Positions 1 through 64,000 of a DNA stretch of 64,000 nt are shown one piece after another. Position numbers and translations under genes: made by a program. Origin of the DNA: Candidatus Dormiibacterota bacterium (GTDB lineage: Bacteria; Chloroflexota; Dormibacteria; Aeolococcales; Aeolococcaceae); the NCBI GenBank assembly GCA_963709585.1, contig CAVPXI010000006.1, positions 224,001 through 288,000 of the forward strand. Reading direction: 5' to 3'. A model generated the notes under the pieces. That model made no database searches, was not told the DNA's origin, and saw nothing but the letters and a program-made list of their open reading frames with translations. Position 1 is the first letter of the stretch. The number at the start of each line of letters is the position of its first letter.

Positions 1-68
1 CCGGTGACGTGCAGGAATCCGGAGCCGAGTGACTCCCCGAGGGAGTGGTCTGGCAGCGCGTCGCTCAT
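1..68 (-). CDS. Possible 5' end of a gene running off the window (MSDALPDHSLGESLGSGFLHVT...)
   Basis: ATG at 68 preceded by AGAGGT-like RBS; frame open to the window edge; too short to assign. Confidence 0.3.
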   Translation of the reverse strand, partial: MSDALPDHSLGESLGSGFLHVT

Positions 69-183
69 GGAGATACCTCTGAAGCCGGATTCGCAGTTCG
101 AATCTACTCAGCGCCGCTCCATGCCAGTCCGGGTGTCGGCGGGTTGTAGCCGATCGTTGATCGAGTCATCGCGACTGTCAGAT

Positions 184-221
184 AAAGAAAAGAGCGGCCC
201 GGGAATCCCGGACCGCCCTTT
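184..221 (-). terminator. Intrinsic terminator after groEL
   Basis: Minus strand AGGGCGGTCCGGGA-TTC-CCGGGCCGCTCT hairpin followed by TTTCTTT, about 20 nt after the groEL stop. Confidence 0.8.
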
Positions 222-243
222 CAGGAATCGGATCAGTTGCCGA

Positions 244-1854
<1,611 letters not shown>

Positions 1855-1900
1855 GGTTCCTCCTGGTTTGATCCTCTAGCCTAGGGTTCCAGGAGCTAGT

Positions 1901-1950
1901 TTAGCACTCGGGTGGTCTGACTGCTAGCGGGTGGCAGGGGGGAGTGCTAA
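1901..1950. promoter_or_regulatory. CIRCE (HrcA operator), apparently two overlapping copies
   Basis: TTAGCACTC-N9-GACTGCTAG at 1901-1927 and CTAGCGGGT-N9-GAGTGCTAA at 1924-1950, upstream of groEL. Confidence 0.88.
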
Positions 1951-1960
1951 ACGACGGCCG

Positions 1961-1990
1961 CCGGATCGCACCACCGCTGGTGCGATCCGG
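1961..1990 (-). terminator. Perfect 13-bp hairpin downstream of the peptide gene (terminator or mRNA stabiliser)
   Basis: CCGGATCGCACCA-CCGC-TGGTGCGATCCGG; no U-tract. Confidence 0.6.
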
Positions 1991-2019
1991 AAGGGCCGCC
2001 CATTCCCTTCGGAACTCGG

Positions 2020-2208
2020 TCAGCGACCGGGGTTCTTGACGTGGCCTTCGGTGTCGTCCTCGTCAGGCGTCGCCCGAGGGAAAACCGAGGGCTGCTCGTC
2101 GGGGTCGGCGCTCCTGTTTGGGTACTTGTGTCCGGAGGTGTCCTCTTCGTCGGTCTCGTTGATCCGGACCCCCGGGGCTTCCTGCTCGTCTGCCTTGTCC
2201 GTGCTCAT
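2020..2208 (-). CDS. 62-aa acidic peptide with two DE(E/D)DT(S/E)GH repeats; putative precursor peptide
   Basis: AGGAG RBS 7 nt before ATG; internal duplication DEQ...DEEDTSGH-KYPNR / DEQ...DEDDTEGH-VKNPGR; downstream hairpin. Confidence 0.75.
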   Translation of the reverse strand: MSTDKADEQEAPGVRINETDEEDTSGHKYPNRSADPDEQPSVFPRATPDEDDTEGHVKNPGR

Positions 2209-2304
2209 TGCCTGTCTCCTGTGGCGGCTGGGCCGCTGCTGTTGTGTTGCCCACATTCTGCGGAATCGAGATGGGGGAGTCAGTCGTCCACCTGACAGCT
2301 TCCG

Positions 2305-2320
2305 TGTCGGCGATCTGACA
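2305..2320. promoter_or_regulatory. Crp/CooA-type box TGTCG-N6-TGACA upstream of the peptide gene
   Basis: TGTCG-GCGATC-TGACA; identical arms recur at 4702-4717; adjacent Crp-family gene. Confidence 0.6.
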
Positions 2321-2361
2321 CGGCGGGGCAGCGACGACAGCGCAGGGAGGAGCCGGCGAGA

Positions 2362-3057
2362 TCAGTCGTGCTGGCCTGCTCTCCGTTGCAGCAGTTCCGG
2401 CTTCCGGATCACGATGCGCCGGCCGTCCAGCTCGACATATCCCAGCCGCTCAAAGGCGTTGAGGACCTGGTTGACGCTCTGCCGCGAACCGCCAACCATG
2501 TTGGCGAGGTCCGACTGAGTCAGATGCAGGTCCAGCGCCCGCCCCCCCGGTACGGGGGTGCCGCGCTCGTCCGCGAGGCGGAGCAGCAGTTTCGCGACGC
2601 GACCGTGCAGGTCCAGGAAGACCAAGTCGGCGGCTTGGTCGGTGAGCCGGCGCACCATCGTTCCCAGCGACCGCAGGAGACGGTCGACCAGCTCGGGCGA
2701 ACCCCGAAGCGCTTCCAGCAACGCAGTTCGACTGATCAGCAACACTGTGGTGGCCTCGACCGCCGCGGCCGATGCCGACCTCAGACCGCCATCGACCGTG
2801 GGCAGCTCACCGAACACCGATGACGGTTCCAGGGTCACGAGCAGCATCTCGTCGCCGTCGGGCGAGCTCCGGTAGACCTTCACGAGGCCGGTGACGACAA
2901 CACACAGTGCGTCACCGGCGTCGTCCTCACGGAAGATGACCTCTCCGCGCGCATACGACCGCCGGACCGCTCTCTCGGCAAGCCGCTCCACGGCGTCCGG
3001 CGGAAGCGTCCCAAAGAGGGAGGTGTTCTGCAGGAGCGCCTCATCGCCGCTGGTCAT
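2362..3057 (-). CDS. Crp/Fnr-family transcriptional regulator
   Basis: cNMP pocket FGELPTVDGGLRSASA; HTH LTQSDLANMVGGSRQSVNQ; GGAGG RBS. Confidence 0.95.
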   Translation of the reverse strand: MTSGDEALLQNTSLFGTLPPDAVERLAERAVRRSYARGEVIFREDDAGDALCVVVTGLVKVYRSSPDGDEMLLVTLEPSSVFGELPTVDGGLRSASAAAVEATTVLLISRTALLEALRGSPELVDRLLRSLGTMVRRLTDQAADLVFLDLHGRVAKLLLRLADERGTPVPGGRALDLHLTQSDLANMVGGSRQSVNQVLNAFERLGYVELDGRRIVIRKPELLQRRAGQHD

Positions 3058-3133
3058 TCGACGTGCCTCCCTGGGCGTCACGTTTACAGGCGCGCTCCGA
3101 CGGCGCCGGCGAATTGTAGAGTGCCGGAACACC

Positions 3134-3883
3134 ATGGGTGATCGCGATTCGACGAGAGACGTGCTGGCAGATCTGACACAGCTCGCGGCCGACCTCGGCC
3201 CGGTGCTCCGCCCCCGCCGCGACGAGGAGTTTCTGCAGGCAATCGTCGAAACCGCGCGCCTCGTCTTCGACGCAGCGGCCTGCTCGATCGCGCTCTTCGA
3301 CGAGCGCGAGGAGGAACTCGAGTTCCGTGTCGCCGCTGGGAGTGGCGCCGAGGCGACCATCGGCCTGCGTATCCCCGCAGATCGCGGGATCGCGGGCTGG
3401 GCGCTCATGTCCGGACAGTCGATCGCCGTCGACGACGTCCGCCAGGATCCCCGCTTCGCCGCGGATGTCGCCGAGCGCACCGGCTACGTGCCCAACGCGA
3501 TCATGGCCATGCCGCTGGAGAGCGATCGTCAGACCTTCGGCGTTATCGAGGTGCTCGACCGTCAGCGGGGTGGCGGCGAAGGCGTCGACGACATGGAGTT
3601 GCTCGCCTTGTTCGCCCGACAAGCGACCCTTGCGGTCGAGACATCGCGGATCTTCTCGGGCCTCGGACAGGCGATCCTCGAGTCGGCCGCGCTCGCGACC
3701 CAGCGAGACGACCTTCGCCTCGCCCTTGAGCAGCGAGCCGCTCAGGCACCGCGACCCCAGGCGGAGCTTGCCGAACTCGCGCTGCTCTTTCACGATCTCG
3801 GCGTCCTCGGGCCCGAGGAACGGCGTGTCGCAGCCCGCATTGCAGACGACTTTCTCGCATACGCACGCAAGCAGCGCCGGTGA
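3134..3883 (+). CDS. GAF domain protein
   Basis: AACSIALFD...GIAGW...VDDVRQDPRF...MAMPL...GVIEVLDR; stop overlaps the S8 start (GTGA). Confidence 0.9.
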   Translation: MGDRDSTRDVLADLTQLAADLGPVLRPRRDEEFLQAIVETARLVFDAAACSIALFDEREEELEFRVAAGSGAEATIGLRIPADRGIAGWALMSGQSIAVDDVRQDPRFAADVAERTGYVPNAIMAMPLESDRQTFGVIEVLDRQRGGGEGVDDMELLALFARQATLAVETSRIFSGLGQAILESAALATQRDDLRLALEQRAAQAPRPQAELAELALLFHDLGVLGPEERRVAARIADDFLAYARKQRR

Positions 3884-4686
3884 AGCCGGCCTGGGCGTGG
3901 CAGTTCGACCCGGCGACCCTGCAGCGAGTGCGGGCGTCGCTCCCATCGGCGATCTCACGTGAGTGGGCGTGGGAGGGGAGCACCGGGGCAGGCGTCAAGG
4001 TGGCGGTCATTGACAGCGGGATCGATGCTGCTTATCCCGGAGTCGGGCCCCTCGCCGGTGGTGCGGTCGTCGTTGCCGATGCCGACGCGCCGCGAGGCGC
4101 TCGTGTTATCGAGGGGCCGCACGAGGATCTCTTCGGCCACGGCACGGCGTGTGCCGCGATCATTCGCCAGGCCGCGCCTGATGCCGAGCTGTACAGCATC
4201 AGGGTCCTTGGCGAACGGCTGACGGGACGCGGCATCGTGTTCGCCGAGGGCATGCGCTGGGCGCTCGCTGAAGGCATGCAGGTGCTCAACATGAGTCTGA
4301 GCACGTCGCGCGCAGACTACTTCGGGGTGTTCCACGAGATCGCCGACGACGCCTATTTCCAGGGAGCGATGGTCGTGTGCGCCGTCAACAACGTCCGCGC
4401 GCCAAGCTATCCGTCGCAGTACGCGTCGGTGTTTTCCGTCGCCGCTCACGAGGGACGGGATCCATTTCGCCTCGACTACAACCTCTCGCCACCGGTTGAA
4501 TTCGGAGCGCCTGGGATCGACCTCGAGGTCGGCTGGCTCGGCGGGAGGACCATTCGCGCGACCGGCAACAGCTTCGCGGCGCCGCACATCGCCGGATTGA
4601 TCGCTCGCATCCTCGGCAAGCATCCGGCGCTGACTCCGTTTCAGATGAAGACGGTCCTGATGGCGCTGGCGGACAACGCCTCGTAG
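3880..4686 (+). CDS. S8 (subtilisin-like) serine peptidase, no signal peptide
   Basis: Triad motifs VAVIDSG, GHGTACA, GNSFAAPHIAG. Confidence 0.95.
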   Translation: MKPAWAWQFDPATLQRVRASLPSAISREWAWEGSTGAGVKVAVIDSGIDAAYPGVGPLAGGAVVVADADAPRGARVIEGPHEDLFGHGTACAAIIRQAAPDAELYSIRVLGERLTGRGIVFAEGMRWALAEGMQVLNMSLSTSRADYFGVFHEIADDAYFQGAMVVCAVNNVRAPSYPSQYASVFSVAAHEGRDPFRLDYNLSPPVEFGAPGIDLEVGWLGGRTIRATGNSFAAPHIAGLIARILGKHPALTPFQMKTVLMALADNAS

Positions 4687-4701
4687 TCCGCGTCTGCCGC
4701 T

Positions 4702-4717
4702 TGTCGCTCTGCTGACA
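4702..4717. promoter_or_regulatory. Second TGTCG-N6-TGACA box, upstream of the cNMP-binding gene
   Basis: TGTCG-CTCTGC-TGACA in a 57-nt intergenic gap. Confidence 0.6.
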
Positions 4718-4743
4718 GACATTGCACCCCCGTTTCGCTGACA

Positions 4744-5178
4744 ATGCGAGACATGACTGACAAGAAAACGCTGGTCAACCTGCTGAGTCGCAATCAACTC
4801 TTCGACGAGCTGAACAAGAAGGATGTCCTCGCGCTGATCAACTCGGCGAAGGAAGTTGACCACCGCGAGGGTCAGATGATCGTGGTCGAGGGGCATCCCG
4901 GAGTCGGTTTTCATCTGCTTCTTCAGGGCACCGCGATCGTGAGCAGAAATGGCCGAAAGCTCCGGACGCTGGGGCCTGGCGAGACGTTCGGCGATATCGC
5001 GGTCATCGACGGAGGACCTCGCAGTGCGTCGGTGCAAGCAGCGACCGCGCTCCGCACCCTGTCTCTGCCGCCATGGGAGTTCAAACCTCTGCTCCTGGAG
5101 CACCCGCGGATCGCCTACAGGCTGCTCGTCAAGCTCTGCACGCTGCTCCGAGAGGCCGAGAAGCGGCCGCCGCTCTAG
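4744..5178 (+). CDS. Stand-alone cyclic nucleotide-binding protein
   Basis: GQMIVVEG, LGPGETFGDIAVIDGGPRSASV. Confidence 0.9.
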   Translation: MRDMTDKKTLVNLLSRNQLFDELNKKDVLALINSAKEVDHREGQMIVVEGHPGVGFHLLLQGTAIVSRNGRKLRTLGPGETFGDIAVIDGGPRSASVQAATALRTLSLPPWEFKPLLLEHPRIAYRLLVKLCTLLREAEKRPPL

Positions 5179-5190
5179 TCGCCTCGGGGC

Positions 5191-5217
5191 TGTGAACGCG
5201 GGGCTGATGCGTTCACA
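5191..5217. terminator. Hairpin between convergent genes
   Basis: TGTGAACGC-N9-GCGTTCACA between stops at 5178 and 5220. Confidence 0.45.
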
Positions 5218-5219
5218 CG

Positions 5220-8200
5220 TCAGGCACGCGCTTGTTGAGCCTCGGCCGCCGCTCCGGCGTCGAGCATGAGGGCGTCAACACGTTCGATCCACGGCGCGGC
5301 GGCGAGTTCGACGAATGACGTCCGCGCGGGTACGAACAACGCTTCGGCCTCGCCGCGCCGGCCACGATGCACGAGTGTGTCGCCGAGTTCCAATCGTGAG
5401 ACGGCGACCCAGAACGGCATCTGCCGCTGCTGAAACGCTGCGATCGCAGCGAGCGATTCTCGCATCGCGTCCTCTTCACGTCCCTCGAGCTCATCGAGGC
5501 GCGCGCGGAACCGCAGGATATGGGCATGCACGATCGGCCACACCGCGAGCGGGAAGCGTTCGGTTACCGCCTCGAGTAGCCGGCGTACCATCTTGAGGTC
5601 GCCCACGGCGAAAGCGGCTTCCACCGCCTCGACGATCGCCCAGCGCGAACCGTCGACAAAGTCCGAGGCGCCGCTGAAACGCTTTACGACGTCACCCATC
5701 AGCGCAAGGGCTTCACCGCTGCGCCCTTGCGCGCGGAGAATCGCGGAGCTCGCGGCGTCATGCGAGAGTTGATACTCGGGTCCCGCTCGCGCGCAGATGT
5801 CGGCCAAACGCTCGACGAGCCTGCGCGCATCGGGCTCCTCCCCGCGCCACACGTGGGGCCACGCCGCGAAGACCAGCTCGGCTCCGAGCAGCAAGTCCAC
5901 CACCACCACTTCTTTGGCAAGCAAGTCGGCCACCACGCCGCTGGCTTCATCCCAACGACCGAGGTCCACCAGCACGGGTATCCGCCCGATGAGAAATTGG
6001 ATCTCGTCTCGACGCAGTCCCATCAACCGTGCGAGGTCGAGCGCTGCGGCGGTGTATTCTGCCGCGCGCGCGGGTTCGAAACCCTGTAAAGAGGCAGCCA
6101 GGTTGTTATACGCACGCAACGCCGCTCCGTGAAGATCCGACGCAAGAGCCTGGTCGAGCGCACACGTCAGCAGGGCACGCGCCTCCTCGTGCCGTCCGCG
6201 ACCGCCGAGGATGAGTTCCTTGGTATTGACCGCCTGGCAGAACACCTGCGCATGTCCGTGTCGCTCGGCGAAGTCCAGGGCAAGTTCGACCCGCTCCATG
6301 GCGACGACGCCGCTGCGGCCGGACAGAACCATCCGGCGCGCGACCTCCGCCGCGACCACCGCCAGGTCCTCCTCGTGGTTGGCATCGCCAAACTCCACCG
6401 CGCTGAGCTCAACGAACGCGCGCTCCATCCGATCCGCGGCTTGGTCACGCTTCAATTCGTGAGCATCGATTTCGGCCAGGGTGATCGATGTCCGAGCAGC
6501 CGCGCCGAGACGACCGGCCGCCGCGTGCAGCGCAACCGCCTCGTCGAGATGCCGCCTGGCCTTTTGTGCATGGACCTGCTGCCACGCCATCTGTCCGGCG
6601 CGAGCGTGCAGCGTGGCCAGGTCAGCGGCGTCAGCGAGCTCAAGCGCACGTTCGTAGTAGTGCTCGGCGGACGCGGCGGCAGCGAGCGATGCTGCATGGT
6701 CGCCTGCTCGCACCAGCGCATCACGTGCACGCTGGCGGAGTCCCCCTGCGTCGAGGGCATCAACGTCAGCCTCGAACGCCTCGAGGAGGTGCGAGGCGAT
6801 GACTTCGGCAACTCCTTCCTCCTCGCTCCACGCGCTCTCCAGGTATGCGGCCGCGCTCAGGTGGCGCACCTTGCGATCGCGTCGGGACAGTGTCCCGTAC
6901 GCGACGCTCCGCACCAGGTCTTGCACAAAGACATACTGGCCGCGCTCGGGTGATCTCGGGTCCGACTGGATGGCAAGCAGATCTTTGCTGACCAGCGTGG
7001 CGAGGCCCGGCTCGACTGTGTCCGTCGCGAGCGCCGTGACCGCCCGCAGCCCTGCGGCGGTAAAGGATTTGCCGAGGACCGCCGCATCCTGCAACAGCTG
7101 ACGCTCGGCACCACCGATGCTGTCCAGCCGTGCGGCGATCAGAGCGTGGAGGGTCTCGGGGACCTCCAGCGAGTTCGAGCGATCCCTCGACGTGGAACGT
7201 GCCGCCCCTCGCGACGAGGAGGCCGCGGTCCATCAGCATCCGCACCGTTTCGACTGCGTAGAGAGGCACGCCCGCGGCGCGCTCGAGAATGCGCGCGCTC
7301 AGGTCGTCGGGAAGGCCTGGTGCCATGCCGGCCAGCAGCTGCGACATGGCCTCAGGCGGAAGCGGATCCAGAGAGAGCGAGGTGGACCCTCGCTTGCCCG
7401 TGCCCCAACCTGAACGACGATCGGCCATCTCCGGGCGCGCCAGCGTGATCACAAGGATCGGGGAGTTGCGCGACCACTCGAGGAGGTATTCGATGAAGTC
7501 AAGCAGACCGCTATCGGCCCATTGCAGATCCTCGAACACAAGGACGGTGAGGTTCTCTGCAGCGAGGCGCTCGAAGAAGAAGCGCCACGCCGCGTAGAGA
7601 TCGCGCGGATCCGTGGCGACGCGCTCCTCGAGACCGACGAGGTGCGCGAGGCGGGGTTCCACCCACCGCCGCTCCTCACCCGGCTCGACGAATTCCTCGA
7701 CGGTACGCCGCAACTTCTCACGCGCCAACTCCGGTGGCTCGTTGTCGAGAATGCCGGCACGCATACGCACCATCTCGCTCAGCGCCCAGTAGGCGACACC
7801 ATCTCCGTAGGCGAGACAGCGCCCGCGATGCCACCAGATGGGTTCCGTGACCCCGTCGACGTACTTGAAGAACTCCCAACCGAGGCGCGACTTCCCGACG
7901 CCGGCAAGGCCGACGATCGAGAGCAGGCGCGCCGTGCGCTCCTCGCCGGTCGCGTGCAGGAACTCCTTGATCAGTCGCAACTCCCGGTCGCGTCCGACGA
8001 ACGGCGGTTCCAGTCCGGTCGGGCGGAGCGCCCCTCCGGCCGCCGCAACGACGCGTTGCGCTCGCCACAGACGCTCCGGTTCAGGCTTTCCCTTGAGCTC
8101 GTGCACCCCAGTGTCCTCGTAAGCGATCGCGGCTTCCGTGGCGACGCGAGTCCCGTCACCGACATAGACAGCTCCGGGCTCAGCCGCTGCCTGCACGCGA

Positions 8201-8799
8201 GATGCAGTGTTGATGAGGTCGCCGGCGACCATCCCCTCGCCTCTCACTCCGACGCTGACCGCGACTTCGCCGGTCATCAGCCCCGCTCGGGCCTGCAGAC
8301 CGGCCGCACCGACCTCGTCGCCAAATGCGACGACGGCATCGACCAGCTCGAGCGCTGCGCGCACCGCTCGCTCGGCGTCGTTTTCTTGACTGGTGGGCAC
8401 GCCCCACACGGCCATGACAGCGTCGCCGATGAACTTTTCAACCTGGCCACCGTAGCGAGCGATGATCGTGCGCGCGGTGTCGAAGTAGCGACTCAGGAGT
8501 TCGCGGACGTCCTCAGCGTCGCGCTGCTGAGAGAGTGGTGTGAATCCCACCAGGTCGGCAAACAGCACGGTCACATGGCGGCGTTCGGTGAGACGCGCCG
8601 GCTCGATATGGGCTGGCGCAGATGAGGGGCTCGTCCGCGAGGGTTCCGCCGACAGCTGTGCGCCGCACCCGCCGCAAAAACGCTCGTCCTCGTCGTTCGG
8701 CGCCCCGCAGGCGGGGCAAGGCCGGTCCAGAGAGGAGCCACATTGGCCGCAAAAGCGCCGGCCCGCCCGGTTTGCGGAACCGCAGGCGGTGCAGGTCAT
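5220..8799 (-). CDS. Double zinc-ribbon / class III adenylate cyclase / STAND AAA ATPase / TPR protein; apparent +1 frameshift at about 7173, probably a sequencing error
   Basis: Four CxxC; FADLVGFT, EKFIGDAV, GDLINTASR; GLAGVGKS, VFEDLQWAD; removing one base gives SLDSLEVPETLHALIAARLD, continuing into ORF 5220-7094. Confidence 0.9.
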
Positions 8800-8947
8800 C
8801 CGGGCAAGACTACTCGCCGCTGAGTAGGGTTGACGCTCGAGCCAGGCGAAGGCCGGGACCTTCAGCGATCCGGGGGGCGGGTCGAACTCAAGGTGAGCCC
8901 CGGTTACCTATGATGCACCGCGTCGACAGTGGAGTTGGGAGAACGCC

Positions 8948-9373
8948 ATGACAAGTCGGAGCGCGCAGGTCAACTTGCTCAGCGGGGTCGCGCTCTTCGC
9001 CGGGCTGACCAAGAAGGAGGCCGGGTTCGTGCTCCAATTCATGCGCGATCATGACTATCCGGCTGGGAAGGTCATTGTCGAAGAGGGCGAGATGGGTGGC
9101 CGTTTCTTTCTCATCGTCTCGGGCACCGCAGTGGTAACGCGACGCGGACGTCGTATTCGCAGACTGGGTCCTGGCGATTCGTTCGGAGACATCGCGCTCA
9201 TCGATGGAGGTCCACGATCAGCGACGGTGGCGGCGGAAACACCCGTCAGTACGTTGTCGCTGGCAGTCTGGAATTTCAAGGCAACGCTGCTCGAGAGTCC
9301 GAGCATCACCTACAAGCTGCTGCTGGCCCTTTGCAGAAGACTGCGTGATGCGGAGTCGCGCGCGCCGATCTGA
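8948..9373 (+). CDS. Second stand-alone cyclic nucleotide-binding protein
   Basis: LGPGDSFGDIALIDGGPRSATV; paralogue of 4744-5178. Confidence 0.9.
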   Translation: MTSRSAQVNLLSGVALFAGLTKKEAGFVLQFMRDHDYPAGKVIVEEGEMGGRFFLIVSGTAVVTRRGRRIRRLGPGDSFGDIALIDGGPRSATVAAETPVSTLSLAVWNFKATLLESPSITYKLLLALCRRLRDAESRAPI

Positions 9374-9383
9374 CCCCCGAGCG

Positions 9384-10658
9384 TCAGGCCACGTCCTGAT
9401 GCCCGACACTCGCGTCGGCGACATTCCCTTCGATGGCGACAACGCGGTCCAGCACGCCCTGACGCAACCCATCGAGCCCGTTACGCACGTCGCCGGTTGC
9501 AGTCGCGATAGAAGTGAGCTTGGACTTCATACCGGCGATCGCATTGAGCTGCGAGCGAATGCCCTCGAGGTCGCGACGAACCGCCGCGGCATCGACAACG
9601 TCCGCATGATCCCTGACCGCGACGAGCGCCAGGGCGCGAGCGAGACGCACGGCGGCCGTGAACGCCGTGTCGTCCGGATCGTCCGGATCGAGTTCGCAGA
9701 TGATGTGCTCGCCGTGCAGCGTGAACGGCGCGCATCCTGCCGGAGAGTTGCCCGCGCGATACACGGCCACAGCCACCACCGCATCGCGATTGCGCCGGGT
9801 CTCATCGAGATCGCGGCAGAGCTTGGCCAGCCCGACCCGACCGCTCTTGGCCTCGACCGCAACGCGGACGGGAAGGCCGCGCGTCCACGAGGGATCAAGC
9901 GTGATCAGAAAGTCGCCTTTGCGACTGCGTACGCTGTTGCCGACAGCGGTCCCGGTCGGCTCGACAAGATCACCGGTCCCGCGCAGCAGCGTGTCGAGAC
10001 GAGCCTCGACGGCATCCTCGAAGTCCAGCCCCTTGGCGGTGCCCTTCTCCCGCTCGTCTGAGCGCGCGTCGCGTGCGGCCTCGAGGCGAATCAGGCGATC
10101 GCTGACGTCCTTCAGCATCTCGCGCATCTCGCCGCGAAATCCATGCAGTGGACTGGCCGCGAGACGCGGATCGAGCATCCGGCTGATGATCGCGCCGTCG
10201 CCGTCGAAATAGCCGGACAGCAACGTGCGCATGCGGCCGATCGCGCTGTCGCGCCGCTCCTCGTCGAAGAGATCGTCGACCAGGCGGCGCAAGGTGCCGT
10301 TCTCGCCGAGGAATTGGTCAAGCGTCCTTGGGAGCTTCCCATCCTTGGCGGCGAACGTCTCGCGCAGTGCGACGTCCAGGGCCGCGGCCGCTCTGTCATG
10401 CGACTCGTCGGTGCGATGCATGAGCCGCTCGAACTCGCGTGCGACGAAGTCGACGTTGAGCGTGACGCCGGCATTGCGCAGCGCGATGAGGCCGACCTTG
10501 AGCCCGCGCTCTACCACCGCCGGCCGATCAACCTCGGGGTGATCGCCGACGTACGCCGCCAATTCGGCGTCGTAGAGGGAAAGACCCGTGACGGCGATGT
10601 GGTCTCCCTCGACGCGAACGTCGCATCCAAGGGTGATGGGTTCTACCTTCCTGAGCAT
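9384..10658 (-). CDS. Coiled-coil protein with a PD-(D/E)XK-like (RmuC-like) nuclease region
   Basis: KGLDFE...KGDFLI...VAVEAK pattern flanked by helical segments. Confidence 0.6.
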   Translation of the reverse strand: MLRKVEPITLGCDVRVEGDHIAVTGLSLYDAELAAYVGDHPEVDRPAVVERGLKVGLIALRNAGVTLNVDFVAREFERLMHRTDESHDRAAAALDVALRETFAAKDGKLPRTLDQFLGENGTLRRLVDDLFDEERRDSAIGRMRTLLSGYFDGDGAIISRMLDPRLAASPLHGFRGEMREMLKDVSDRLIRLEAARDARSDEREKGTAKGLDFEDAVEARLDTLLRGTGDLVEPTGTAVGNSVRSRKGDFLITLDPSWTRGLPVRVAVEAKSGRVGLAKLCRDLDETRRNRDAVVAVAVYRAGNSPAGCAPFTLHGEHIICELDPDDPDDTAFTAAVRLARALALVAVRDHADVVDAAAVRRDLEGIRSQLNAIAGMKSKLTSIATATGDVRNGLDGLRQGVLDRVVAIEGNVADASVGHQDVA

Positions 10659-10849
10659 CGCTCTTCCTCACTTCTCTACCCCGCCACGGATCTCCGGCTG
10701 TGAGCGTCGGGTACCCCGGCGACAGGTGCCTGTCGCGTCAACCGCGCTCAGCGAGGACGTGCGCGCGCTGTCCGGGTCGGCCAATCAGGATCGCCACATG
10801 ATGGGGCAGGTCACCCCACGAGGGAGCAAACCGCCTCTGTGGGGTACGA

Positions 10850-10868
10850 TACAATCGTGTCATGACAC
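10850..10868 (+). promoter_or_regulatory. Leaderless -10 (TACAAT) and palindromic operator GTGTCATGACAC over the start codon
   Basis: TACAAT 10850-10855, ATG 10862, palindrome 10857-10868. Confidence 0.5.
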
Positions 10869-11194
10869 AATCGCACGAGTTGCGATCCACCGCCGCCTCG
10901 ATCCTCGCCCTGGCCCGGCTCAAAGCCGGTCTCAGTCAGCAACAACTGGCGCAGCGGGCGGGCGTCTCGGCGACCATGATCTCGGCGTACGAGCGCGACC
11001 TTCGTCAGCCGACCGTTCCGACCCTCGAGCGCCTTCTTGCAGCTGCCGGCCTCGAACTGCGCTACCACCTCGAGCCGCGCGACCTCCATGACGAGGTGCT
11101 TGCAAAGCTTGACTCCCACAGGACGCCTGCCGAGCGGAAGCGACGCGACCGGCAGATCGAAGTCTGGCGTCGGGCAACTCGCCTTCCTGGATAA
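10862..11194 (+). CDS. XRE-family HTH protein (putative antitoxin)
   Basis: GLSQQQLAQRAGVSATMISAYERDLRQPT. Confidence 0.85.
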   Translation: MTQSHELRSTAASILALARLKAGLSQQQLAQRAGVSATMISAYERDLRQPTVPTLERLLAAAGLELRYHLEPRDLHDEVLAKLDSHRTPAERKRRDRQIEVWRRATRLPG

Positions 11195-11197
11195 GCA

Positions 11198-11731
11198 ATG
11201 GCTCACGTCGTTCCGGACCCCCAGCTCAACGCGACAAGAATCGTCTCGATTCTCAACAAACACGGCGTCCTGTACATCGTCATCGGAGCCTTCGCGGCAA
11301 TAAGTCAGCGCGCTCCGATTCCGCCGACCAGGCATATTGACTTCACGCCCGAAACAAGCCGACCCAACCTCGACCGGCTCTCCGCCGCGCTCAAGGAGCT
11401 CAATGCTCGAATCCGCACCGCTACCGTTCCGGGAGGCCTGGCCTTTGACCATGACGGGGCGTCGCTCGCCAACGCGACCGTCTGGAACCTGATCTGTCCG
11501 GATGGTGAGTTCGACCTGTCGTTTCAGCCTGCGGCATTTGCGGGCGGCTACTCCGATCTCGCACCCCAGGCACACCGCATTTCGGTTGGGGGTGTCGAGG
11601 TTCTCGTCGCGAGCCTCGCTGATGTCATTCGATCAAAGGAAGCTGCTGGACGGCCCAAGGATCTGCGTGTCCTGCCCACACTCTACCGCCACCTCGAGCG
11701 GCTCGACAAAGAGACCGAAAGCACAAAGTAA
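11198..11731 (+). CDS. Nucleotidyltransferase-fold protein (putative toxin partner)
   Basis: YIVIGAFA, TRHIDF, LADVIRSKEAAGRPKD. Confidence 0.75.
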   Translation: MAHVVPDPQLNATRIVSILNKHGVLYIVIGAFAAISQRAPIPPTRHIDFTPETSRPNLDRLSAALKELNARIRTATVPGGLAFDHDGASLANATVWNLICPDGEFDLSFQPAAFAGGYSDLAPQAHRISVGGVEVLVASLADVIRSKEAAGRPKDLRVLPTLYRHLERLDKETESTK

Positions 11732-11740
11732 TCCGCGCGA

Positions 11741-12130
11741 TCAGGTCTTGATCTTCCCGCGTAACCGCTCGACCGCCTCGGCAAGGTCCCACACCATCTC
11801 GAGCGCAAGGTTGAGCTCGCTCGCCGTCGGCGGAAGCTCGTACGCACGGTGATGGCACGCGCTCGAAAGCGACTGCCAGGTCAGGGTCGCACGGCCACCA
11901 AGCTCTCGGTCGTTGAGCATGTCGCCGACACAGAGCAGCTGACAGCGCGTCGACGTGCGCTCGAGCCCGGGCGCGGTCACCTCCCAGAGTCGCGCCATTG
12001 CGAGCTCGAGTCCCTGTCGCGCGAGCAGCGCTGCTGCACGCGGCCAGAGGCCGGAGGTCGCACTGTCGTCGTCCCGGATGAGATCGCGCGCGGCAGAGAC
12101 GAGCGCATGCGCGTCGGCCGTCGTGCTCAT
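11741..12130 (-). CDS. Small helical HEPN-like protein
   Basis: AALLARQGLE...LSSACHHRAYELPPT; directly downstream of the ATPase. Confidence 0.6.
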   Translation of the reverse strand: MSTTADAHALVSAARDLIRDDDSATSGLWPRAAALLARQGLELAMARLWEVTAPGLERTSTRCQLLCVGDMLNDRELGGRATLTWQSLSSACHHRAYELPPTASELNLALEMVWDLAEAVERLRGKIKT

Positions 12131-12138
12131 GCGCGGCG

Positions 12139-14566
12139 TCAACGTTCGAGCACCTTCTTCGTCAACTGCTCGACGCTGCGTATGAAGTCCTTCGCATCGC
12201 CGTACAGCTTCCCGCTGTGCGTTCCGCGATTGCACTCCCTGACCGCATCGACCGCCCAGGGGTGATGCTTCGTCAGAAACGCGGTCACGTCGCCGCTTCG
12301 TTCCGGGTCATGCAAGAGCGCCAGCGCCAGCCACATGTTCAACGTCGTCGGCGTGGCGAGGATCGCACGCACCTCCGCATACGTCTTGCCCTCGCGAAGC
12401 AGGCGTCGCGTGGCGGCGAGCGAGGACGCGGCCTCGAGTGAGAGCCTGCAGAACCCCGGGATGACGCGAAGCGCCTCCACGGGGACATCCCTGCTCATCG
12501 CAACAGCGAAGGCGTCGTCGATGTATCGCTGCACCGGATCCTGGATGCGGCGCAACTCGACGACCGACTGCTCACGCCGCACCACCTCGACAACGGTGGC
12601 GGCGATGTCGAGCGCACTCATCGCGTCGGCGAGGCGTGTGTCGTGCGTGAGCACGACCACCTGCCGTTCCCGTGCGGCGCGCGCGAGCACGGTGGCGAGG
12701 CCCGCCACCTTGGATGGATCCATCGCCTGCACCGGGTCATCGATGACAACGAACCGGAACGGCGACTCGGGCATCGATGCGCGCGGCAGGAACAACGACA
12801 AAGCCAGGCAGTTGAGCTCCCCCTAACTCATCACGCCGAGCGCCGAGCCATCCTCACCGTCGACCTTCACGTCAAGCGAGAGTCGGCGCTGCGTCTGAGC
12901 GCCCATCAGGCGCAGGTCGCCGAGCGAGACGTTGCTGTCCTGGCGCAGCTCGGTCCAGTTCGCCTGCACGGCGCCTGCGATGGGACGAAACCGTTCCTCG
13001 CGCAGCTCGTCATGCGCGTCCCTGAGCCATCGTTCGGCGTCTTTCAGGCGTACGGCTTCGCCCTGGGCCTCCTGCGCCCTGCGTCCGAGCGGCAGCCACA
13101 ACGCAATCGCATCGGCGGCGGGCCGCCATGCGCGTTCCAACCGGTCGAGTTCGGCTGCCGCCGCCCTGCGCAGGTCGCCGACCGCGGCGATGAGCGACGA
13201 ACCGCGCGTCTCGAGGTGGCTGGCCAGCGCGAGCGCATCGTCGTCGCCGGCAACAGCGGCCCATCGCTCCCAGAGCTCGATCACGGGCGCGACTTCGATG
13301 CCGGCGCCGGCGCCATCGCGAAGCGCAACCGGCGGCGCGGTCACCAGCTGCCGAGCCTGGCGCATCGCGCTGGCGAGCATGTCGCGGCCCTTGCGCACCG
13401 CGTCGGCCGCTGCGCGCAGCGCGACCACCTGGTCGCGCGCCTGCACACGCCACTGGTAGGTCAGCACGCCCTCGGTGCCACAGACGGGACAGCGTTCTCC
13501 CTCCGCGTGGGCGTGCACGTCGAGCGCCTGCTGCAGGAGTGAGGCGACCTCGTGGGCTCGGCCGGCGTCGGTGCCTCGCAACCGCTCGCCGGCCGCATGC
13601 GCCTCGCGCAGGGCCGCGACCGCTTCGTTGAGTCGCTCTCGATCGAGCACCGGGAGCCCCGCCAGGTCGCGCAGCTTGCGAAGGACGCTGCGCTCGTCGC
13701 TCTCGGCCTCGCCGCCGATCGTGCTCGCAACGGCCTCGAGATCCCAGGCCTTCGCGGAGAGCGATGCAGCCACGAGTCCCGCCCGTTCGTCGGTGGTCCG
13801 GTCGAGCAGCGCGCGCAGCGCCGGCAGTGCTTCGCGGGCCTGCTTGACCAGATGCTCTCGATCGAGACGCGCCCGCTGCAACACCTGCTGCGCGGTTGCG
13901 AGGTCGCCGAGCCCGAGGATGCCGGCGAGCGCGTCGTAGAGCTTCGATTGCTCGCGATCGAGCGCGTGTTCGAGCTCATTGTGTGAAAGAAGCGGTGGGT
14001 AGCCGGCCAGCTGCGGCGCCCAACCGAGCGCGTCGGCCGGCGCGGGCTTGCCGTCAATCGTCAGCGTGGAGGCGTCAACCCCGTCGCCGTCCTTCCAGAT
14101 GCGGGCCACGTCGAGCGGCTGCTTGCGCCCGTCCACGATGAAGCGCGCGGCGACCCGGGTGTGCCGGTGGTGCAGGTTCTGCCAGCCATCGCGCCACACC
14201 TTGACGCGCTGCTCCCAGCGCTGATTGGTGCCGAGCAGGACCATCTCGAGCGCCTCCGAGAACGAAGACTTCCCAGACCCGTTGCGACCGACGACCAAAG
14301 TGAGCCCTGGACCCGGCTCGATCGCCAGCGTCGTGGGCGGGCCGATCCCGCGGAAACCCTCGACCTCGATGGCGGTGAGATACACCCCGCTGGGTGCTGC
14401 CCCCGCGGTACGGCTTGCCGGCGCGGAACCAGGCTCGCCGCGGAGCGCGGCATCGACAGGCTCCGCGCCCTGGAAGGCGGCGAGGATCAGGTCCGCGGCC
14501 CCGCCCGCCGGCGGATTCGAGTTCGAACCGGTCGACCACCAGGCCGAGCAGCGCGGCGTCAGGCAT
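12139..14566 (-). CDS. SMC/Rad50-like ABC ATPase with zinc hook and C-terminal HEPN-like region; interrupted by an indel at about 14521 and TAG at 12823-12825 (likely errors)
   Basis: VEGFRGIG, GRNGSGKSS, CPVC, GVMS*GE signature, VVIDDPVQAMD, VLTHD; the two ORF halves share a frame. Confidence 0.85.
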
Positions 14567-15062
14567 CCGGTGCCGATGGTGTGCCTGTCACACGTTTCAG
14601 GACGATCTCGTCGGGCGTCCTCCCGTGGTCGACAAAGTAGGTCGCGCGCCTACCGTCCTTCTCGAGGTGGACGAGCGAGCCGACCTTGAAGGTGTCGGCG
14701 GGCATGGTCAGCGGCGGCGTCCGCGACGGGCGGCCGAGGTGGGGAGGTCTGGCGGCCGGCGACGGCGGCGCCATCGACGGCATGGGAACCATTGCGGCGC
14801 CGGTCGCGGCTGCGGCCCGATGCACGTGCTGGCGGTGCACGGTCACGCTGACGGCGATCGCGGTGAGCACCAGAACCGGGACGCTGATGTACCAGTACGC
14901 GATACCGAGGGCGAGGACGACGACCAGGACGACGAAGCCCACGCAGCCGACACCGCCGGTCGCATGGGCAGCCTGTCGGGCTGCGCGATGGGGTCGCCGC
15001 CCGTAGGTCGAGAGGCCCGCCCAAAATCCTCCCGGGAGACGATGGCCGAGGTAGAAGCGCAC
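14559..15062 (-). CDS. Hypothetical membrane protein
   Basis: GTG start; two hydrophobic segments, Pro-rich linker; stop overlaps the ATPase start. Confidence 0.55.
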   Translation of the reverse strand: MRFYLGHRLPGGFWAGLSTYGRRPHRAARQAAHATGGVGCVGFVVLVVVLALGIAYWYISVPVLVLTAIAVSVTVHRQHVHRAAAATGAAMVPMPSMAPPSPAARPPHLGRPSRTPPLTMPADTFKVGSLVHLEKDGRRATYFVDHGRTPDEIVLKRVTGTPSAPDA

Positions 15063-15128
15063 GGGGCCATTCTGGCTCCCGCGCGCCGGCACCTTCGCGG
15101 CCCGCCTACGGCGACCGACAATGACCGT

Positions 15129-15732
15129 GTGCCCGAATCGACCGCCGCCCCGCCTCTGACGGAACGCTTCGCCGCCGCATTGACCTTCGCCTGGCGGGTG
15201 CACGGCCGGCAGTTCCGAAAGAAAACCGGGATCCCGTACATGGCCCACGTCCTGGCCGTCTGCGCCATCGCCCTCGAGCACGGCGCGGATGAGGACGTCG
15301 CCATCGCCGCACTCCTCCACGACGCGGTGGAGGAACTCGGAGGATGGTGCCGCGACCCGCGACCAGATCGAAGAACAGTTCGGCCACCGGGTGGCTCGGA
15401 TCGTGATCGCCTGCAGTGATGCCATTGCGGTACCCGGTCAGCCGAAACCGGACTGGCGGCAGCGCAAGGAGACGTACCTTCGCCACCTCGCCAACGCCGA
15501 AGAGGACGCGCTTCTGGTGTCCGCCTGCGACAAGGTCCACAACGCCGGCTCGATCGTCGCCGATCTGCGCGCCGAGGGCGATGCTGTCTGGCAGCGATTC
15601 ACGGTCAAGGATCCACGCCTCCAGCTCTGGTACTACGCCGGCGTCACGGAGATCCTCATGCGCAGGCTGCCCGGGCCGTTGACCGCGAAGCTCGGGCGGA
15701 TCGTCGAGGAATTGAGCGAGCTGGCTGCCTGA
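15129..15732 (+). CDS. HD-domain small alarmone hydrolase-like (Mesh1/SAH) protein; apparent frameshift at about 15335
   Basis: HGRQFRK...PYMAH...AALLHDAVE(D); SACDKVHN. Confidence 0.85.
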
Positions 15733-15823
15733 CTGACAGCCCGGCTGCAACCGCGCTGGGGATCAGGCTCAGCCGAGAATCCGCCGGCGCCGGTGGACGC
15801 GGCGGCGCATATGATCCGCGCCA

Positions 15824-16669
15824 ATGAGCGCCCAACGCCCACTCGACGGCCGCGTCGCGGTGGTCACCGGATCGAGCCGCGGCATCGGGCGCGCGATGGC
15901 GCTCCGACTGGCTCGTGAGGGCGCCGCGGTCGTGATCACCGGCAAGTCCGAGAGGGGTACCGAGAAGCTTCCCGGCAGCATCCACACCGTTACCGCGGAG
16001 GTCGAGGCGGCCGGAGGGTCGGCCCTCGCTGTCCGCGTGGACGTGCGCCACGAGGACGAGGTCGAGGCGATGGTCGACGCGACCGTCGAACGCTTCGGCC
16101 GGCTCGACATCCTCATCAACAACGCGGGCGCGCTCTGGTGGCAGCCCATCCTGCAGACCCCGCCCAAGCGCTATGACCTGATGTGGGAGATCAACGTTCG
16201 CGCCGCCTATCTCTGTGCCTACTACGCGCTCCCCCACATGGTGCGGAATGGTTGGGGCCACGTCATCAACTGCTCGCCGCCCATCAGCACGCAGCCAAGC
16301 CCCGGCCACGTCGCCTACATGACCACCAAGATGGGGATGACCCGGCTCGCCATCGGGATCGCGGCCGAGCATGCCAGCGACGGCATCGCCAGCAATTCCC
16401 TCTGGCCGGTGACCATCATCGAGAGCCTGGCGAGCATCAACTGGGGCCTCGGGGACCGCAGCCAGTGGCGGTCTCCGGAGATCCTCTGCGACGCGATGAT
16501 GGAGATCGTCACCACCGAGCCGCCGTCGCTCACGGGACAGCAGATCCTCGACGAGCCGTTCCTCCGCGAGCGGGGCTGGACCGACGAGCGCCTCGACGCT
16601 TACTGGCTGGAGGGCAAGCCTCCCGAGCACCCGGTTTACATCGACGGGCGCTCAGGCTCCTCGATGTAG
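15824..16669 (+). CDS. SDR family oxidoreductase (HSDL2-like)
   Basis: TGSSRGIG, NNAG, YMTTK. Confidence 0.92.
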   Translation: MSAQRPLDGRVAVVTGSSRGIGRAMALRLAREGAAVVITGKSERGTEKLPGSIHTVTAEVEAAGGSALAVRVDVRHEDEVEAMVDATVERFGRLDILINNAGALWWQPILQTPPKRYDLMWEINVRAAYLCAYYALPHMVRNGWGHVINCSPPISTQPSPGHVAYMTTKMGMTRLAIGIAAEHASDGIASNSLWPVTIIESLASINWGLGDRSQWRSPEILCDAMMEIVTTEPPSLTGQQILDEPFLRERGWTDERLDAYWLEGKPPEHPVYIDGRSGSSM

Positions 16670-16733
16670 GCTCCGATCGGTCGGCGGTCCACCCGTATGA
16701 TCGAATCATGCAGTTCCTGCCAGTCGCGGAGAC

Positions 16734-17834
16734 ATGGTCCGGCGGTCGCTCGCGGTGGGAGCTGTGGGCGCGGGAGCCGTGTTGTCCGTACGTGCGCTGC
16801 TTCGCCCGCAGCTCAAGACGCAGCGGCGCCTGGTGGACTGGGCAGACGTCCGCCGCATCGCCATGTCGCGGGCCGGCGACGCAGGTGGTGGCGTCGCGAT
16901 CAATGCCGAGGCGCTCGAGGCGGCGTACTCGGATATGGCCGCGCGGGTCGCGCCACTCCTGACCGAGGTCTGCCAGGTCCCGCTCAACGCCTACCCGCGA
17001 TTCGTCGCGCTCGATCGTCGCGGCTTCATCGACGCCAATCTCGGCATGGTGCAGCGCCTGCTTGCCCCGGTCGAGCGAATCCGCGCGACTGTCCCCGAGT
17101 CGCTCGCCACCGGTATGAGCCGGCGTGTGCTCGACCGGTACGTCGGGGAGCTGTTCGGGCTGATGTCGCGGCGGGTCCTCGGCCAGTACGACCCGGTCCT
17201 CGACCTCGAGGACGTGCCCGCCGCCGCGCGCCAGGCGAGCGCGCTCTACCTTGTCGAGCCGAACATCGCCGGGATCGAGCGCGACCTCTCGCTCACCGGC
17301 ACCGACCTCCGCCCCTGGCTGATCCTTCATGAGCTCACCCACGCCTGGCAGTTCGAGCTCCATCCCTGGCTGGGGGAGCACCTCGAGACCGTCATGCGCG
17401 GACTGATGCTGGACGCGCTGTCCGCGGACGGGGAGACGCTCCTCCCCTCGCGCCAGATGGTTCGCAAGCTCACCGATACCGTGCGTCATCAGCTCCAGAC
17501 CATCCGCCACGTTCAGGCGGTGATGAGCGTGCTCGAGGGGTACAGCAATTTCGTGATGCATCGCGCCGGGCGCACCGCCATTCGCGGATCAGACCGTCTC
17601 GAGGCGGCGATGCAGAAGCGCCGGCGCCAGCGCGGGCCCGTCGAGCGTCTCGTCCTTGCGATCACCGGCCTGGAGTTGAAGATGCGCCAGTACGAGGTCG
17701 GTGAACAGTTCGCCGTCGGCGTCGTCGATCGGGCCGGGCTCAGCGCGCTCAACCGGGTCTGGGAATCCGCGGACATGATGCCGACGCTCGACGAGCTCCG
17801 CCATCCCGAACGCTGGCTGGTGCGGGCGGCCTGA
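16734..17834 (+). CDS. Zinc-dependent metalloprotease (DUF2342-like)
   Basis: RVLGQYD, LHELTHAWQF, MSVLEGY, KMRQYEVG. Confidence 0.85.
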   Translation: MVRRSLAVGAVGAGAVLSVRALLRPQLKTQRRLVDWADVRRIAMSRAGDAGGGVAINAEALEAAYSDMAARVAPLLTEVCQVPLNAYPRFVALDRRGFIDANLGMVQRLLAPVERIRATVPESLATGMSRRVLDRYVGELFGLMSRRVLGQYDPVLDLEDVPAAARQASALYLVEPNIAGIERDLSLTGTDLRPWLILHELTHAWQFELHPWLGEHLETVMRGLMLDALSADGETLLPSRQMVRKLTDTVRHQLQTIRHVQAVMSVLEGYSNFVMHRAGRTAIRGSDRLEAAMQKRRRQRGPVERLVLAITGLELKMRQYEVGEQFAVGVVDRAGLSALNRVWESADMMPTLDELRHPERWLVRAA

Positions 17835-17837
17835 GCG

Positions 17838-18281
17838 ATGCCGGCAGCAGCGCCCACCACGGTCAAGGATCGCCTCGCAGCCCACGGACATCGGCTGACG
17901 CTGCAGCGAATGATCGTCGCAAGCGCCCTTGCCCGGACTCCGCACACCGTGAGCGCCCAGGAGCTGTACGACTCGCTCCGGGTCGAGCACCCACTGCTGG
18001 GTCGGGCCACGGTCTTCCGGACTCTGGACTTCCTCGTCGAGAACGGTCTCGCCCAGCGATTCGAGGCCGAGGGCCACATCCACGTTTACACCTCGTGCGC
18101 GGACAACCATCACCACCACCTCGTGTGCCGCATCTGCGCGTCGACCACGGAGATCGACGACACGGCGGTCGATCAGCTCATCGATGCGGTGCGCGGCGGG
18201 TACGGCTTCGCCCTCGACCACGCCGCGCTCGACTTCTACGGCACCTGCGCCGCCTGCGCGGCAGCGATCACCAGCTCCTAG
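17838..18281 (+). CDS. Fur-family metalloregulator
   Basis: ATVFRTL, HHHHLVCRIC, C-terminal CAAC. Confidence 0.92.
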   Translation: MPAAAPTTVKDRLAAHGHRLTLQRMIVASALARTPHTVSAQELYDSLRVEHPLLGRATVFRTLDFLVENGLAQRFEAEGHIHVYTSCADNHHHHLVCRICASTTEIDDTAVDQLIDAVRGGYGFALDHAALDFYGTCAACAAAITSS

Positions 18282-19237
18282 TAGATCGGGGTGAGCCAGG
18301 CCGCGTATTTTGGATCGCGTCCGGTCACGACCTGGTGGTATGTGTCCTGGACACGATTCGTGAGCGGACCGGGTTCGCCGTCGCCGATACGCCTGCGGTC
18401 GATCTCGATCACCGGTGCGACCTGCGCTCCGGTGCCGACCAGGAACACCTCGTCGGCGATGTAGAGCTCCGAGCGGTCGATCGACCGTTCGCGCACGTCG
18501 AGTCCGAGCTCCTCCCGGACCAGGTGCATCACGGTGGCGCGGGTGATGCCTTCGAGAATGTTGTCCGAGGGGGGCGGTGTGATGATCTCGCCCTTGCGCA
18601 CGATGAAGATGTTCTCGGCACTGCCCTCGCAGACATGGCCGTCGCCGGAGAGCATGATCGCCTCGTCGAATCCGCTTTGCAGCGCTTCGCTCTTGGCCAG
18701 CGCGGAGTTCACGTACAACCCGGTGCACTTGGTCCGCACCGGCGCCATCGCATCGTCGATGCGACGCCATGACGACACCATGCAACGGATACCGCCGTTG
18801 CCGACGTACAGGCCCATCGGAGCGGTCACGATCGCGAAGCTATCGGGGACGTCGTGGAGCTTCACGCCGATGATCTCGGCCGACTTGAAGGAGAGCGGCC
18901 GCACGTAGGTGTCCTCGCGGTACTCGTTGCGGCGCAGCAGATCGATGGTCGTTGCGACCAGTTCCTCGACGCTCCACGGAATCGTCATCAGCAGGGCGCG
19001 CGTGTTCTGATGCATGCGCTCGAAGTGCTCCGCAAGGCTCAGCGCGAAAAGCTGTTCGCGGTCCGCGTTCCAGTACGCGCGAATGCCCTCGAAAACACCG
19101 GTTCCGTAGTTGAGCCCGTGGGTGAGCAGGCCGACCTTGGCGTCGGCGTAATGAACGATCTCGCCGTTGAAGAACACCCAGGACTTCTCCCGGAGCGACG
19201 TGGCCTCAGCGATGGGAGCGGAAGCAGTTTGAGTCAT
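18278..19237 (-). CDS. ilvE: Branched-chain amino acid aminotransferase
   Basis: LNYGTGVFEGIRAY, EGSAENIF, ILEGITR, GTGAQV. Confidence 0.95.
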   Translation of the reverse strand: MTQTASAPIAEATSLREKSWVFFNGEIVHYADAKVGLLTHGLNYGTGVFEGIRAYWNADREQLFALSLAEHFERMHQNTRALLMTIPWSVEELVATTIDLLRRNEYREDTYVRPLSFKSAEIIGVKLHDVPDSFAIVTAPMGLYVGNGGIRCMVSSWRRIDDAMAPVRTKCTGLYVNSALAKSEALQSGFDEAIMLSGDGHVCEGSAENIFIVRKGEIITPPPSDNILEGITRATVMHLVREELGLDVRERSIDRSELYIADEVFLVGTGAQVAPVIEIDRRRIGDGEPGPLTNRVQDTYHQVVTGRDPKYAAWLTPIY

Positions 19238-19389
19238 CAGCCACAGCCTACAACCATGAGCGTGGGAAACCGTTGCTCCTGCCCACCTCGCGGAACCCTT
19301 TGCTATGCTCGCGAGGTCCGGAAAGCCTGCCTGGAACGACGATCGAGGTCGAGCGGGGGGGATCGCGACCCAGGGATATTGGAGGAGTC

Positions 19390-20949
19390 ATGGCCGACGT
19401 CATCAAGAGCCATGCGAGCGCCCTTCCCGCGGCTCGCAATATCCGCTGGAACCCCTCCCCCGCGGAGCTGCGCGAGTTGACGTCGCGCATGCCCAATGCC
19501 CGGTACACCGAATTTGACAACTACAACGTGCAGACCAGGGTCGTCTCCCGAAGCAAGGCGAGCACGTACGTGGTCACCGACAGGCCCGAAGAGCACTCCG
19601 ACCAGACGATGAGCCGCGCCGACGGCGCGAAGGTCGCGGAGCGCCAGGATGCGTACATCCGCGACCAGGAGATGCTGGTCGTGGACGGGTACATCGGCAA
19701 CGATCCCGCGCGGCGCGTCGCTGCGCGCCTCTACATCGAAGCAGCCAACGCGAACATCGCCGGAATGCAGCACTGGCTCTACTTCGACGCCGAGAATCCG
19801 GGCGCCGATTTCGCACCGGTTCTGACCGTCATCTACACGCCCAACCTGACCGCTCCCGGATATCCCGGCGACCGGGTTATCGCCGTCGATCTGGAAGCCG
19901 GTGTCACCCGCGTCCTGAACAGCGACTACTTCGGTGAGTTGAAGAAGGGCGGCCTGCGCATGTGGAACAAGCTCACCTACGACCAGGGGGGCCTCTCGTT
20001 GCACGCAGGCTGCAAGGTGGTCCCCACCGCTCGCGGGGACCAGGCGCTGTTGATCATCGGCCTCTCCGGCACGGGCAAGACGACGACGACATTCACTCGC
20101 CAGAACGACAGCAAACCGGTGCAGGATGACTTCGTCGGGCTGTATCCGGCCGGCCGCATCGTCGCAACCGAGAACGGATGCTTCGCGAAGACGTTCGCGC
20201 TCGATCCGGAATTCGAGCCCACCATCTACGGCGCGGTCTGCAGACCCGAGGCGTACCTCGAGAACGTTTCGCAGAACGATGCCGGCGTCGTCGACTTCTT
20301 CGACACCGCCTACACCCAAAACGGGCGCGCCGTCTTCCGCATGGACGCGCTGGGCTGGCACAAGGATGCGCGCGAGGTGCAGGCGGTCGACCACTTCCTG
20401 ATCCTGAATCGCAACGACAACCTCATCCCAGGCGTTGCACGCCTCAATCGTGAGCAGGCAGCCCTCTACTTCATGCTCGGCGAGACCCGCGGAACATCGG
20501 CGGGTGGCAAGGAGGAGGCCGGCAAGTTCCTGCGGGTTCCCGGCACCAACCCCTTCTTCCCGCTTCGGCACGAGCAGCAGGGGAACCGGTTTCTCGAGCT
20601 GATGGACAGCAGCAACTTCCAGGTCTATCTGCTCAACACGGGCCGCGTCGGCGGGACCGACGAGGATGAGCGCGGCAAGAAGGTCTCCATCCCATACTCG
20701 AGCGCGATCGTCAAGGCGATCTCGGAGGGCACCGTCGAGTGGGAGTTGGATCCGGATTTCGGCTACGAGGTCGCGTCGGTCCTGCCCGGTCTCGACGACC
20801 CGGAAATCCTTCAGCCCCGCAAGCTGTACGAGCGCCAGGGCCGCGTCGAGGAATACCGAGCGCTCGTGGGGAAACTCAAGGCGGACCGCCGCGCGTACCT
20901 CGCCACCTTCCCCGGTCTGCGTCAGGAGATCGTCGACGCCGTCGCGTGA
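19390..20949 (+). CDS. pckA: Phosphoenolpyruvate carboxykinase (ATP), divergent type
   Basis: GGAGG RBS; LHAGCK, GLSGTGKTT, QDD, ENGCFAKT, NGRA, LLNTG. Confidence 0.88.
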   Translation: MADVIKSHASALPAARNIRWNPSPAELRELTSRMPNARYTEFDNYNVQTRVVSRSKASTYVVTDRPEEHSDQTMSRADGAKVAERQDAYIRDQEMLVVDGYIGNDPARRVAARLYIEAANANIAGMQHWLYFDAENPGADFAPVLTVIYTPNLTAPGYPGDRVIAVDLEAGVTRVLNSDYFGELKKGGLRMWNKLTYDQGGLSLHAGCKVVPTARGDQALLIIGLSGTGKTTTTFTRQNDSKPVQDDFVGLYPAGRIVATENGCFAKTFALDPEFEPTIYGAVCRPEAYLENVSQNDAGVVDFFDTAYTQNGRAVFRMDALGWHKDAREVQAVDHFLILNRNDNLIPGVARLNREQAALYFMLGETRGTSAGGKEEAGKFLRVPGTNPFFPLRHEQQGNRFLELMDSSNFQVYLLNTGRVGGTDEDERGKKVSIPYSSAIVKAISEGTVEWELDPDFGYEVASVLPGLDDPEILQPRKLYERQGRVEEYRALVGKLKADRRAYLATFPGLRQEIVDAVA

Positions 20950-20953
20950 GCCA

Positions 20954-21574
20954 CTGATCACCGAGCCGGTCACGGCCGCCGATGTGGTCGCCACCCGTGA
21001 CCGGGTGCTCGGGTTCCTGAGACCGCTCCGCGGTCGCGACTGGCAAGCGCGGGTGCCGGACCTGGAGTGGAGCTGCGAAGAGACGTTGCGCCACGCGATC
21101 CACACGCAGCTTTTTTACTCGGCGCACCTCGCAAGCCGGGCGACGCGGCGGCTTGCCGTCGGGTGGGAGGTCGACTCCCGCGGCGACGTGGATGGACTGC
21201 TCGACAACCTCGAGGCGCAGACCTCGATCCTCGCAGCGGTGATTCGAGATGCGCCATCCGACGCGCGCTCCTGGCACAACTCGGGCATGACCGACCCGTC
21301 GGGGTACAGCGCCATGGCGTGCAGCGAATTGCTCATCCACACCTGGGATATCGGTCGCGGGCTCGACGTCCGGTTCGTGCTGCCTGGCGACCTCTGCGGC
21401 CGCGTGGTGAAGCGTCTCTTCCCGATGTGGCTCCCGATCGACGCGGCCTCCGAGGACGCGCTGCTCTGGTGCAACGGGCGGATCGCGCTCCCGGATCGAC
21501 CGCGGCTGGCTCCCGACTGGGGATGGTGGTCCAGGCCCCTCGATGAGTGGGACGGGACCGACCCCGACGCGTGA
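20954..21574 (+). CDS. DinB/MDMPI-like metal-binding protein (start uncertain)
   Basis: VPDLEWSC...H, ELLIHTWDI, LLWCNGR. Confidence 0.8.
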   Translation: MITEPVTAADVVATRDRVLGFLRPLRGRDWQARVPDLEWSCEETLRHAIHTQLFYSAHLASRATRRLAVGWEVDSRGDVDGLLDNLEAQTSILAAVIRDAPSDARSWHNSGMTDPSGYSAMACSELLIHTWDIGRGLDVRFVLPGDLCGRVVKRLFPMWLPIDAASEDALLWCNGRIALPDRPRLAPDWGWWSRPLDEWDGTDPDA

Positions 21575-21589
21575 CCGGCTCCGACGGTG

Positions 21590-22228
21590 TCAGCCGTCGT
21601 GGCAGAAGTGCACTCTCTCCGGCATCAACGCCTTGAGGCCGGAAAGCGAGTCATGCCAGGCGTCGACATCGGCGGCCTGACCGTCCGGCAGGTTCGCCAT
21701 ATCCGGGTGATTCCAGATCGCACGGGTGTATGCCGCGTCGCCGATGAACAGCTCGGTCCCCAGCTGCGTGGTCGCGACCACCGACTGATGCCCCGAGGTA
21801 TGCCCGGGCGTGGTCGCGATACGCAGGTCTGAGGCCAGCGCGAGGTCGCCGTCCACGAGCTCGAACGCCATGCCCGACGCTTCGATCCAGTCGGTGACCT
21901 CGTCGCGCTCTCGAATGATCCGTTCGTGCTCGGAGCGCTGCACCATCAGCGGCGCGTGGGCGAATGCCGGGTTCTGCCCGCAGTGATCGAAGTGCAGGTG
22001 CGTGTTGATCACCATGGTCACGTCGATCGGCGCGAGCCCATGGTCGGCAAGGGCGTCGGCGACGGAGCGGTTGACCACCTTGAAATATCGCAACACCTCG
22101 TCAGGACCGCCGCATCCCGTGTCGACGAGGATGACGCCGAGCTGATCGTGCAGGATGACGTACCCGTGCACCGGCCACTCATGGGTCGTGACCACAAGAT
22201 GGCCGAGGTCGAGCCGCTTGATCTCCAT
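21590..22228 (-). CDS. Metallo-beta-lactamase fold hydrolase (AHL-lactonase-like)
   Basis: VDTG, THLHFDH, TPGHTSGH, GD, HD. Confidence 0.9.
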   Translation of the reverse strand: MEIKRLDLGHLVVTTHEWPVHGYVILHDQLGVILVDTGCGGPDEVLRYFKVVNRSVADALADHGLAPIDVTMVINTHLHFDHCGQNPAFAHAPLMVQRSEHERIIRERDEVTDWIEASGMAFELVDGDLALASDLRIATTPGHTSGHQSVVATTQLGTELFIGDAAYTRAIWNHPDMANLPDGQAADVDAWHDSLSGLKALMPERVHFCHDG

Positions 22229-22253
22229 GCCGTGCTCCTTTCGATCTGGTCGC

Positions 22254-23036
22254 TCAGGCCGCGATCCGTCCCCACAGCAGGATCCGCTTGAACGGGTAGA
22301 AGTACGGCCGCTGATCGCCGAGTGCCGCGTTCAACTGCTCGCGGTAGCGTGCGACGAACTCCGCGTACATCGCCTCCGGCATGCGCGACTCGTAATCGGT
22401 CAGGAGCGTGCCGCGGACCCACTCCACGACGGCATCGGGCGACTCGAGCACGTGGCCGTACACCTGCAGGCGAACCGATTGCGCGACGAACCCGAGCTCG
22501 TGGAGCAGCGCCGCATACTCCTCGGGCCGCAGCACCGCGAACGTCCGAACATATCCCCGCATCGCGCCGGTGAACGGCTGCTCGCGAGCGATCTCGGCCG
22601 CGAGCGTATGGGAGACGTGATCGAAATTGGCGGGCACCTGCACGGCGATCTCGCCACCGGGCACGAGCATCGCCTTCAGGCGCGCAAACAGCGCGGGATG
22701 ATCGCCAACCCACTGCAGCGCAGCGTTGGAGAAGACGACATCAAGGGGCGCGGCCGGCCGCCATTCATTGATGTCGCCGCGCTCGAACGCCAGGCCTTCG
22801 ACCTCGAGCGTGCGCGCGCGCTCGAGCATCGCCTCCGACGAATCGACCCCGAGCGTCTCCTCGGCGCCGAGCTCGCGATGCAGCGCCGCGGTGAGGACGC
22901 CGGTGCCGCATCCGAGGTCGACGATGCGACCAGCCGGGCGCCTGGTGATGAGCGCGACCAGGTCGTGAAAGGGTTGCTCGCGTTCGGCGCGAAAACGCTC
23001 GTATTGCGTGGGGTTCCACGTGTCGCGCGCGGTCAT
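22254..23036 (-). CDS. tam: Trans-aconitate 2-methyltransferase-like SAM methyltransferase
   Basis: WNPTQY, DLGCGTG, SNAALQW, VQVPAN, FYPFKRIL. Confidence 0.85.
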   Translation of the reverse strand: MTARDTWNPTQYERFRAEREQPFHDLVALITRRPAGRIVDLGCGTGVLTAALHRELGAEETLGVDSSEAMLERARTLEVEGLAFERGDINEWRPAAPLDVVFSNAALQWVGDHPALFARLKAMLVPGGEIAVQVPANFDHVSHTLAAEIAREQPFTGAMRGYVRTFAVLRPEEYAALLHELGFVAQSVRLQVYGHVLESPDAVVEWVRGTLLTDYESRMPEAMYAEFVARYREQLNAALGDQRPYFYPFKRILLWGRIAA

Positions 23037-23099
23037 GCGACGAGCCGCGAGACAGGCATGGAAGTCGTGGGCATCGGCGGACAGGATAGCGTTGCCCCG

Positions 23100-24626
23100 G
23101 TGCGATCCAGAGCGTGGACGGGGCTTGCTATAGGCGTGGCGCTCGGTGCCGCCACCGGGTGCACCGCAACCCCCGCGGCTCCGACCGCCGCTCGGCTCAC
23201 CCCGGGACCGACCGCGACGTCGCTCGCGGCTCCCGCGCCTCCACCCCTCACGCTCCCGCCGGTACGCCCGCTTGTCTTCAGATCGTGTGCAGGCGCTGAT
23301 GGCCTCCAGTGCGCGACGATGACGGTGCCGGTCGACTACGCGGAACCGAGCGGTTCGACGATCGCGATCGCGGTCGCGCGGCTGCCTGCCGTCGCCCGGC
23401 ATTCGAGCGGCTCGATCATCGTGAACCCCGGGGGCCCAGGCGAGTCCGGTATCGACTACCTGGAAGCGGCGGCGAGCCAGTTCGCGGCGCTGCGCGCCTC
23501 CTATGACATCGTCTCGTTCGACCCACGCGGTACGGGCCGGAGCGAGCCGGCACGTTGCCTGACACCGCCGGACCTCGACGCGTATTTCGCGCTCGACCCC
23601 ATCGACACGGCCGCTGCGAATCAGCAGGCCATCGAGACGCTCTCGCAGCGGTTCGCCGCGGGGTGTCTGGCCAGGAACGGCCGGCGGCTGCTGTTCCTCG
23701 GCACTCAGTACGTCGCCCGAGACCTCGAGGAGTTGCGTCGCGCGCTCGGCGAGCCGAAGCTCACCTACCTCGGCTTGAGCTATGGCACCTACCTCGGCGA
23801 GGTGTACGCCTCGCTGTACCCGCAGAACGTGCGCGCGATGGTGCTCGACGGCGTCGTGAACCCAGCCCTCCCGCTCCTGACAGAGGGCGAACAGCAGGCC
23901 ACGGCGTTCGAGCGCGACCTCCGCGACTTCGAATCGGGGTGCGCACGGGGCTGCGGGTTCTCGGTATCGCCCGGCTCGACGATCGCCCAGGTGCTGGCCA
24001 AGGCTGCCGCGGATCCCCTGCAGGCGAACGGGCGGTCGCTCACCCGTGGTGAGGCGCTCACCGGCATCATCACCTACCTCTACGAGCCTGCCGAAGATCG
24101 CAACCCGGAACGCGCTCTCGCGAACGCGCTGACCCAGGCAGCGGGTGGCAACGCGGACCTGCTGCTCCGCTCCGCCGACAACTACGCGGGCCGGCTCGCC
24201 AACGGCACGTACTCCCCGGTCGCCGAGGCAAACGCATCGATTGCGTGCGCGGACAAGCCGGTTCCCACGACGCCTGCCACGTACGTGACCGAGGCAGAGC
24301 GAATGAACACCGTCGATCCGCGTTTCGGCGCCGATGTGGTGTGGGGCCTCCTCGTCTGCGCGTACTGGCCCTTCCAACCGCCGCCCTCCAGTTTCCACAC
24401 AGTCGGCACGGTGCCGCTGCTGCTGGTCGGCGCCACCGGCGACCCCGCGACACCGTACGCGTGGGCGAGCGGCACCCTGCCGTATTTCCCGGGATCGGTG
24501 CTCCTGACCCGCGACGGTGATGGGCATGTGTCCTTCGGCAAGAGTCGATGCGCCGGCGCATACGAGGCCGCGTACCTCACGCGCCTCGTGCTGCCGCCAC
24601 CCGACGCGGTATGTCCGACGGACTGA
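23100..24626 (+). CDS. Lipoprotein alpha/beta hydrolase (tripeptidyl aminopeptidase-like)
   Basis: Lipobox ATGC; NPGGPG, FDPRG, GLSYG, DPATP, GH. Confidence 0.88.
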   Translation: MRSRAWTGLAIGVALGAATGCTATPAAPTAARLTPGPTATSLAAPAPPPLTLPPVRPLVFRSCAGADGLQCATMTVPVDYAEPSGSTIAIAVARLPAVARHSSGSIIVNPGGPGESGIDYLEAAASQFAALRASYDIVSFDPRGTGRSEPARCLTPPDLDAYFALDPIDTAAANQQAIETLSQRFAAGCLARNGRRLLFLGTQYVARDLEELRRALGEPKLTYLGLSYGTYLGEVYASLYPQNVRAMVLDGVVNPALPLLTEGEQQATAFERDLRDFESGCARGCGFSVSPGSTIAQVLAKAAADPLQANGRSLTRGEALTGIITYLYEPAEDRNPERALANALTQAAGGNADLLLRSADNYAGRLANGTYSPVAEANASIACADKPVPTTPATYVTEAERMNTVDPRFGADVVWGLLVCAYWPFQPPPSSFHTVGTVPLLLVGATGDPATPYAWASGTLPYFPGSVLLTRDGDGHVSFGKSRCAGAYEAAYLTRLVLPPPDAVCPTD

Positions 24627-25939
24627 CGCCCGAGCCGGGTATTCCCGACCCGGGGCTGATCCCCGAAGGCGGCCCGAAGACCGCGCCGATGCGCCGGCCG
24701 ATCGCGACCCGAGCCTTTCGTTCGCTCGCGGTCGACGCGCGGTCGCTGCGCGAGTCGCGACCGTTTCGCCGGCTCTGGGTCGGCCAGCTCATCTCCCTGG
24801 TCGGTCGCCAGATCACCCTGGTCGCGGTGCCGTTCCAGGTCTACTCGCTGACTCGCTCCGCGCTGGATGTCGGCCTGCTCGGCATCGTCCAGGCGGTGCC
24901 GCTGATCTGCGGCTCGCTCGGTGGCGGAGCGATCGCCGATCGATTCGACCGCCGTCGCGTCCTGATCGTGACCCAGCTCGGCCTCGCCTCGTGCTCCGGG
25001 CTGCTCGCCCTCGGGGCGTTCATCGGCAATCCACCGCTCCTGGAGATCTACGCGGTCGTGGCGGTGGCGGCGCTGGTCGGGGCCGTCGACGCTCCGACGC
25101 GCACCGCGATCATTCCGAACCTCGTCGGCGTGGACCGGCTGGCCGGAGCGCTCTCGCTCAACATCGTGCTGTTTCAGACCACTTTGGTTGCCGGCCCGGC
25201 GATCGGCGGGCTGGTGATCGCTCACCTGGGTCTTCCGGCAGCGTATGCCGTCGACGTGGTCACGTTCAGCGCGGCGCTCACCGCGGTGGCGCTGCTCCCA
25301 CCACAGGGTCGCTCGTCGTCGGAGCGTGAACGTCCGGTGGCGGCCATCCTGCGCGGCCTGAGCTTCGCGCGCCGCCAGCCGGTGATCCTCGGCGGGTTCG
25401 CGATGGATCTTGCCGCGATGATCTTCGGCCTCCCGCGCGCGGTGTTCCCGGTGCTCGCGGCGACCACGTTCCACGCCGGTCCGCAGGGTCTCGGTCTGCT
25501 CTACGCAGCCCCAGGATTGGGAGCGGTGATCGCCGCACTGGCGAGCGGGGCGGTGGCTCGGTCGAAGCAACTCGGGCGCATCATCGTGATCGCGATCGTG
25601 GCCTGGGGCCTGGTCATCATCGCCTTCGGATTCGCGCAGACGCTGTGGGTCGCGCTGCTGCTGCTCGCCGTCGCCGGTGGCGCGGACAGCCTCAGTGCGG
25701 TCTGCCGGACGACGATCATGCAAAGGATCGCTCCCGACGAACTGCGCGGCCGGCTGACCTCGCTGTATTTCATGGTGGTCGCCGGAGGTCCGTACATCGG
25801 TGACGTCGAGACCGGCATCGTGGCGAACGCCCTCGGCGCCGAGGTTGCGATCGTCACCGGCGGAGCCCTGTGCCTCGTCGGGCTCGGCGCGGCGGCGGTC
25901 GCGTTCCCGTCGGTGTGGCGCTATCGGACCGACGCCTGA
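24611..25939 (+). CDS. MFS transporter (EntS-like)
   Basis: About 12 TM segments, [11 protein letters not shown] motif. Confidence 0.92.
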
Positions 25940-26043
25940 CGGTTGTCCTATCGGTCAGCTCTTCGGCTCGGGCAGGCGAGGGAAAAACGGTCGGCGTAGG
26001 CGGTCCGCCCGGGGTGGGCGGCCCGTGTATCGTCCGAGGCCGC

Positions 26044-27285
26044 ATGCCAAATCCGGATCTGACCGACGTCGGCTCCATGCCGCGCCTTGGCGAGGTTCCG
26101 GCACGGATGCACGCGCAGGTGATCCGACCCGAGCGCTACGGGGATCCTCAGACCGCGTTCGTCGTCGAATCGGTGGCGACGCCGCGTCCGGGGCCCGGGC
26201 AGGTTCTTGTCTACGTGATGGCCGCGGGCGTCAACTACAACAACGTCTGGGCCGCGCTCGGTCGACCGGTCGACGTCGTCGCCGCGCGCCGGAAGGCCGG
26301 TGAGAGCGAGGATTTCCACATCGGCGGCAGCGATGCCTCGGGCATCGTGTGGGCGGTCGGCGAAGGCGTTGACGGCGTTCGGGTCGGCGACCATGTCGTG
26401 GCCCATTGCGGGGTCTGGGACTCCGCCGACCCGTGGATCACCTCCGGCGGTGACCCGATCATCGCGCCGAGCGCGCGGATCTGGGGGTACGAGACCAATT
26501 GGGGGAGCTTCGCCCAGTACACGCTCGTCCAGGCACACCAACTGCTCCCCAAGTCTGCGCACCTGAGTTGGGCCGCAGCGGCTGCGTGCACGCTGGTCGG
26601 CGCGACGGCGTATCGCATGCTCTGCTCCTGGCAGCCCCACACCGTTGCCGAGAACGACGTTGTCCTGATCTGGGGTGGCTCCGGCGGCCTCGGCTCACAG
26701 GCGATCCAGATCGCGAAGGCCAAGGGCGCGATCCCGATCGCGGTGACATCGGGTCCGGAGCGGGGCCGCTACTGCATCGACCTTGGGGCGCGCGGCTTCA
26801 TCGACAGGCGCGAGTTCTCCCACTGGGGCGTGATCCCCGACTGGCGGGACGACGCGGCGTTCGCCACCTGGATGGCGGGCGCCCGAGCGTTCGGCACCGC
26901 CCTGTGGGACGTGCTGGGCGAACGCCGGAATCCGAGGATCGTTTTCGAGCACCCGGGCGAGGACACCATCCCGACATCGATCTTCGTCTGCGACAACGGC
27001 GGCATGGTGGTCATCTGCGCGGGTACGACCGGGTACCACGCGGCGGTCGATCTGCGCTATCTCTGGATGCGGCAGAAGCGGCTCCAGGGCTCGCACTTCG
27101 CCAACGACAACGAGTGTGCCGCGTTCAACGCGATGGTGACCAGCGGCGAGGTCGACCCCTGCCTTTCGAGAACGTTCGCGTTCGATGAGGTCGGTCTCGC
27201 GCATCAGCTGATGCGCGAGAACCGGCACCCGATGGGCAACATGTCGGTGCTGGTCGGCGCGCGCGACGCGGAGCAGCGCGACTGA
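26044..27285 (+). CDS. ccr: Crotonyl-CoA carboxylase/reductase
   Basis: [45 protein letters not shown]. Confidence 0.92.
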
Positions 27286-27286
27286 T

Positions 27287-27952
27287 CTATCGCTGCGAGG
27301 CGAGGTACACGAGCGCGGCCTTGACACGACGATGCACGTCCGGCTCTTCGGAGAGGTCGAGCTTCGAGAAGATCGCGTTGATGTGCTTCTCGACGGCGCG
27401 CTCGGTGAGAAACAGCGCCACCGCGATGCCCGCGTTGTTCTTGCCCATCGCAACCTGCTGGAGCACGTCGCGTTCGCGAGGTGTGAGCTGGGCGATCGGC
27501 AAGTCGCGCACCGCACTGCGGGCGGCGACGAGGACCTCGACGACACGCGGGTCGATCACCGATCCACCACGTGCCACCTCACGGACCGCGCCGACAAGCT
27601 GATCGATGTCGGACACACGCTCCTTGAGCAGGTACGCGCGACCGCTCGCGCCCTTCTCGAGCAGCGCCAGCGCGTACTCGGGTTCGGCGAACTGGCTGAG
27701 CACGACAACCCCGACGTCCGGACGCTCGGCGCGGAGGCGCTCTGCGGCGCGCAGACCCTCGTCGGTGCCTGTCGGTGGCATCCGGATATCGGTGATCACG
27801 ACCGCTGGGCTGTGCTCTTCAATCGCTCGCTCGAGTTCGGGAAGGTCGACGCAGGAGGCCACAAGCTCCACCTCGTCGGATGTTTCCAGAAGCTGCCGGA
27901 TGCCCTCTCTGAGCAGGTAATTGTCCTCGGCGAGGACCACGCGGATCGGCAC
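27287..27952 (-). CDS. NarL/LuxR-family response regulator
   Basis: LAED, TDIRMP, LTPRE...VEKHINAIFSKL. Confidence 0.95.
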   Translation of the reverse strand: MPIRVVLAEDNYLLREGIRQLLETSDEVELVASCVDLPELERAIEEHSPAVVITDIRMPPTGTDEGLRAAERLRAERPDVGVVVLSQFAEPEYALALLEKGASGRAYLLKERVSDIDQLVGAVREVARGGSVIDPRVVEVLVAARSAVRDLPIAQLTPRERDVLQQVAMGKNNAGIAVALFLTERAVEKHINAIFSKLDLSEEPDVHRRVKAALVYLASQR

Positions 27953-28056
27953 ACAGAGAGGATAGGGGTGAGCTGGTGCCGGGTGCCTGCATCACTGGAA
28001 CAGTGAGGCAAGTACGCTTGCCACTTCTCCGCCGCCGGGATACCGTGCGAGATACA

Positions 28057-28440
28057 ATGAGCGTGAGAGTGTTGATCGTCGACGATCAGGCGCCGTTTCG
28101 CGATGTCGCGCGGACGGTTGTCGAGTTGACCGACGGCTTCGAGGTGGTCGGCGAGGTCGAGACGGGCGAGGATTCGGTCACCGTGGCCCGCGATCTCCGT
28201 CCCGACCTCGTGCTCATGGATGTGAACCTTCCGGGCATCAGCGGGCTCGACGCAACCCGGCAGATCCTCGCCGGCGTCGAGGCAAACCGGCCGGTCGTGG
28301 TGCTGGTCCTGTCGACCTACGAGGCCGACGAGTACGCGCCTCGGGCGGCCGAGGCAGGCGCGGCCGGGTTCATCTCCAAATCCGATTTCAGTCCCGACCG
28401 GCTGGCGGAAGCGTGGGCCTCCGCGACGGGAACCGCATAA
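28057..28440 (+). CDS. Single-domain response regulator
   Basis: LIVDD, MDVNLP, FISK. Confidence 0.9.
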   Translation: MSVRVLIVDDQAPFRDVARTVVELTDGFEVVGEVETGEDSVTVARDLRPDLVLMDVNLPGISGLDATRQILAGVEANRPVVVLVLSTYEADEYAPRAAEAGAAGFISKSDFSPDRLAEAWASATGTA

Positions 28441-28447
28441 GCCGAGG

Positions 28448-30652
28448 TCAGGCGAGGACAGCCTCGCGCACCGGTGCGGGAAGGTCAGCGCGAACGTGTG
28501 TCCCCGCACCCGGTTGGGAGACCACCTCGACAGTGCCGCCGAGGGCCTCGACACGATCGACCATGTTGGTGAGCCCTGAGCCAGGCTTCACGGTCGTGGT
28601 GTCGAACCCCGATCCGTCGTCGGCAACCTCGAAGGTCAGCGCGCCGGCGGTACCCCGGAGGCGGACCATGACGTGTCGTGCCCCGGCATATTTCTGGACG
28701 TTCTGCAGCGCTTCGAGGACACAGAAGTACACGGCCGCCTCGACGTCCTGTGGATAGCGCTCCACGTCTTCCGCATCGACGGTGATCGGTAACACCGCTT
28801 TGCGCGCCTGCAACTCGAGCGCAACCACCAACCCCTTGTCGGCCAGCAGCGGTGGATAGATTCCGCGTGCGAGGTCGCGCAACGTCTCGAGCACTTCGTC
28901 GGCGTCGGCCTTCAGCTGGGTCACGGCGGCTTTCGCCTGGTCCGGCTTCGAGTCCACCAGCGACTGCGCAAGCCCGAGATTGACCTTGAGCGCGACCAGG
29001 TGTCGCTGTGCTCCGTCGTGCAAGTTGCGTTCGAGACGGCGACGTTCCTCGTCCTGAGCCCGCACCAGCCGCTGGCGCGAGGCGCGCAGTTCGTCGAGGC
29101 GGTCTCGGAGCTCAGCAGCAAGACCCACGTTTCTCAAGACCAACCCTGCCTGGTGCGCGAGGTCGTCGATGAGCTTCTGCTCGGTGGGGGTCACGGGGTC
29201 ACCCCTGCGCTTGACGATGCTCAGCGCGCCGAGCAAGCGGCCCTGATGCTCCACGGGAACTGCGGTCGTCGCGCCCAGGATCTCGGGCAGCGAGCCGGTA
29301 GACATCGGCAGTGGTGCTGGAGACGACGCCTCCGCATCCGGATGCGTCGCTGCAGGATGCAGGGTTGCCGGACCCTTGAGCCACACGGTCGCCGACTGAG
29401 CACCGGTCGCCTCCTGGAGCACACGGGCCATGCGTGGCAAGACCTCGTCCGCTGCATATGCCTCCGCGACCTGGCCCGAGAAAGCGGTGAGCACCTCGTA
29501 TGGGGTGGCGCGATTCCCGTACACGAGCCGGTTGGCAATCTTCTGGACACGCTCACGAACGGGCTGGAACCCAACCGCAACGATGATTGTCGCGACGATC
29601 GACAGCCAGAGATTCGGCTGGCCACCGCTACCAACCAGCGTGCCGATGCCGACCGCGATACCGATGTAGACGGCGGTGATGAATGCCGCAAGGACGCCGT
29701 AGACGAGGGTTCGGCTGATGATGACGTCGATGTCATAGAGGCGGTATTTCAGGACGGCAACACCGATTCCCGTGGGTACTCCCAGCACGGCAACTGACAC
29801 CAGCAATGCGACACCGGTGCCGACCAGTGGACCTGGATTGGTAAAGACCGTGCTGGGAAGGAAGTTGACGAGAAGGATCGTCACCACCAGGAACAGCGCC
29901 GCCGAGGCGACCCACTTGATCTGGTGGCGCGTGTCGGAATCGGCACCACGAAGGCGCAGGAAGACGGCCACGATGACGGCTGCGCTGAACAGGTTCGAGA
30001 GCACGTTCCACAGAGTGCTCAGCGTGTTCACCAGCGGTGCTGAACCGGGAATGGCCAGGACACTCGACGGGGCGGCGACCCCCGGTTGGGAACTCGAAAT
30101 AATGCCCAGCTCTCCGGGAGTCGGATTGATGACAGACAAGACAAGCCCCGACAGTCCCACTCCCAGAACCGCATACATCAGCCAGCGCAACTTCGGCGAA
30201 AGCAGATGGCCGTTGGGAAAGACGAGCAGCATGATGGTGAACAACACCGCCACATTCCCGCCCGGGGCATTCCAGAATGCTGAGAGCAGCAGAATGTAGC
30301 CGCCGAAGCCGTCGTGCGCGTCCAAAAGGACCGAGCCTACAAGCGAAGAGAGCGACCCGAGAGCGAGAACACCAGATCCGCAGATGCACAGCCAGCCCAC
30401 CGGGTTGGCGGGTCTGCGCATTGCGATAACGGCGCCGACGATCGTAAACGAACAAAAAGGGAATACAAAAGCAGCGCTCAGGGCACCCGTCGCCTGAAAC
30501 AATGCCGGCGGGGTGAGCGGAGAGTAGAAAACCACTCCGAAAGCCACGAACATCGCAACGATGACGGCGAGGAGCACCCATGCGGTTGCCGGCCTCGCGA
30601 GCCGTCGCGTGGCCGAAGGTTCCATGCGCGGCGTCGCGATAGCAGACATCAA
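28448..30652 (-). CDS. Multi-TM sensor histidine kinase (GAF-like + HisKA_3 + HATPase)
   Basis: ERNLHDGAQ, EALQNVQKYA, DDGSGF, GSGL. Confidence 0.93.
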   Translation of the reverse strand: MMSAIATPRMEPSATRRLARPATAWVLLAVIVAMFVAFGVVFYSPLTPPALFQATGALSAAFVFPFCSFTIVGAVIAMRRPANPVGWLCICGSGVLALGSLSSLVGSVLLDAHDGFGGYILLLSAFWNAPGGNVAVLFTIMLLVFPNGHLLSPKLRWLMYAVLGVGLSGLVLSVINPTPGELGIISSSQPGVAAPSSVLAIPGSAPLVNTLSTLWNVLSNLFSAAVIVAVFLRLRGADSDTRHQIKWVASAALFLVVTILLVNFLPSTVFTNPGPLVGTGVALLVSVAVLGVPTGIGVAVLKYRLYDIDVIISRTLVYGVLAAFITAVYIGIAVGIGTLVGSGGQPNLWLSIVATIIVAVGFQPVRERVQKIANRLVYGNRATPYEVLTAFSGQVAEAYAADEVLPRMARVLQEATGAQSATVWLKGPATLHPAATHPDAEASSPAPLPMSTGSLPEILGATTAVPVEHQGRLLGALSIVKRRGDPVTPTEQKLIDDLAHQAGLVLRNVGLAAELRDRLDELRASRQRLVRAQDEERRRLERNLHDGAQRHLVALKVNLGLAQSLVDSKPDQAKAAVTQLKADADEVLETLRDLARGIYPPLLADKGLVVALELQARKAVLPITVDAEDVERYPQDVEAAVYFCVLEALQNVQKYAGARHVMVRLRGTAGALTFEVADDGSGFDTTTVKPGSGLTNMVDRVEALGGTVEVVSQPGAGTHVRADLPAPVREAVLA

Positions 30653-32780
30653 GCGGCCGCCGGAGACACGACGTCGACGGATAACGTCCCGCTGATGGTA
30701 GTTCCACGGTTCGGGCTTGACGTCAAGTTTAGCGAGCCGCCGAGCGCGTCAAGACGGTCTGCCATATTGACGAGTCCAGCACCCTTCCTCGCGATCGCAG
30801 TGTCGAACCCCACGCCGTCGTCACTGATCTCGAAGGTCAGGCGCTCACGTTGCCCGCGAAGGCGCACTTCGACGTGTGATGCCCGTGCGTACTTCTGCAC
30901 GTTCTGCAAGGCTTCGAGCACGCAGAAGTAGACGGTCGCCTCGACATCCTGCGTGTAACGCTCCACGGCCTCAGCGCGCACACTCACGGAGACGATCGCC
31001 TTGCGCGCCTGCAAGTCCAGCGCCACCACCAGCCCCTTGTCGGCGAGGAGCGGCGGGTAGATCCCGCGCGCCAGGTCACGCAATGTCTCGAGCGCCTCGT
31101 CGGCGTCGCCCTTGAGCTGTTCCAGCGTCGCCATGGCTTTCGGGGGATCGCGACCAAGGAGCATCTCGGCAAGGCCCAGCTTCACCTTGAGCGCGACGAG
31201 GTGTTGCTGAGCGCCGTCGTGCAGGTTGCGTTCGAGCCGGCGGCGTTCGAGGTCCTGCGCCTGCACCAGCCGTTGGCGTGACGCCCTGAGTTCGTCGAGG
31301 CGCACCTGGAGGTCAGCGCTGAGGCCAACGTTCTTGAGCACCAGTCCCGCCTGATGGGCCAGGTCGTCGACGAGCTTCTCTTCGATCGGCGTCAGCGTTT
31401 CGCCGCGACGTTTGGTCACGCTCAGCGCACCGAGCAGTTCCCCTTGGTGGCGCACCTCCACCGCCCTGGTGGCGTCGCCAAGAGCGGGCAGCGTCCCGTT
31501 ATTCATGGGCAACGCTTGGTGGGTGCCCATGCTCTCTGGATGCGTTGCTGCTGGTCGGAGTTCGGTCAAACCTCGCAACCACACGGTCGCTGACTCAGCC
31601 CCGGCCCCTTCTTGGAGCACACGGGCCATACGTGGCAGTACATCGTCCGCTGCATAGGTCTCCGCCACCCGGCCCGAGAACTCGCTGAGTACCTCGTACG
31701 GTGTCGCCCGCCGGCCGTACACCAGCCGGTTCGCCACCTTCTGGACCTGCTCCCGCACCGGCTGGAACCCGATCGCCACGATCGCCGTGGCCAGGATCGA
31801 GAGCGCCAGGTTGGGCTTGCCCCCGCTCCCCACCAGGGTCCCGATCCCCACCGCAATGCCCACGTACACCGCTGTGATGAACACGGCCAGTGAGCCGTAC
31901 ACCAGCGTCCGGCTGATGACAATGTCGATGTCGTAGAGACGGTACTTGAAGATGGCGATCCCGGCCGCGATCGGCACCAGGATGCCGAATCCGATCGCGA
32001 TGTCGACGAGGCCGGTCGCCGTCGAATCCGGGAGGAATGTCAGCGGGATGTACGCGACGGCGGTGACGGTGACCGCATACGCGATCCACTTGAGCTGCTG
32101 GCGTTCTTCACCGGCGGCCCGGCGCATGCGCACCAGCGGGGCGCTCGCTGCGGCGAGGAAGAGCGCGATAGCCGGAAGCCAGAGCAGGCCGAGTGACTGC
32201 ACCGCGACCTCGAGACCTCCGGTGACCGGAAGCCCGATGGGATTATTCGGGGTCGCGAAGTTGGTGTTTGTGCTCAGCGGGCCGGGGTAGAAGATGGCGA
32301 CCGGGACGATGACGGCGGTGACCACAACGCAGGTGACGGCGAGCGGCTTCCACCTGCGCGACGGCAGACGCCCGTCGGGGAAGAGCAGCAGCATCAGTGC
32401 CACGGCGCCCGCGGGAAAGATGGTGCTGGTGACCCAGCTGTCGACCCAGATTGCCCAGATCCCTGCCGGCGCCCCCAGGTGGGTCACGAAGGCGAAGTGG
32501 GCATACCCGTCCGCGACTCCCCAAACCCCCCCACCACCGCGATGAAGAGGAACAGCCAGCCGACGGGGTTCCGTCGCTGCCGCGTGGCGACCAGCGTGCC
32601 GAGGATCCCGAACGCGATCGGGACGTCGAAAGACGGCAGCTCGGCGTTGAAGAGCCCGTGGAACGTCGGCGCGTTGGCGATCGCGAGCGCGATGCTCGCC
32701 GCACTCGTCAGCAGGGCGAACACGCCGGTCGTTACCGCCAGCGCCCGAAGGCCCACGCCGCGCGAGCCGGCGGCGCTCAT
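30649..32780 (-). CDS. Paralogous multi-TM histidine kinase; apparent -1 frameshift at about 32520
   Basis: N-terminus in ORF 32484-32780 (NPVGWLFL) continues as GVADGYA in ORF 30649-32883; ERNLHDGAQQH. Confidence 0.9.
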
Positions 32781-34093
32781 GCTGACGCCGAGCCCATGCG
32801 ATATGCGCCGACCGGCGTCTCGCGACCCTTGACCAGCGCAGGTTCGATCCGTTCAGCTGCAGGCTTCTCCGTGAGCGCGTCATACGTCGGCTCGCTCAAC
32901 ACGGTCTGCCCGCCGTCGCCCCACTGCTGCAGCCGCTGCGCAAGGTTCACCGCATCGCCGACCAGTGAATACTCGAGGCGCTCCTCCGAGCCGAGTAGAG
33001 CCGCGGCGACATCGCCGGTAGAGAGACCGATACCAAGGTAAAACGGCGGCAGGCCCTCAGCCGACCACGCTTCGTTCACCCGGTTCTGCGCGTCGTGCAT
33101 CGCAAGTGCCGCAGCCACTGAGCGCTCCGCGTGGTCCAGCTGCGGAAGCGGCGCGCCGAACACCGCCATCACCGCGTCACCCACAAACTGCATCACCGTT
33201 CCGCCCTGGGCGAGCACCGCGTGATTCATCGCTGCGCGATGCTGGTTGAGCTGGCCTGCAAGGACCGACGGATCCGACTTCTCGGCGATCGTGGAGTACG
33301 CGCGGATGTCGGACATCAACACCGTCACCGTGAGCCGCTCGGTTCTTCCCGGCTCGACGCCGCGCTCGCGCATCTGCTGGGCGATACCGCCCGGCAGCAT
33401 CCGGCTCAGGCTCTCCCCCTGTTCCTCGCGATCGATGATCACCTTGTGCAGGAGACGCAGCCGCTCGAGCGCGCCCTGGGTCCCCGCACTCGCCTGCTGC
33501 GCGAGCTTGAGGAAGAGTTGCTCGACGTCGTCGGCGACGGCTGTGGGCGTCGAGTGCAGCGACGCGGCGATCGCCTTGATCGGTTTGCCCTCGGCAACCA
33601 TGCGGAGCAGGCGTTCCTCGACCTCTGTCAAGCCACCCGCGTCGCTCACCGGCCTGGTGAGCGCGTCGACGATGCGGGGGTCGAGCATCGATCCCCCGGT
33701 GCTGACCTCACGGACGGCTCGAGCCAGTTGATCGCCCTCCGCAACCCGATCCTTGAGCAGGTACGCGTACCCAGCGGCTCCCTCACTGAGCAGTGAGATC
33801 GCGTACTCGGGTTCGTCGTACTGGGAAAGGATCACGATCCCCGTCCCCGGATGCTGCTTGCGGACGATCCGGGCGGCGCGAATCCCTTCGTCTGTGAAGT
33901 CGGGGGGCATGCGGATATCGGTCACCACCACCTGGGGCAGGTGCTCGGCCGCTCCGGCCAGGAGCTCGTTGTAGTCACCCGCCACGCCGACGACCTCAAC
34001 GTCTCCCGATATGGCGAGCAGCGCGCGCACGCCTTCGCGGACGATCAGGTTGTCGTCGGCGAGCACCACGCGAATCGACTGCTCCAACGCCAT
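32777..34093 (-). CDS. Receiver-(HTH-like)-class III nucleotide cyclase fusion
   Basis: LADD, TDIRMP; SDIRAYS, QFVGDAV, GDAVNLAQRL, VKGR. Confidence 0.92.
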   Translation of the reverse strand: MALEQSIRVVLADDNLIVREGVRALLAISGDVEVVGVAGDYNELLAGAAEHLPQVVVTDIRMPPDFTDEGIRAARIVRKQHPGTGIVILSQYDEPEYAISLLSEGAAGYAYLLKDRVAEGDQLARAVREVSTGGSMLDPRIVDALTRPVSDAGGLTEVEERLLRMVAEGKPIKAIAASLHSTPTAVADDVEQLFLKLAQQASAGTQGALERLRLLHKVIIDREEQGESLSRMLPGGIAQQMRERGVEPGRTERLTVTVLMSDIRAYSTIAEKSDPSVLAGQLNQHRAAMNHAVLAQGGTVMQFVGDAVMAVFGAPLPQLDHAERSVAAALAMHDAQNRVNEAWSAEGLPPFYLGIGLSTGDVAAALLGSEERLEYSLVGDAVNLAQRLQQWGDGGQTVLSEPTYDALTEKPAAERIEPALVKGRETPVGAYRMGSASA

Positions 34094-34150
34094 CGCTCAA
34101 CTGTAGGCAGCGCGGCGCACATTGAAATGGGGCTGCCACCACGTTCTGAG

Positions 34151-34169
34151 GGGGGTGACCATCACCCCC
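34151..34169. promoter_or_regulatory. Palindrome in a divergent promoter region
   Basis: GGGGGTGA-CCA-TCACCCCC. Confidence 0.45.
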
Positions 34170-34237
34170 GACTGTGGTCCGGACACCCTCGACCACCGGC
34201 GTCGGGAGCGCGATGATCCGCGCCACGGAGGTACGTC

Positions 34238-35240
34238 ATGCGCATCGAATCGTCGGTCACATCAATCTCGTGGATTCCATCCGAGGCCGTCCAGGGGGTC
34301 ACCAAGGTCCCGTTCGAGATGGGCCTGGCGCACTACGATGACCCGCCGCCGGATCACGTCGATTCGCTCGCGGCGCTCCAGGAGGCTGATCGGTTTCGGT
34401 TCGCCAATCATCTGAGCGCGTGGATCGAGGTCGACGGGGGCCGGATCGTCGACCGCGGTCAGGCGGGCGGTGGGCAGATCGGCTCGACGACCATCAGCCT
34501 GGGAGGGCGCGGCATGACCTTCGCGGCGGTGGCGTTCCCGGACAAGCGCCCGGTACCCGTCGCCGGCGACGGTTGGGTTCGGTTCACCCAGACCGCCGGC
34601 GGACGCACCGGGGTCCCGGCGCCTCGCAAGGTCAATCGACCCCCGTTCATCCAGCTCGCGGCACCGCTCGCGTGGACGAGCCTGACGCTGACGCTCTTCT
34701 CCGACGGGAGGTCGCTGCACGAGCTCATCGGCGCCAGCCCGTTCCCGCGCCACTGGGTCTACGACCACGATCGGAATCTCGCTCAGAAATCGGGCTTGGT
34801 GGACTTCAAGCGCTGGTATCAGCACGCATTCGGGTCGCACACGCCCTGGGGCGACGAGGATTCGCCGGCGCTGGTCACCGAGGTCGAGACGGCGTTGGAG
34901 CGGGAACTCTCACAGCGCATCATGCGCAGGGGCCTGAAACCTCGCGTCCACAAGATCAAGGCGGGCGCGACCCTCGTGGAGCAGGGCGATGAGGGGCGCG
35001 ATATGTACGTGCTGCTCGACGGCGTGCTCACGGTCGAGGTTGACGGCGAGTCCGTGGCGCAGATCGGACCGGGCGCGGTGATGGGCGAGCGGGCGCTGCT
35101 CGAGGGTCGGCCGGCGAACCGCCACCCTCCGCGCGGTCACGCCGTCGAAGGTCGCCGCGGCGTCAGGCGCGGAGCTGTCCCCCGAAATGCTCAGCGAGCT
35201 GGCTGCCGGGCATCGCCGGGAAGGGGCGCAGCCTGGCTGA
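34238..35240 (+). CDS. Unknown N-terminal domain + C-terminal cNMP-binding domain; apparent +1 frameshift at about 35106
   Basis: GGAGG RBS; LVEQG...GPGAVMGERALLE then RRTATLRAVT in the shifted frame, TGA at 35238-35240. Confidence 0.82.
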
Positions 35241-36036
35241 TCGCCGCACGAACTCGATCGAGGGTGACCTCCGGCGGCAGGGTGGCGAGCTCCACCCGCC
35301 GGCCGCTGAGCAGCCAGTCGATCTCGGCGCCGTCCAAGAGCATGCTGAGGTCGCGGGGAAGGCGCGCCGGGGCACCCTCGATGACCTGATGCGAAGCCCC
35401 GGCGACCTCTCGAGGGCGCAGTCCGCCATCCACGACGTCAACACCCGAATCGCGGAGATCCTGGACGAGCGCCACGCCACGCGGCGACGCGTCGTGGAGT
35501 ACGACGACCCGGGTGCCGGGTCCGGGCATCTCGTCCTGGCTCGCAGGGATCACCCTGACGGAGCCAAGCTCCGCTCGCTCGGCGTTCGCGGCGATCATCG
35601 CCGCGGTGTCCGGCGTGTCGCTGACGATCGTGACCGGCGCTGCGGCGCTCTGCGCCGGGGCGGCACCGGTGTCGGGCGAGATCAAGCCTTCCAGCCGCAG
35701 GGGTCCGAAGCGGCTGCGGAATTCGTCAAATGAGACGGCGAGAAGCCGCCCGGTCAAGTTCGGGCGGCGTATCCGCCCGAGGATTCCCGCAAGCACGAGC
35801 GCCACTCCGAGGGTCACGAACAGCGCGAAGACGACTTTGACGGCGATGAAGGTCAACCCCACCAGGATCATCAGCACTCCGAGGCCCATCTCGCCGTTGG
35901 ATGCCGCGTCCGAGGATCCGGTTTCGGCGCGGGCGCACGTGGCGTAGTACAGCTGCCGCTGCGTGTATCGCCAACCACCGGCAGCAAGCCCGGCCGCCAA
36001 GTCCTCGACGAGCGACGTGGTCACCGGAAGCGCCAT
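35191..36036 (-). CDS. Membrane protein with Topo VI-A/Spo11-like motifs
   Basis: YTQRQLYY, two TM segments, VVVLHDASPRG, RVELATL. Confidence 0.6.
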   Translation of the reverse strand: MALPVTTSLVEDLAAGLAAGGWRYTQRQLYYATCARAETGSSDAASNGEMGLGVLMILVGLTFIAVKVVFALFVTLGVALVLAGILGRIRRPNLTGRLLAVSFDEFRSRFGPLRLEGLISPDTGAAPAQSAAAPVTIVSDTPDTAAMIAANAERAELGSVRVIPASQDEMPGPGTRVVVLHDASPRGVALVQDLRDSGVDVVDGGLRPREVAGASHQVIEGAPARLPRDLSMLLDGAEIDWLLSGRRVELATLPPEVTLDRVRAAISQAAPLPGDARQPAR

Positions 36037-36112
36037 CGCGCGGAGTGTGGCACAGGTTCCGGACGCCTGCGGACGAGTTCGCGGGCTCGCGACACAGCGA
36101 TATGCTGCGGCC

Positions 36113-37822
36113 ATGGCCACCGAGCGGGATGATGCCGCGCCCATCACGGTGGAGGAAGGAGAACCGGACTTCATCGAGGCATTCCTCGACTGGCAGGACA
36201 AGGTTCTCGAGCCGGCTCGGACGCGCGGCGAGCGAAAGGACCGCTTCGAGACCGGGAGCGGCATCCCGGTGACCCCGCTCTACACCGAAGCCGACCTCAC
36301 GAGCCACGATCCACTTCGCGACGAGGGCTTTCCGGGAGTGCCGCCGTTCACGCGCGGCATTCAGCCGACGATGTATCGAGGTCGCCTCTGGAGCATTCGC
36401 CAGTACGCGGGCTACGGGACCGCCGGAGACGCCAACGCGCGGTTCCGCTACCTGCTCGCCCAGGGCCAATCCGGATTGTCCGTGGCGTTCGACCTCCCGA
36501 CCCAGATGGGGCTGGACAGCGACGATCCCCGCAGCCTGGGCGAGGTGGGGCAGGTCGGCGTCGCCATCAACTCGGTGCGCGACATGGAGGATCTCTTCGA
36601 AGGCATTCCGCTCAGCGCGGTGAGCACCTCGATGACGATCAACGCACCGGCGCCGGTGCTCGTGGCGATGTATGTCGTCGCCGCCGAGCGCCAGGGCCTC
36701 GACGCGGCCGCGGTCATGGGGACCGTCCAGAACGACGTGCTCAAGGAGTACATCGCCCGGGGCACCTTCATCTATCCGCCTCGGCCCTCACTGCGACTGG
36801 CGGCTGATCTGATCGTCTGGTGCACCCAGAGCGCACCGAAGTTCAACCCGATCTCGCTTTCCGGCTACCACATCCGCGAAGCGGGAAGCACCGCCGCGCA
36901 GGAGATGGCGTTCGCCCTGGCAAATGCGTGCGCCTACGTGCAGGCGTCGGTCGATCGCGGTGCCCGTGTTGACGACTTCGCGCCCAAGCTCTCCTGGATC
37001 TTCAACACTCACATCGACTTTTTCGAGGAGATCGCAAAGTACCGAGCGCTGCGGCGGATGTGGTCGCGGATCATGGCCGAGCGCTTCGGCGCACGTGACC
37101 CTCGCTCCCTGATGCTCCGAACCCACACGCAGACCGGTGGTTCGACGCTGACCGCGCAGCAGCCGGAGAACAACATCGTGCGCGCCGCCATCGAGGCACT
37201 CGCCGCGGTGCTCGGCGGCGTCCAGTCTCTCGCGCTGTCCTGTTACGACGAGGCGCTCTCGATTCCGACCGAGAAGGCGCAGCGCATCGCGGTGCGGACG
37301 CAGCAGATCATCGCCGAGGAGACCGCGGTCACCAACACCGTCGACCCGTTGGGCGGCTCGTACTACGTCGAGTGGCTCACCGACGAGCTCGAACGCGAGG
37401 CGCTCCGGCTCCTCGACGAGGTCGACAGCCTCGGCGGCGCCGTGGCGTGCATCGAGTCCGGCTGGATGCAACAGCACATCCAGGACGAGGCATACCGCAC
37501 CGAGCGGGCGATCGCCGCCGGCGAAAAGGTGATCGTCGGCGTCAACCGCTACACGGAGACCGAGGAAGGCGGGGCGCCACTGCTCTTCCGGCCCGACGAA
37601 CGGGCGATGGCCGAACAGGCTGCGCGCCTGGCCCGGCATCGCGCCCAGCGCCATCCGGCAGCCGTCGAAGCGGCGCTCGGTGCGGTCAAGCGGGCGGCCA
37701 CCTCCGACGACGCGCTGATGCCACGCATCCTCGACGCGGTGCGAGCGGAGGCGACCCTCGGGGAGATCTGCGGCACCCTCAGATCCGTGTTCGGCGACTA
37801 TCAGCCGCCGGCCACGATCTGA
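36113..37822 (+). CDS. Methylmalonyl-CoA mutase substrate-binding subunit (B12-binding domain absent)
   Basis: PFTRG, RQYAGY, AFDLPTQ, QNDVLKEY, GYHIREAG, DPLGGSYYVE. Confidence 0.95.
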   Translation: MATERDDAAPITVEEGEPDFIEAFLDWQDKVLEPARTRGERKDRFETGSGIPVTPLYTEADLTSHDPLRDEGFPGVPPFTRGIQPTMYRGRLWSIRQYAGYGTAGDANARFRYLLAQGQSGLSVAFDLPTQMGLDSDDPRSLGEVGQVGVAINSVRDMEDLFEGIPLSAVSTSMTINAPAPVLVAMYVVAAERQGLDAAAVMGTVQNDVLKEYIARGTFIYPPRPSLRLAADLIVWCTQSAPKFNPISLSGYHIREAGSTAAQEMAFALANACAYVQASVDRGARVDDFAPKLSWIFNTHIDFFEEIAKYRALRRMWSRIMAERFGARDPRSLMLRTHTQTGGSTLTAQQPENNIVRAAIEALAAVLGGVQSLALSCYDEALSIPTEKAQRIAVRTQQIIAEETAVTNTVDPLGGSYYVEWLTDELEREALRLLDEVDSLGGAVACIESGWMQQHIQDEAYRTERAIAAGEKVIVGVNRYTETEEGGAPLLFRPDERAMAEQAARLARHRAQRHPAAVEAALGAVKRAATSDDALMPRILDAVRAEATLGEICGTLRSVFGDYQPPATI

Positions 37823-37830
37823 AGCGAGGC

Positions 37831-38322
37831 GTGCTCGCTTCCCTCCGCCGTTGGTTCAGAGCCAACCCCCGAACAGTCTTCCTGGTTGTGGTGGGCGTGG
37901 TCATCCTCGGTCTCTTCCTTGGAGTCATCACCCCACTGTTTGCGACATCAGGGCGCGCCACAGCGGACCTGAGCGGGACGCTGCCGAGCATGGCGACCGC
38001 CGGCAAGCAACTCGAGATCGATGTGTCCATCGACAACACCGGCAACTCGGTCATCGGCCAGGTCTGCGTCGGAGCGCTCGTGCAGGGGCCGCTGACCCCG
38101 GTTGACGCCATCTTCCAGAACGTCGACAAGGAGCCGTTCATCGACGATCTCGGGACGTGGAAGGCGTGTGGCGGTGAGTTGACCAGCCAGTCGAGCGCCC
38201 CGGCGCAGCTGTTCTTCGACGCCGGATCGGCCGGTCCCGCCCAGGTGGTGCTGTCACCGATGAACGGCAAGCAGGTGATCGGCCAGGCGCTGACCGGGTC
38301 GCTGTCCGTACATAACCCCTGA
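37831..38322 (+). CDS. Hypothetical single-TM extracytoplasmic protein
   Basis: GTG after GAGG; N-terminal TM, beta-rich body with two Cys. Confidence 0.6.
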   Translation: MLASLRRWFRANPRTVFLVVVGVVILGLFLGVITPLFATSGRATADLSGTLPSMATAGKQLEIDVSIDNTGNSVIGQVCVGALVQGPLTPVDAIFQNVDKEPFIDDLGTWKACGGELTSQSSAPAQLFFDAGSAGPAQVVLSPMNGKQVIGQALTGSLSVHNP

Positions 38323-38401
38323 TCTCTGAGGAACCGGACACAAGGCTGTCACGCCCATCTCCCGCGGTACGGCTCCATCTACGCTCTCCATCGAGAGGGT
38401 T

Positions 38402-40714
38402 ATGCATAACGAGAGCGCCGCGCGGCGCTGGCTGCCGATCTTCGCGACCGCAGTGCTGCTCGGGATCACCAGCTGGCAGCTGGTCGGCTCCACACTGCAG
38501 ACGCGCATGATGCTCGTGGAGATCGAGATCGTGGTCGTCGGGGCCGTCATGCTCGAGATCCCGATTCGCTTACGTCGCACGGCACGCGTCAGCCCGTCGA
38601 TCGCGACGCTGGTGCAGGGGCTTACCAGCGTCGGGTTGTGCACCCTGGTTCTGGGGTTCTCGGCTCCGCACTATCCGCTGCCGCTCATCGTGCTCGGATT
38701 TGTCGGCGTGCTGCTGACGGTCGATCCCTCAGCCCGCCCGGTGGCGCTCTGGATCATCCTCATGGCGTCATGCGCAGGCATGGCCGCGGTCTGGTGGTGG
38801 GCGAACTTGTTTCCGATATACGGGGTCAACCAGCTGCTCCAGGTCGATGCGCTGATGGTCGGCGTCGTGGTGCTGGCGTACTCCAACTGGTCGTTGACCG
38901 ATCGCCATTACCAGGCGCAGACGCGACGGCTGCGCGCCGTCGCAGACGTGGCTCGGCGACTGGGGCTCACCACCGACTCGAGCGAGGTCGCGGCCGCGGT
39001 GCTCGGGGGCTGCCACGAGACCTACCCGGACGCGACCTGGGGGCGGGTCCTGCTCTACGAGGCAGGCTCCGACGGTCTCGCGACGCTCCCGCTGATCCTC
39101 GGCCCGGCCGGCGTGTCGCCGGCGGCGGGGCCGATCGTTGTCATGGCGCCCGGCGACGGGGTGATCGGCCGCGTGTACTCGACGGGCGAGGCCTGCCTGC
39201 TCCGGACGCCGCGCGAGATCAAGCAGGCCTACGCGTCGATGCCGGATTCACACCTCGACGAGCTCGAGAGTCTCGGTGGCGGGCGACGCTCGAGACGCGT
39301 CGTCGCCGCGCCGTTGCGGGCCACGGGCGGACGCGTGATCGGGGTTCTGGTGCTCATCTCACATGCGCGCCGGGGCGCCTGGGACGCCCACGACCTGACC
39401 GTCGTGCAGGCGATCGCCGACGAGGCCGCGGTGGCGGTCGCGCGAGCCGGCCTCTTCGAGGAGCGCGCGTTGCACGCCACCACCGATCCGCTGACCAAGG
39501 TCGGCAACCGGCGCGCGTTCGATGAGCGCCTCGGCGAGATGACCGGCGCGAGCGCGGTGATCGCCATCGACGTCGACCACCTCAAGCCGATCAACGACGA
39601 GTTCGGCCATGAGGCCGGCGACATGCTGCTCATCGAGGTGGCGCGCACGTTGCGGGCGTTGCTCCGGGTCGGCGACCAGTTGCTGCGTATCGGCGGCGAC
39701 GAGTTTGTGTCAATCATGGATGCAACTACCGAAGCCGAGGCGGTCGCGATCGCCGAGCGGATGCGCGTCTCGCTGCACGGGGTCGCGTTGCCGCACGGCA
39801 AGGCACGGATCAGCGCAGGTGTCGCCGCCGGCGGTGGCGGTGTGCACGCCCTGTGGCTGGCCGCCGACGAGGCCCTGTCGACGGCGAAGAAGGACGGTCG
39901 CGATCGGGTCGTCGTCGCCGGCGACCGGTCGCTGCCCAGCCTCGTGCGCGGCGGCGGGGACGCCGGCGCGATGCTGGACGCCATCCTGAGCAAGCGGCGC
40001 GTCATCCAGGCGGTGTTCCAGCCGATCGTGCTGTTGAACGATCACCAGGTGATCGGATGGGAGGCGCTCGCGCGTGTTCCCGGCCTCCGGGATCCGGGCG
40101 ACGGCGTCGAGGACGTGTTCGCCCTGGCGCACCGCCGCGGCGTCACCAAGGAGATCGACTGGATCTGCAGGCGGATCGGAATGGCCGCGGCGTCCGGGTT
40201 GCCGGACTTGGATCCACTCTTCCTCAATGTCTCGGCGGCGATGCTTCTCGATCCGCTTCACCCGGTCGATCACATGCTGCTGCTCGCCCGGTGGGCGGAG
40301 CGCGACCCCGAGACCATCGTTCTCGAGATCACCGAGCGCGAATCGATCGCCGATCAGCAACGCCTCCGGTTTGTCCTCGCCAGTTATCGCGAGCACGGCT
40401 TCAAGTTCGCGCTCGACGACATCGGCGAGGGCCACTCCACGCTCGAGCTGCTCGCAGCTGCCGTCCCAGAGTTCTTGAAGGTCGCCAAGAGCATCACCCA
40501 GGGCTGCGTCGAGCGCGGACCCCGCGCGGTCATCGAGGCAACCGTCGCCTACGCTCGGAGCTCGGGGTCGACGGTCATCGCCGAGGGCATCGAGGACGAG
40601 GCGACCGCCGACCGTCTCGCCGCACTTGGGGTCTCCGCCGGTCAGGGCTACTGGCTCGGCCGCCCGCGAGAGATGGAGCTCGATCCCGAAGCGCGCGGCG
40701 AGGCAACGGCCTGA
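38402..40714 (+). CDS. Membrane GAF-GGDEF-EAL c-di-GMP protein
   Basis: About 5 TM; DPLT...NRR, GGDEF, EAL, DDIGEG, EGIE, GQGY. Confidence 0.93.
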   Translation: MHNESAARRWLPIFATAVLLGITSWQLVGSTLQTRMMLVEIEIVVVGAVMLEIPIRLRRTARVSPSIATLVQGLTSVGLCTLVLGFSAPHYPLPLIVLGFVGVLLTVDPSARPVALWIILMASCAGMAAVWWWANLFPIYGVNQLLQVDALMVGVVVLAYSNWSLTDRHYQAQTRRLRAVADVARRLGLTTDSSEVAAAVLGGCHETYPDATWGRVLLYEAGSDGLATLPLILGPAGVSPAAGPIVVMAPGDGVIGRVYSTGEACLLRTPREIKQAYASMPDSHLDELESLGGGRRSRRVVAAPLRATGGRVIGVLVLISHARRGAWDAHDLTVVQAIADEAAVAVARAGLFEERALHATTDPLTKVGNRRAFDERLGEMTGASAVIAIDVDHLKPINDEFGHEAGDMLLIEVARTLRALLRVGDQLLRIGGDEFVSIMDATTEAEAVAIAERMRVSLHGVALPHGKARISAGVAAGGGGVHALWLAADEALSTAKKDGRDRVVVAGDRSLPSLVRGGGDAGAMLDAILSKRRVIQAVFQPIVLLNDHQVIGWEALARVPGLRDPGDGVEDVFALAHRRGVTKEIDWICRRIGMAAASGLPDLDPLFLNVSAAMLLDPLHPVDHMLLLARWAERDPETIVLEITERESIADQQRLRFVLASYREHGFKFALDDIGEGHSTLELLAAAVPEFLKVAKSITQGCVERGPRAVIEATVAYARSSGSTVIAEGIEDEATADRLAALGVSAGQGYWLGRPREMELDPEARGEATA

Positions 40715-40728
40715 GCGCGAACCCGCGC

Positions 40729-42030
40729 CTACTCGCTGGGCGCTGAAGCCAGATCCCAGGTCGAGCCGGCCGGGGTGTCGTGCACCTCGACCCCCGCATC
40801 GACCAGCACATCGCGAAGCCTGTCGGCGAGCGCGTACTCTCCCGCACCTCGCATCTGCACGCGCAGGTCGAGGATCCGGTCGACGACCGGACCGATGAGG
40901 TCGCGGGGATCGGCCGTGCCGTTGCGGACAAGGTCGCCCAGGCGCACCACGTACCGCCGCAGGGTTTCACGCGCCCGGTCCTGCTCATCGGAGTCCAGGG
41001 TGTCGGCGGCCCAGTCGTGGATCTGCGAGTTGATCGCCAGCACGGCGCCGACGGCGCCGTCGACATCGCGCGACGCGAGTGCCGTGTCAGCGGCGTCGGA
41101 CTGCCGGGCAACCTCCTCGAGAAATGGCGACACACCTCCGGTGGGGATCGGAATCTCTCGATCCGAGCGGGTATCGGCGCCGGTGTTCGCCGGCGCGGGG
41201 TGGCCCACCGGTCCGAGCCCGGCGGCGAGGGCGCTGACCGGGACCATGGTGCCGTTCTCAAATCGTTGTGATGCACCCTTGCGGCGCCACGTCAGACCCC
41301 CCCGCCCGCGTATCGAGACCGTCCCCGCGTCGATGTCGAAGATTGCCGCCGTGTGCTCGTCGACACCCAGGACATCCACGCCCTCCGGCAGGACTTCCTC
41401 GAGGATGCGCAACCGGCGCTCGCCCATGTAGCAGTACCGGGTGTCGTGGGTCCCGCCCTCCGCATTGTTGTAGTGGGGGATGACCGCGGCGCGTAGCCCG
41501 GTGACGCCGAGCAGGTCGAGACCGTCCAGCCAGCGCGGCTCCTCGCCGACCTTGTAGATCTCGTACACCGGGAGCGAGCACACCCCGAGACCGACGGCGG
41601 CGGCACTCGCGAAGGTCACGCAGCCGCCCTCGCGCAGCTTGGTGGCAAGCAGGTCGGGCACGGCCGTGCCGAGCCACTGGCGAAGCGCGTAGCTCGGGCT
41701 CCCCGGGCCGGCGAACACGTAGTGCGCCTCGGCGATCCGGGCCAGCATGGTCTCGTACTCGAGGGCAGTGGCGTGCTCGCGATTCCGAAACGAGGCCACA
41801 CTGATCGGGAACCCGACGTGATCGCGGAAGTACGCGACGGTCCGCTCGCTGATGTCCGCGGCGTTCTCCTGGAAGCCGAACGGTGTGTCGAGCAGCACCG
41901 CGGGAACCGGTCGCGGGCCGAGGCGCGAGAGCAGGTCGGCGTGCACCGACACCATCGTCGGCGTGGTCTCGCCCGATCCCATGATGCAGAGCAGCCGCTG
42001 CAGTCGAGCAGCGCCGCCGGTGGCGTTCAT
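40729..42030 (-). CDS. Peptidase S51/cyanophycinase-like domain fused to a CysRS-like C-terminal domain
   Basis: IMGSGE, AGPGSP, FASAAA, IPHY, GVDEHT; C-terminus YALADRLRDVL..GVEVHDTPAGSTW. Confidence 0.75.
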   Translation of the reverse strand: MNATGGAARLQRLLCIMGSGETTPTMVSVHADLLSRLGPRPVPAVLLDTPFGFQENAADISERTVAYFRDHVGFPISVASFRNREHATALEYETMLARIAEAHYVFAGPGSPSYALRQWLGTAVPDLLATKLREGGCVTFASAAAVGLGVCSLPVYEIYKVGEEPRWLDGLDLLGVTGLRAAVIPHYNNAEGGTHDTRYCYMGERRLRILEEVLPEGVDVLGVDEHTAAIFDIDAGTVSIRGRGGLTWRRKGASQRFENGTMVPVSALAAGLGPVGHPAPANTGADTRSDREIPIPTGGVSPFLEEVARQSDAADTALASRDVDGAVGAVLAINSQIHDWAADTLDSDEQDRARETLRRYVVRLGDLVRNGTADPRDLIGPVVDRILDLRVQMRGAGEYALADRLRDVLVDAGVEVHDTPAGSTWDLASAPSE

Positions 42031-42077
42031 GCCTCGATCCTACGGCGTGCGGGCCGTGCAACCATGTGGCCCAAACC

Positions 42078-43158
42078 ATGGACCGGGCGGCACTCAAGGC
42101 GGCACTGGGCGACGAAGCGCGGCGGCTCGGATTCGCGGCGTGCGGCGTCACGTCGGTGCGCCCGTTCACGGAGGCGCGCACGCGGGCACTCGCCGCGATC
42201 GACGCCGGACGCATGGACGGGATGCCGTGGTACACGCGGGAAAGGGTGGAGGCATCCGCGGACATCGGCGGTCGCTATCCATGGGCGCGGTCGATCGTCG
42301 CGCTTGCCTGGCCGTACCGGCCGGCGCGGGCGCAGATCCCGCGCGACGCTGCGCCAGGGGTTGTCCGGGGTCGCTGCTCCGCCTACGCGTGCACCGAGGA
42401 AGGCGGCCGCGCCGTCGACTACCACGACCTGCTCGCGCAACGCTGCGACTCCCTGGTCGACTGGCTCCGCGAACGGATCGACGGGGTCGGCGCAAAGCGC
42501 TTCGTCGATCACGGATGGGCGCTCGACCGCGCCATCGCCGAACGAGCAGGGATCGGATTCGCCGGCAAGCACGCGTCGGTGATCACGCTCGAAGCCGGCT
42601 CGTATGTGCTCTTGGCGAGCATCGCGATATCGGTCCCGCTGCCGGCCGACTCACCCTCGCGACGCGGATGCGGGAGTTGCACCGCCTGCATCCCCTCGTG
42701 TCCCACCGGGGCGATCGTGGCGCCCGGCGTCATCGACGCCCGGCGCTGCATCTCATATCTCACCATCGAGCACCGCGGCGCGATTCCCGCCGAGCTGCGC
42801 CCGCTGATGGGAACGTGGGCATTCGGGTGCGACCTCTGCCAGGAGGCGTGCCCCATCAATCACCGGCTCGCTCCGGAACCGCTCGACGTCGAGAGCGCGA
42901 CCACGGTGCGCGGTCCGGTCGCGTATCCCGACCTGGTGGAGTGCCTCGAGCTCAGCGACGACGAGTTCAGAGCGCGCTTCCGCGCCACGGCGGTCTCGCG
43001 CACGGGACGCGCCGGTCTGGCTCGCAATTGCGCGATCGCGCTGGGGAATGCCGGTGATCGAGCGGCGCTGCCGGCACTGCGCAACAGCGCGGAGCACGAT
43101 CCGGACGCGGTCGTGCGTGAGTTCCGCTCGCTGGGGGATCGCCCAACTAAACGGCTGA
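42078..43158 (+). CDS. queG: Epoxyqueuosine reductase; apparent frameshift at about 43122
   Basis: DYH, GIGFAGK, CGSCTACIPSCPTGA, CISYLTIE, FGCDLCQEACP. Confidence 0.93.
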
Positions 43159-43173
43159 ACGCCGCCGACTCGG

Positions 43174-43527
43174 TCAGCGGAAGAGCAGGACCGCGGCCCC
43201 CGCGCCGACCACCAGCGGAGCGCCGACGCACGCCGCCAACAGCGAGACGGAATCGGGATCGCGGGGCCACCAGGCGGGCGGCAGGGCGCGGTTGATCGGC
43301 ACTCTTGCGCCGCGCAGATGGGTATTTCCGTCAAAGAGCGCGAAAGCCGCGACGCATGCCAGCGCGATGAGCAGCGCGGCCTCGGCGAGGAGCGCGGCCG
43401 CGCCGGTGGCACCGACGGCATGCAGCCAGGCGCAGAGGACGAAGGTGACGATGCCGAGACCCGCGCCCGAGGTCGCGGCCAGGAAAGTGGTCGGCAGCGA
43501 GGTGCGCGGCAGGCTCGGGAGTCGCAT
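43174..43527 (-). CDS. Small hypothetical membrane protein
   Basis: Three hydrophobic segments; fills the intergenic gap. Confidence 0.55.
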   Translation of the reverse strand: MRLPSLPRTSLPTTFLAATSGAGLGIVTFVLCAWLHAVGATGAAALLAEAALLIALACVAAFALFDGNTHLRGARVPINRALPPAWWPRDPDSVSLLAACVGAPLVVGAGAAVLLFR

Positions 43528-43719
43528 GGCTTTCGATGGCAGCGTAGCACTCGGGCCGAATCGATGACCGTTCACCGGGAGGCGGCTCGGTTGTGACGAA
43601 ACCGTTACGGCGAAGGGCAACGCTTGACGCGCGCGATCTACTGTGCCTACGCTGCTGCGGTCGCCAGCGGGGCGGCCGGTTCCCACTCTCTCCCAACGTC
43701 CCACCACACGAGGAACCCG

Positions 43720-44520
43720 ATGCCGACAAGGTCTCGTCTTGCCGCTGCCGCGCTCGGTGCCACCGCTGTGGCCACCATCCCGTCCGCCGTATTCGCGACC
43801 TCCTACGTGGTGCGCCCGGGCGACACCGCGTCGGACATCGCCGTTCGTCACGGCACCACCGTGGCCGCGCTGCTCGACGCCAACCGGATGGCCGCGCCCG
43901 AGCTCATCCGGGTCGGTCAGATGCTGCAGATCCCCGACGCGTCACTGGCGCTGCCCGCCTACGCGCGCGGCGCGGATGACTTCGAGACCTATCGGGTCGG
44001 CCGCGGCGAGGGCGTTTTCGAGGCGGCCCGGCGTTTCGGTGTCGACCCCACGGCGCTCGCGCGCACCAACGGCATCGGCGTCAACGCGCCGATCGCTGAA
44101 GGTGACGAGCTGGTCGTTCCCGGCCGCCTCACGCGGATGAATGCGCTGGTGAGCTTCGTCGCCGCCGACGTCGGGGTCGACGCGCGGCTGCTCCGCGGCG
44201 TCGCCTGGGCGGAGTCCCAATGGCGGCAGGAACGTGTCTCTCCGACCGGGGCTGTGGGCGTCATGCAGATCGAGCCCTTCACGGGCGAATGGGTCTCGCG
44301 CCACCTCGCCGGGTCACATCTCGACATCTGGCGCGCGCAGGACAACGTGGTCGCCGGGGCGATGCTGCTCCGCCACCTGATGACCAAGCACGAGGCCGGC
44401 ATCCCCGCCACCCTCGCTGGGTACTACCAAGGTGATGCGAGCGTCGCCAGTCACGGTGTTTACGACGACACGCGTCGGTACCAGCGCGAAGTCCAGGACC
44501 TGATCGCTCAGGACGTCTGA
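43720..44520 (+). CDS. Secreted 2xLysM + lytic transglycosylase (SLT) protein
   Basis: Signal peptide; YVVRPGDT; AESQW, GAVGVMQI, AGYYQG. Confidence 0.9.
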   Translation: MPTRSRLAAAALGATAVATIPSAVFATSYVVRPGDTASDIAVRHGTTVAALLDANRMAAPELIRVGQMLQIPDASLALPAYARGADDFETYRVGRGEGVFEAARRFGVDPTALARTNGIGVNAPIAEGDELVVPGRLTRMNALVSFVAADVGVDARLLRGVAWAESQWRQERVSPTGAVGVMQIEPFTGEWVSRHLAGSHLDIWRAQDNVVAGAMLLRHLMTKHEAGIPATLAGYYQGDASVASHGVYDDTRRYQREVQDLIAQDV

Positions 44521-45443
44521 GCGATCGGGGGCGGCCACCCGCCCACTCGCGTCATCGCGCCGCTTTGGTCGACAAGCCGCGCGGGAAGCCCAGCCTTGTC
44601 GAGCCATGCGGCTGCCGTGGCACCCCGGACGATCGCGGCGGTGGCGGCGATATTGGCGTCGACGCAACTTCCGGCGACGACGCTGACCGTCCGCCACGGC
44701 CCCGCAGCGGGAAGCCCGGTGGCCGGGTCGATGATGTGATGCAGCTCGACCTCGCCACGCCGCCAGCGGCGCACGGTCGTGCTCGAGGTGGCGACGCCGC
44801 CGGCGCGGATCGCAATCGTCTCGCCGTCCGGCGTGATCGCGGCGCGGCTGTCCTCGGCGATCTGAATGTGCCATCCCTCATCTGGGGGATCGCCGGCAAC
44901 TGAAACGTCTCCACCCAGGCTGACGAGCACCCCACCGCCGTGCATCGCATCGATCGCCGCGGCGGCGGCGAGGTCGGCGGCGAGTGCTTTGGCGGTTGCG
45001 CCGAGATCGATCTCGACGCCGGCGTCGATCTCCACACGTCGGGTGACCGGAAAGAGCCGGATCCGCCGCCACCCGGGCACCGGGGACACCACGAGGGTCA
45101 GCGGCGCGCCGTCGGCAGGCACCGCGTCGAAGTCGACACTGTACCCGGCGCTGCGGACCGCCCCGCCAACCGTCGGATCGACCGCGCCCTCGGTGAGCTC
45201 CGCCGCGCGGATCGCGGTGGCGAGCGCCTGCGCCAGCAGCGGTGACACGGCGCCCTCCCGCCGCCCGACGCCGGCCTGGAGGCGGCTCAGCTCGCTGTCC
45301 TCGCGGAATCGGCTGCACGCCAGGTCGATCGCGCCAACCACCGCCTCGACCGCGGCGGTCGCGGCGTCGAGGGTGTCCGGGTCGGTGACGACCACGTCCA
45401 TCGAGGTGCCGAGAGCGCTCCCTCGGTACGCGGCAAGGGTCAT
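44508..45443 (-). CDS. apbE: FAD:protein FMN transferase, no signal peptide visible
   Basis: SRFREDSELS, DPTVG, DLGATAK, SLGGD, ATSS, HHIIDPATG. Confidence 0.93.
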   Translation of the reverse strand: MTLAAYRGSALGTSMDVVVTDPDTLDAATAAVEAVVGAIDLACSRFREDSELSRLQAGVGRREGAVSPLLAQALATAIRAAELTEGAVDPTVGGAVRSAGYSVDFDAVPADGAPLTLVVSPVPGWRRIRLFPVTRRVEIDAGVEIDLGATAKALAADLAAAAAIDAMHGGGVLVSLGGDVSVAGDPPDEGWHIQIAEDSRAAITPDGETIAIRAGGVATSSTTVRRWRRGEVELHHIIDPATGLPAAGPWRTVSVVAGSCVDANIAATAAIVRGATAAAWLDKAGLPARLVDQSGAMTRVGGWPPPIAQTS

Positions 45444-45757
45444 GAGCCGCCGCTGACGGTACTCGCTGACGATGAGCTTCCGGTGCTCGCGGATCCGGTG
45501 GAAAGTGACGACGACCCGGTGCTCGATGAGGAAGAGGATGGCGTCGTCGTCGTGGCGGTCCCCGAGGACGATGTCACTGTCGTGCTCGATCCGCTGTTGG
45601 TCGTCGTCGAACTACCCGCGTGGGTGTGCGCAGCCAGGATGGCGAGCGCGGCGACGGCCGCGGTTCCAACCACCCCGAACGACGTCGTGAGCTTGCCGCG
45701 CAGACGGAGCGCCCGGTCCCGCTCGGCCACCGTGATGGGTCGCTTCCGCGACGGCAT
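45440..45757 (-). CDS. 105-aa membrane-anchored Ser/Thr-rich protein ending in VSGGS
   Basis: Start overlaps the GT2 stop; stop overlaps the apbE ATG; TM segment followed by a low-complexity stalk. Confidence 0.75.
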   Translation of the reverse strand: MPSRKRPITVAERDRALRLRGKLTTSFGVVGTAAVAALAILAAHTHAGSSTTTNSGSSTTVTSSSGTATTTTPSSSSSSTGSSSLSTGSASTGSSSSASTVSGGS

Positions 45758-46539
45758 CACCGAATCTCCTGGGGATGACGCGGGTGTGGACGCAGCCCAC
45801 CGCGAAGTCGCGGCGTCGGGCGGAACAGCCGCAGCACGCCGCGCAGATCGGTCAGCGCGGTGTGTGGAACGTTCACCCGCGAGTCCGGGTCCTCGACCCA
45901 CTCCACCGGGACGTCGTGAATACGAAAGCCGGCACGCTGCGCGATGACGAGCAGCTCGGTGTCGAAGAACCATCCCTGATCACGAACCATGGGCACCAGG
46001 TCGCGGGCGACCTGCGCGCGTATCGCCTTGAATCCGCACTGCGCATCGCGAAAGCGCGTGTGCAGCACGGCCCGAAGCAGGAGGTTGTAGGCGCGCGAGA
46101 TGACCTCGCGCTGTGGGCCCCTGGTGACCCGCGCACCGCGTATGAGCCGGCTGCCGATGGTGATGTCGCTGCCGCCCGCGAGCAGCGGCGCGATCAAGGC
46201 CGACAGTGACTCGAGTCGTGTCGAGAGGTCGACGTCCATGTATGCGAGCACACGCGCTTCGCTCGCCATCCACACTGCGCGGATCGCTCGACCGCGACCC
46301 TTCGCGCCGAGATGGACAAACCGGACGCCGTCGAGCTCGACCGCGAGCCGCATGCCGATGAGGCGGGTTGCGTCCTCGCTCGCGTTGTCGACGATGGTGA
46401 TCCTGGACGCGAATGGAATTCGCGTGCACACATGGGCGTGCAGGGCGCGAATGCTCGTGTCCAGGACGCGCTCCTCGTTGTATACCGGAACCGCGATATC
46501 CAGAACCGGAGCGCTGGTTGTGGCGCGCAGATCGTTCAT
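45757..46539 (-). CDS. GT2 glycosyltransferase (polyprenol-phosphate sugar synthase-like)
   Basis: PVYNEE, VDNASED, YMDVD, DAQCGFKA, WFFDTELL. Confidence 0.9.
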   Translation of the reverse strand: MNDLRATTSAPVLDIAVPVYNEERVLDTSIRALHAHVCTRIPFASRITIVDNASEDATRLIGMRLAVELDGVRFVHLGAKGRGRAIRAVWMASEARVLAYMDVDLSTRLESLSALIAPLLAGGSDITIGSRLIRGARVTRGPQREVISRAYNLLLRAVLHTRFRDAQCGFKAIRAQVARDLVPMVRDQGWFFDTELLVIAQRAGFRIHDVPVEWVEDPDSRVNVPHTALTDLRGVLRLFRPTPRLRGGLRPHPRHPQEIR

Positions 46540-46584
46540 GACATCAAGCGTGCTGCCGGCGCCTTGACGCGAGCCACGAAGAAG

Positions 46585-46653
46585 CTGGGAGGCATCTGTG
46601 AAGTCACGGGGATCTCTGAGCGGACTCACAGCGATCTCCGGCAGGTCTCTGAG
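46585..46653. promoter_or_regulatory. OmpR/MprA-type hexamer array with 11-bp period in a divergent promoter
   Basis: TCACGG 46604, TCTGAG 46615, TCACAG 46626, TCCGGC 46637, TCTGAG 46648; opposite-strand TCACAG-N5-TCCCAG at 46585-46601. Confidence 0.65.
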
Positions 46654-46688
46654 CCGGCACCCCTACAGTCGCGAGCGAAGGAGTCCTC

Positions 46689-47432
46689 TTGCCGAATCCC
46701 CAGCGCCGTTCGTTTCCCCGCCCACGGAGCGGCCGCGCATGGCTGTTCAGCGCCGTCGTCGCGGTGGTCGCCGCCGGCGCCGCGGGCGTGCTCTTCGTGT
46801 ATTTCGTGCTCTTCAGCCACTCGGCGCCGGCGCCGCTCGCGCTGGCGGCGCCATCAGCAACCACCCAATCGCCGGCACTGACCTCGACCGCGATTCCGGG
46901 CAGCTGGACCGTCGCATCGAAGTCGGTTGCGGGATACCGCGTTCGCGAGCAGCTCGCCTTTCTCTCGGCGCCGAGCGATGCGGTGGGACGCACGTCCCAG
47001 ATCACCGGTACCGCGACGATCACCGGGTCCGGGACCGCCCTGACTCTGAGCGCCGCGTCATTCAGCGTTGACGTGCAATCCCTGACCAGCGATCAGTCGA
47101 TGCGCGACAGCCACCTCCAGACCCTCGGGCTCGAGAGCGCGCAATTCCCGCATGCGACATTTGTGCTGTCGGCACCGGTGACCTTGCCCGCAACCGCGAC
47201 ATCGGGGGCCGAGGTGCAAGTGCCGTTGCAGGGTGCGCTGACCATCCATGGGACGACAAAGACCGTCACGATTCATGTGCAGGCGCGGCTCTCAGGCTCT
47301 GAGATCGAGGTCGTGGGTTCGATCTCGTTCCCGTGGGGCGAGTTCAACATGCAGGCGCCGAACATCGGCGGGTTCGTCACCGTCGACGGCACGGCCACGA
47401 TGGAGTTCGATCTCTTCCTCAAGCACGGTTGA
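46689..47432 (+). CDS. Membrane-anchored YceI family protein
   Basis: TM segment; SVAGYRVRE, SLTSDQSMRD, GALTIHGTTK. Confidence 0.88.
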   Translation: MPNPQRRSFPRPRSGRAWLFSAVVAVVAAGAAGVLFVYFVLFSHSAPAPLALAAPSATTQSPALTSTAIPGSWTVASKSVAGYRVREQLAFLSAPSDAVGRTSQITGTATITGSGTALTLSAASFSVDVQSLTSDQSMRDSHLQTLGLESAQFPHATFVLSAPVTLPATATSGAEVQVPLQGALTIHGTTKTVTIHVQARLSGSEIEVVGSISFPWGEFNMQAPNIGGFVTVDGTATMEFDLFLKHG

Positions 47433-47442
47433 CGCGGAAGCG

Positions 47443-47661
47443 TCAGGGACGCGAGGCGAGAGCCTGCAGCCGCAGCGCGAGCGTGGGGCACCCCGAGACC
47501 GCTCGCTTTGCATGCGGCAACACCGACTTGGGGATCGCCCCGGGACGGATGATCGGGTACCCCCAGTCATCGAGCTCGATGAGCTCCGGCACGAGGTCGG
47601 CGCAAACACCGTGGCCATCGCACTTGATGCGATCGATGCCGAGCGTGACGCGGTCGCTCAT
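47443..47661 (-). CDS. Ferredoxin
   Basis: CDGHGVC...CPTLAL. Confidence 0.88.
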   Translation of the reverse strand: MSDRVTLGIDRIKCDGHGVCADLVPELIELDDWGYPIIRPGAIPKSVLPHAKRAVSGCPTLALRLQALASRP

Positions 47662-48887
47662 GACGCCGCCGCCGCCACCGCGCGTGCGACGCTGCAACGC
47701 CGCTCGAATGCGTGGTGTTCGAATTCGTCGGCAAAGACGCGAAGCGCTGACGCGAGCAGTCCGGCCGCACCGTCGGGGTGGCGACAGGCGCCGCGTCCCG
47801 CCAGGAAGCCAGCCCAGCGCTGGATATGTTCGAGGTCGCCCGGCGTCGACGCCAGCCCGGCGACGCGCCCCGCGCACGCGGAGATGGCGCGAAGGCCGAA
47901 TGTGCACGGCCCGCACTGGCGGGCACTCTCGTGCGCCAGGTACGCGAGGATCCTCGCGGTCTCGACGACACCGCATCGCTCCGACGGCAACACGGCGATC
48001 ACCCCGCAGCCGAGTGAATATCCCTGCTGGCGCAGCGGATCGGTGTCCAGTGGCAGCCCCCATGCGGTGCTGGACTCGACCCATCCTCCGAAATACCCGC
48101 CGAGCAGCACCGCATCGCTGTCGGACGTGATGCCGCCAGCGGCATTCACCGCATCAGCGAGTGCCAGACCCATCGGGATCTCGATCAACACCGTCTGGGG
48201 AACGGCACCGCCGACGGTGACCAGCGTCGTCCCCGACGCGTCCCCGATGCCGAGTGAGCGAAACCACTCATCGCCGAATCGCGCGATCAGCGCGACGTGC
48301 GCAAGCGTCTCGACATTCTGTACGAGCGTGGGACGTCCATCGATCCCGCGCTCGTACGGACGCGGCGGAATCGACGTGGGAAGCGCGATCCCCGCGTTGA
48401 CGAAGTGCACGGCCGCGGTCTCCTCTCCGGAGACATAGCGAACCGGTGAGCTCACCAGCCGGATCCGCTTTCGCTCGGACGCGGAACGTTCGGTCATGGC
48501 GCGCTGCATCGCCTGGATGGCGCCGGTATGGTCGGCGCCGACATAGAGGACGATCTCACCCGCTCCAACGGCGCCCGCAGCGAGCACCGCTCCATCGATG
48601 ACCAGGTGGGGACGCTGCTCCATGAGCATGCGGTCCTTGCGGCTCAGCGGCTCTCCCTCACCGCCGTTGGCGAGCACGACGGGGCGCCCCGCCCTTTGCG
48701 CCGCGACCGATCGCCACTTGGTCGCGACCGGGAATCCGGCCCCGCCTTTGCCGCGGAGGCTGCTTCGCTCGATCGAGTCGATGAGCGCCCGTGTGGCCTT
48801 CGGCAGCGCGCCGAGACGATGCTGATGCTCGGCAAACAACTCCATGCCCAGGGTCGCGGGCGGCCCGGCGAGCAGCGCGATGCTCAT
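47658..48887 (-). CDS. NuoF-like NADH-binding FMN/[4Fe-4S] protein
   Basis: LRGKGGAGFP, NGGEGEP, YVSGEETA, NVETL, CGPCTFG, ACRHPDG. Confidence 0.9.
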   Translation of the reverse strand: MSIALLAGPPATLGMELFAEHQHRLGALPKATRALIDSIERSSLRGKGGAGFPVATKWRSVAAQRAGRPVVLANGGEGEPLSRKDRMLMEQRPHLVIDGAVLAAGAVGAGEIVLYVGADHTGAIQAMQRAMTERSASERKRIRLVSSPVRYVSGEETAAVHFVNAGIALPTSIPPRPYERGIDGRPTLVQNVETLAHVALIARFGDEWFRSLGIGDASGTTLVTVGGAVPQTVLIEIPMGLALADAVNAAGGITSDSDAVLLGGYFGGWVESSTAWGLPLDTDPLRQQGYSLGCGVIAVLPSERCGVVETARILAYLAHESARQCGPCTFGLRAISACAGRVAGLASTPGDLEHIQRWAGFLAGRGACRHPDGAAGLLASALRVFADEFEHHAFERRCSVARAVAAAAS

Positions 48888-49468
48888 TGTCCCGCTCCGA
48901 ACGACGCACGCTCCGCGGCCACGCGACGTTCGTCCGCGAGCGGGTCCGGCGGCGCCGCGACCATGCGCCAGACGAGAGCCACCCCGACGGCACCGACGCA
49001 TACAACATCGATCACGATCATCCAGAGTGCCGTGCTGTCGGTGCCGGTGCCGATGCCGTGGAACACGGCCACCGGCCAGCTCGCATACGCGAGCCAGTGG
49101 ATTCCGCGCCACACGCGAGCGCCGATGTACCGGCGGAGCAGGCTGGTCGCAACGATCGCGAGCAGCAGCTCAAATGCGATCGCCCCGAGGCCGAGCCACA
49201 AGGTCCGATAGGACGAGCCGAATGGAACCAGCGCGGTCAGGCCGAGGTGGGTGAACGGGTCGACCACCGCGGTGACGATGTGGAGCACCAGGAACACGAG
49301 CGTCATCAGGGCGAGGTCGCCGTGCACCGCCGCGCTGAGGAATCGCGGCCAGCCATGCGTTTCAAACCGCACGCGGGCGAGCAATCCGAGGACGACGACC
49401 GCACTCAGCAGCACGAGGCTGACAGCGCCCGCGCCGCGCGTGGTGTACCAGAGCAATTGGTCAGACAT
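48884..49468 (-). CDS. Ferric reductase-like / MsrQ-like heme b membrane protein
   Basis: Five TM segments with His ligands; WRGIHWLAYASW, HGIGTGTD. Confidence 0.88.
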   Translation of the reverse strand: MSDQLLWYTTRGAGAVSLVLLSAVVVLGLLARVRFETHGWPRFLSAAVHGDLALMTLVFLVLHIVTAVVDPFTHLGLTALVPFGSSYRTLWLGLGAIAFELLLAIVATSLLRRYIGARVWRGIHWLAYASWPVAVFHGIGTGTDSTALWMIVIDVVCVGAVGVALVWRMVAAPPDPLADERRVAAERASFGAGQ

Positions 49469-49480
49469 CGGCTCGAGCCC

Positions 49481-50896
49481 TCATGCTGCCGGAAGCTCGA
49501 TCCGGAAGGTCGCGCCGCCGCCGGGCGTGTCGGTGACGCTGATCCTTCCGCCATGCGCGGTCACGACCGCGGTGGCGATGCTCAGTCCCAGACCGCTGCC
49601 GCCCTGGTCGCGACTGCGCCCCGGGTCCGCGCGGTGAAACCGCTCGAAGATCCGCTCGCGTTGCGCCGCCGGAACGCCGGGCCCGTGGTCGATGACGTCG
49701 ATGTCGACGTGTCCGTTCTGCGCCTGCAGGGCTACCTCCACCGGGCTTCCCGCCGGCGTGTGCACGAGCGCGTTGCGTACGAGGTTGGCGACCGCCTGAC
49801 GCAGCCTCAGGTCATCGCCGGTCACCACGATGGGCGCGTCGATGTGGGCGATCACCGCTCGTTCCGGGTCGGCCGCGCGCGCGTCACTCACGGCGTCGTT
49901 GACCATCGAGGTGAGGTCGACCGGAGCCCGGTCCAGCGGGCGTCCCTGGTCGAGTCGCGCGAGCAGCAGCAGGTCGTCGACCAGCACGCCCATGCGCCGG
50001 GTCTCGTCCTCGATGCGCCGGACCGCGAGCAGCACGTCGTCGCGGGTCATGTCCGGGTTGCGTTGCAGCAGCTCCGCGTAGCCGCGCATCGATGTGAGTG
50101 GTGTCCGGAGCTCATGTGAGGCGTCCGAGACGAAGTGACGCAGTTTCTGCTCGGTCACATCGCGCTCGTCGAAGGCTCGCTCGATCTGGCCGAGCATGGC
50201 ATTGAGCGCGAGCCCGAGGCGTCCGACCTCGGTGCGCTCGTTCGACGGCGCGACGCGACGACCGAGGCCGCTCGCCGCTATCGAGCGAGCGGTTGCGCCC
50301 ATGCGCTCCAGCGGACGCATGCCGCGGCGCACCAGCAACCACGTTGCGACCAGCACGATGATCGTGATGCCACTACTGATTGCGATCTCAAAAATGAGCA
50401 GGGTGCTCAGGGTGGTGTTGACGCCATCGAGCGGAACCGCGACCACGACTGTGGACGTCGAGTCACCCGGAAACTGCGGTGGCTGCGAGCTGACCAACAC
50501 CCTGTACGACTCCCACGACCCCTCCCCAGGAACGGTGAGCGCCGACCCGGCGTCTTTGGCGATATCGGAAGGAAAAACCGGATTCGACGACGAGCTGGGA
50601 GCCACGGTTCCGCCGTAAAGGTAGCCGGCCTGTGTGGTCACGCCGGACGCGCTCACGAGTTCGCCGTATGTCCCCGCCGGAAAGGCATCCTGTTTTCCGA
50701 ACCCTCCATCCGGTGGTCCACCCTGTTTGCTCGAATCAAGAACGGTCTGCGCGCCGGGCTCGATAACCACGAGTTGTTTGTCAACGCCCTGGAGGAGTGA
50801 CGTCTGCAGTGCGGCGTAGGTGCCGACGTCGGCGGCGGCGAGGCCGAGGATGAAGAGCGGCGCCAGGGTCAGCAGCAGCCTGAGTCGCAGGGACAT
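49481..50896 (-). CDS. HAMP sensor histidine kinase
   Basis: SDASHELRTPLT, NLVRNA, DHGPG, GSGLGL. Confidence 0.95.
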   Translation of the reverse strand: MSLRLRLLLTLAPLFILGLAAADVGTYAALQTSLLQGVDKQLVVIEPGAQTVLDSSKQGGPPDGGFGKQDAFPAGTYGELVSASGVTTQAGYLYGGTVAPSSSSNPVFPSDIAKDAGSALTVPGEGSWESYRVLVSSQPPQFPGDSTSTVVVAVPLDGVNTTLSTLLIFEIAISSGITIIVLVATWLLVRRGMRPLERMGATARSIAASGLGRRVAPSNERTEVGRLGLALNAMLGQIERAFDERDVTEQKLRHFVSDASHELRTPLTSMRGYAELLQRNPDMTRDDVLLAVRRIEDETRRMGVLVDDLLLLARLDQGRPLDRAPVDLTSMVNDAVSDARAADPERAVIAHIDAPIVVTGDDLRLRQAVANLVRNALVHTPAGSPVEVALQAQNGHVDIDVIDHGPGVPAAQRERIFERFHRADPGRSRDQGGSGLGLSIATAVVTAHGGRISVTDTPGGGATFRIELPAA

Positions 50897-50928
50897 CTAC
50901 GGCCCTGAGCACATGGTGGGCGCGCCGC

Positions 50929-51642
50929 TCACGCGTGCGCCGATGTCGTGCGCGGAACACGGATGACGTATCCCACTCCACGAACCGTGTGAATGAGCGG
51001 CGGGGTGACCGTGTCGACCTTGCGGCGTAGGTAGCTGATGTACGTCTCCAGCACGCTCGCGTCGCCGCCGAAATCGTAGTCCCAGACGTGATCGAGGATC
51101 TGCGAGCGCGAGAGCACGCGGCCGGTGTTCATCATCAGGTAGCGCAGCAGGCGGAACTCCGTGCGGGTCAACTCGATCGGCGCCCCGGCGCGGAAGACCT
51201 CGTGGGTCTCGTCGTCGAGCTCGAGGTCGTGGAGCACCAGCTTGCCGCTCGCGGCGGCGCCGTCAGGATTGTGACGCCGGAGCACGACCCGGATTCTCGC
51301 CACCAGCTCCTCGATGCTGAACGGCTTGGTCACGTAGTCGTCGCCGCCGATCGTCAGCCCGTGGACCTTTTCCTCGGTGGCGTCGCGGGCGGTCAGGAAG
51401 ATCACCGGGACCTTGACGCCGTCGCTGATCAGACGCTGCACGAGCGTGAAGCCGTCGTCGTCCGGCAACCCGACGTCGAGGATCATGAGGTCGGGGCGGA
51501 AGTCCATCACAGCGTGGCGGGCCTGCTTCGCGGTGCCCGCGGTCTGCACCGAGAAGCCCTCGTACTTGAGCGCCATCGCCACGAGATCGGTGATTGCCCG
51601 CTCATCGTCGACGACCAGGATTCGATTCGGCTCTGTGGTCAC
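50929..51642 (-). CDS. OmpR-family response regulator
   Basis: VVDDE, LDVGLP, KPF, ETYISYLRRK, HTVRGVGY. Confidence 0.95.
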   Translation of the reverse strand: MTTEPNRILVVDDERAITDLVAMALKYEGFSVQTAGTAKQARHAVMDFRPDLMILDVGLPDDDGFTLVQRLISDGVKVPVIFLTARDATEEKVHGLTIGGDDYVTKPFSIEELVARIRVVLRRHNPDGAAASGKLVLHDLELDDETHEVFRAGAPIELTRTEFRLLRYLMMNTGRVLSRSQILDHVWDYDFGGDASVLETYISYLRRKVDTVTPPLIHTVRGVGYVIRVPRTTSAHA

Positions 51643-51664
51643 CGGGCCATCTTCGCGCGGAAGT

Positions 51665-51681
51665 CTGGGAAAAGGCTCAGA
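51665..51681 (-). promoter_or_regulatory. Hexamer pair upstream of the response regulator (possible autoregulation)
   Basis: Minus strand TCTGAG-CCTTT-TCCCAG, same hexamers as at 46.6 kb. Confidence 0.5.
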
Positions 51682-51692
51682 GGATGTTGGGG

Positions 51693-52532
51693 CTACGCCG
51701 GGCGTTGCACCGCATCGCGCGCCCGCCCGCGCTCCCCGTCGCCGAGCGGAAGCGAGAGGCAGCGCACCCCGCCGCCCGCCTTGAGAAACTCCCCCATGGC
51801 ATGGGGGATCGGCGTGTAACCCGCGGCCCGGAGCGGTGCCTCCAGCTGCGAGATGGTCAGCGACGAGAGCACGAGCCGGCCGAGCGGCATCGCGTTGCAG
51901 GCAAAGCCCGCGGCGACCTCGACGGGCACCTCGATGAGATTCGGCACCAGCTCGCGGATCAGTCGCATCGAGGCGGGGGCGAACGCGTCCGGAGCAGCCA
52001 GGACGTTGGTGGCATCGAGCGGACAGAAGCAGGTGTCCAGATGATAGAAACGCGGGTCGACAAGCTCCAGGGACACGACGTCGACCTCGAGGATGCGCGC
52101 CACCGGGTGGTGGGCTTCGCGATCGGTTCGAAACCCATAGCCGCAGAAGAGCCGGTCGCCGACGAACAATGCATCTCCAGCGCCTTCGAATGACAGCGAT
52201 CGTGGCAGTTCGTGGACATCGAAGCCCAGCCGCTCGAGCTCCCGGCGCCAGTGCACCTCCTCCCCCTGCCGCTCGGGGTGATGGAAGTTGCTCAGGACGG
52301 CGCGGTTGTCCCACAACACGGCCGCGTTGGCCGTGAAGACCATGTCGGGCAGACCCGCGACCGGTGCAGCCAGTTCGATCTCAACACCGAGGTCGACATA
52401 GGTGCGATAGAGCGCGTCCCATTGCGCCGTGGCCAGCTCGTGGTCGACCTTGACCGCGACGTGCATCCACGGGTTGATCTCGTATTCGATGCCGAAGTGG
52501 TCCGGTCGGCACATTAGGACCGTTGCGGTCAT
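51693..52532 (-). CDS. Amidinotransferase / DDAH-arginine dihydrolase superfamily enzyme
   Basis: YEINPWM, PDMVFTAN, FEGAGD, YHLDTCF, GGGVRCL. Confidence 0.9.
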   Translation of the reverse strand: MTATVLMCRPDHFGIEYEINPWMHVAVKVDHELATAQWDALYRTYVDLGVEIELAAPVAGLPDMVFTANAAVLWDNRAVLSNFHHPERQGEEVHWRRELERLGFDVHELPRSLSFEGAGDALFVGDRLFCGYGFRTDREAHHPVARILEVDVVSLELVDPRFYHLDTCFCPLDATNVLAAPDAFAPASMRLIRELVPNLIEVPVEVAAGFACNAMPLGRLVLSSLTISQLEAPLRAAGYTPIPHAMGEFLKAGGGVRCLSLPLGDGERGRARDAVQRPA

Positions 52533-53641
52533 CGAGTCGCCTGGGGCAGCGCGGCTCCGTCGCCAAGCGGTAGCGGCATGAGGAGTGTCGGCGAGAATCG
52601 CGTCCCCGCGTGCAGCTCGATCGGGCCCGCCACCGCGGGTCGCTGCACGCACCAGCGAGGATCGACGTCGTCGCGAATCGCAAGCAGCTCCGGCCGAAGC
52701 AGCGACCCCGCGGAGCTGCGACCCTGATGCCGGACGGTCGCGGTGAGCGCGGGACGCAGCCAGGTCGCGGTGACCGGCTGCACGCCATCCAGGGGCGCGT
52801 CGCTGACGGTCAGGTCGGCAACGCGTTGCGCTAGCCAGCCGGCCACGAGTTGATCGTTCGGCCCGTCCACATGCCCCGCGAACGTCAGGCGGCCGGCGAC
52901 ATGCTCGCCGAGGATGAGCCGGGTGCCGCCACGCCGGCGCGCGACGATACCCGCGACGACGCAGGTGGCCTGATCCGTCAGCCCGATGCGCAGACGATCG
53001 GGCGAGGCGACCCCGGGGCGGTAGGGAGCGTTCGCGCGCCGGGCGAGCAACGCAGCGAGACCCCTTCCCATTGCGGCGGCCGCGAGCGCCTCGCCACGCC
53101 CACGCACATGGTCCGGTACCTGGAGAGCATCGCTCTGCCCGGCCAGGTCTCCGAGGGCATCGAGGCGGCGATCGAGGGGCCAGCCGAGCGTCGACCGTCC
53201 GTCGAGATGCAGGAGGTCAGAGCCCAGATACACGGCCGGCAGCTCGTGCGCCGCAGCGGGTCCGGCGGCGAGACGCCGCCCGAACCCCGCCAGGTCGGGA
53301 CGTCCCTCGGGGTCGAGGACCGTGATGACACCGTCAAGTACCGCGCCCCGGCCACCCCGCACCGCTGCGGGCGCGGCAACGTCGGGGAAACGCCGTGCGA
53401 GATCGCCGGGCATCTCACCCTGGATCCGGACGGCCCCGACCGGGTCGAGGAAGAGCAGCGCCCGGGCTCCATCCCAGTCGACGCTGAACAGCCAGTCGCG
53501 GTCGTCGAACGGCGCGGCGCAGGGAACCGACGCCTCGATCGCGATATACCTGGAGAGCTGGGGTGGGGTCGGGGATCGAAAGGGCAGAGGATCGCCGGAC
53601 GCTGCCAGGGCGGCACGAGACAGGCCTGCTCTCCCGGCCAC
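52529..53641 (-). CDS. Degenerate ATP-dependent DNA ligase domain protein (catalytic Lys absent)
   Basis: WLFSVDWDGARA at motif I; LDGVI, DLLHLDG, YRPG; OB-fold-like C-terminus. Confidence 0.8.
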   Translation of the reverse strand: MAGRAGLSRAALAASGDPLPFRSPTPPQLSRYIAIEASVPCAAPFDDRDWLFSVDWDGARALLFLDPVGAVRIQGEMPGDLARRFPDVAAPAAVRGGRGAVLDGVITVLDPEGRPDLAGFGRRLAAGPAAAHELPAVYLGSDLLHLDGRSTLGWPLDRRLDALGDLAGQSDALQVPDHVRGRGEALAAAAMGRGLAALLARRANAPYRPGVASPDRLRIGLTDQATCVVAGIVARRRGGTRLILGEHVAGRLTFAGHVDGPNDQLVAGWLAQRVADLTVSDAPLDGVQPVTATWLRPALTATVRHQGRSSAGSLLRPELLAIRDDVDPRWCVQRPAVAGPIELHAGTRFSPTLLMPLPLGDGAALPQATR

Positions 53642-53658
53642 GCCCGACCCGCGGAGCC

Positions 53659-54519
53659 TCAGGAGGCCCGGCGCCGGCGCGCCGGTTCCAGCGCGGAGGC
53701 GTCGTCGGCGGCGGATTCCTCTGCGTCGGCGCCCTCGGCTCGGCGCGATTTCGCCGCCTCGACCGACGCTTTGAGCGCGGCCATGAGGTCGGTGACCTTG
53801 CCGGGCTCGCGCACCTCGGGCCGCTCGAGCGGCTGGTTGGTCAGCTTGGAGTCCACGACCTGGATCAACGCCTCACGGTAGTCGTCGTGGTAGCGCGCCG
53901 GGTCGAAGTGGGCGCTCATGTTCTCCACCAGCATCACCGCCATGTCCAGCTCTTTCTTGGGGACCTCAGGACCTTGCTCGGGTATCGCCAGCTCGCCTGC
54001 CGAGCGGATCTCGTCCGGCCAGTGCAGGGTGTTGAGCAGCAGACCCTGGTCGTGGAGCGCCAGGCGGCACAGATGCTCGCGGTCGCGCAGGGCGATCTTC
54101 CCGATGGCGACGGTTCCGGTCTTCTCGAGCGCCTGGCGAAGCAGCGCGTACGGCTTGACTTCCACCGCCTCCGGTTCGAGGTAGTAGGCGCTCTTCAGAT
54201 AGACGCCCGCCTCGATCTCCAAGTCCGGGCAGAACTCGACGATGTCGATGGTGTGCGTCGTGGTCAGGGGCAGGTTGTCGAGGTCCGAGTCGGTCACGAT
54301 CACGTACTCGTCCTTGCCGACTTCGTAGCCCCGCAGCGCTTCGCTCCAGCCGATCTCGCGATCCTCCTCGGGGCACCAGCGTTTGTTGCGGACCGGAGTT
54401 TGGTCGTTCGGGCAGAGCAGCCGGAACGAAACGCTCTTCGATTCGGTCGCCAGGTACAGCCGCACGGGGATCGCCACCATGCCGAAGCTGATGGCGCCCC
54501 GCCACATGGATCGAGGCAT
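53659..54519 (-). CDS. ku: NHEJ protein Ku
   Basis: RSMWRGAISFGMVAIPVRLY, YYLEP, LHWPDEIR, DLMAALKASV. Confidence 0.97.
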   Translation of the reverse strand: MPRSMWRGAISFGMVAIPVRLYLATESKSVSFRLLCPNDQTPVRNKRWCPEEDREIGWSEALRGYEVGKDEYVIVTDSDLDNLPLTTTHTIDIVEFCPDLEIEAGVYLKSAYYLEPEAVEVKPYALLRQALEKTGTVAIGKIALRDREHLCRLALHDQGLLLNTLHWPDEIRSAGELAIPEQGPEVPKKELDMAVMLVENMSAHFDPARYHDDYREALIQVVDSKLTNQPLERPEVREPGKVTDLMAALKASVEAAKSRRAEGADAEESAADDASALEPARRRRAS

Positions 54520-54591
54520 CGCCGCTCGAGTATAGAGGCGCGGGATCGCAGTGCATGCGGCTCCTCGGGAGCCCGCCGGGCGCGCAGTCCG

Positions 54592-55113
54592 TCAGGCGGC
54601 GGCGAGCATCCGGTCGTACGCGGCTTTCAGTTCCGGGTAGCGCAGGAAGATGATGTGCGCGTACTCCTGCGTCAGCGGTACGGGTTTGCGCCGCAGCGAG
54701 AGCCCGACCTCCTCGGGCCGGTGGTTCGCCTTGCGCCAGTTGCACTTCCGGCACGCGATCACCACGTTCTCCCAGCGATCCGGCGCTCCGCCACGAGACA
54801 CCGGGACGACGTGGTCGACGGTGAGCTCGGCCGCGTTGCCGAGGCGACCGCAGTACTGACAGGTGTGATCGTCGCGGAGGAGGAGGTTGCGACGGTTGGG
54901 CCGGAGCAGCCGGCGCGGCACGTGGATGGTGCGCAACAGGCGGACGATGACGACTCCTTCCGGCAGCCTTCGCCCGGCGAGCGCCTCGGCTGCCGCTCGC
55001 TCTGCCGCCGCATCGACGAACGCCACCCGCTCCTTGGTGAGGAGCACAACCAGCCGCCGGTGACTGATCACGTTGAGGGGCTGCATCGAGGCGTTGAGCA
55101 GCAGCACTGCCAT
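54592..55113 (-). CDS. HNH endonuclease
   Basis: RDDHTCQYCG, TVDHVVP.SRGG, WENVVIACRKCNWRK. Confidence 0.92.
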   Translation of the reverse strand: MAVLLLNASMQPLNVISHRRLVVLLTKERVAFVDAAAERAAAEALAGRRLPEGVVIVRLLRTIHVPRRLLRPNRRNLLLRDDHTCQYCGRLGNAAELTVDHVVPVSRGGAPDRWENVVIACRKCNWRKANHRPEEVGLSLRRKPVPLTQEYAHIIFLRYPELKAAYDRMLAAA

Positions 55114-55151
55114 TGCCGAATTCTATTGGGAAGCGGGGATCTTCGCGTTGA

Positions 55152-55780
55152 TCACGGGTAGGGGCCGGCTTGATGGGCCCGACCTTGATCGCACCTCCGC
55201 ACACCATGCTCGACTGGACGTCGGTCACGTCGGTCTGGAAGCGCGATGTCGGCAGCGTTACCCGCCAGAATCGGGGCCTCTCCGCCTGCGCCGCGGTACA
55301 TGTGGCATCGGTCCAGGAGACGAGGAAATAGCCGTGCCCGGTCGCGCCGACGGCGCCGAGGGGTTCGGTGCCGGGCGGAAGATGGACCGGCCCGGGGGAC
55401 GCCAGCGAGTTGTCGTTGGTCCAGCTGGTGTTCAGCAGACCGCCGCTCGACGAGAGCATCTGCAGCTTTGCGTAGCCGTTCTCGGTGCAGTCACTCGTCG
55501 ACGTGTTGCGAACCTCGAAGGTCGCGTAGATGGTGCCTGCCGCGCCCTGGGTGTTGAGGATGTCGATCTCGAACTGTCCGGGCATGCACGCAACTGGTGG
55601 GGTCGCGGTGGGATTCGGGGTCGAGGTCGGGGTCGAAGCGGGCGTCGGGGTCACAACCGGTGTCGGGGTCACCGGGATCGCAGTCGGCGAAGTGCTCGGC
55701 ACCGGCGGAGACGACGACCCGCAGGCGGCGAGCAGGCCTGCGGCCACGAGCAGCACAGGCGGAACCAGCACCCGTCGCAT
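55152..55780 (-). CDS. DUF4232-like lipoprotein (true stop probably at 55152 after a homopolymer deletion)
   Basis: Lipobox LAAC, PT-rich linker, GAAG...VRNTSTSDC..GY; the listed ORF runs on through HNH and ku in junk frame. Confidence 0.7.
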
Positions 55781-55818
55781 CGCGACGCAGGGTACCTGCA
55801 AACCGCGCTCGACGCGCG

Positions 55819-58800
55819 TCAGGGACGGCTCGGAATGTCCTGGTCAGCCTGCAGCACCGGGGCGAAGAGATCGCCCGTCGCAGCCACGCGCGCGGCGATG
55901 GTCGCGATGTTCCAGCGATCGGGGCGCAGGTCGGGATCGTCGAGCTCCGTCCATTCGATGGGGGTCGATACCGGGGCACCCGGCGCGGGTCGGAGCGAGT
56001 AGGGGGCCGCCAGAGTCTTGTTGATGATGTTCTGGGTGTAGTCGATCCGGATCCGGCCTGTCCGCTTCGCCACCGCCCATTCCCAGCTCACGCGCCCCGG
56101 GGCAGCCTGGTCGATGGCTCTGCCGACCTCCTCCACCCAATGGCGCACGACCGCATAATCCGGGCCGCGACGAACCGGCACGTAGATCTGCAGCCCGGTC
56201 TGCCCGCTGGTCTTGATCACCCCATGCATGCCGTAGTGATCCAGGGCCGCCTTGACGAGCTTGGCAATGTTGACGACGTCCTGGAACGTCGCCGGTTCGA
56301 ACGGATCGAGGTCGAACACCGCCCAGTCGGGATCATTGGGCGCGTCGATCCGCGAATGCCACGGGTGCAGATCGATGACCCCCGCGTTGGCCACCCACGC
56401 CAGCGTCGCGACCTCGTTGACGACGATGTACGTCTTGGTCTTCTCGCCCTGATACGTCCAGGACTCGATCCACGTCGGGGCGTGGGCCGGTTTATCCTTG
56501 CGCCAAAAGGATTTTCCATCGATGCCGTCGGGAAACACCTGCATCGACAGGGGACGGTCGCGCAGGTACGGCAACATGTACGGCGCCATCCGGACGTAGT
56601 ACTCGATCATGTCGCGCTTGGTGATGCCATCGGCGGGCCACAGCACCTTATCGAGATTCGTGAGGGGAAGTCTGCGTCCCGCGATTTCCCAGTGCGCGTT
56701 GCCTTTGAGCGTTCTCAGCTGCGCCAGTGCTTGCAAGTCCTCCGGGTCCTGTCGCGGTGGGGGCCCCTCGCCACCTGCGGGTCGGGTCTCCTGGGGCTTG
56801 TCGTCTTTTCTGGTGGGTGACGCGTCCTCGGAGCCCGGCCCTCCGGTGGCGCTGCTCCCCACCGCGCCACCCGGAGGTCGGTGTGCCATAGCGGGCGTCT
56901 GGACTCCCTGTGCTCTGCGCTTCGTGCGGGGGGTGGCCGCAGCCCCCTCCCTTGGTGGCCGGGGCGCTTTGGCCGGCGCAGCGTGGGACGGACCGGTACT
57001 CGGTCTTGGACGTGCTGACTGTTGCGCCTGCGTGCCACCTTCCCTTGCTGATTTCTCGCTGGGCGTTGCATCGGCGATGGGCGGGGTGTTCCCGGCACGG
57101 ATGGCGGCGCGGGAAGGGGTCGGGCCGTCTGCGGGCTCGGTCTTGAGAAAGGCTTCTCGCATGCAGTCTTCGGGGCGTTGGTCGGGGCGGAGGGTGCGGA
57201 AGGCGGGGTGGCGGAGGATGCCGTCGCGCGTCCAGCCGGCGAAGCGGACTTCGCAGACGAGCTCTGGTCTGACCCAGGTCGCGGGTTCCGAGGTTTTCGG
57301 GGTGACGTCGAGTGGACACGTGTTCACCTCCAGGGGGCGGAGGCGGTCCCTGAGGTCGCGCAAGGCCTTCTCGTCGAAGCCGGTGCCGACCTGTCCGCAG
57401 TGGACGAGGCGGGTACCGTCGAGCACGGCGAGGATGAGCGCGCCGAGCTGGCTGGTCCGGCGTCCGCGGCCGGCCGTATAGCCGGCGATGACGCACGACT
57501 GGCTGAGCCAGGACTTGATCTTCACCCAGTCGGGCGTGCGCACTCCGGGGCGGTAGAGAGAATCGGCTCGCTTCCCGACGATGCCTTCGATGCCGGACTC
57601 GCGCGCGATCTCGAAGAGCGATGTGCCATCTCGCTCGACGTGCTCGGCAAAGAGGATGTACGGCGAGTCGACGACGGTTTCGCGAAGCGTCTTCTTGCGA
57701 ATGCGCAGCTCGGTGCTGAGCAGGTCGCGGCCCTCGAGCTCGAGCAGGTCGAATGCGATGAACGTCACCGGATGTTCGGCCGCGACCCTGCGCACATCCG
57801 CATCGCGCACCACGTTGATTCGCTGCTGCATGCGCTCGAACGACGGCCGGCCGTCGGCGTCGAGGACCACGAGCTCGCCGTCGACGATTGCCTGGCGGGC
57901 GCGGATGCCTGCCCGGATCGCCACGGCCTCCGGGTAGCGCCTGGTCTCGTCACCGCCACGCCTGCCGGTGAGTCGGACAAGGTCCCCGGCGACGCTGACC
58001 ATCGCGCGGATGCCGTCGTACTTCAGCTCGAACAGCAAGCCATCCCTCGAAAACGCGTGATCCATGGGCGTCGCGAGCATTGGTGGCGGCGCCTCGGCGA
58101 GGGCCGGGGAAGCGACCGTGGGAGCAGCCGCAGTGGCCGCCGCCGTCGTGGCGACGGCTGGGGCGTTTCGAGCACGAGCGGCGCGACGCGTCTCCCGGGG
58201 GTCGCCGCCGCCCTCATTGGCAATCTGCGCCAGGCTTCTGCCGGTTTTGACTGAAACGTCGAGGTCGATGGCTTCGAACCCCTCCACAACCGAGGCGTCG
58301 CGCTTCTTGATCATCAGCCAGTTCTTGTCACCATCGCTGCTGCCGCCGTATCGCCGGCCGCGCTCGCCGATGTGAACGAGCGCGAACTCGCCCGAGAGCT
58401 TGGTGCCCTGGAGGCGGAACTTGACGTCCCCTTTGAGCCGGGAACGGTCGTAATCCTCGGCGAACTCCTTCACCCACTCGAAGGTGCCGATGTCCCAGAG
58501 CATCACCGTCCCAGCGCCATATCCCGACGGGATGACGCCCTCGAACTCACCGTAATCGATCGGATGGTCCTCGGTCTGCACTGCCAGGCGCTTCTTGGCC
58601 GGATCCAGGCTCGGGCCCCTTGGAATCGCCCACGACAGCAGCACCCCGTCGTGCTCCAGCCGGAAGTCGAAATGCATGCGTGTGGCTCGATGTTTCTGAA
58701 CGCAGAACCGCTTCCCGTGGGGCAGCTGCTCCCACGCCGAGCGCTCCGCCTCGGCACGCGGAGTCGGGTCGCCGCTGGGCTCCGGGGTCTGATTGAAATC

Positions 58801-58839
58801 ACGCTTGCGGCGGTACTCTTCAAGGGTGGGTATTGGCAT
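55819..58839 (-). CDS. ligD: NHEJ DNA ligase D (phosphoesterase-ligase-polymerase order)
   Basis: QKHRATRMHFDFRLE; ELKYDG, EGIVGK, WVKIK; TNLDKV, FDLDP, KTSG. Confidence 0.96.
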   Translation of the reverse strand: MPIPTLEEYRRKRDFNQTPEPSGDPTPRAEAERSAWEQLPHGKRFCVQKHRATRMHFDFRLEHDGVLLSWAIPRGPSLDPAKKRLAVQTEDHPIDYGEFEGVIPSGYGAGTVMLWDIGTFEWVKEFAEDYDRSRLKGDVKFRLQGTKLSGEFALVHIGERGRRYGGSSDGDKNWLMIKKRDASVVEGFEAIDLDVSVKTGRSLAQIANEGGGDPRETRRAARARNAPAVATTAAATAAAPTVASPALAEAPPPMLATPMDHAFSRDGLLFELKYDGIRAMVSVAGDLVRLTGRRGGDETRRYPEAVAIRAGIRARQAIVDGELVVLDADGRPSFERMQQRINVVRDADVRRVAAEHPVTFIAFDLLELEGRDLLSTELRIRKKTLRETVVDSPYILFAEHVERDGTSLFEIARESGIEGIVGKRADSLYRPGVRTPDWVKIKSWLSQSCVIAGYTAGRGRRTSQLGALILAVLDGTRLVHCGQVGTGFDEKALRDLRDRLRPLEVNTCPLDVTPKTSEPATWVRPELVCEVRFAGWTRDGILRHPAFRTLRPDQRPEDCMREAFLKTEPADGPTPSRAAIRAGNTPPIADATPSEKSAREGGTQAQQSARPRPSTGPSHAAPAKAPRPPREGAAATPRTKRRAQGVQTPAMAHRPPGGAVGSSATGGPGSEDASPTRKDDKPQETRPAGGEGPPPRQDPEDLQALAQLRTLKGNAHWEIAGRRLPLTNLDKVLWPADGITKRDMIEYYVRMAPYMLPYLRDRPLSMQVFPDGIDGKSFWRKDKPAHAPTWIESWTYQGEKTKTYIVVNEVATLAWVANAGVIDLHPWHSRIDAPNDPDWAVFDLDPFEPATFQDVVNIAKLVKAALDHYGMHGVIKTSGQTGLQIYVPVRRGPDYAVVRHWVEEVGRAIDQAAPGRVSWEWAVAKRTGRIRIDYTQNIINKTLAAPYSLRPAPGAPVSTPIEWTELDDPDLRPDRWNIATIAARVAATGDLFAPVLQADQDIPSRP

Positions 58840-59100
58840 GATTAACGACCCTCTCGACGAGGACAGCGGGGGGCGGAACGGACAGCGTCCTTCACGCTCC
58901 TGATGCTAGTGCAGCGCACTGCGCGAAACGAGCGAAATGACGCGCCGGGCTGGTAGAATAGACGTACGTGGAACGGCCGATTTGAGCGGTCCCCGCTGGA
59001 ACAGTCGAGCGGTTTCATCATTGGCCCCCTCTCTCACACTCACGTCACAACCGGAGCAGCACAGATAACCGACACCGCACGCCCCGAACGCCCCGATGAG

Positions 59101-61092
59101 GTGGCGATCGAGCCAGAGACGAGCCCAACGACCAGCGTTGGAAACGGCAATCCGGATCCGCGCCCCGCAGGCTCCGGCCGGGTCGGCAAGGACACGTACT
59201 CGGCCGACCAGATCCAGATCCTGGAGGGTCTCGAGCCGGTTCGCCGCCGCCCCGGGATGTACATCGGGTCCACAGATCTCCGTGGTCTTCACCACCTCGT
59301 GGTCGAGCTCGTTGACAACAGCATCGACGAGGCTCTCGCCGGTTGGTGCGACACGATCAAGGTGGTCCTCCACGCGGACAAATCCGTGTCGGTGCTGGAC
59401 AATGGTCGCGGCATCCCGGTGGGGATGCATCCGACCGCCAGGAAGTCCGCGCTCGAGGTTGTGCTGACCACCCTCCACGCGGGTGGAAAGTTCGGCGGCG
59501 GAGGCTACAAGGTCTCCGGCGGACTCCACGGTGTCGGTCTCTCGGTCGTCAACGCACTCAGTGAGCGTCTGCTGGTCGAGGTGTACCTCGATGGTGAGAC
59601 GCATCGCCAGGAGTACACCCGGGGCGTGCCCGACGGCCCCGTGGCCGTCGTCGGGACGACCGATCGCCGCGGCACCTACGTGCGGTTCTGGCCCGACCCC
59701 GAGATCTTCCCGGAGATCGAGTTCTCGTGGGACACGGTCTGCGATTCGCTGCGCAGCTACGCCTTTCTCAACAAGGGCATCACCATCCAGCTGGGCGACG
59801 AACGCGACGCCCGCGCGTACACATTCCATTTCGAGGGCGGCATCCAGTCGTTCGTCAGGTATCTCAACGCAAACCGCAACGTCATCAACCAGAAGCCGAT
59901 GTACGTGGAGCGGGAGATCGATGGCAATGTCGTCGAGATCGCGCTCCAGTATCAGAACACGGTGTTCACCGAGCACGTCCTCGCGTTCGCCAACAACGTC
60001 CACACCGAGGAAGGTGGCGCGCACGTGACCGGGTTCCGCAGCGCGTTGACGGCGACACTCAACAAGTACGCGCGCAAGGCCGCCATCCTCAAGGAGCAGG
60101 ACCCCAACCTCAGCGGTGATGACGTGCGCGACGGATTGACCGCGGTGATCAGCGTCAAGCTGCGCGAGCCCCAGTTCGAGGGTCAGACCAAGACCAAGCT
60201 GGGAAACAGCGAAGTCGCGGGCCAGGTCTCGACGGTGCTGAGCGAGGCGCTCATGCAATACCTCGAGGAGAATCCGACCGACGGCCGCAAGATCATCGAC
60301 CAGTCGCTCACGGCTGCGCGAGCGCGCCAGGCGGCCGCCAAGGCGCGCGACCTCGTCCAGCGCAAGTCGCTCCTCGAGTTGGCCACGCTGCCGGGGAAGC
60401 TCGTGGACTGCAGTGAGCGTGACCCGGCGCACTGCGAGATCTTCATCGTCGAAGGATTGTCCGCCGGCGGCACCGCCAAGGAGGCGCGCGAGCGCCGCAA
60501 CCAGGCGATCCTTCCGCTGCGCGGCAAGATCCTCAATGTCGAGAAGGCGCGAGCCGACAAGATCCTCGGTAACGAACAGATCAAGGACCTGATCATGGCG
60601 CTCGGCGGTGGATTCGGCGAGACCTTCAGCGTCGACAAGCTGCGCTATCACCGCATCGTGCTCATGGCCGACGCCGATGTCGACGGCTCGCACATCCGCA
60701 CCCTGTTGCTCACGTTCTTCTGGCGTCATCTGCGGCCGCTCGTCGACGGTGGGTTCCTCTACCTCGCGCAGCCACCGCTGTACAAGCTCGAGAAGGGCAA
60801 GGGTCGGAACAAGCAGACCGAGTACGCCTTCAGCGACGACCAGCGGGATGACAAGGTCAAGTCCATGGGCCGCGATACCGAGGTGTCGCGCTACAAGGGC
60901 CTCGGCGAGATGATGTCCGAGGAGTTGTGGGCAACCACCATGGACCCGGATCGCAGGGTTCTGCTCCAGGTCGGCGTTGCGGATGCGCTCAAGGCCGATG
61001 ACATCTTCGACCGCCTGATGGGGTCGGACGTCGAACCCCGCAAGCGTTTCATCCAGACCCACGCCACGAGCGTGCGCAACCTCGATATCTGA
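59101..61092 (+). CDS. gyrB: DNA gyrase subunit B
   Basis: [41 protein letters not shown]. Confidence 0.97.
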
Positions 61093-62104
61093 TGCCGCTT
61101 CCGATCGCGGTCGACGCGATGGGCGGCGACCAGGCCCCAGCCGAGATCGTCCGCGGCGCGCTCCGCGCAGTCAACGAGCACGGCATCGCGGTCACCCTGG
61201 TCGGCCAGCGCGAAGTGGTCGAACAGGAGCTTCGCGCAGCGGGGGCCTCCACTCCAGGTGGGATCGACATCGTCGACGCCCGCGACGTCATCGAGATGAA
61301 CGAGCACCCGGCGAGCGCGGTGCGTGCCAAGCGCGACTCGTCGCTGGTGAGCAGCTGCGCCCTGGTCGCCGGCGCCCGGGCGCGTGCGGTCGTCAGTGCC
61401 GGCAACAGCGGGGCAATGCTCGCCGCCGCGCTCTTCACCATCAGGCGGATCCCCGGGGTTGCCCGGCCCGCCATCGGCGCCTCCTTCCCCAGCGATGCCG
61501 GGCAGACCTTCATCCTGGATGTTGGTGCCAACACCGACTGCAAGCCGGAGTGGCTCGCGCAGTTCGCGCTGATGGGTGACGTCTACGCTCAGACCATGCT
61601 CGCCATCCCCCGTCCCCGTGTCGCGTTGCTCAGCAACGGCGAGGAGGCCGAGAAGGGTTCGGAACTGGTCCAGGCGGCTCACCCGCTGATCGCGGCGCTG
61701 CCGATCCAGTTCGTCGGCAACGTCGAAGGCAAGGACATCTTTCGCGGCTCGTGCGACGTGGTGGTCACCGATGGTTTCACCGGTAACGTCGTGCTCAAGG
61801 CGGCCGAGGGTATCGGCGAGTTCCTGTTCGCGAGCATCGCCCGCGAGGCACGCAAGTCGTTCGCCGGCAAACTCGGCGGCGCGCTCCTCAAGCCGAGATT
61901 GCGCCCGCTGCGCGACCGGATCGACTACCGGAAGACCGGCGGAGCGCTCCTACTCGGTGTCGCCGGCGAGGTCGTGATCGCCCACGGGCGATCCGATGCA
62001 GAAGCGACCATGAACGCGATTCGAGTCGCTGCCCGCGCGGCCGAACAGGGTGTCAGCAAACTGATCGCGGGCGCAGTGAGCAGCCCAGCGGAGGTGCCCG
62101 CGTA

Positions 62105-62105
<1 letters not shown>
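61092..62105 (+). CDS. plsX: Phosphate acyltransferase PlsX
   Basis: AVDAMGGD, SAGNSGA, DVGAN, GNVEG, TDGFTGN, AHGRS. Confidence 0.95.

Positions 62106-64000
<1,895 letters not shown>

Follow-up and report, generated by a model that had tools for sequence, protein, structure and literature searches.

Seven adjoining genes in a Candidatus Dormiibacterota bacterium raise the question of whether a small repeat peptide, a subtilisin-like protease and several proteins of cyclic-nucleotide signalling belong to one system and, if so, what that system might do. The window, that is the whole stretch of DNA analysed, is 64,000 nucleotides long; the locus lies at 2020..9373, where the seven contiguous genes named in the original prediction are all present, with each domain call supported by Pfam. 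Its features are:

2020..2208, minus strand: repeat-peptide gene; 62 amino acids, two D-T-x-G-H motifs, acidic, no Cys, no signal peptide
2224..2236, minus strand: small conserved stem-loop in the peptide 5′ leader, directly 5′ of the ribosome-binding site
2282..2297, no strand: operator box 2; TGTC-N8-GACA at 7/8 positions, 23 bp downstream of box 1
2305..2320, no strand: operator box 1; perfect TGTC-N8-GACA, about 104 nt upstream of the peptide ATG
2362..3057, minus strand: Crp/Fnr-family regulator; 231 amino acids, cNMP_binding and HTH_Crp_2
3134..3883, plus strand: stand-alone GAF protein; 249 amino acids, C-terminal helical extension, Pfam GAF 2.3e-18
3880..4686, plus strand: subtilisin-like S8 protease, predicted to be cytoplasmic, without prodomain; 268 amino acids, Pfam Peptidase_S8 1.2e-24
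4702..4717, no strand: operator box 3; perfect TGTC-N8-GACA, centre about 35 nt upstream of the cnmp1 ATG
4744..5178, plus strand: cnmp1, stand-alone cNMP-binding protein 1; 144 amino acids, Pfam cNMP_binding 4.6e-15
5192..5216, no strand: terminator-like hairpin (7-nt arms) in the gap where cnmp1 and the cyclase gene converge; not a Crp box
5220..8799, minus strand: double zinc ribbon/class III cyclase/STAND ATPase/TPR-like protein; Pfam DZR, Guanylate_cyc 1.2e-21, AAA_16 1.1e-21, weak TPR_10
8948..9373, plus strand: cnmp2, stand-alone cNMP-binding protein 2; 141 amino acids, Pfam cNMP_binding 3.4e-17

The clustering of the seven genes exceeds chance: the only real peptide gene of this kind found by a search of the 3.52-Mb genome sits here together with both small cNMP paralogues. 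The latter are 51% identical to each other, have no further paralogue of their type in the genome and flank the cyclase gene as stand-alone cNMP-binding proteins, as had been proposed. As assembled, the cyclase reading frame breaks in two near 7150-7175. In the contigs of three other runs (X1, X2 and X6, from two studies) one base at 7174 is missing, so that the two frames join, and orthologues in relatives have a single frame; the gene appears broken only through this one extra base. With the frames corrected, the zinc-ribbon, cyclase and STAND parts of the proposed zinc-ribbon/cyclase/STAND/TPR protein stand, but the TPR part is weak, TPR_10 reaching 17.6 bits against a cut-off of 27.5. The Guanylate_cyc score (77.6 bits, cut-off 21.9) places the protein among the class III cyclases, with the metal-binding Asp residues and the Lys, Asn and Arg present as read from the sequence without a structure alignment, and the AAA_16 score (78.5 bits, cut-off 32.6) places it among STAND proteins. 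Mycobacterial class III cyclases of the Rv0386 type are multidomain proteins with a STAND ATPase module, and the order of cyclase domain, AAA_16 ATPase and helical repeats is alike in both; the protein encoded here differs in its N-terminal double zinc ribbon and in that a Pfam search found no C-terminal LuxR-type helix-turn-helix.

We confirmed 524 related loci in genome contigs and retained the best 80 for neighbourhood analysis; a full-flank set comprised the 51 loci whose flanks reach 5 kb or more on either side. The locus is one copy of a cassette that many soil bacteria carry and that is conserved across Dormibacterota, Actinomycetota and Chloroflexota, with a core about 60% identical across phyla and a fixed gene order. 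The GAF gene lies directly 5′ of the S8 gene in all 80 of the best 80 of 524 loci, and of the 70 loci in which the spacing was measured, 42 have overlapping GAF stop and S8 start, with a gap of at most 65 nt in all 70. Loci homologous to the S8+GAF pair do not lack peptides and cyclases: the 51 full-flank loci contain Crp in 48 cases, a DD[VT]EG[HQ] peptide in 41, an MFS::cNMP exporter in 40, a cyclase-STAND gene in 26 and a small cNMP gene in 22. No further gene family is common to more than 15 of the best 80 of 524 loci, the top cluster being the repeat peptide itself. The conserved core consists of peptide, Crp, GAF and S8, usually with the exporter. The cyclase-STAND gene is often nearby but not constant; since its family occurs at about 13 places in this genome, one such neighbour here could be due to chance. 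The overall prediction of a cNMP/protease/peptide system was borne out in part: a functional unit is conserved across phyla, but the seven-gene layout is not that unit. The exporter, identified by Pfam MFS_1/MFS_3 and cNMP_binding, was missing from the predicted layout because in this genome its gene sits outside the locus, on contig C23. Of 24 genomes in the same genus 14 have an S8 orthologue, as do 2 of 16 in the sister family; carriers of the cassette make up 32 of 301 sampled Actinomycetes species, about one in ten, and a similar 33 of 301 in its own phylum.

Within the databases and literature searched, the repeat peptides are a new family. The ORF in this locus starts at an ATG preceded by a GGAG ribosome-binding site and carries the motifs DTSGH and DTEGH; searches against Pfam and NCBIfam returned no family match. 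Peptide orthologues adjoin 14 of 16 loci of relatives by motif, and in one more (L025) by tblastn. Among 253 motifs in 69 peptides, D occurs at −5 in 213 and at −4 in 233, V/T at −3 in 224 and E at −2 in 204 (in the numbering of this count), the G and H/Q being invariant in the survey by virtue of the regular expression used. Each peptide holds 2 to 8 near-identical units with a period of mostly 13-16 residues, and in 50 of the 69 the last motif is followed by 3-6 residues. The 69 peptides are rich in Asp, Glu and His, contain few hydrophobic residues and are almost devoid of Cys (4 in total). In one clade the motif His is replaced by Gln throughout. Ten of the 51 full-flank loci show no peptide by the regular expression, at least three of which (L112, L089 and L047) have degenerate ones. 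Depending on the relative, the stem of the leader stem-loop is GCGGC/GCCGC or GGCGG/CCGCC.

The regulator belongs to the Crp/Fnr family, combining an N-terminal cNMP-binding domain (PF00027 cNMP_binding, 1.6e-22, 79.7 bits) with a C-terminal Crp-type helix-turn-helix (PF13545 HTH_Crp_2, 2e-18, 66.5 bits), both above the cut-offs. Assignment as the cAMP-activated CRP equivalog (NF008732) was rejected at 82.9 bits against an NCBIfam cut-off of 266 and for want of a TGTGA-N6-TCACA site, of which the region 2000-9400 holds zero matches even with two mismatches. The same box does precede two genes as claimed, the peptide gene and cnmp1, but it is a 16-bp palindrome, TGTC-N8-GACA, rather than TGTGA-N6-TCACA. 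Thirteen of 15 orthologous promoters have box 1 at an unchanged distance, and 12 of 15 have the tandem of boxes 1 and 2 with 23-bp spacing; in its own genome this pair is the only one of its kind. If CAGAAT (2255-2260) is the −10 element, as the alignment suggests, box 2 would overlap the −35 position. Orthologues of cnmp1 (in L019/L035, L037 and L039) have the same type of box upstream. A perfect box lies 5′ of 53 of 66 peptide ORFs, compared with 1.66% of 5000 control windows. The 1.08 Mb of locus sequence holds 100 perfect boxes, 84 of them in the 260 nt preceding a cassette gene; scaling from the composition figure gives an expected number of about 10 for that sequence. Across the genome there is no enrichment (32 boxes found, 33 expected), and the crp-gaf intergenic region of this locus has no perfect box. 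CooA-type Crp/Fnr operators follow TGTCA-N6-CGACA, and the 16-bp palindrome with its TGTC/GACA arms is alike, box 1 reading TGTCAGATCGCCGACA on the peptide strand; for the cassette Crp, in contrast, no haem ligands are known, and the presumed effector is a cyclic nucleotide. Since two MarR/VOC loci also carry such boxes in tandem, the palindrome alone does not identify Crp as the binder. Crp is the only DNA-binding protein encoded by the cassette, and together with the operator at the peptide gene this supports the predicted Crp control of that gene: most likely, the adjacent regulator binds the TGTC-N8-GACA boxes in response to a cyclic nucleotide.

The S8 gene begins with a GTG that overlaps the GAF stop by 4 nt, and its product has no hydrophobic N-terminus, in agreement with the predicted translational coupling of a GAF protein to a signal-less subtilisin. 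Membership in peptidase family S8 is clear (Pfam 87.6 bits, cut-off 21.8). The triad D45, H87, S231, in subtilisin order, and the oxyanion residue N171, which aligns with N155 of subtilisin BPN′, are invariant, the triad in 29 sequences. Classical subtilisins typically carry a secretion signal and an I9-type propeptide; here the catalytic domain begins about 30 residues from the N-terminus, the Pfam search found no Inhibitor_I9 and the sequence has no hydrophobic leader, so that the enzyme resembles intracellular, prodomain-less forms. The best NCBIfam match is the QhpE equivalog (NF049966, 1e-30), but at 106.7 bits against a cut-off of 165 the protein is not a QhpE equivalog; the type VII secretion mycosin family (TIGR03921) was likewise rejected (96.9 bits, cut-off 278.75).

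Among solved structures, those closest to the GAF profile are all nucleotide-binding GAFs, namely 1ykd (CyaB2, 4.3e-33) followed by PDE2, PDE5 and PDE10; to that extent the proposed link between this GAF domain and cNMP is supported. With the GAFs of Anabaena CyaB2 and phosphodiesterases 2, 5 and 10 it shares the DPRF...TGY...P(L/V) stretch, whereas it is free-standing, has an extra C-terminal helical part and is paired with a protease instead of being fused to a cyclase or phosphodiesterase. GAF is probably a regulatory subunit of S8, and structure modelling predicts that the two bind each other: the fold model gave an ipSAE of 0.78, compared with 0.00 for the best of three controls, with runs agreeing in at least 81% of contacts and a partner pLDDT of at least 70, a mark reached by 116 of 157 solved complexes and by 2 of 215 mismatched pairs. 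In the model, a GAF loop (residues 82-102) lies across the catalytic cleft, with W89, S93 and Q95 contacting D45, H87 and S231 as well as strands 110-115 and 139-145 of S8, which align with BPN′ residues 96-101 and 125-131. The 'SGQ' turn with which GAF docks in this modelled interface is a general feature of GAF domains. In 12 of 85 long relatives GAF and S8 form a single chain, with GAF N-terminal in all five checked; because the two genes overlap, some of these fusions could be frameshift artefacts. The listed S8 relatives further include one Crp-S8 fusion and three MFS-S8 fusions (one of each checked), and a sister family has this protease joined to a Ser/Thr kinase domain in place of the GAF pairing. 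In a weak covariation test on a quick tree, S8 residues H105, F177, S189 and W208 arise in parallel in two lineages with the H-to-Q change, L069 being a counter-example; only two of the covariation sites, 169 and 177, fall close to the S1 pocket.

What, then, might the cassette do? On balance, we lean towards cyclic-nucleotide-wired peptide processing, in which a cytoplasmic protease gated by cNMP would cleave a multi-copy precursor under Crp control, with export of the resulting fragments. Building on the gene set, operator, catalytic residues and fusions described above, the small gene would encode a disordered precursor with 2 to 8 acidic DD[VT]EG[H/Q] copies, each followed by 3-4 basic residues, and Crp would bind the one or two palindromes in its promoter upon binding a cyclic nucleotide. 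The prodomain-less S8 would remain cytoplasmic and be made one-to-one with GAF, whose loop is modelled to span the catalytic cleft; GAF, probably of the cNMP-binding type, would take up the nucleotide, and the protease would thereby be opened or re-aimed. We infer that S8 cleaves the repeat peptide, cutting at every motif and most likely just after G-H/Q, with V/T as P4 and Asp as P5. The fragments would leave through the MFS_3 exporter, which carries a cNMP-binding domain of its own, and the nucleotide may be supplied by zinc-ribbon/cyclase/STAND/TPR proteins answering a ligand.

Known systems resemble parts of this scheme. QhpE is a small subtilisin that trims the QhpC leader during maturation of quinohemoprotein amine dehydrogenase; S8 is similarly short and prodomain-less, and no Qhp genes are found among the conserved neighbours of the cassette. 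In the cyanobactin pathway, the S8 proteases PatA/PatG release several peptides from the multi-cassette PatE via conserved flanking recognition sequences; the cassette, in contrast, has no heterocyclase, macrocyclase domain or hydrophobic or Cys-rich cores, and its regulation would be by cyclic nucleotide. ElxP belongs to the LanP-type S8 peptidases, which act on lanthipeptide leaders. It is a cytoplasmic subtilisin-like peptidase with the site (D/E-5)(L/V-4)-x-x-(Q-1) (PMC10885120). The acidic −5, aliphatic −4 and Gln −1 of the ElxP site have their counterparts in D (−5), V/T (−4) and H/Q (−1) of the cassette motif; the cassette loci differ in encoding no lanthipeptide synthetase or other modifying enzyme, in repeating the site 2-8 times and in pairing S8 with a GAF partner and cNMP regulators.

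The likeness to the P5-P1 pattern of ElxP argues against an unlikely but substantial alternative, namely that the small acidic protein, rather than being a substrate, serves as a regulator or decoy, acts as a pseudosubstrate inhibitor or is a disordered protein that binds metal, and that GAF-S8 carries out regulated cleavage of other proteins, for instance Crp or the cNMP-binding proteins. That the peptide is cleaved is indeed our inference, its wealth of Asp, Glu and His would suit such roles, the GAF loop modelled in the cleft suggests that the cleft accepts partners besides the peptide, and the Crp-S8 and MFS-S8 fusions also speak for it. Against this, the variable number of near-identical units combined with a constant tail length after the last motif is more in keeping with a multi-copy precursor than with a folded regulator, and the clade-wide change to Gln argues against His as a metal ligand. 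We regard it as quite improbable that the cassette is a RiPP-type natural-product cluster with modifying enzymes encoded elsewhere and S8 merely as leader or spacer peptidase. A multi-core precursor with an S8 peptidase and an MFS exporter does recall cyanobactin and lanthipeptide clusters, and QhpE is the best NCBIfam match; yet within the best 80 of 524 loci there is neither a core-modifying enzyme nor any further conserved enzyme family, and the charged, nearly Cys-free cores with few hydrophobic residues are unlike known RiPP cores.

Highly improbable, in our estimate, is a role in anti-phage defence as a Pycsar- or STAND-type island, in which the cyclase would make a nucleotide on infection and cNMP-binding effectors would respond. 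PADLOC gave domain-level matches to PycC for the cyclase domain (3.3e-20) and to PycTIR for the cNMP domains (2.7e-13), but these are limited to common cyclase and cNMP domains, and GAF, the peptide and the TPR part had no PADLOC match. The two small cNMP proteins have no effector domain, neither the TIR nor the transmembrane type that a Pycsar system pairs with cNMP binding, and the cross-phylum identity and fixed gene order of the core are unlike typical defence islands. Chance grouping in a genome rich in cNMP signalling genes is barely credible: the many places occupied by the cyclase-STAND family would favour it, but the peptide and small cNMP genes are unique to the locus, the gene set recurs in 80 loci (the best 80 of 524) from three phyla with one common operator, and the GAF-S8 order, the operator enrichment at peptide ORFs and the full-flank co-occurrence contradict it.

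Beyond nucleotide-gated processing of a repeat precursor, we consider a broader reading, itself rather unlikely, in which the cassette is a new bacterial class of peptide signalling built on a second messenger. The nucleotide made by ligand-gated STAND cyclases would turn on the precursor gene via Crp, unplug the GAF-capped protease and open the exporter; through this one nucleotide, a small polyprotein would be diced after each G-H/Q, and the released zwitterionic peptides of 12-16 residues would be re-sensed by the TPR part of the cyclases in the same or neighbouring cells, closing a feedback loop. The prediction that no described system has such a layout held: the literature searched yielded no description of the cassette, nor of its central parts, the repeat-peptide family, the sensor-capped protease and the messenger-gated exporter. 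The cassette looks like an undescribed, signal-gated way to cut one small protein into many peptides, and, if the reading holds, an S8 active site capped by a nucleotide-sensor protein and an exporter gated by the same messenger are its novel elements. The sister family with the kinase fusion suggests a wider class of signal-gated intracellular subtilisins. Motilibacter deserti (L112) is a cultured carrier, which makes the cassette testable. If true, the proposed processing would give cyclic-nucleotide signalling in soil bacteria a concrete output, and would provide a ligand-switchable, sequence-specific protease and a bacterial counterpart to polyprotein hormone precursors.

All seven genes that the original prediction had joined into one cAMP-gated protease and peptide signalling system are present between 2020 and 9373, each domain it named being backed by Pfam. 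The window (G000:C6:224001-288000) belongs to a metagenome-assembled genome (3.52 Mb, 24 contigs, 88.8% complete), and database relatives of the peptide and S8 genes are labelled Candidatus Dormibacterota or Dormibacteria. The genes of the locus are:

2020-2208, minus strand: repeat peptide, 62 aa, acidic, with DTSGH and DTEGH and a GGAG ribosome-binding site
2362-3057, minus strand: Crp/Fnr regulator (Pfam)
3134-3883, plus strand: GAF protein (Pfam)
3880-4686, plus strand: S8 protease (Pfam), its start overlapping the GAF stop by 4 nt
4744-5178, plus strand: cnmp1, stand-alone cNMP-binding protein (Pfam), 51% identical to cnmp2
5220-8799, minus strand: double zinc ribbon, class III cyclase, AAA_16 and TPR-like gene, here called cyclase-STAND (Pfam)
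8948-9373, plus strand: cnmp2, stand-alone cNMP-binding protein (Pfam), 51% identical to cnmp1

The proposed coupling of GAF and S8 agrees with their 4-nt overlap, and the subtilisin is signal-less as described, lacking a propeptide as well. The cyclase gene of the window is broken into two frames; since one base at 7174 is missing in contigs of three other sequencing runs (two studies), and the orthologues of relatives form one unbroken frame, the break is probably an assembly error or a rare variant and not the mark of a dead gene. The first base of the S8 start codon, 3880, is T instead of G in contigs of sequencing runs X1 and X6, giving TTG for GTG, and the S8 of a relative (locus L038) also begins with TTG. 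An ORF at 9384-10658 was left out of the cassette because it has no family match and is not conserved beside the locus. On the other side, the region 1855-2019 upstream of groEL (244-1854, minus strand) carries the CIRCE half-sites TTAGCACTC and GAGTGCTAA, which stand 32 nt apart, not 9, with degenerate half-sites between them, and may comprise two overlapping CIRCE elements.

Comparison with relatives revealed that the conserved cassette is real, but that its core differs from the seven genes first proposed and that an exporter belongs to it. Within the genus, 14 of 24 genomes have an S8 orthologue, as do 2 of 16 in the sister family. GAF and S8 are adjacent in 15 of 16 fetched loci, the remaining one being cut by a contig end, a Crp-family gene adjoins the pair in 14, and the repeat peptide was recognized in 14 by its motif and in one more by tblastn. 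A wide scan, limited to a single genome for each species, confirmed 524 loci. The best 80 were analysed; they represent Dormibacterota, many Actinomycetota and a small number of Chloroflexota, with one cultured strain, Motilibacter deserti, among them, and GAF lies directly upstream of S8 in every one. The GAF stop and S8 start overlap in 42 of 70 measured loci, and the gap is at most 65 nt in all 70. Among the 51 loci flanked on each side by 5 kb or more, S8-GAF neighbourhoods do co-occur, as anticipated, with Crp (48), the repeat peptide (41) and cyclase-STAND (26, well above the ~7% estimated from genome density); a small cNMP protein is present in 22, and an MFS_3-type transporter with a C-terminal cNMP-binding domain in 40. 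Clustering of all other ORFs in the best 80 of the 524 loci revealed no additional family shared by over 15 loci, and the top-ranking cluster was that of the peptide itself. Even sampling found the S8 orthologue in 32 of 301 species from the class Actinomycetes and in 33 of 301 from the window's phylum, the latter count including one unpublished genome, G486.

Within the window's genome the cyclase-STAND family occupies about 13 places, so that a single such neighbour at this locus is weak evidence alone. Small cNMP genes of the cnmp1/cnmp2 kind occur nowhere else in the genome. The exporter is absent from the window locus; its orthologue (80% identity) lies on another contig (C23:200564-202258), flanked by two cyclase-STAND paralogues.

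The peptide has no Pfam or NCBIfam model, and its database relatives are all unnamed or 'hypothetical'; the window's gene is the sole real copy in 3.52 Mb, a second regex match sitting within a 449-aa frame. A regex that required G and H/Q but was far looser elsewhere gave 253 motifs in 69 distinct peptides. These have Asp at −5 (213) and −4 (233), Val or Thr at −3 (224) and Glu at −2 (204), followed by Gly and then His (206) or Gln (47), with three to four basic residues trailing each motif. There are 2 to 8 motif copies per peptide with a period of mostly 13-16 residues, units inside one peptide are often identical, and the C-terminal end lies 3-6 residues past the last motif in 50 of the 69. 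Cys is nearly absent from the peptides, hydrophobic residues are few, and there is no signal peptide. Copy number, period, short tail, composition and identical units make up the pattern of a putative multi-copy precursor. Right before the ribosome-binding site of the peptide, a stem-loop (2224-2236) is kept in all genus orthologues, its stem sequence varying between GCGGC/GCCGC and GGCGG/CCGCC.

The triad and oxyanion Asn of the S8 protease are intact. Among curated families it comes closest to QhpE, a small subtilisin that trims leaders, with a score below the QhpE cut-off. For the cytoplasmic S8 peptidase ElxP, PMC10885120 gives the site (D/E-5)(L/V-4)-x-x-(Q-1). When the H/Q of the repeat is numbered −1, D falls at −5 and V/T at −4, compared with D/E, L/V and Q at −5, −4 and −1 in ElxP, so that cleavage by S8 after G-H/Q would be favoured. 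Two contrasts on a quick tree hint that S8 may covary with the motif's final residue, H or Q: H105, F177, S189 and W208 are found in the main Q clade and, separately, in locus L109 as against its H-type sister L080, whereas locus L069 is a counter-example. Of the S8 positions, only 169 and 177 map beside the S1 pocket.

Among solved structures, the GAF profile is closest to nucleotide-binding GAFs, those of CyaB2 and of phosphodiesterases 2, 5 and 10; haem and other GAF types score far lower. Folding GAF and S8 together from custom alignments gave an ipSAE of 0.78, compared with 0.00 for the best of three controls, with at least 81% of contacts shared between runs and a partner pLDDT of 70 or more; 116 of 157 solved complexes attain the mark applied, as do 2 of 215 mismatched pairs. 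As a prediction, the model supports binding of GAF to S8, and places GAF loop 82-102 (W89, S93, Q95) over S8 D45, H87 and S231 and strands 110-115 and 139-145, which align with the strands that bind substrate residues P4-P1 in subtilisin BPN'. Independent support for the pairing comes from proteins carrying GAF and S8 in one chain (12 of the 85 long relatives listed; GAF N-terminal in 5 of 5 checked), some of which may be frameshift artefacts. A sister family of S8 (P0127-P0193, e.g. P0145), 44-54% identical and not GAF-paired, carries a C-terminal Ser/Thr protein kinase domain. Fifty-five of the 85 long relatives listed belong to this family, whose members come mainly from Acidimicrobiales and other Actinomycetota, with both domains in Pfam for one of two scanned. 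Four single database entries (P0122, P0151, P0194, P0200) join S8 to a Crp-type regulator or an MFS_3 transporter; these may be genuine fusions, or neighbouring cassette genes wrongly called as one.

No TGTGA-N6-TCACA, the canonical CRP box, occurs in 2000-9400, and a TGTGA...TCACA-like sequence at 5192-5216 was rejected, being a hairpin between convergent genes. The original prediction of a shared Crp-type box upstream of two genes holds in that TGTC-N8-GACA precedes both the peptide and cnmp1, but this is not the classical CRP site. The boxes are:

2305-2320: box 1, perfect 16-bp palindrome, peptide promoter
2282-2297: box 2, 7/8 match, 23 bp from box 1
4702-4717: box 3, upstream of cnmp1

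In 12 of 15 orthologous promoters the tandem pair keeps a constant position relative to the peptide start, with a single box in one further promoter, and in the cassette-promoter comparison the pair was unique in the genome. Of 66 peptide ORFs from across the phyla, 53 have a perfect box ahead of them, compared with 1.66% of 5000 same-locus control windows. Of 100 perfect boxes in these loci, 84 lie upstream of a gene of the cassette by no more than 260 nt: 73 are assigned to the peptide, 19 to gaf, 7 to crp, 9 to cnmp and 2 to the exporter, with certain boxes counting towards two genes. As Crp is the sole DNA-binding protein in the cassette, we infer that it binds the box. If the conserved CAGAAT (2255-2260) is the −10 element, box 2 would be centred near −40 and box 1 near −64, an activator-like arrangement. 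A regulon could not be drawn from a genome-wide scan, where TGTC-N8-GACA is not enriched (32 found, 33 expected) and two other tandem pairs belong to MarR/VOC loci. The latter are near-duplicates (L115, G000:C15:29570-29613; L116, G000:C21:124662-124706), each with tandem TGTCAG-N4-CTGACA palindromes of the cassette-operator type in an unrelated context, between a MarR-family regulator and a glyoxalase/VOC-family gene.

In Motilibacter deserti, the sole cultured carrier, a box right after S8 is accompanied by a degenerate peptide with DDALGH and DDAHGH (L112:8826-9150), and the MFS::cNMP exporter comes next; the Dormibacteria-type peptide profile A1 had no match in that genome, the degenerate peptide being spotted by eye beside the box. 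The crp-gaf spacer holds no box conserved across the genus and keeps only a −10-like TAGAGT near the GAF start. This element lies ~13 nt before the GAF start in the window (3100-3133) and its orthologues, with no Shine-Dalgarno sequence, which suggests a leaderless or near-leaderless GAF-S8 transcript. No run that contains RNA is listed for this stretch; sequencing run X20 was set aside as expression evidence, since, although labelled RNA-Seq, it is probably DNA, and its contigs derive from relatives.

The claim that no described system has this layout agrees with our literature searches, which, judged by titles and abstract starts among the matches listed, found no published description of the cassette. 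An anti-phage defence system was also considered; PADLOC matches are at domain level only, which makes this reading unlikely. The S8 of the window shares 66-72% identity with copies from several Actinomycetota MAGs and only 52-54% with those of the sister family of the same order, and 13 genomes from other genera of the window's own family yielded no S8 copy; the cassette may have moved between phyla. The observation is confirmed with two corrections, the probably artefactual frameshift of the cyclase and the non-classical box. The interpretation, in which feedback on the TPR sensor is a hypothesis, is partly supported: the cassette is a real conserved unit with a predicted wiring to cyclic nucleotides.

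Follow-up and report, generated by a model that had tools for sequence, protein, structure and literature searches.

The locus studied here raises the question of what a bacterium makes from a very small gene in which nearly the same acidic segment is encoded twice. The gene lies on the minus strand (2020..2208, read from 2208 down to 2020) of a 64,000-nucleotide stretch of a Candidatus Dormiibacterota genome, hereafter the window; it starts with ATG and encodes 62 amino acids plus a stop. An earlier note had singled out this open reading frame (ORF) for its strong ribosome-binding site, a perfect 13-bp hairpin on its 3' side and two acidic cassettes, each with a short basic segment after it, and all of these features were borne out. 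The encoded mini-protein (MSTDKADEQEAPGVRINETDEEDTSGHKYPNRSADPDEQPSVFPRATPDEDDTEGHVKNPGR, MSTD...NPGR) carries cassette 1 at residues 7-27 (DEQ...DEEDTSGH), followed by KYPNR, and cassette 2 at residues 37-56 (DEQ...DEDDTEGH), followed by a six-residue C-terminal tail, VKNPGR. The two motifs, DEEDTSGH (residues 20-27) and DEDDTEGH (residues 49-56), are encoded at 2128..2151 and 2041..2064, both on the minus strand. The protein is acidic and strongly hydrophilic (pI 4.3, GRAVY -1.69), with 17 Asp + Glu, 7 Lys + Arg, 2 His, 7 Pro and neither Cys nor Trp. No signal peptide was apparent on inspection, the N-terminus (MSTDKADEQEAPG) being acidic and free of any hydrophobic stretch.

The ribosome-binding site AGGAGA (2215..2220, minus strand) stands 6 nt before the ATG. 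The stem-loop (1961..1990, minus strand; arms CCGGAUCGCACCA/UGGUGCGAUCCGG, 4-nt loop) lies 30 nt past the stop and is terminator-like, with a weak U-tract after it; its 96-nt context folded at -49.4 kcal/mol against -37.0 ± 3.2 for shuffled sequences (z = -3.85). It separates the mini-protein gene from the control region of groEL. The G+C content at third and second codon positions (GC3 0.81 vs GC2 0.49) resembled that of the neighboring genes. A longer, 78-amino-acid version from an upstream ATG was rejected as the gene because homologues begin at MSTD or MTTD. A search of Rfam at the gene returned nothing above threshold, with sX13 as a sub-threshold row (23.5 vs 50 bits). The same ORF had been expected to escape annotation; one homologue, in a Candidatus Dormiibacterota metagenome-assembled genome (MAG), does carry an NCBI name, "hypothetical protein."

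Relatives of the mini-protein were recovered from protein and genome collections. A word-indexed search of 5.8 billion proteins gave 13 matches at E ≤ 0.01, and an exhaustive profile search of 1.84 billion cluster representatives gave 39 at E ≤ 0.001, 15 of them at E ≤ 1e-10. A Dormibacterota-type profile matched 2 of 301 species genomes in a phylum-wide sample, 23 of 117 genomes of the family, and 20 of 41 genomes of the genus, the window's own genome excluded. A metagenome scan confirmed 24 loci from 184 pattern matches. The genome-collection scan, of one genome per species, was run with the narrower alignment A3, as the wide alignment A2 was too diverse, and confirmed 50 of 150 stretches, corresponding to 46 loci. 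The loci from the scans encode small proteins with 2 to 8 tandem units, and their MAG titles are mostly Candidatus Limnocylindria or Chloroflexota, with Dormibacterota, Actinomycetota and a few other bins also represented. In total, 118 distinct repeat proteins with 436 motif units were gathered.

What stayed constant across the family was D-[T/V]-E-G-H alone, as a rule preceded by acidic residues and followed by basic or hydrophobic ones. Counting back from the His as position 1, position 5 was Asp in 96% of the 436 units, position 4 was Thr in 72% and Val in 24%, and position 3 was Glu in 94%, with Gly-His next; as the search pattern fixed Gly-His and limited positions 3 to 5 to small residue sets, the result lies in the skew within the allowed sets. 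Positions 6 to 8 were mainly Asp or Glu, and the three residues past the motif His leaned to [RKV][FRK][TR]. The unit period had modes at 15-16 and at about 32 residues; in Dormibacterota, a 32-residue unit resembles a pair of 16-residue units, one of them decayed to DPDFG. In 85 of the 118 proteins, the end of the protein came 3 to 6 residues past the last Gly-His. We defined the family by at least two copies of D-[T/V]-E-G-H (Ser tolerated at the Glu), acidic residues before them, and a small disordered protein that ends a few residues past the last motif; the window protein, with DTSGH, DTEGH and its six-residue tail, belongs to it. Across 285 distinct motif instances, every synonymous codon was used at the fixed motif residues, and selection therefore acts on the protein.

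Within the genus, conservation was highest in the N-terminal 15 residues, and the number of cassettes varied from 1 to 4. The Dormibacterota leader reads MSTD(K/E)x(D/N)EQEAPG. Proteins with Limnocylindria titles (L052, L047, P0051 and relatives) have a different conserved N-terminal segment, RRRPPMEGFSRPG(S/Q)LGGEA. The leaders are thus lineage-specific, while the motif is constant across lineages. The reading frame was intact in all relatives, and contigs from three runs labeled RNA-Seq (X1 and X2, which are probably DNA, and X3, for which RNA is an unconfirmed guess) showed relatives with in-frame differences. Gap placement was noisy when indel lengths of relatives were compared by blastn. 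The earlier note had made its proposal depend on the ORF being conserved, and here homologues were found at the protein level, with the motif kept through synonymous changes. It had also asked whether the motif would be conserved while the cores vary. The first half of that expectation held, as did a difference in tails between lineages; hypervariability did not, as the residues after the putative cut follow the soft consensus given above.

Neither Pfam nor NCBIfam had a family for the window mini-protein, and NCBIfam gave no match above cutoff for seven distant repeat proteins (a faint sub-threshold row, SCO2322, reached 13.1 vs 85 bits). PADLOC had no model for the window mini-protein or for the repeat protein of locus L049. 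The top ESM Atlas scores, 0.83, were for unnamed clusters with few members on record, which are Chloroflexota; we take this as a lead only.

What surrounds the gene? Directly upstream, 154 nt away and on the same strand, is a gene for a Crp/FNR-family regulator with cNMP_binding and HTH_Crp_2 domains (2362..3057, minus strand). The other genes of the module diverge from this pair. The first, 0.9 kb from the mini-protein gene, encodes a 249-amino-acid GAF-domain protein (3134..3883, plus strand). In a structure model of this protein, the GAF domain lies between an N-terminal helix and a C-terminal region made up of four helices. Among solved structures, the GAF domains closest to it were those of adenylate cyclase 1ykd and phosphodiesterases 2, 5 and 10 (cGMP/cAMP), and by similarity to GAF domains of the cyclic-nucleotide type the protein is probably a cyclic-nucleotide sensor. 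One GAF protein in another locus (L047:1398-2171) also matched the C-terminal part of the SpoIIE/PP2C phosphatase model (63 bits), which the other scanned GAF partners did not. The next gene in the window, 1.7 kb from the mini-protein gene, encodes a minimal, leaderless S8 peptidase of 268 amino acids (3880..4686, plus strand); its start codon is GTG, and there is a 4-nt overlap with the GAF stop.

Further cyclic-nucleotide proteins follow. A stand-alone cyclic-nucleotide-binding protein of 144 amino acids (4744..5178, plus strand) is succeeded by a gene on the minus strand (5220..8799) that combines a zinc ribbon, a class III nucleotide cyclase, an AAA_16/STAND ATPase and TPRs. This gene is split between two frames, 6766-8799 and 5220-7094, that overlap. 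The switch falls near 7160-7190; a full-length relative matches frame -1 as far as about 7189 and frame -2 starting at about 7160, and the break reflects either a frameshift or an error of assembly. A second stand-alone cyclic-nucleotide-binding protein, of 141 amino acids (8948..9373, plus strand), is encoded a short way past the cyclase gene. The island thus holds four cyclic-nucleotide-binding or GAF sensor proteins in all. PADLOC, applied to the neighbors, recognized no defense system and returned generic similarities (subtilase, Pycsar-type cyclase, and cyclic-nucleotide-binding parts of TIR effectors).

These neighbors recurred with the repeat gene across lineages. A repeat ORF was found in 68 of the 70 metagenome and genome-collection loci, and 36 of these had at least 2.5 kb of flank on both sides. 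Among the 36 well-flanked loci, tblastn placed S8, GAF and Crp within 3 kb in 30 each, and all three together in 29; the loci bear record titles of three phyla. At least one of the three partners was seen at 57 of the 68 loci. The usual order in distant loci was crp, repeat gene, GAF, S8 on one strand. The GAF and S8 frames are overlapping or directly adjacent in the window, as they are in most loci compared. The Dormibacterota form is distinct in having long 32-residue units, only two cassettes, a module in two divergent units and an unlinked exporter. In the genus, the S8 gene was present in 21 of 41 genomes, including all 20 genomes with the repeat gene; in the one additional genome, S8 lies about 1.6 kb from a contig end. 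This co-occurrence shows gain and loss of the cluster as a whole, although the genomes do not represent 20 independent events because they are kin. The S8 protease had been mentioned in the earlier note as an aside; by conserved synteny and co-occurrence it is the key partner. Synteny of this kind shows a functional link, and it is compatible with a substrate, an inhibitor or a scaffold alike. By comparison, groEL adjoined the repeat gene at three of 55 loci, namely the window's own locus and its two closest relatives (L001, L004 and L032), and a link to groEL or heat shock was rejected on that ground. A CIRCE-like element lies upstream of groEL in the window (1901-1950). Its left arm, TTAGCACTC, occupies 1901-1909; a degenerate arm, GACTGCTAG, comes 9 nt later, which is the canonical spacing of CIRCE arms, and a perfect arm, GAGTGCTAA, 32 nt from the left one, occupies 1942-1950.

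The partners were not always in place. At 5 of the 36 well-flanked loci (L079, L081, L086, L092 and L093), tblastn gave no match above thresholds to an S8, GAF or Crp of the window type. The window's own genome holds, in addition, a paralogue of 60 amino acids (L002, at G000:C4:305778-305957; L002:1498-1680, minus strand), whose second motif has decayed to DESHTEENV and which has a DAO oxidoreductase gene on one side, unrelated genes on the other and none of the module partners beside it. The link is therefore not obligatory in cis. At L079 (4959-7323, an Actinomycetota MAG), the gene directly following a repeat gene of five units encodes a major facilitator (MFS) domain fused to a cyclic-nucleotide-binding domain, and within 5 kb there was no S8, GAF or Crp. 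The cluster at L093 (3553-7958, a Solirubrobacterales MAG) is a variant without Crp, in which the repeat gene is accompanied by a sigma-70-family factor, an M16 peptidase, DUF3307, a weak match to S8 and a GAF protein; this GAF gene was found by Pfam though it fell below the tblastn thresholds.

The S8 partner is a subtilase (peptidase family S8) with an intact Asp-His-Ser triad. It matched Pfam PF00082 at 87.6 bits against a gathering threshold of 21.8, and D45, H87, N171 (oxyanion) and S231 were invariant in 34 of 34 orthologues. A structure model predicted a subtilisin fold (pLDDT 87.8). The sequence is about 32% identical to subtilisin BPN', with calcium-loop-deleted variants ranking first, and neither a propeptide nor a signal sequence was seen on inspection. 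The best NCBIfam row was QhpE (NF049966; E = 1e-30, residues 40-262), at 106.7 bits against a cutoff of 165, followed by mycosin at 96.9 bits against 278.75, and on these scores the enzyme belongs to neither family. Mapped through the alignment to BPN', the positions that probably line the S1 pocket read Ser-Leu-Ser, Ala-Val-Asn-Asn-Val and Ser; none of them varies in the family, and none is acidic. What is presumably the equivalent of BPN' Tyr104 on this mapping is an invariant Gly.

A shared putative regulatory signal accompanied the repeat genes. Between the crp stop and the mini-protein gene, centered about 104 nt upstream of the ATG, is a palindromic Crp/FNR-type box, TGTCGGCGATCTGACA (TGTC-N8-GACA; 2305..2320). 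The 64-kb window contains two exact boxes of this form, where 1.18 are expected by chance, and both lie inside the module, the second being upstream of the gene for the 144-amino-acid cyclic-nucleotide-binding protein (4702..4717). Scored against the consensus TGTCA-N6-TGACA (maximum 10), 71 of 75 distinct regions upstream of repeat genes reached at least 8, compared with 34 of 345 random chunks of the same loci. Stand-alone repeat genes also carry the box; that of the own-genome paralogue (TGTCAGATCGGCGACC, near consensus with 7 of 8 core positions) lies about 110 nt upstream of the start. We infer that the neighboring Crp binds the box. A scan of 1800-3300 for sigma-70 promoters returned no sites.

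A putative exporter was a further recurring element. Fusions of MFS_1/MFS_3 with a cyclic-nucleotide-binding domain adjoin the module in L052, L060, L076, L084, L096 and L100, in addition to the one that directly follows the repeat gene in L079. In the window's own genome, an MFS_3::cNMP-binding fusion is unlinked to the module (C23:200612-202243 of G000; L125:1450-3225, minus strand) and adjoins genes for a TPR protein and a Lactamase_B_2 protein. A Lactamase_B_2 gene also adjoins the repeat gene in L053. The recurring nucleotide-gated pump suggests that peptides are exported, although MFS pumps usually move small molecules and not peptides of 15 to 30 residues.

Taken together, these observations lead us to favor, with moderate confidence, the view that the 62-amino-acid protein is a ribosomally made, disordered two-cassette precursor that is processed at its motif by the coupled GAF-S8 pair under cyclic-nucleotide control and is probably exported. 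The Crp/FNR regulator just upstream would drive transcription of the gene from the TGTC-N8-GACA box, and the cytoplasmic S8 peptidase would be the dedicated processing enzyme, with the translationally coupled GAF protein as its probable cyclic-nucleotide-sensing partner. The D-[T/V]-E-G-H motif would serve as the recognition site of the protease. In subtilases, the four substrate residues ahead of the cut are held as a strand, and specificity is dominated by the first and fourth of them; the motif His would thus sit in the S1 pocket and the Thr or Val in the S4 pocket, even though His is unusual as a cut-site residue for subtilisins. On the motif and the binding rules of subtilisins, a cut after the His would release short peptides, and the short tail past the last Gly-His would leave the enzyme something to hold on the far side of the cut. 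The peptides would then probably be exported by the MFS_3-type cyclic-nucleotide-binding fusion, which is clustered with the module in most lineages and unlinked here, and one second messenger from the adjacent cyclase-STAND-TPR protein may gate transcription, processing and export. The product could be either the peptides ending in ...DDTEGH or the basic tails after Gly-His. Every motif, including the last, has a tail, which fits the phase proposed in the earlier note, with the tails as product. The peptides are probably unmodified, because no tailoring enzyme recurs: Pfam scans of the window and 20 related loci revealed no recurring radical-SAM, YcaO, ATP-grasp, lanthionine or other tailoring family, in agreement with the earlier remark that no modifying enzyme other than the S8 protease is nearby.

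The same gene neighborhood would be expected if the mini-protein were instead a multivalent pseudo-substrate, inhibitor or scaffold that holds the S8 or GAF protein in check or localizes it, and synteny and co-occurrence fit this role equally well. An S8 peptidase that lacks a propeptide also needs some other form of control, and a repeat number that varies from 2 to 8 is what an avidity-type binder would display. We nonetheless consider such a role unlikely, as the recurring exporter, which at L079 directly follows a repeat gene that has no S8 or GAF nearby to restrain, better fits a released product, and repeat genes that stand alone retain the Crp-type box.

Distinctly unlikely, in our assessment, is an autonomous acidic, His-bearing disordered protein (a metal buffer, a chaperone or a stress hydrophilin) that is co-regulated by Crp and not processed by S8, with its place before groEL reflecting a role in stress. 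Asp, Glu and His are typical metal ligands, so the composition of the protein (its low pI, 17 acidic residues, one His per motif and GRAVY of -1.69) would suit such a role, as would the position of groEL immediately downstream in the window. That position, however, is confined to the three loci named above, whereas adjacency to S8, GAF and Crp extends across three phyla, and the hairpin separates the gene from groEL. The strictly kept Gly-His, and the Thr or Val that precedes the His by three residues (P4), suit a docking or cutting site better than a loose patch for binding metal.

The earlier note had read the protein as a classical multi-core RiPP or pheromone precursor, in which the acidic motif is the recognition sequence and the basic segment after Gly-His (KYPNR, VKNPGR) is a core that becomes modified. 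Much of the architecture behind that proposal stood: the cassettes are real, they number 2 to 8 in the wider family behind a leader conserved within lineages, each motif, the last included, is followed by a tail, and the tails differ between lineages while the motif stays constant. QhpE, the nearest named relative of the S8 enzyme, moreover matures a cross-linked peptide. The usual RiPP did not stand, as no tailoring family recurs among the neighbors, the protein has no Cys, the residues past the cut follow [RKV][FRK][TR] rather than being hypervariable, and the PatA/PatG model falls far below its cutoff on the S8 enzyme; nor did a pheromone of the Sec type, for want of a signal peptide. We regard a classical modified core as improbable and give it little credence. 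That the ORF arose by chance in GC-rich DNA, or is a nucleic-acid element and not a protein gene, is extremely improbable: GC-rich genomes hold many spurious ORFs, and 68 ORFs of at least 40 amino acids overlap the first 8 kb of the window, but this reading is excluded because of the conservation, with a frame intact in all relatives and synonymous changes that keep the motif, alongside the ribosome-binding site, the neighbor-like GC3 and GC2 and the absence of any Rfam match above threshold.

We also put forward a broader proposal, tentatively and as a possibility. The module may be an undescribed peptide-signaling device, in which one second messenger (cAMP or cGMP, from the clustered cyclase-STAND-TPR sensor) switches on Crp transcription, GAF-S8 processing and MFS::cNMP export, so that the tandem-repeat precursor is diced into short peptides that differ from lineage to lineage. 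Uncultured Dormibacterota and Limnocylindria and soil Actinomycetota may use it as a pheromone or public-goods system, possibly through ...DDTEGH peptides that bind metal. If the preferred reading of a processed, exported precursor is correct, three abundant, mostly uncultured soil phyla would share a compact route for making peptides, in which a precursor of tandem repeats is combined with a cytoplasmic subtilase coupled to a sensor and with a pump gated by nucleotide. Cyclic-nucleotide control would act at transcription, processing and export together, and a GAF protein would control a protease, a case of which we found no description in the literature. Among the titles and abstract openings retrieved with the motif strings, no relevant work was found. 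The combined system terms led to no description of the module, and the titles and abstract openings retrieved with terms for QhpE and leader peptidases were those of general subtilase works. The proposal gives testable functions to "hypothetical" mini-proteins, and it offers a protease-site pair (T/V-E-G-H) that can be tested in heterologous hosts without culturing the organisms.

Several known systems combine a small precursor with a subtilase. The cyanobactin precursor PatE has a leader and several cassettes, with constant recognition sequences flanking variable segments, and is clustered with a dedicated S8 protease, PatA/PatG. The module described here, judged by its sequence features, shares the leader and cassettes, the constant motif flanking variable segments and the S8 gene in the cluster. 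It differs in having no heterocyclase, no macrocyclase domain and no PatA/PatG C-terminal domain: the PatA/PatG model (TIGR03895) scored 12.3 bits on the S8 enzyme against a cutoff of 421.05, and Pfam showed no YcaO-type heterocyclase or other tailoring enzyme in the window or in the 20 related loci scanned. The S8 enzyme here is, in addition, a bare catalytic domain of 268 amino acids with a GAF partner, wired to cyclic-nucleotide regulators.

QhpE is a short, cytoplasmic, propeptide-less subtilase that matures a dedicated ribosomal product, the QhpC subunit of quinohemoprotein amine dehydrogenase. It provides the best NCBIfam match to the S8 enzyme, but one that stays below the 165-bit equivalog cutoff; neither a radical-SAM QhpD nor a Cys-rich peptide like QhpC was present in the neighborhood, and the putative substrate here is an acidic tandem repeat without Cys. 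In Kex2/furin-type (S8B) processing, a subtilase cuts precursors built of tandem units (yeast alpha-factor, fungal ustiloxin-type) at a short site that does not vary, so that many copies of one small peptide result. The tandem units and short constant site of the present precursor are alike. Those systems, however, are eukaryotic and use the secretory pathway and dibasic sites, whereas the site here would be acidic with Gly-His, and the enzyme a cytoplasmic one of the subtilisin BPN' type (about 32% identity) under putative cyclic-nucleotide control. The Phr-type peptides of Bacillus come from small precursors that are cut by subtilisin, Epr and Vpr to short, unmodified signaling peptides; these precursors have Sec signal peptides, are cut outside the cell and are encoded next to a Rap receptor gene. 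In the present case, by contrast, no signal peptide was apparent on inspection, the protease is predicted to be intracellular, and the putative exporter is an MFS::cNMP-binding fusion. The testable features thus appear to place the module outside the cyanobactin, QhpE and Phr systems; in logic, these three, with QhpE taken together with QhpC, and the Kex2-type precursors are its closest known counterparts.

Follow-up and report, generated by a model that had tools for sequence, protein, structure and literature searches.

Among the described systems closest to the locus reported here are the MsrQ-like clusters, which are reported to be common in Actinobacteria and in which apbE is normally paired with an FMN_bind gene, 31 of them having a NuoF-like protein (Meheust et al. 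2021, eLife, PMC8238504). In this NuoF subtype, a di-haem FRD-like membrane protein (PF01794) is clustered with apbE, and the NuoF-like protein (PF10589) is the presumed entry point for NAD(P)H; as that survey describes its selection, only ApbE and FMN_bind genes with a signal peptide were kept (PMC8238504). As to the substrate of ApbE, a tag of 7 residues with the acceptor as its last one is reported to suffice and to work best at a protein terminus; replacing the Asp by Ala has minor effects, changes at the Gly or Ala position cause about 50% loss of flavinylation, and Ser is accepted with Thr being preferred (PMC12052999). The Flavin-tag (Tong et al. 2021, via PMC12052999) presents the acceptor Ser/Thr at the end of a short unstructured peptide, a folded flavin-binding domain being unnecessary, but it is artificial and carries the canonical D-x-x-[S/T]-G-A-[S/T]. 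In ApbE-associated FMN_red proteins, flavinylation motifs are likewise proposed on an unstructured C-terminal extension; the protein that bears this extension is a folded flavoprotein, and its own pocket is predicted to accommodate the flavin (Huang et al. 2024, bioRxiv 10.1101/2024.03.13.584918). Cytosolic ApbEs are also known: the second ApbE of Klebsiella pneumoniae is cytoplasmic and without signal peptide (PMC12052999), and so is the ApbE domain of the trypanosomatid fumarate reductase, which has its Ser acceptor in a Ser-rich motif at the N-terminus, DGRSSAS (PMC12052999; bioRxiv 10.1101/2020.12.30.424822).

The cluster under study lies at 44508..51642 of the window, which here means the whole stretch of 64,000 nucleotides that was analysed. 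Open reading frames and Pfam matches recover the entire gene set named in the initial annotation, each gene at the position given there (Table 1). GT2, the 105-aa ORF and apbE are translationally coupled, the GT2 stop overlapping the small-ORF start as TGATG and the small-ORF stop overlapping the apbE start as ATGA; FRD and the NuoF-like gene share an ATGA overlap too. The start codon of GT2 is uncertain. Its best NCBIfam matches, all under cut-off, are AglJ, dolichyl-phosphate hexose transferase and PpgS, that is, polyprenyl/dolichyl-phosphate sugar synthases, and the NuoF-like protein scores 222 bits against TIGR01959, under the cut-off of 558. The translated FRD protein has two His pairs, H49/H63 and H124/H138, each 14 residues apart, and is presumed to be a di-haem b transmembrane conduit.

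Table 1. Genes of the cluster, in window coordinates
Gene product	Position	Strand	Evidence
ApbE-family FAD:protein FMN transferase homologue	44508-45443	-	PF02424 (E 1.9e-49), aligned from residue 11 onward
Small ORF, 105 aa, candidate fold-less flavinylation substrate	45440-45757	-	ORF call, overlaps, coding signature
GT2 glycosyltransferase	45757-46629	-	PF00535, E 1.8e-16
YceI-like protein, N-terminal hydrophobic segment	46689-47432	+ (opposite to rest)	PF04264, E 6.3e-19
Small single-cluster ferredoxin	47443-47661	-	PF13459 Fer4_15, E 7.1e-12
NuoF-like NAD(P)H-binding FMN/4Fe-4S flavoprotein	47658-48887	-	Complex1_51K 1.2e-35, SLBB, NADH_4Fe-4S 2.6e-16
Ferric_reduct (FRD) membrane protein, MsrQ-like	48884-49468	-	PF01794, E 6.1e-7, 30 bits, cut-off 28
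Sensor histidine kinase (HK)	49481-50896	-	HAMP-HisKA-HATPase_c (Pfam)
OmpR-type response regulator (RR)	50929-51642	-	Response_reg + Trans_reg_C (Pfam)

An overall view comes from 80 related loci of Dormibacterota, Chloroflexota and Actinomycetota, fetched with the ApbE profile. The core module consists of the small protein, ApbE, FRD, the NuoF-like protein and ferredoxin, of which FRD is present in 67 of the 80 loci and the NuoF-like protein and ferredoxin in 66 each, while the HK/RR pair accompanies 51. GT2 (10 loci) and YceI (6 loci) are lineage-specific add-ons, and therefore a glycosylated stalk and a role of YceI would be lineage-specific at best. Three gene orders are seen, namely small-ApbE-FRD-NuoF-Fd, small-FRD-NuoF-Fd-ApbE and that of the window; on contig C4 of the window genome, the small gene adjoins FRD-NuoF-Fd with apbE not adjacent. 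Searched with Pfam, neither the small proteins nor the FRD extensions show an FMN_bind domain, and among all ORFs of at least 80 aa in the 80 loci only four strings match D..[ST]GA[ST], none in an FMN_bind-like context, which bears out the earlier description of the cluster as lacking a canonical FMN-binding domain. Unlike in the MsrQ-like clusters (as reported in PMC8238504), the window cluster has no FMN_bind gene and its ApbE clade is signal-less, and the place of the usual FMN_bind protein is occupied by a small protein without a fold. Five genomes of a sister genus, 87-91% complete and including the unpublished G027, G032 and G036, have neither the ApbE clade nor the NuoF-like paralogue of the module (best about 30% identity).

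The small protein, which matches no Pfam or NCBIfam family, has an Arg-rich N-terminus, one hydrophobic helix, a Ser/Thr/Gly stalk and the C-terminus ...STVSGGS. It carries [ST]G[AG][ST] once, at its extreme C-terminus, and the motif is absent from the other eight of the nine cluster proteins, in agreement with its earlier designation as the sole candidate substrate. Conservation of the terminal SGGS in homologous clusters, which the initial annotation had named as a test, is indeed found: in 57 of the 80 loci, a small protein of this family type has [ST]G[GA]S as its exact terminus, and 11 further loci have near-terminal or variant forms. Among six-frame ORFs of at least 50 aa in these loci, 64 of 9,022 end in the motif and 58 of the 64 belong to the small-protein family, leaving 6 of about 8,960 others as background, so the motif occurs far beyond chance, together with the ApbE clade and FRD-NuoF-ferredoxin. 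In the genus of the window, all orthologues with a readable upstream small ORF end STV[ST]G[GA]S. At 7 of the 8 loci of a second family, the ORF immediately preceding apbE ends [ST]SG[GA]S, and the eighth has the tag upstream of FRD. Counted over the 58 family ORFs, with positions -3 to 0 constrained by the search pattern, the last residue is Ser in all 58 though the pattern allows Thr, and position -1 is Gly in 52 and Ala in 6; further upstream, Val/Thr occupies position -4 in 53 and Val/Ala/Thr position -5 in 55, and the canonical Asp at -6 occurs in none of the 58. Compared with the Flavin-tag (PMC12052999), the tail is natural, has Gly-Gly and no Asp, with Ser as its last residue in every case, and it is partnered by a divergent ApbE clade; compared with FMN_red as described in bioRxiv 10.1101/2024.03.13.584918, it has no folded domain beside it.

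We consider it probable that the module is a variant MsrQ-like, flavinylation-associated electron conduit, in which a disordered membrane-anchored small protein replaces the folded FMN_bind acceptor and is flavinylated at its terminal Ser. Judging from the families present, the NuoF-like flavoprotein would oxidise NAD(P)H, and the small ferredoxin would relay electrons to the FRD protein, whose two haems would carry them across the membrane. The tail end [VAT]-[VT]-S-G-G-S-COOH looks like a degenerate form of the ApbE motif with the acceptor placed last, to whose hydroxyl the signal-less ApbE would transfer FMN from FAD in the cytoplasm. Membrane insertion of the short protein would follow and would place the tail on the outer side; there, the tethered flavin could take electrons from the outer haem and hand them to an acceptor. 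What we infer here is that FMN is attached and in which compartment, how the protein lies in the membrane, and where and to what end the electrons flow. If this is true, the small protein would serve a membrane electron conduit as a leashed flavin. We found no published description of such a fold-less ApbE-linked small protein in the literature. Against the proposal stand the departures of the tag at -6 and -1, the Asn at the Mg-binding position of this ApbE clade, and also the lack of a protein pocket to tune the potential when the flavin sits bare on a disordered peptide.

The main competing explanation, which we regard as rather unlikely, gives the small protein the part of an accessory subunit, an anchor or an assembly factor in the FRD-NuoF-ferredoxin complex. 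Its C-terminus would then dock onto the haem protein from outside or carry another modification of the terminal Ser, and ApbE, with an altered metal site, would bind or hydrolyse FAD or flavinylate a target encoded elsewhere. In its favour, a profile alignment to solved ApbE/Ftp chains places Asn264, present in 80 of the 81 subfamily sequences, at T. pallidum Asp284, reported as a major and essential Mg2+ ligand, the equivalent T. brucei mutant D316A being dead (bioRxiv 10.1101/2020.12.30.424822); in the canonical ATSGxYER stretch, the Glu is not conserved either. The window ApbE belongs to a distinct signal-less clade with Asn at the Mg-binding position, which therefore may catalyse something different, whereas the cytosolic ApbEs of PMC12052999, whose targets are folded cytoplasmic fumarate reductases, keep the Asp (ADALATA). 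Some ApbE homologues (Ftp) are in fact reported to be FAD pyrophosphatases (PMC4767422). The tag without canonical Asp and usually without Ala points the same way; moreover, its final residue being always Ser and nearly always the very last, the free carboxylate rather than the hydroxyl could matter, and in the window genus the small gene is coupled to a GT2 resembling polyprenyl-phosphate-sugar synthases. On the other hand, the catalytic His236 and Ser220 are invariant (81 of 81), an acidic residue, Asp/Glu262, stands two positions before Asn264 in 77 of 81, GT2 is confined to the few loci given above, and [ST]-G-[GA]-S with Val/Thr at -4 resembles ApbE motifs and is confined, within the window cluster, to the small protein. 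Paralogues have further copies of the tag, two of HATSGGS in each of L077 and L085, an internal, perfectly canonical DEPSGAT in L118:11492-12082, and in some TV[ST]GGS followed by [AT]VVKK(P), which supports a motif of the flavin type.

The flavinylated conduit that we favour could also be arranged with the tail on the cytoplasmic side, the flavin being a tethered mediator between the NuoF-like protein/ferredoxin and the inner haem. The PF02424 match of the window ApbE begins at residue 11, which leaves no space for a signal peptide in front of it; the earlier statement that this ApbE has none holds for the whole subfamily. Since the NuoF-like protein and ferredoxin are signal-less too, all three are presumably cytoplasmic, and no translocation of a flavinylated tail would be needed. 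This conflicts with the positive-inside rule, by which the small protein is predicted to be single-pass, N-in and with its tail outside: 8 Lys/Arg lie in residues 1-23 and none after the helix, the tail (residues 47-105, about 58 residues) is 85% Ser/Thr/Gly with zero charged residues, and stalks rich in Ser/Thr/Pro and free of charge typically form extracytoplasmic linkers. Across the family the N-flanks are Arg-rich, and 48 of the 58 ORFs have RR; the window protein itself has no twin-arginine (RLRGK). As reported, the flavinylated partner in MsrQ-like systems is extracytosolic (PMC8238504). The charge pattern strongly favours N-in/C-out, so a cytoplasmic tail seems distinctly improbable, while the conflict with an ApbE that has no export signal counts against the external tail of our own proposal.

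The 105-aa ORF is a real coding gene. An AGGAG ribosome-binding site lies 8 nt upstream of its ATG, and among 23 distinct genus orthologues variation in the last 25 codons falls mostly on third positions (11, 6 and 23 variable columns at codon positions 1, 2 and 3, with synonymous change only in 12 columns). Accordingly, a chance open frame in the GC-rich DNA between GT2 and apbE, as could be suggested by the long ORFs arising in every frame of such DNA and by a low-complexity product with just 6 matches in 5.8 billion database clusters, is effectively refuted by this signature of purifying selection and by the terminal-motif excess in the 80 loci, besides the start/stop overlaps, the orthologue lengths differing by multiples of 3 nt (a related strain's contig has a 3-nt deletion at 45542), and the recurrence of this architecture and terminus at 68 of the 80 loci, which span three phyla.

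Beyond the module itself, two further findings speak against the proposal. Four Streptosporangiaceae-like loci have the same ApbE clade with neither the module nor an SGGS small gene nearby. In the second paralogous cluster of the genus, the ORF directly upstream of apbE ends PPPVCHSTP[TS]HPC, without SGGS; a divergently oriented small gene of the TV[ST]GGS type does lie beside it in 3 of 5 loci examined (L046-L048), none being seen at L045 and L050, and also alongside the C13 cluster of the window genome. Elsewhere in that genome (G000), contig C14 carries a classical cluster of a ferric reductase (FRD+FAD+NAD), FMN_bind and ApbE, which is comparable in leading from NAD(P)H through haems to a flavinylated partner with an N-terminal helix and a Ser/Pro/Ala linker. 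It differs in that DIISGATFT lies in a true FMN_bind domain of this partner, and the ApbE of this cluster retains ATSGTYER and the Asp of ...ADAYST. The module is therefore an additional, not the only, flavinylation system of the genome.

Every element that the initial annotation had described for the cluster, namely a two-component system, a ferric-reductase-like membrane protein (FRD), a NuoF-like protein, a ferredoxin, a YceI protein and a coupled set of GT2 glycosyltransferase, small protein and apbE, is recovered by ORF and Pfam analysis in the window, whose G+C content is 64-71%. The start codon of the small ORF overlaps the stop codon of GT2 (TGATG), and that of apbE overlaps the stop codon of the small ORF (ATGA); a ribosome-binding-type AGGAG lies 8 nt 5' of the small-ORF ATG. 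The FRD carries two His pairs, H49/H63 and H124/H138, 14 residues apart. In NCBIfam the GT2 protein comes closest, with every score below cut-off, to AglJ, dolichyl-phosphate hexose transferase and PpgS, which are polyprenyl-phosphate sugar synthases; matches of this kind would fit an extracytoplasmic glycosylation of the Ser/Thr stalk of the small protein.

Genes of the apbE cluster in the window, with the evidence for each
Feature	Position	Strand	Evidence
OmpR-type response regulator	50929-51642	-	ORF and Pfam
Histidine kinase	49481-50896	-	ORF and Pfam
Ferric-reductase-like membrane protein (FRD), 194 aa	48884-49468	-	PF01794, 30 bits against a cut-off of 28
NuoF-like protein	47658-48887	-	Complex1_51K, SLBB, NADH_4Fe-4S (Pfam)
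Fer4_15 ferredoxin, 72 aa	47443-47661	-	Pfam
YceI-like protein	46689-47432	+	Pfam
GT2 glycosyltransferase	45757-46629	-	Pfam
Small ORF, 105 aa	45440-45757	-	ORF; no Pfam or NCBIfam family
ApbE	44508-45443	-	PF02424, E 1.9e-49, profile positions 1-257 of 266

The small ORF is a real gene. In the last 25 codons of 23 distinct orthologues from the genus, codon positions 1, 2 and 3 are variable in 11, 6 and 23 columns, and 12 of the 25 codon columns have synonymous change only; the ORF lengths in the genus range from 291 to 330 nt in 3-nt steps, and a contig of a related strain (sequencing run X18) has a 3-nt deletion at window position 45542 within the Ser/Thr stalk, i.e. an in-frame length polymorphism. 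The metatranscriptome run X20, together with the runs X18 and X19, which are labelled RNA-Seq and are probably DNA, contains contigs of a relative, 90-99% alike, which span parts of apbE, GT2, yceI, ferredoxin, NuoF-like and FRD genes and, being contigs, can show neither transcription nor strand; the same holds for the depth of the small ORF in X20, which is at most 2. The protein has eight Lys/Arg within residues 1-23, followed by a single hydrophobic stretch. Its tail (residues 47-105) is free of charge, with Ser/Thr/Gly making up 85%, and closes with ASTVSGGS. This C-terminus is the single place in the nine proteins of the window cluster where [ST]G[AG][ST] is found. Searches of Pfam and NCBIfam with seven small proteins of different lineages return no family, and none of the known flavinylated folds (FMN_bind, NqrB/RnfD, DUF2271, DUF3570) is found around the motif. 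The nearest ESM-Atlas clusters are all 'hypothetical' proteins of Actinomycetota and Dormibacterota with no common family. Only six close relatives of the first 50 residues are present in 5.8 billion protein clusters, two of them truncated, so the small gene is mostly uncalled in annotation.

We then consider the C-terminal tag, [ST]G[GA]S, across related loci. Within the genus (24 genomes searched for ApbE orthologues), every readable small ORF upstream of apbE ends in STVSGGS, STVSGAS or STVTGGS. A second family, which belongs to the same taxonomic order, has an ApbE 43-50% identical to that of the window and small-protein stalks that cannot be aligned with the window's; seven of its eight loci have a small protein directly upstream of apbE ending in VTSGGS, VRSGGS, VSSGGS or ATSGAS, and in the eighth a small gene (...AVVSGGS) lies upstream of a divergently oriented FRD. 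On a larger scale, profile A1 of the window-type ApbE subfamily was searched against one genome per species, giving 569 confirmed relatives, and the best 80 of the 569 were analysed; these loci come from Dormibacterota, Chloroflexota and Actinomycetota, including Solirubrobacterales, Gaiellales, Acidimicrobiales, Streptosporangiaceae, an Acidothermaceae isolate and Actinacidiphila soli. As background we took all 9,022 six-frame stop-to-stop ORFs of at least 50 aa in these 80 loci, in which [ST]G[AG][ST] is terminal in 64. Of these, 58 ORFs from 57 loci share the strand of ApbE and are built alike, with an Arg-rich flank ahead of a hydrophobic helix and then a stalk of low complexity; only the other six are of other kinds. 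In 11 more loci the same kind of protein is present with a variant ending or with one to three extra residues (VSGGSH in L066, ITGASR in L067, VTGGSGR in L072, VRSGGSH in L075, TTGGSR in L081, VSGASH in L082, VSGGSR in L096, VSGGSGG in L104, ATSAAS in L090, and TGSS in L118 and L127). Overall, 68 of the 80 related loci, variants included, have the tag, so the C-terminal SGGS, whose conservation the initial annotation had made decisive for its reading, is indeed conserved in homologous clusters. Of the remaining 12, six have less than 1.8 kb of DNA upstream of apbE (L063, L065, L069, L071, L073, L092), and four are Streptosporangiaceae-like loci in which ApbE stands alone among unrelated genes (L086, L101, L114, L126), with neither FRD module nor SGGS gene; the last two, L124 and L125, have no tag-type small gene. 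By eye, the genes flanking the four solitary ApbEs resemble an MshA-like glycosyltransferase and a YbjN-like gene to one side and a CaiB/BaiF-like CoA-transferase to the other.

Counted back from the last residue (position 0), and with positions -3 to 0 fixed by the search pattern, which permits Thr at 0, the 58 ORFs have Ser at 0 in all cases, Gly (52) or Ala (6) at -1, Gly in all at -2, and Ser (49) or Thr (9) at -3, preceded by Val (36) or Thr (17) at -4 and by Val (22), Ala (19) or Thr (14) at -5. The published ApbE motif is D-x-x-[S/T]-G-A-[S/T] with the last residue as acceptor (PMC12052999). Compared with it, the [S/T]-G at -3/-2 and the Ser/Thr at 0 are present (S-G-G-S in the window), whereas the Ala at -1 is replaced by Gly in the window and the Asp at -6 is found in none of the 58. 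According to the same source, a seven-residue tag is enough for ApbE and is best placed at the N- or C-terminus of a protein, changing Asp to Ala in the tag had only minor effects with the one substrate concerned, a Ser acceptor is tolerated, less well than Thr, and ApbEs located in the cytosol exist (PMC12052999). Two further precedents are a Ser in the terminal DGRSSAS of trypanosomatid fumarate reductase, described as flavinylated by a fused cytosolic ApbE domain (bioRxiv 10.1101/2020.12.30.424822), and the flavinylation which Huang et al. (bioRxiv 10.1101/2024.03.13.584918) propose on an unstructured C-terminal extension of FMN_red. The family terminus [VAT]-[VT]-S-G-G-S-COOH may accordingly be read, by analogy, as a natural, degenerate flavin tag. 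Three kinds of paralogue support this reading: small proteins with two HA[TV]SGGS copies each (L077:2150-2569 and L085:4091-5104), one with an internal perfect canonical DEPSGAT plus a near-terminal STGGSH (L118:11492-12082), and some in which TV[ST]GGS is followed by [AT]VVKK(P). Several loci have two or three paralogous small genes.

The enzyme itself is a well recognizable ApbE, its subfamily profile matching 13 distinct solved ApbE/Ftp sequences (best E 8e-46). His236 (HHIIDP) and Ser220 (ATS) are kept in 81 of 81 subfamily sequences; through profile alignment to solved chains and a 16-residue spacing they are equated with His257 and Ser241, named as catalytic for V. cholerae ApbE (PMC12052999). 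FMN transfer from FAD to a protein Ser/Thr is a candidate activity of the window ApbE. The Mg2+-binding Asp of ADALATA, in contrast to these kept residues, aligns to Asn264 in 80 of the 81 sequences, with [DE]-A-N-x-A-[SA]-T as the motif of the clade and Asp/Glu two positions before the Asn in 77. In T. pallidum this residue, Asp284, is described as a major Mg2+ ligand and essential, and the equivalent T. brucei variant D316A as inactive (bioRxiv 10.1101/2020.12.30.424822). The clade likewise lacks the Glu of ATSGxYER, having ATSSTTVRRW in this stretch, and the canonical residues are retained in the window genome's own classical ApbE on contig C14. Since both enzyme and tag deviate in a correlated way, the two could be a co-adapted pair, and we speculate that the terminal carboxylate of the substrate helps bind the metal, which would account for the tag standing almost always at the very end. 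A different chemistry would explain the correlated changes equally well. Some members of the genus (L134-L136; G004:C7, G011:C5, G003:C2) have in addition a third ApbE-like paralogue, which is distant from the window ApbE (35-38% identity); it has AEVLAKTA, with Glu, at the ADALATA position, and tblastn finds no FMN_bind neighbour to it. An N-terminal lipoprotein or signal peptide, a feature of most but not all ApbEs, is absent from the window ApbE, whose lack of a signal peptide had been noted from the start: its Pfam match begins at residue 11, and in related loci the stop of the upstream ORF lies a few to some tens of nt from the aligned start of apbE.

Queried with the window proteins, and with loci cut by contig ends counted, the 80 loci contain FRD in 67, NuoF-like in 66 and ferredoxin in 66, so the core module consists of small protein, ApbE, FRD, NuoF-like protein and ferredoxin. 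At least three gene orders occur. The commonest is small-ApbE-FRD-NuoF-Fd (Fd, ferredoxin); small-FRD-NuoF-Fd-ApbE is found in L062, L064, L066-L068, L082 and L089; and the order of the window, FRD-NuoF-Fd-(YceI)-GT2-small-ApbE, is seen in its genus alone. GT2 accompanies the module in 10 of the 80 loci (nine in the window's genus and the Acidimicrobiaceae locus L129, 62% identity) and YceI in six, and both are additions restricted to certain lineages. A histidine kinase/response regulator pair lies near the module in 51 of 80 and presumably regulates it. Five sister-genus genomes without a window-type ApbE, which are MAGs of 87-91% completeness with three of them unpublished records, also lack the module's NuoF-like paralogue and give only a match of about 30% identity, presumably complex I NuoF.

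The window genome (G000) has three FRD-NuoF-Fd modules, in the window and on contigs C4 and C13. The C4 module (144735-147595, reverse strand) is without apbE and consists of a small protein ending in GGAPVAISGGS, a 339-aa FRD that is extended at its C-terminus by about 150 aa, a NuoF-like protein and a ferredoxin, next to a response regulator/histidine kinase pair. Two frameshifts divide the apbE of the C13 module (82175-82944) between two reading frames, which makes it a pseudogene or else reflects a fault in the assembly; the window apbE is thus the sole intact member of its clade in the genome. On contig C14 there is a classical cluster, in which a ferric reductase carrying FAD/NAD domains is accompanied by a canonical ApbE and by a genuine FMN_bind protein with DIISGATFT, and the genome's only FMN_bind accordingly lies on a contig other than that of the window. 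Pfam finds FMN_bind neither on the small proteins nor on the FRD extensions, which speaks against a hidden FMN_bind domain in such an extension, and D..[ST]GA[ST] has only four occurrences in ORFs of at least 80 aa in the 80 loci, none in an FMN_bind-like context. In Acidimicrobiales and Solirubrobacterales, FRDs with C-terminal extensions of about 180-220 aa and no Pfam match to them are also seen (L076:4706-5809, L091:6900-7979).

The closest known systems are the MsrQ-like flavinylation-associated clusters, in which apbE and, as a rule, an FMN_bind gene accompany a di-haem membrane protein of PF01794; NAD(P)H enters there through a fused NAD-binding domain or else, as described for 31 of the clusters, through a NuoF-like protein (PMC8238504). 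The window and most related loci share with them the PF01794 gene beside apbE, but the usual FMN_bind gene is missing from the window cluster, where the small protein stands in its place; the module is most likely an MsrQ-like system minus the folded acceptor, with the small protein substituting. In every natural ApbE substrate described in the papers cited here, the covalent flavin lies within or beside a folded domain. Our literature search, with the cluster tables of PMC8238504 outside its scope, found no account of a domain-free natural ApbE substrate, of the tag-bearing small-protein family seen here or of an Asn-type ApbE clade.

From the gene content, conservation and co-occurrence observed, we infer the chemistry, compartment, topology, direction of flow and final acceptor. 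The signal-less ApbE would put FMN on the terminal Ser of the small protein, which would be inserted N-in/C-out, and electrons would pass from NAD(P)H through the NuoF-like protein, the ferredoxin and the two haems to the tethered flavin. On balance we favour this explanation as a whole, in which the last Ser is flavinylated and the tethered flavin is fed by an NAD(P)H-driven haem conduit. The flavinylated electron carrier proposed in the initial annotation is thus supported in part, and strongly so by comparative genomics, but four points stand against it: the tag lacks the motif Asp and mostly the Ala, the ApbE clade has Asn264 for the Mg-Asp reported as essential, the ORF overlapping the start of a second apbE paralogue in the genus has an ending other than SGGS, and ApbE appears cytoplasmic, yet the charge distribution would put the tail of the small protein outside. 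One way through the last point is Tat export of an already flavinylated tail, which is plausible for other lineages, where RR occurs within the 30-residue N-flank in 48 of the 58 tag-bearing small proteins, counted irrespective of spacing. The window genome encodes TatC; in the window small protein the residues leading into the hydrophobic region are RLRGK, without a twin-arginine, and the orthologues of the genus differ here (RGR, RKK, RRR). A fuller version is more tentative, and we hold it to be possible rather than probable: an Asn-type ApbE clade would flavinylate the last Ser of a fold-less tail, whose carboxylate may complete the metal site, the mini-protein would be exported, and the flavin, on a leash of 40-250 residues in soil Dormibacterota, Chloroflexota and Actinomycetota, would shuttle electrons from the di-haem conduit, itself supplied by NAD(P)H, to targets within the envelope or further out. 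A microcin-like modification of the C-terminal Ser carboxylate was also considered, and genes supporting it were not seen. A sortase, exosortase or GlyGly-CTERM signal is set aside after reading the sequence, there being no LPXTG-like motif and no C-terminal helix, and the protein stopping at the tag.

In the window's genus, a second apbE paralogue is preceded by an ORF that overlaps its start (ATGA) and ends in PPPVCHSTP[TS]HPC, not SGGS; it is found on G000 contig C13 (81560-82048, forward strand) and directly upstream of the second apbE in L045-L048 and L050. Like the window small protein it has an Arg-rich N-flank and a helix (...DRD[KS]A[FL]RRV[GA]SWT...), after which come a Pro-rich stalk with a conserved PAVI[IV][KR]VVHVP, a poly-Pro run and the C-terminus VCHSTP[TS]HPC. 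The Cys/His/Cys ending suggests a site for a metal or other cofactor rather than a flavin tag. A small gene of TV[ST]GGS type lies divergently beside the second-apbE cluster in L046-L048 and on G000 C13, and none is seen at L045 and L050.

New here are the arrangement found in Dormibacterota, which includes GT2 and YceI, the finding that one intact ApbE serves three modules in a single genome, the six-frame background statistic of the tag, the Asn-for-Asp exchange in the ApbE clade and the second, Cys/His-ended small protein. If the flavin-tag reading is true, a flavin tethered without any folded domain would represent a novel type of redox cofactor carrier and the natural counterpart of the engineered Flavin-tag, and a distinct ApbE clade would gain a function together with a small gene family that mostly goes unannotated. 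The clade and the family are both widespread in soil and peat phyla that are abundant yet little understood, among them the Dormibacterota, which have few cultured members or none. A labelling method orthogonal to the one in use might also be built on the divergent enzyme-tag pair.

Elsewhere in the window, translations read by eye show a Ku-like ORF (53659-54519, reverse strand), a 1006-aa multidomain LigD-like ORF (55819-58839, reverse strand), the two being of the non-homologous end joining type, an ATP-dependent-ligase-like ORF (52529-53641, reverse strand), and a 770-aa membrane protein with GGDEF- and EAL-like stretches (38402-40714, forward strand).
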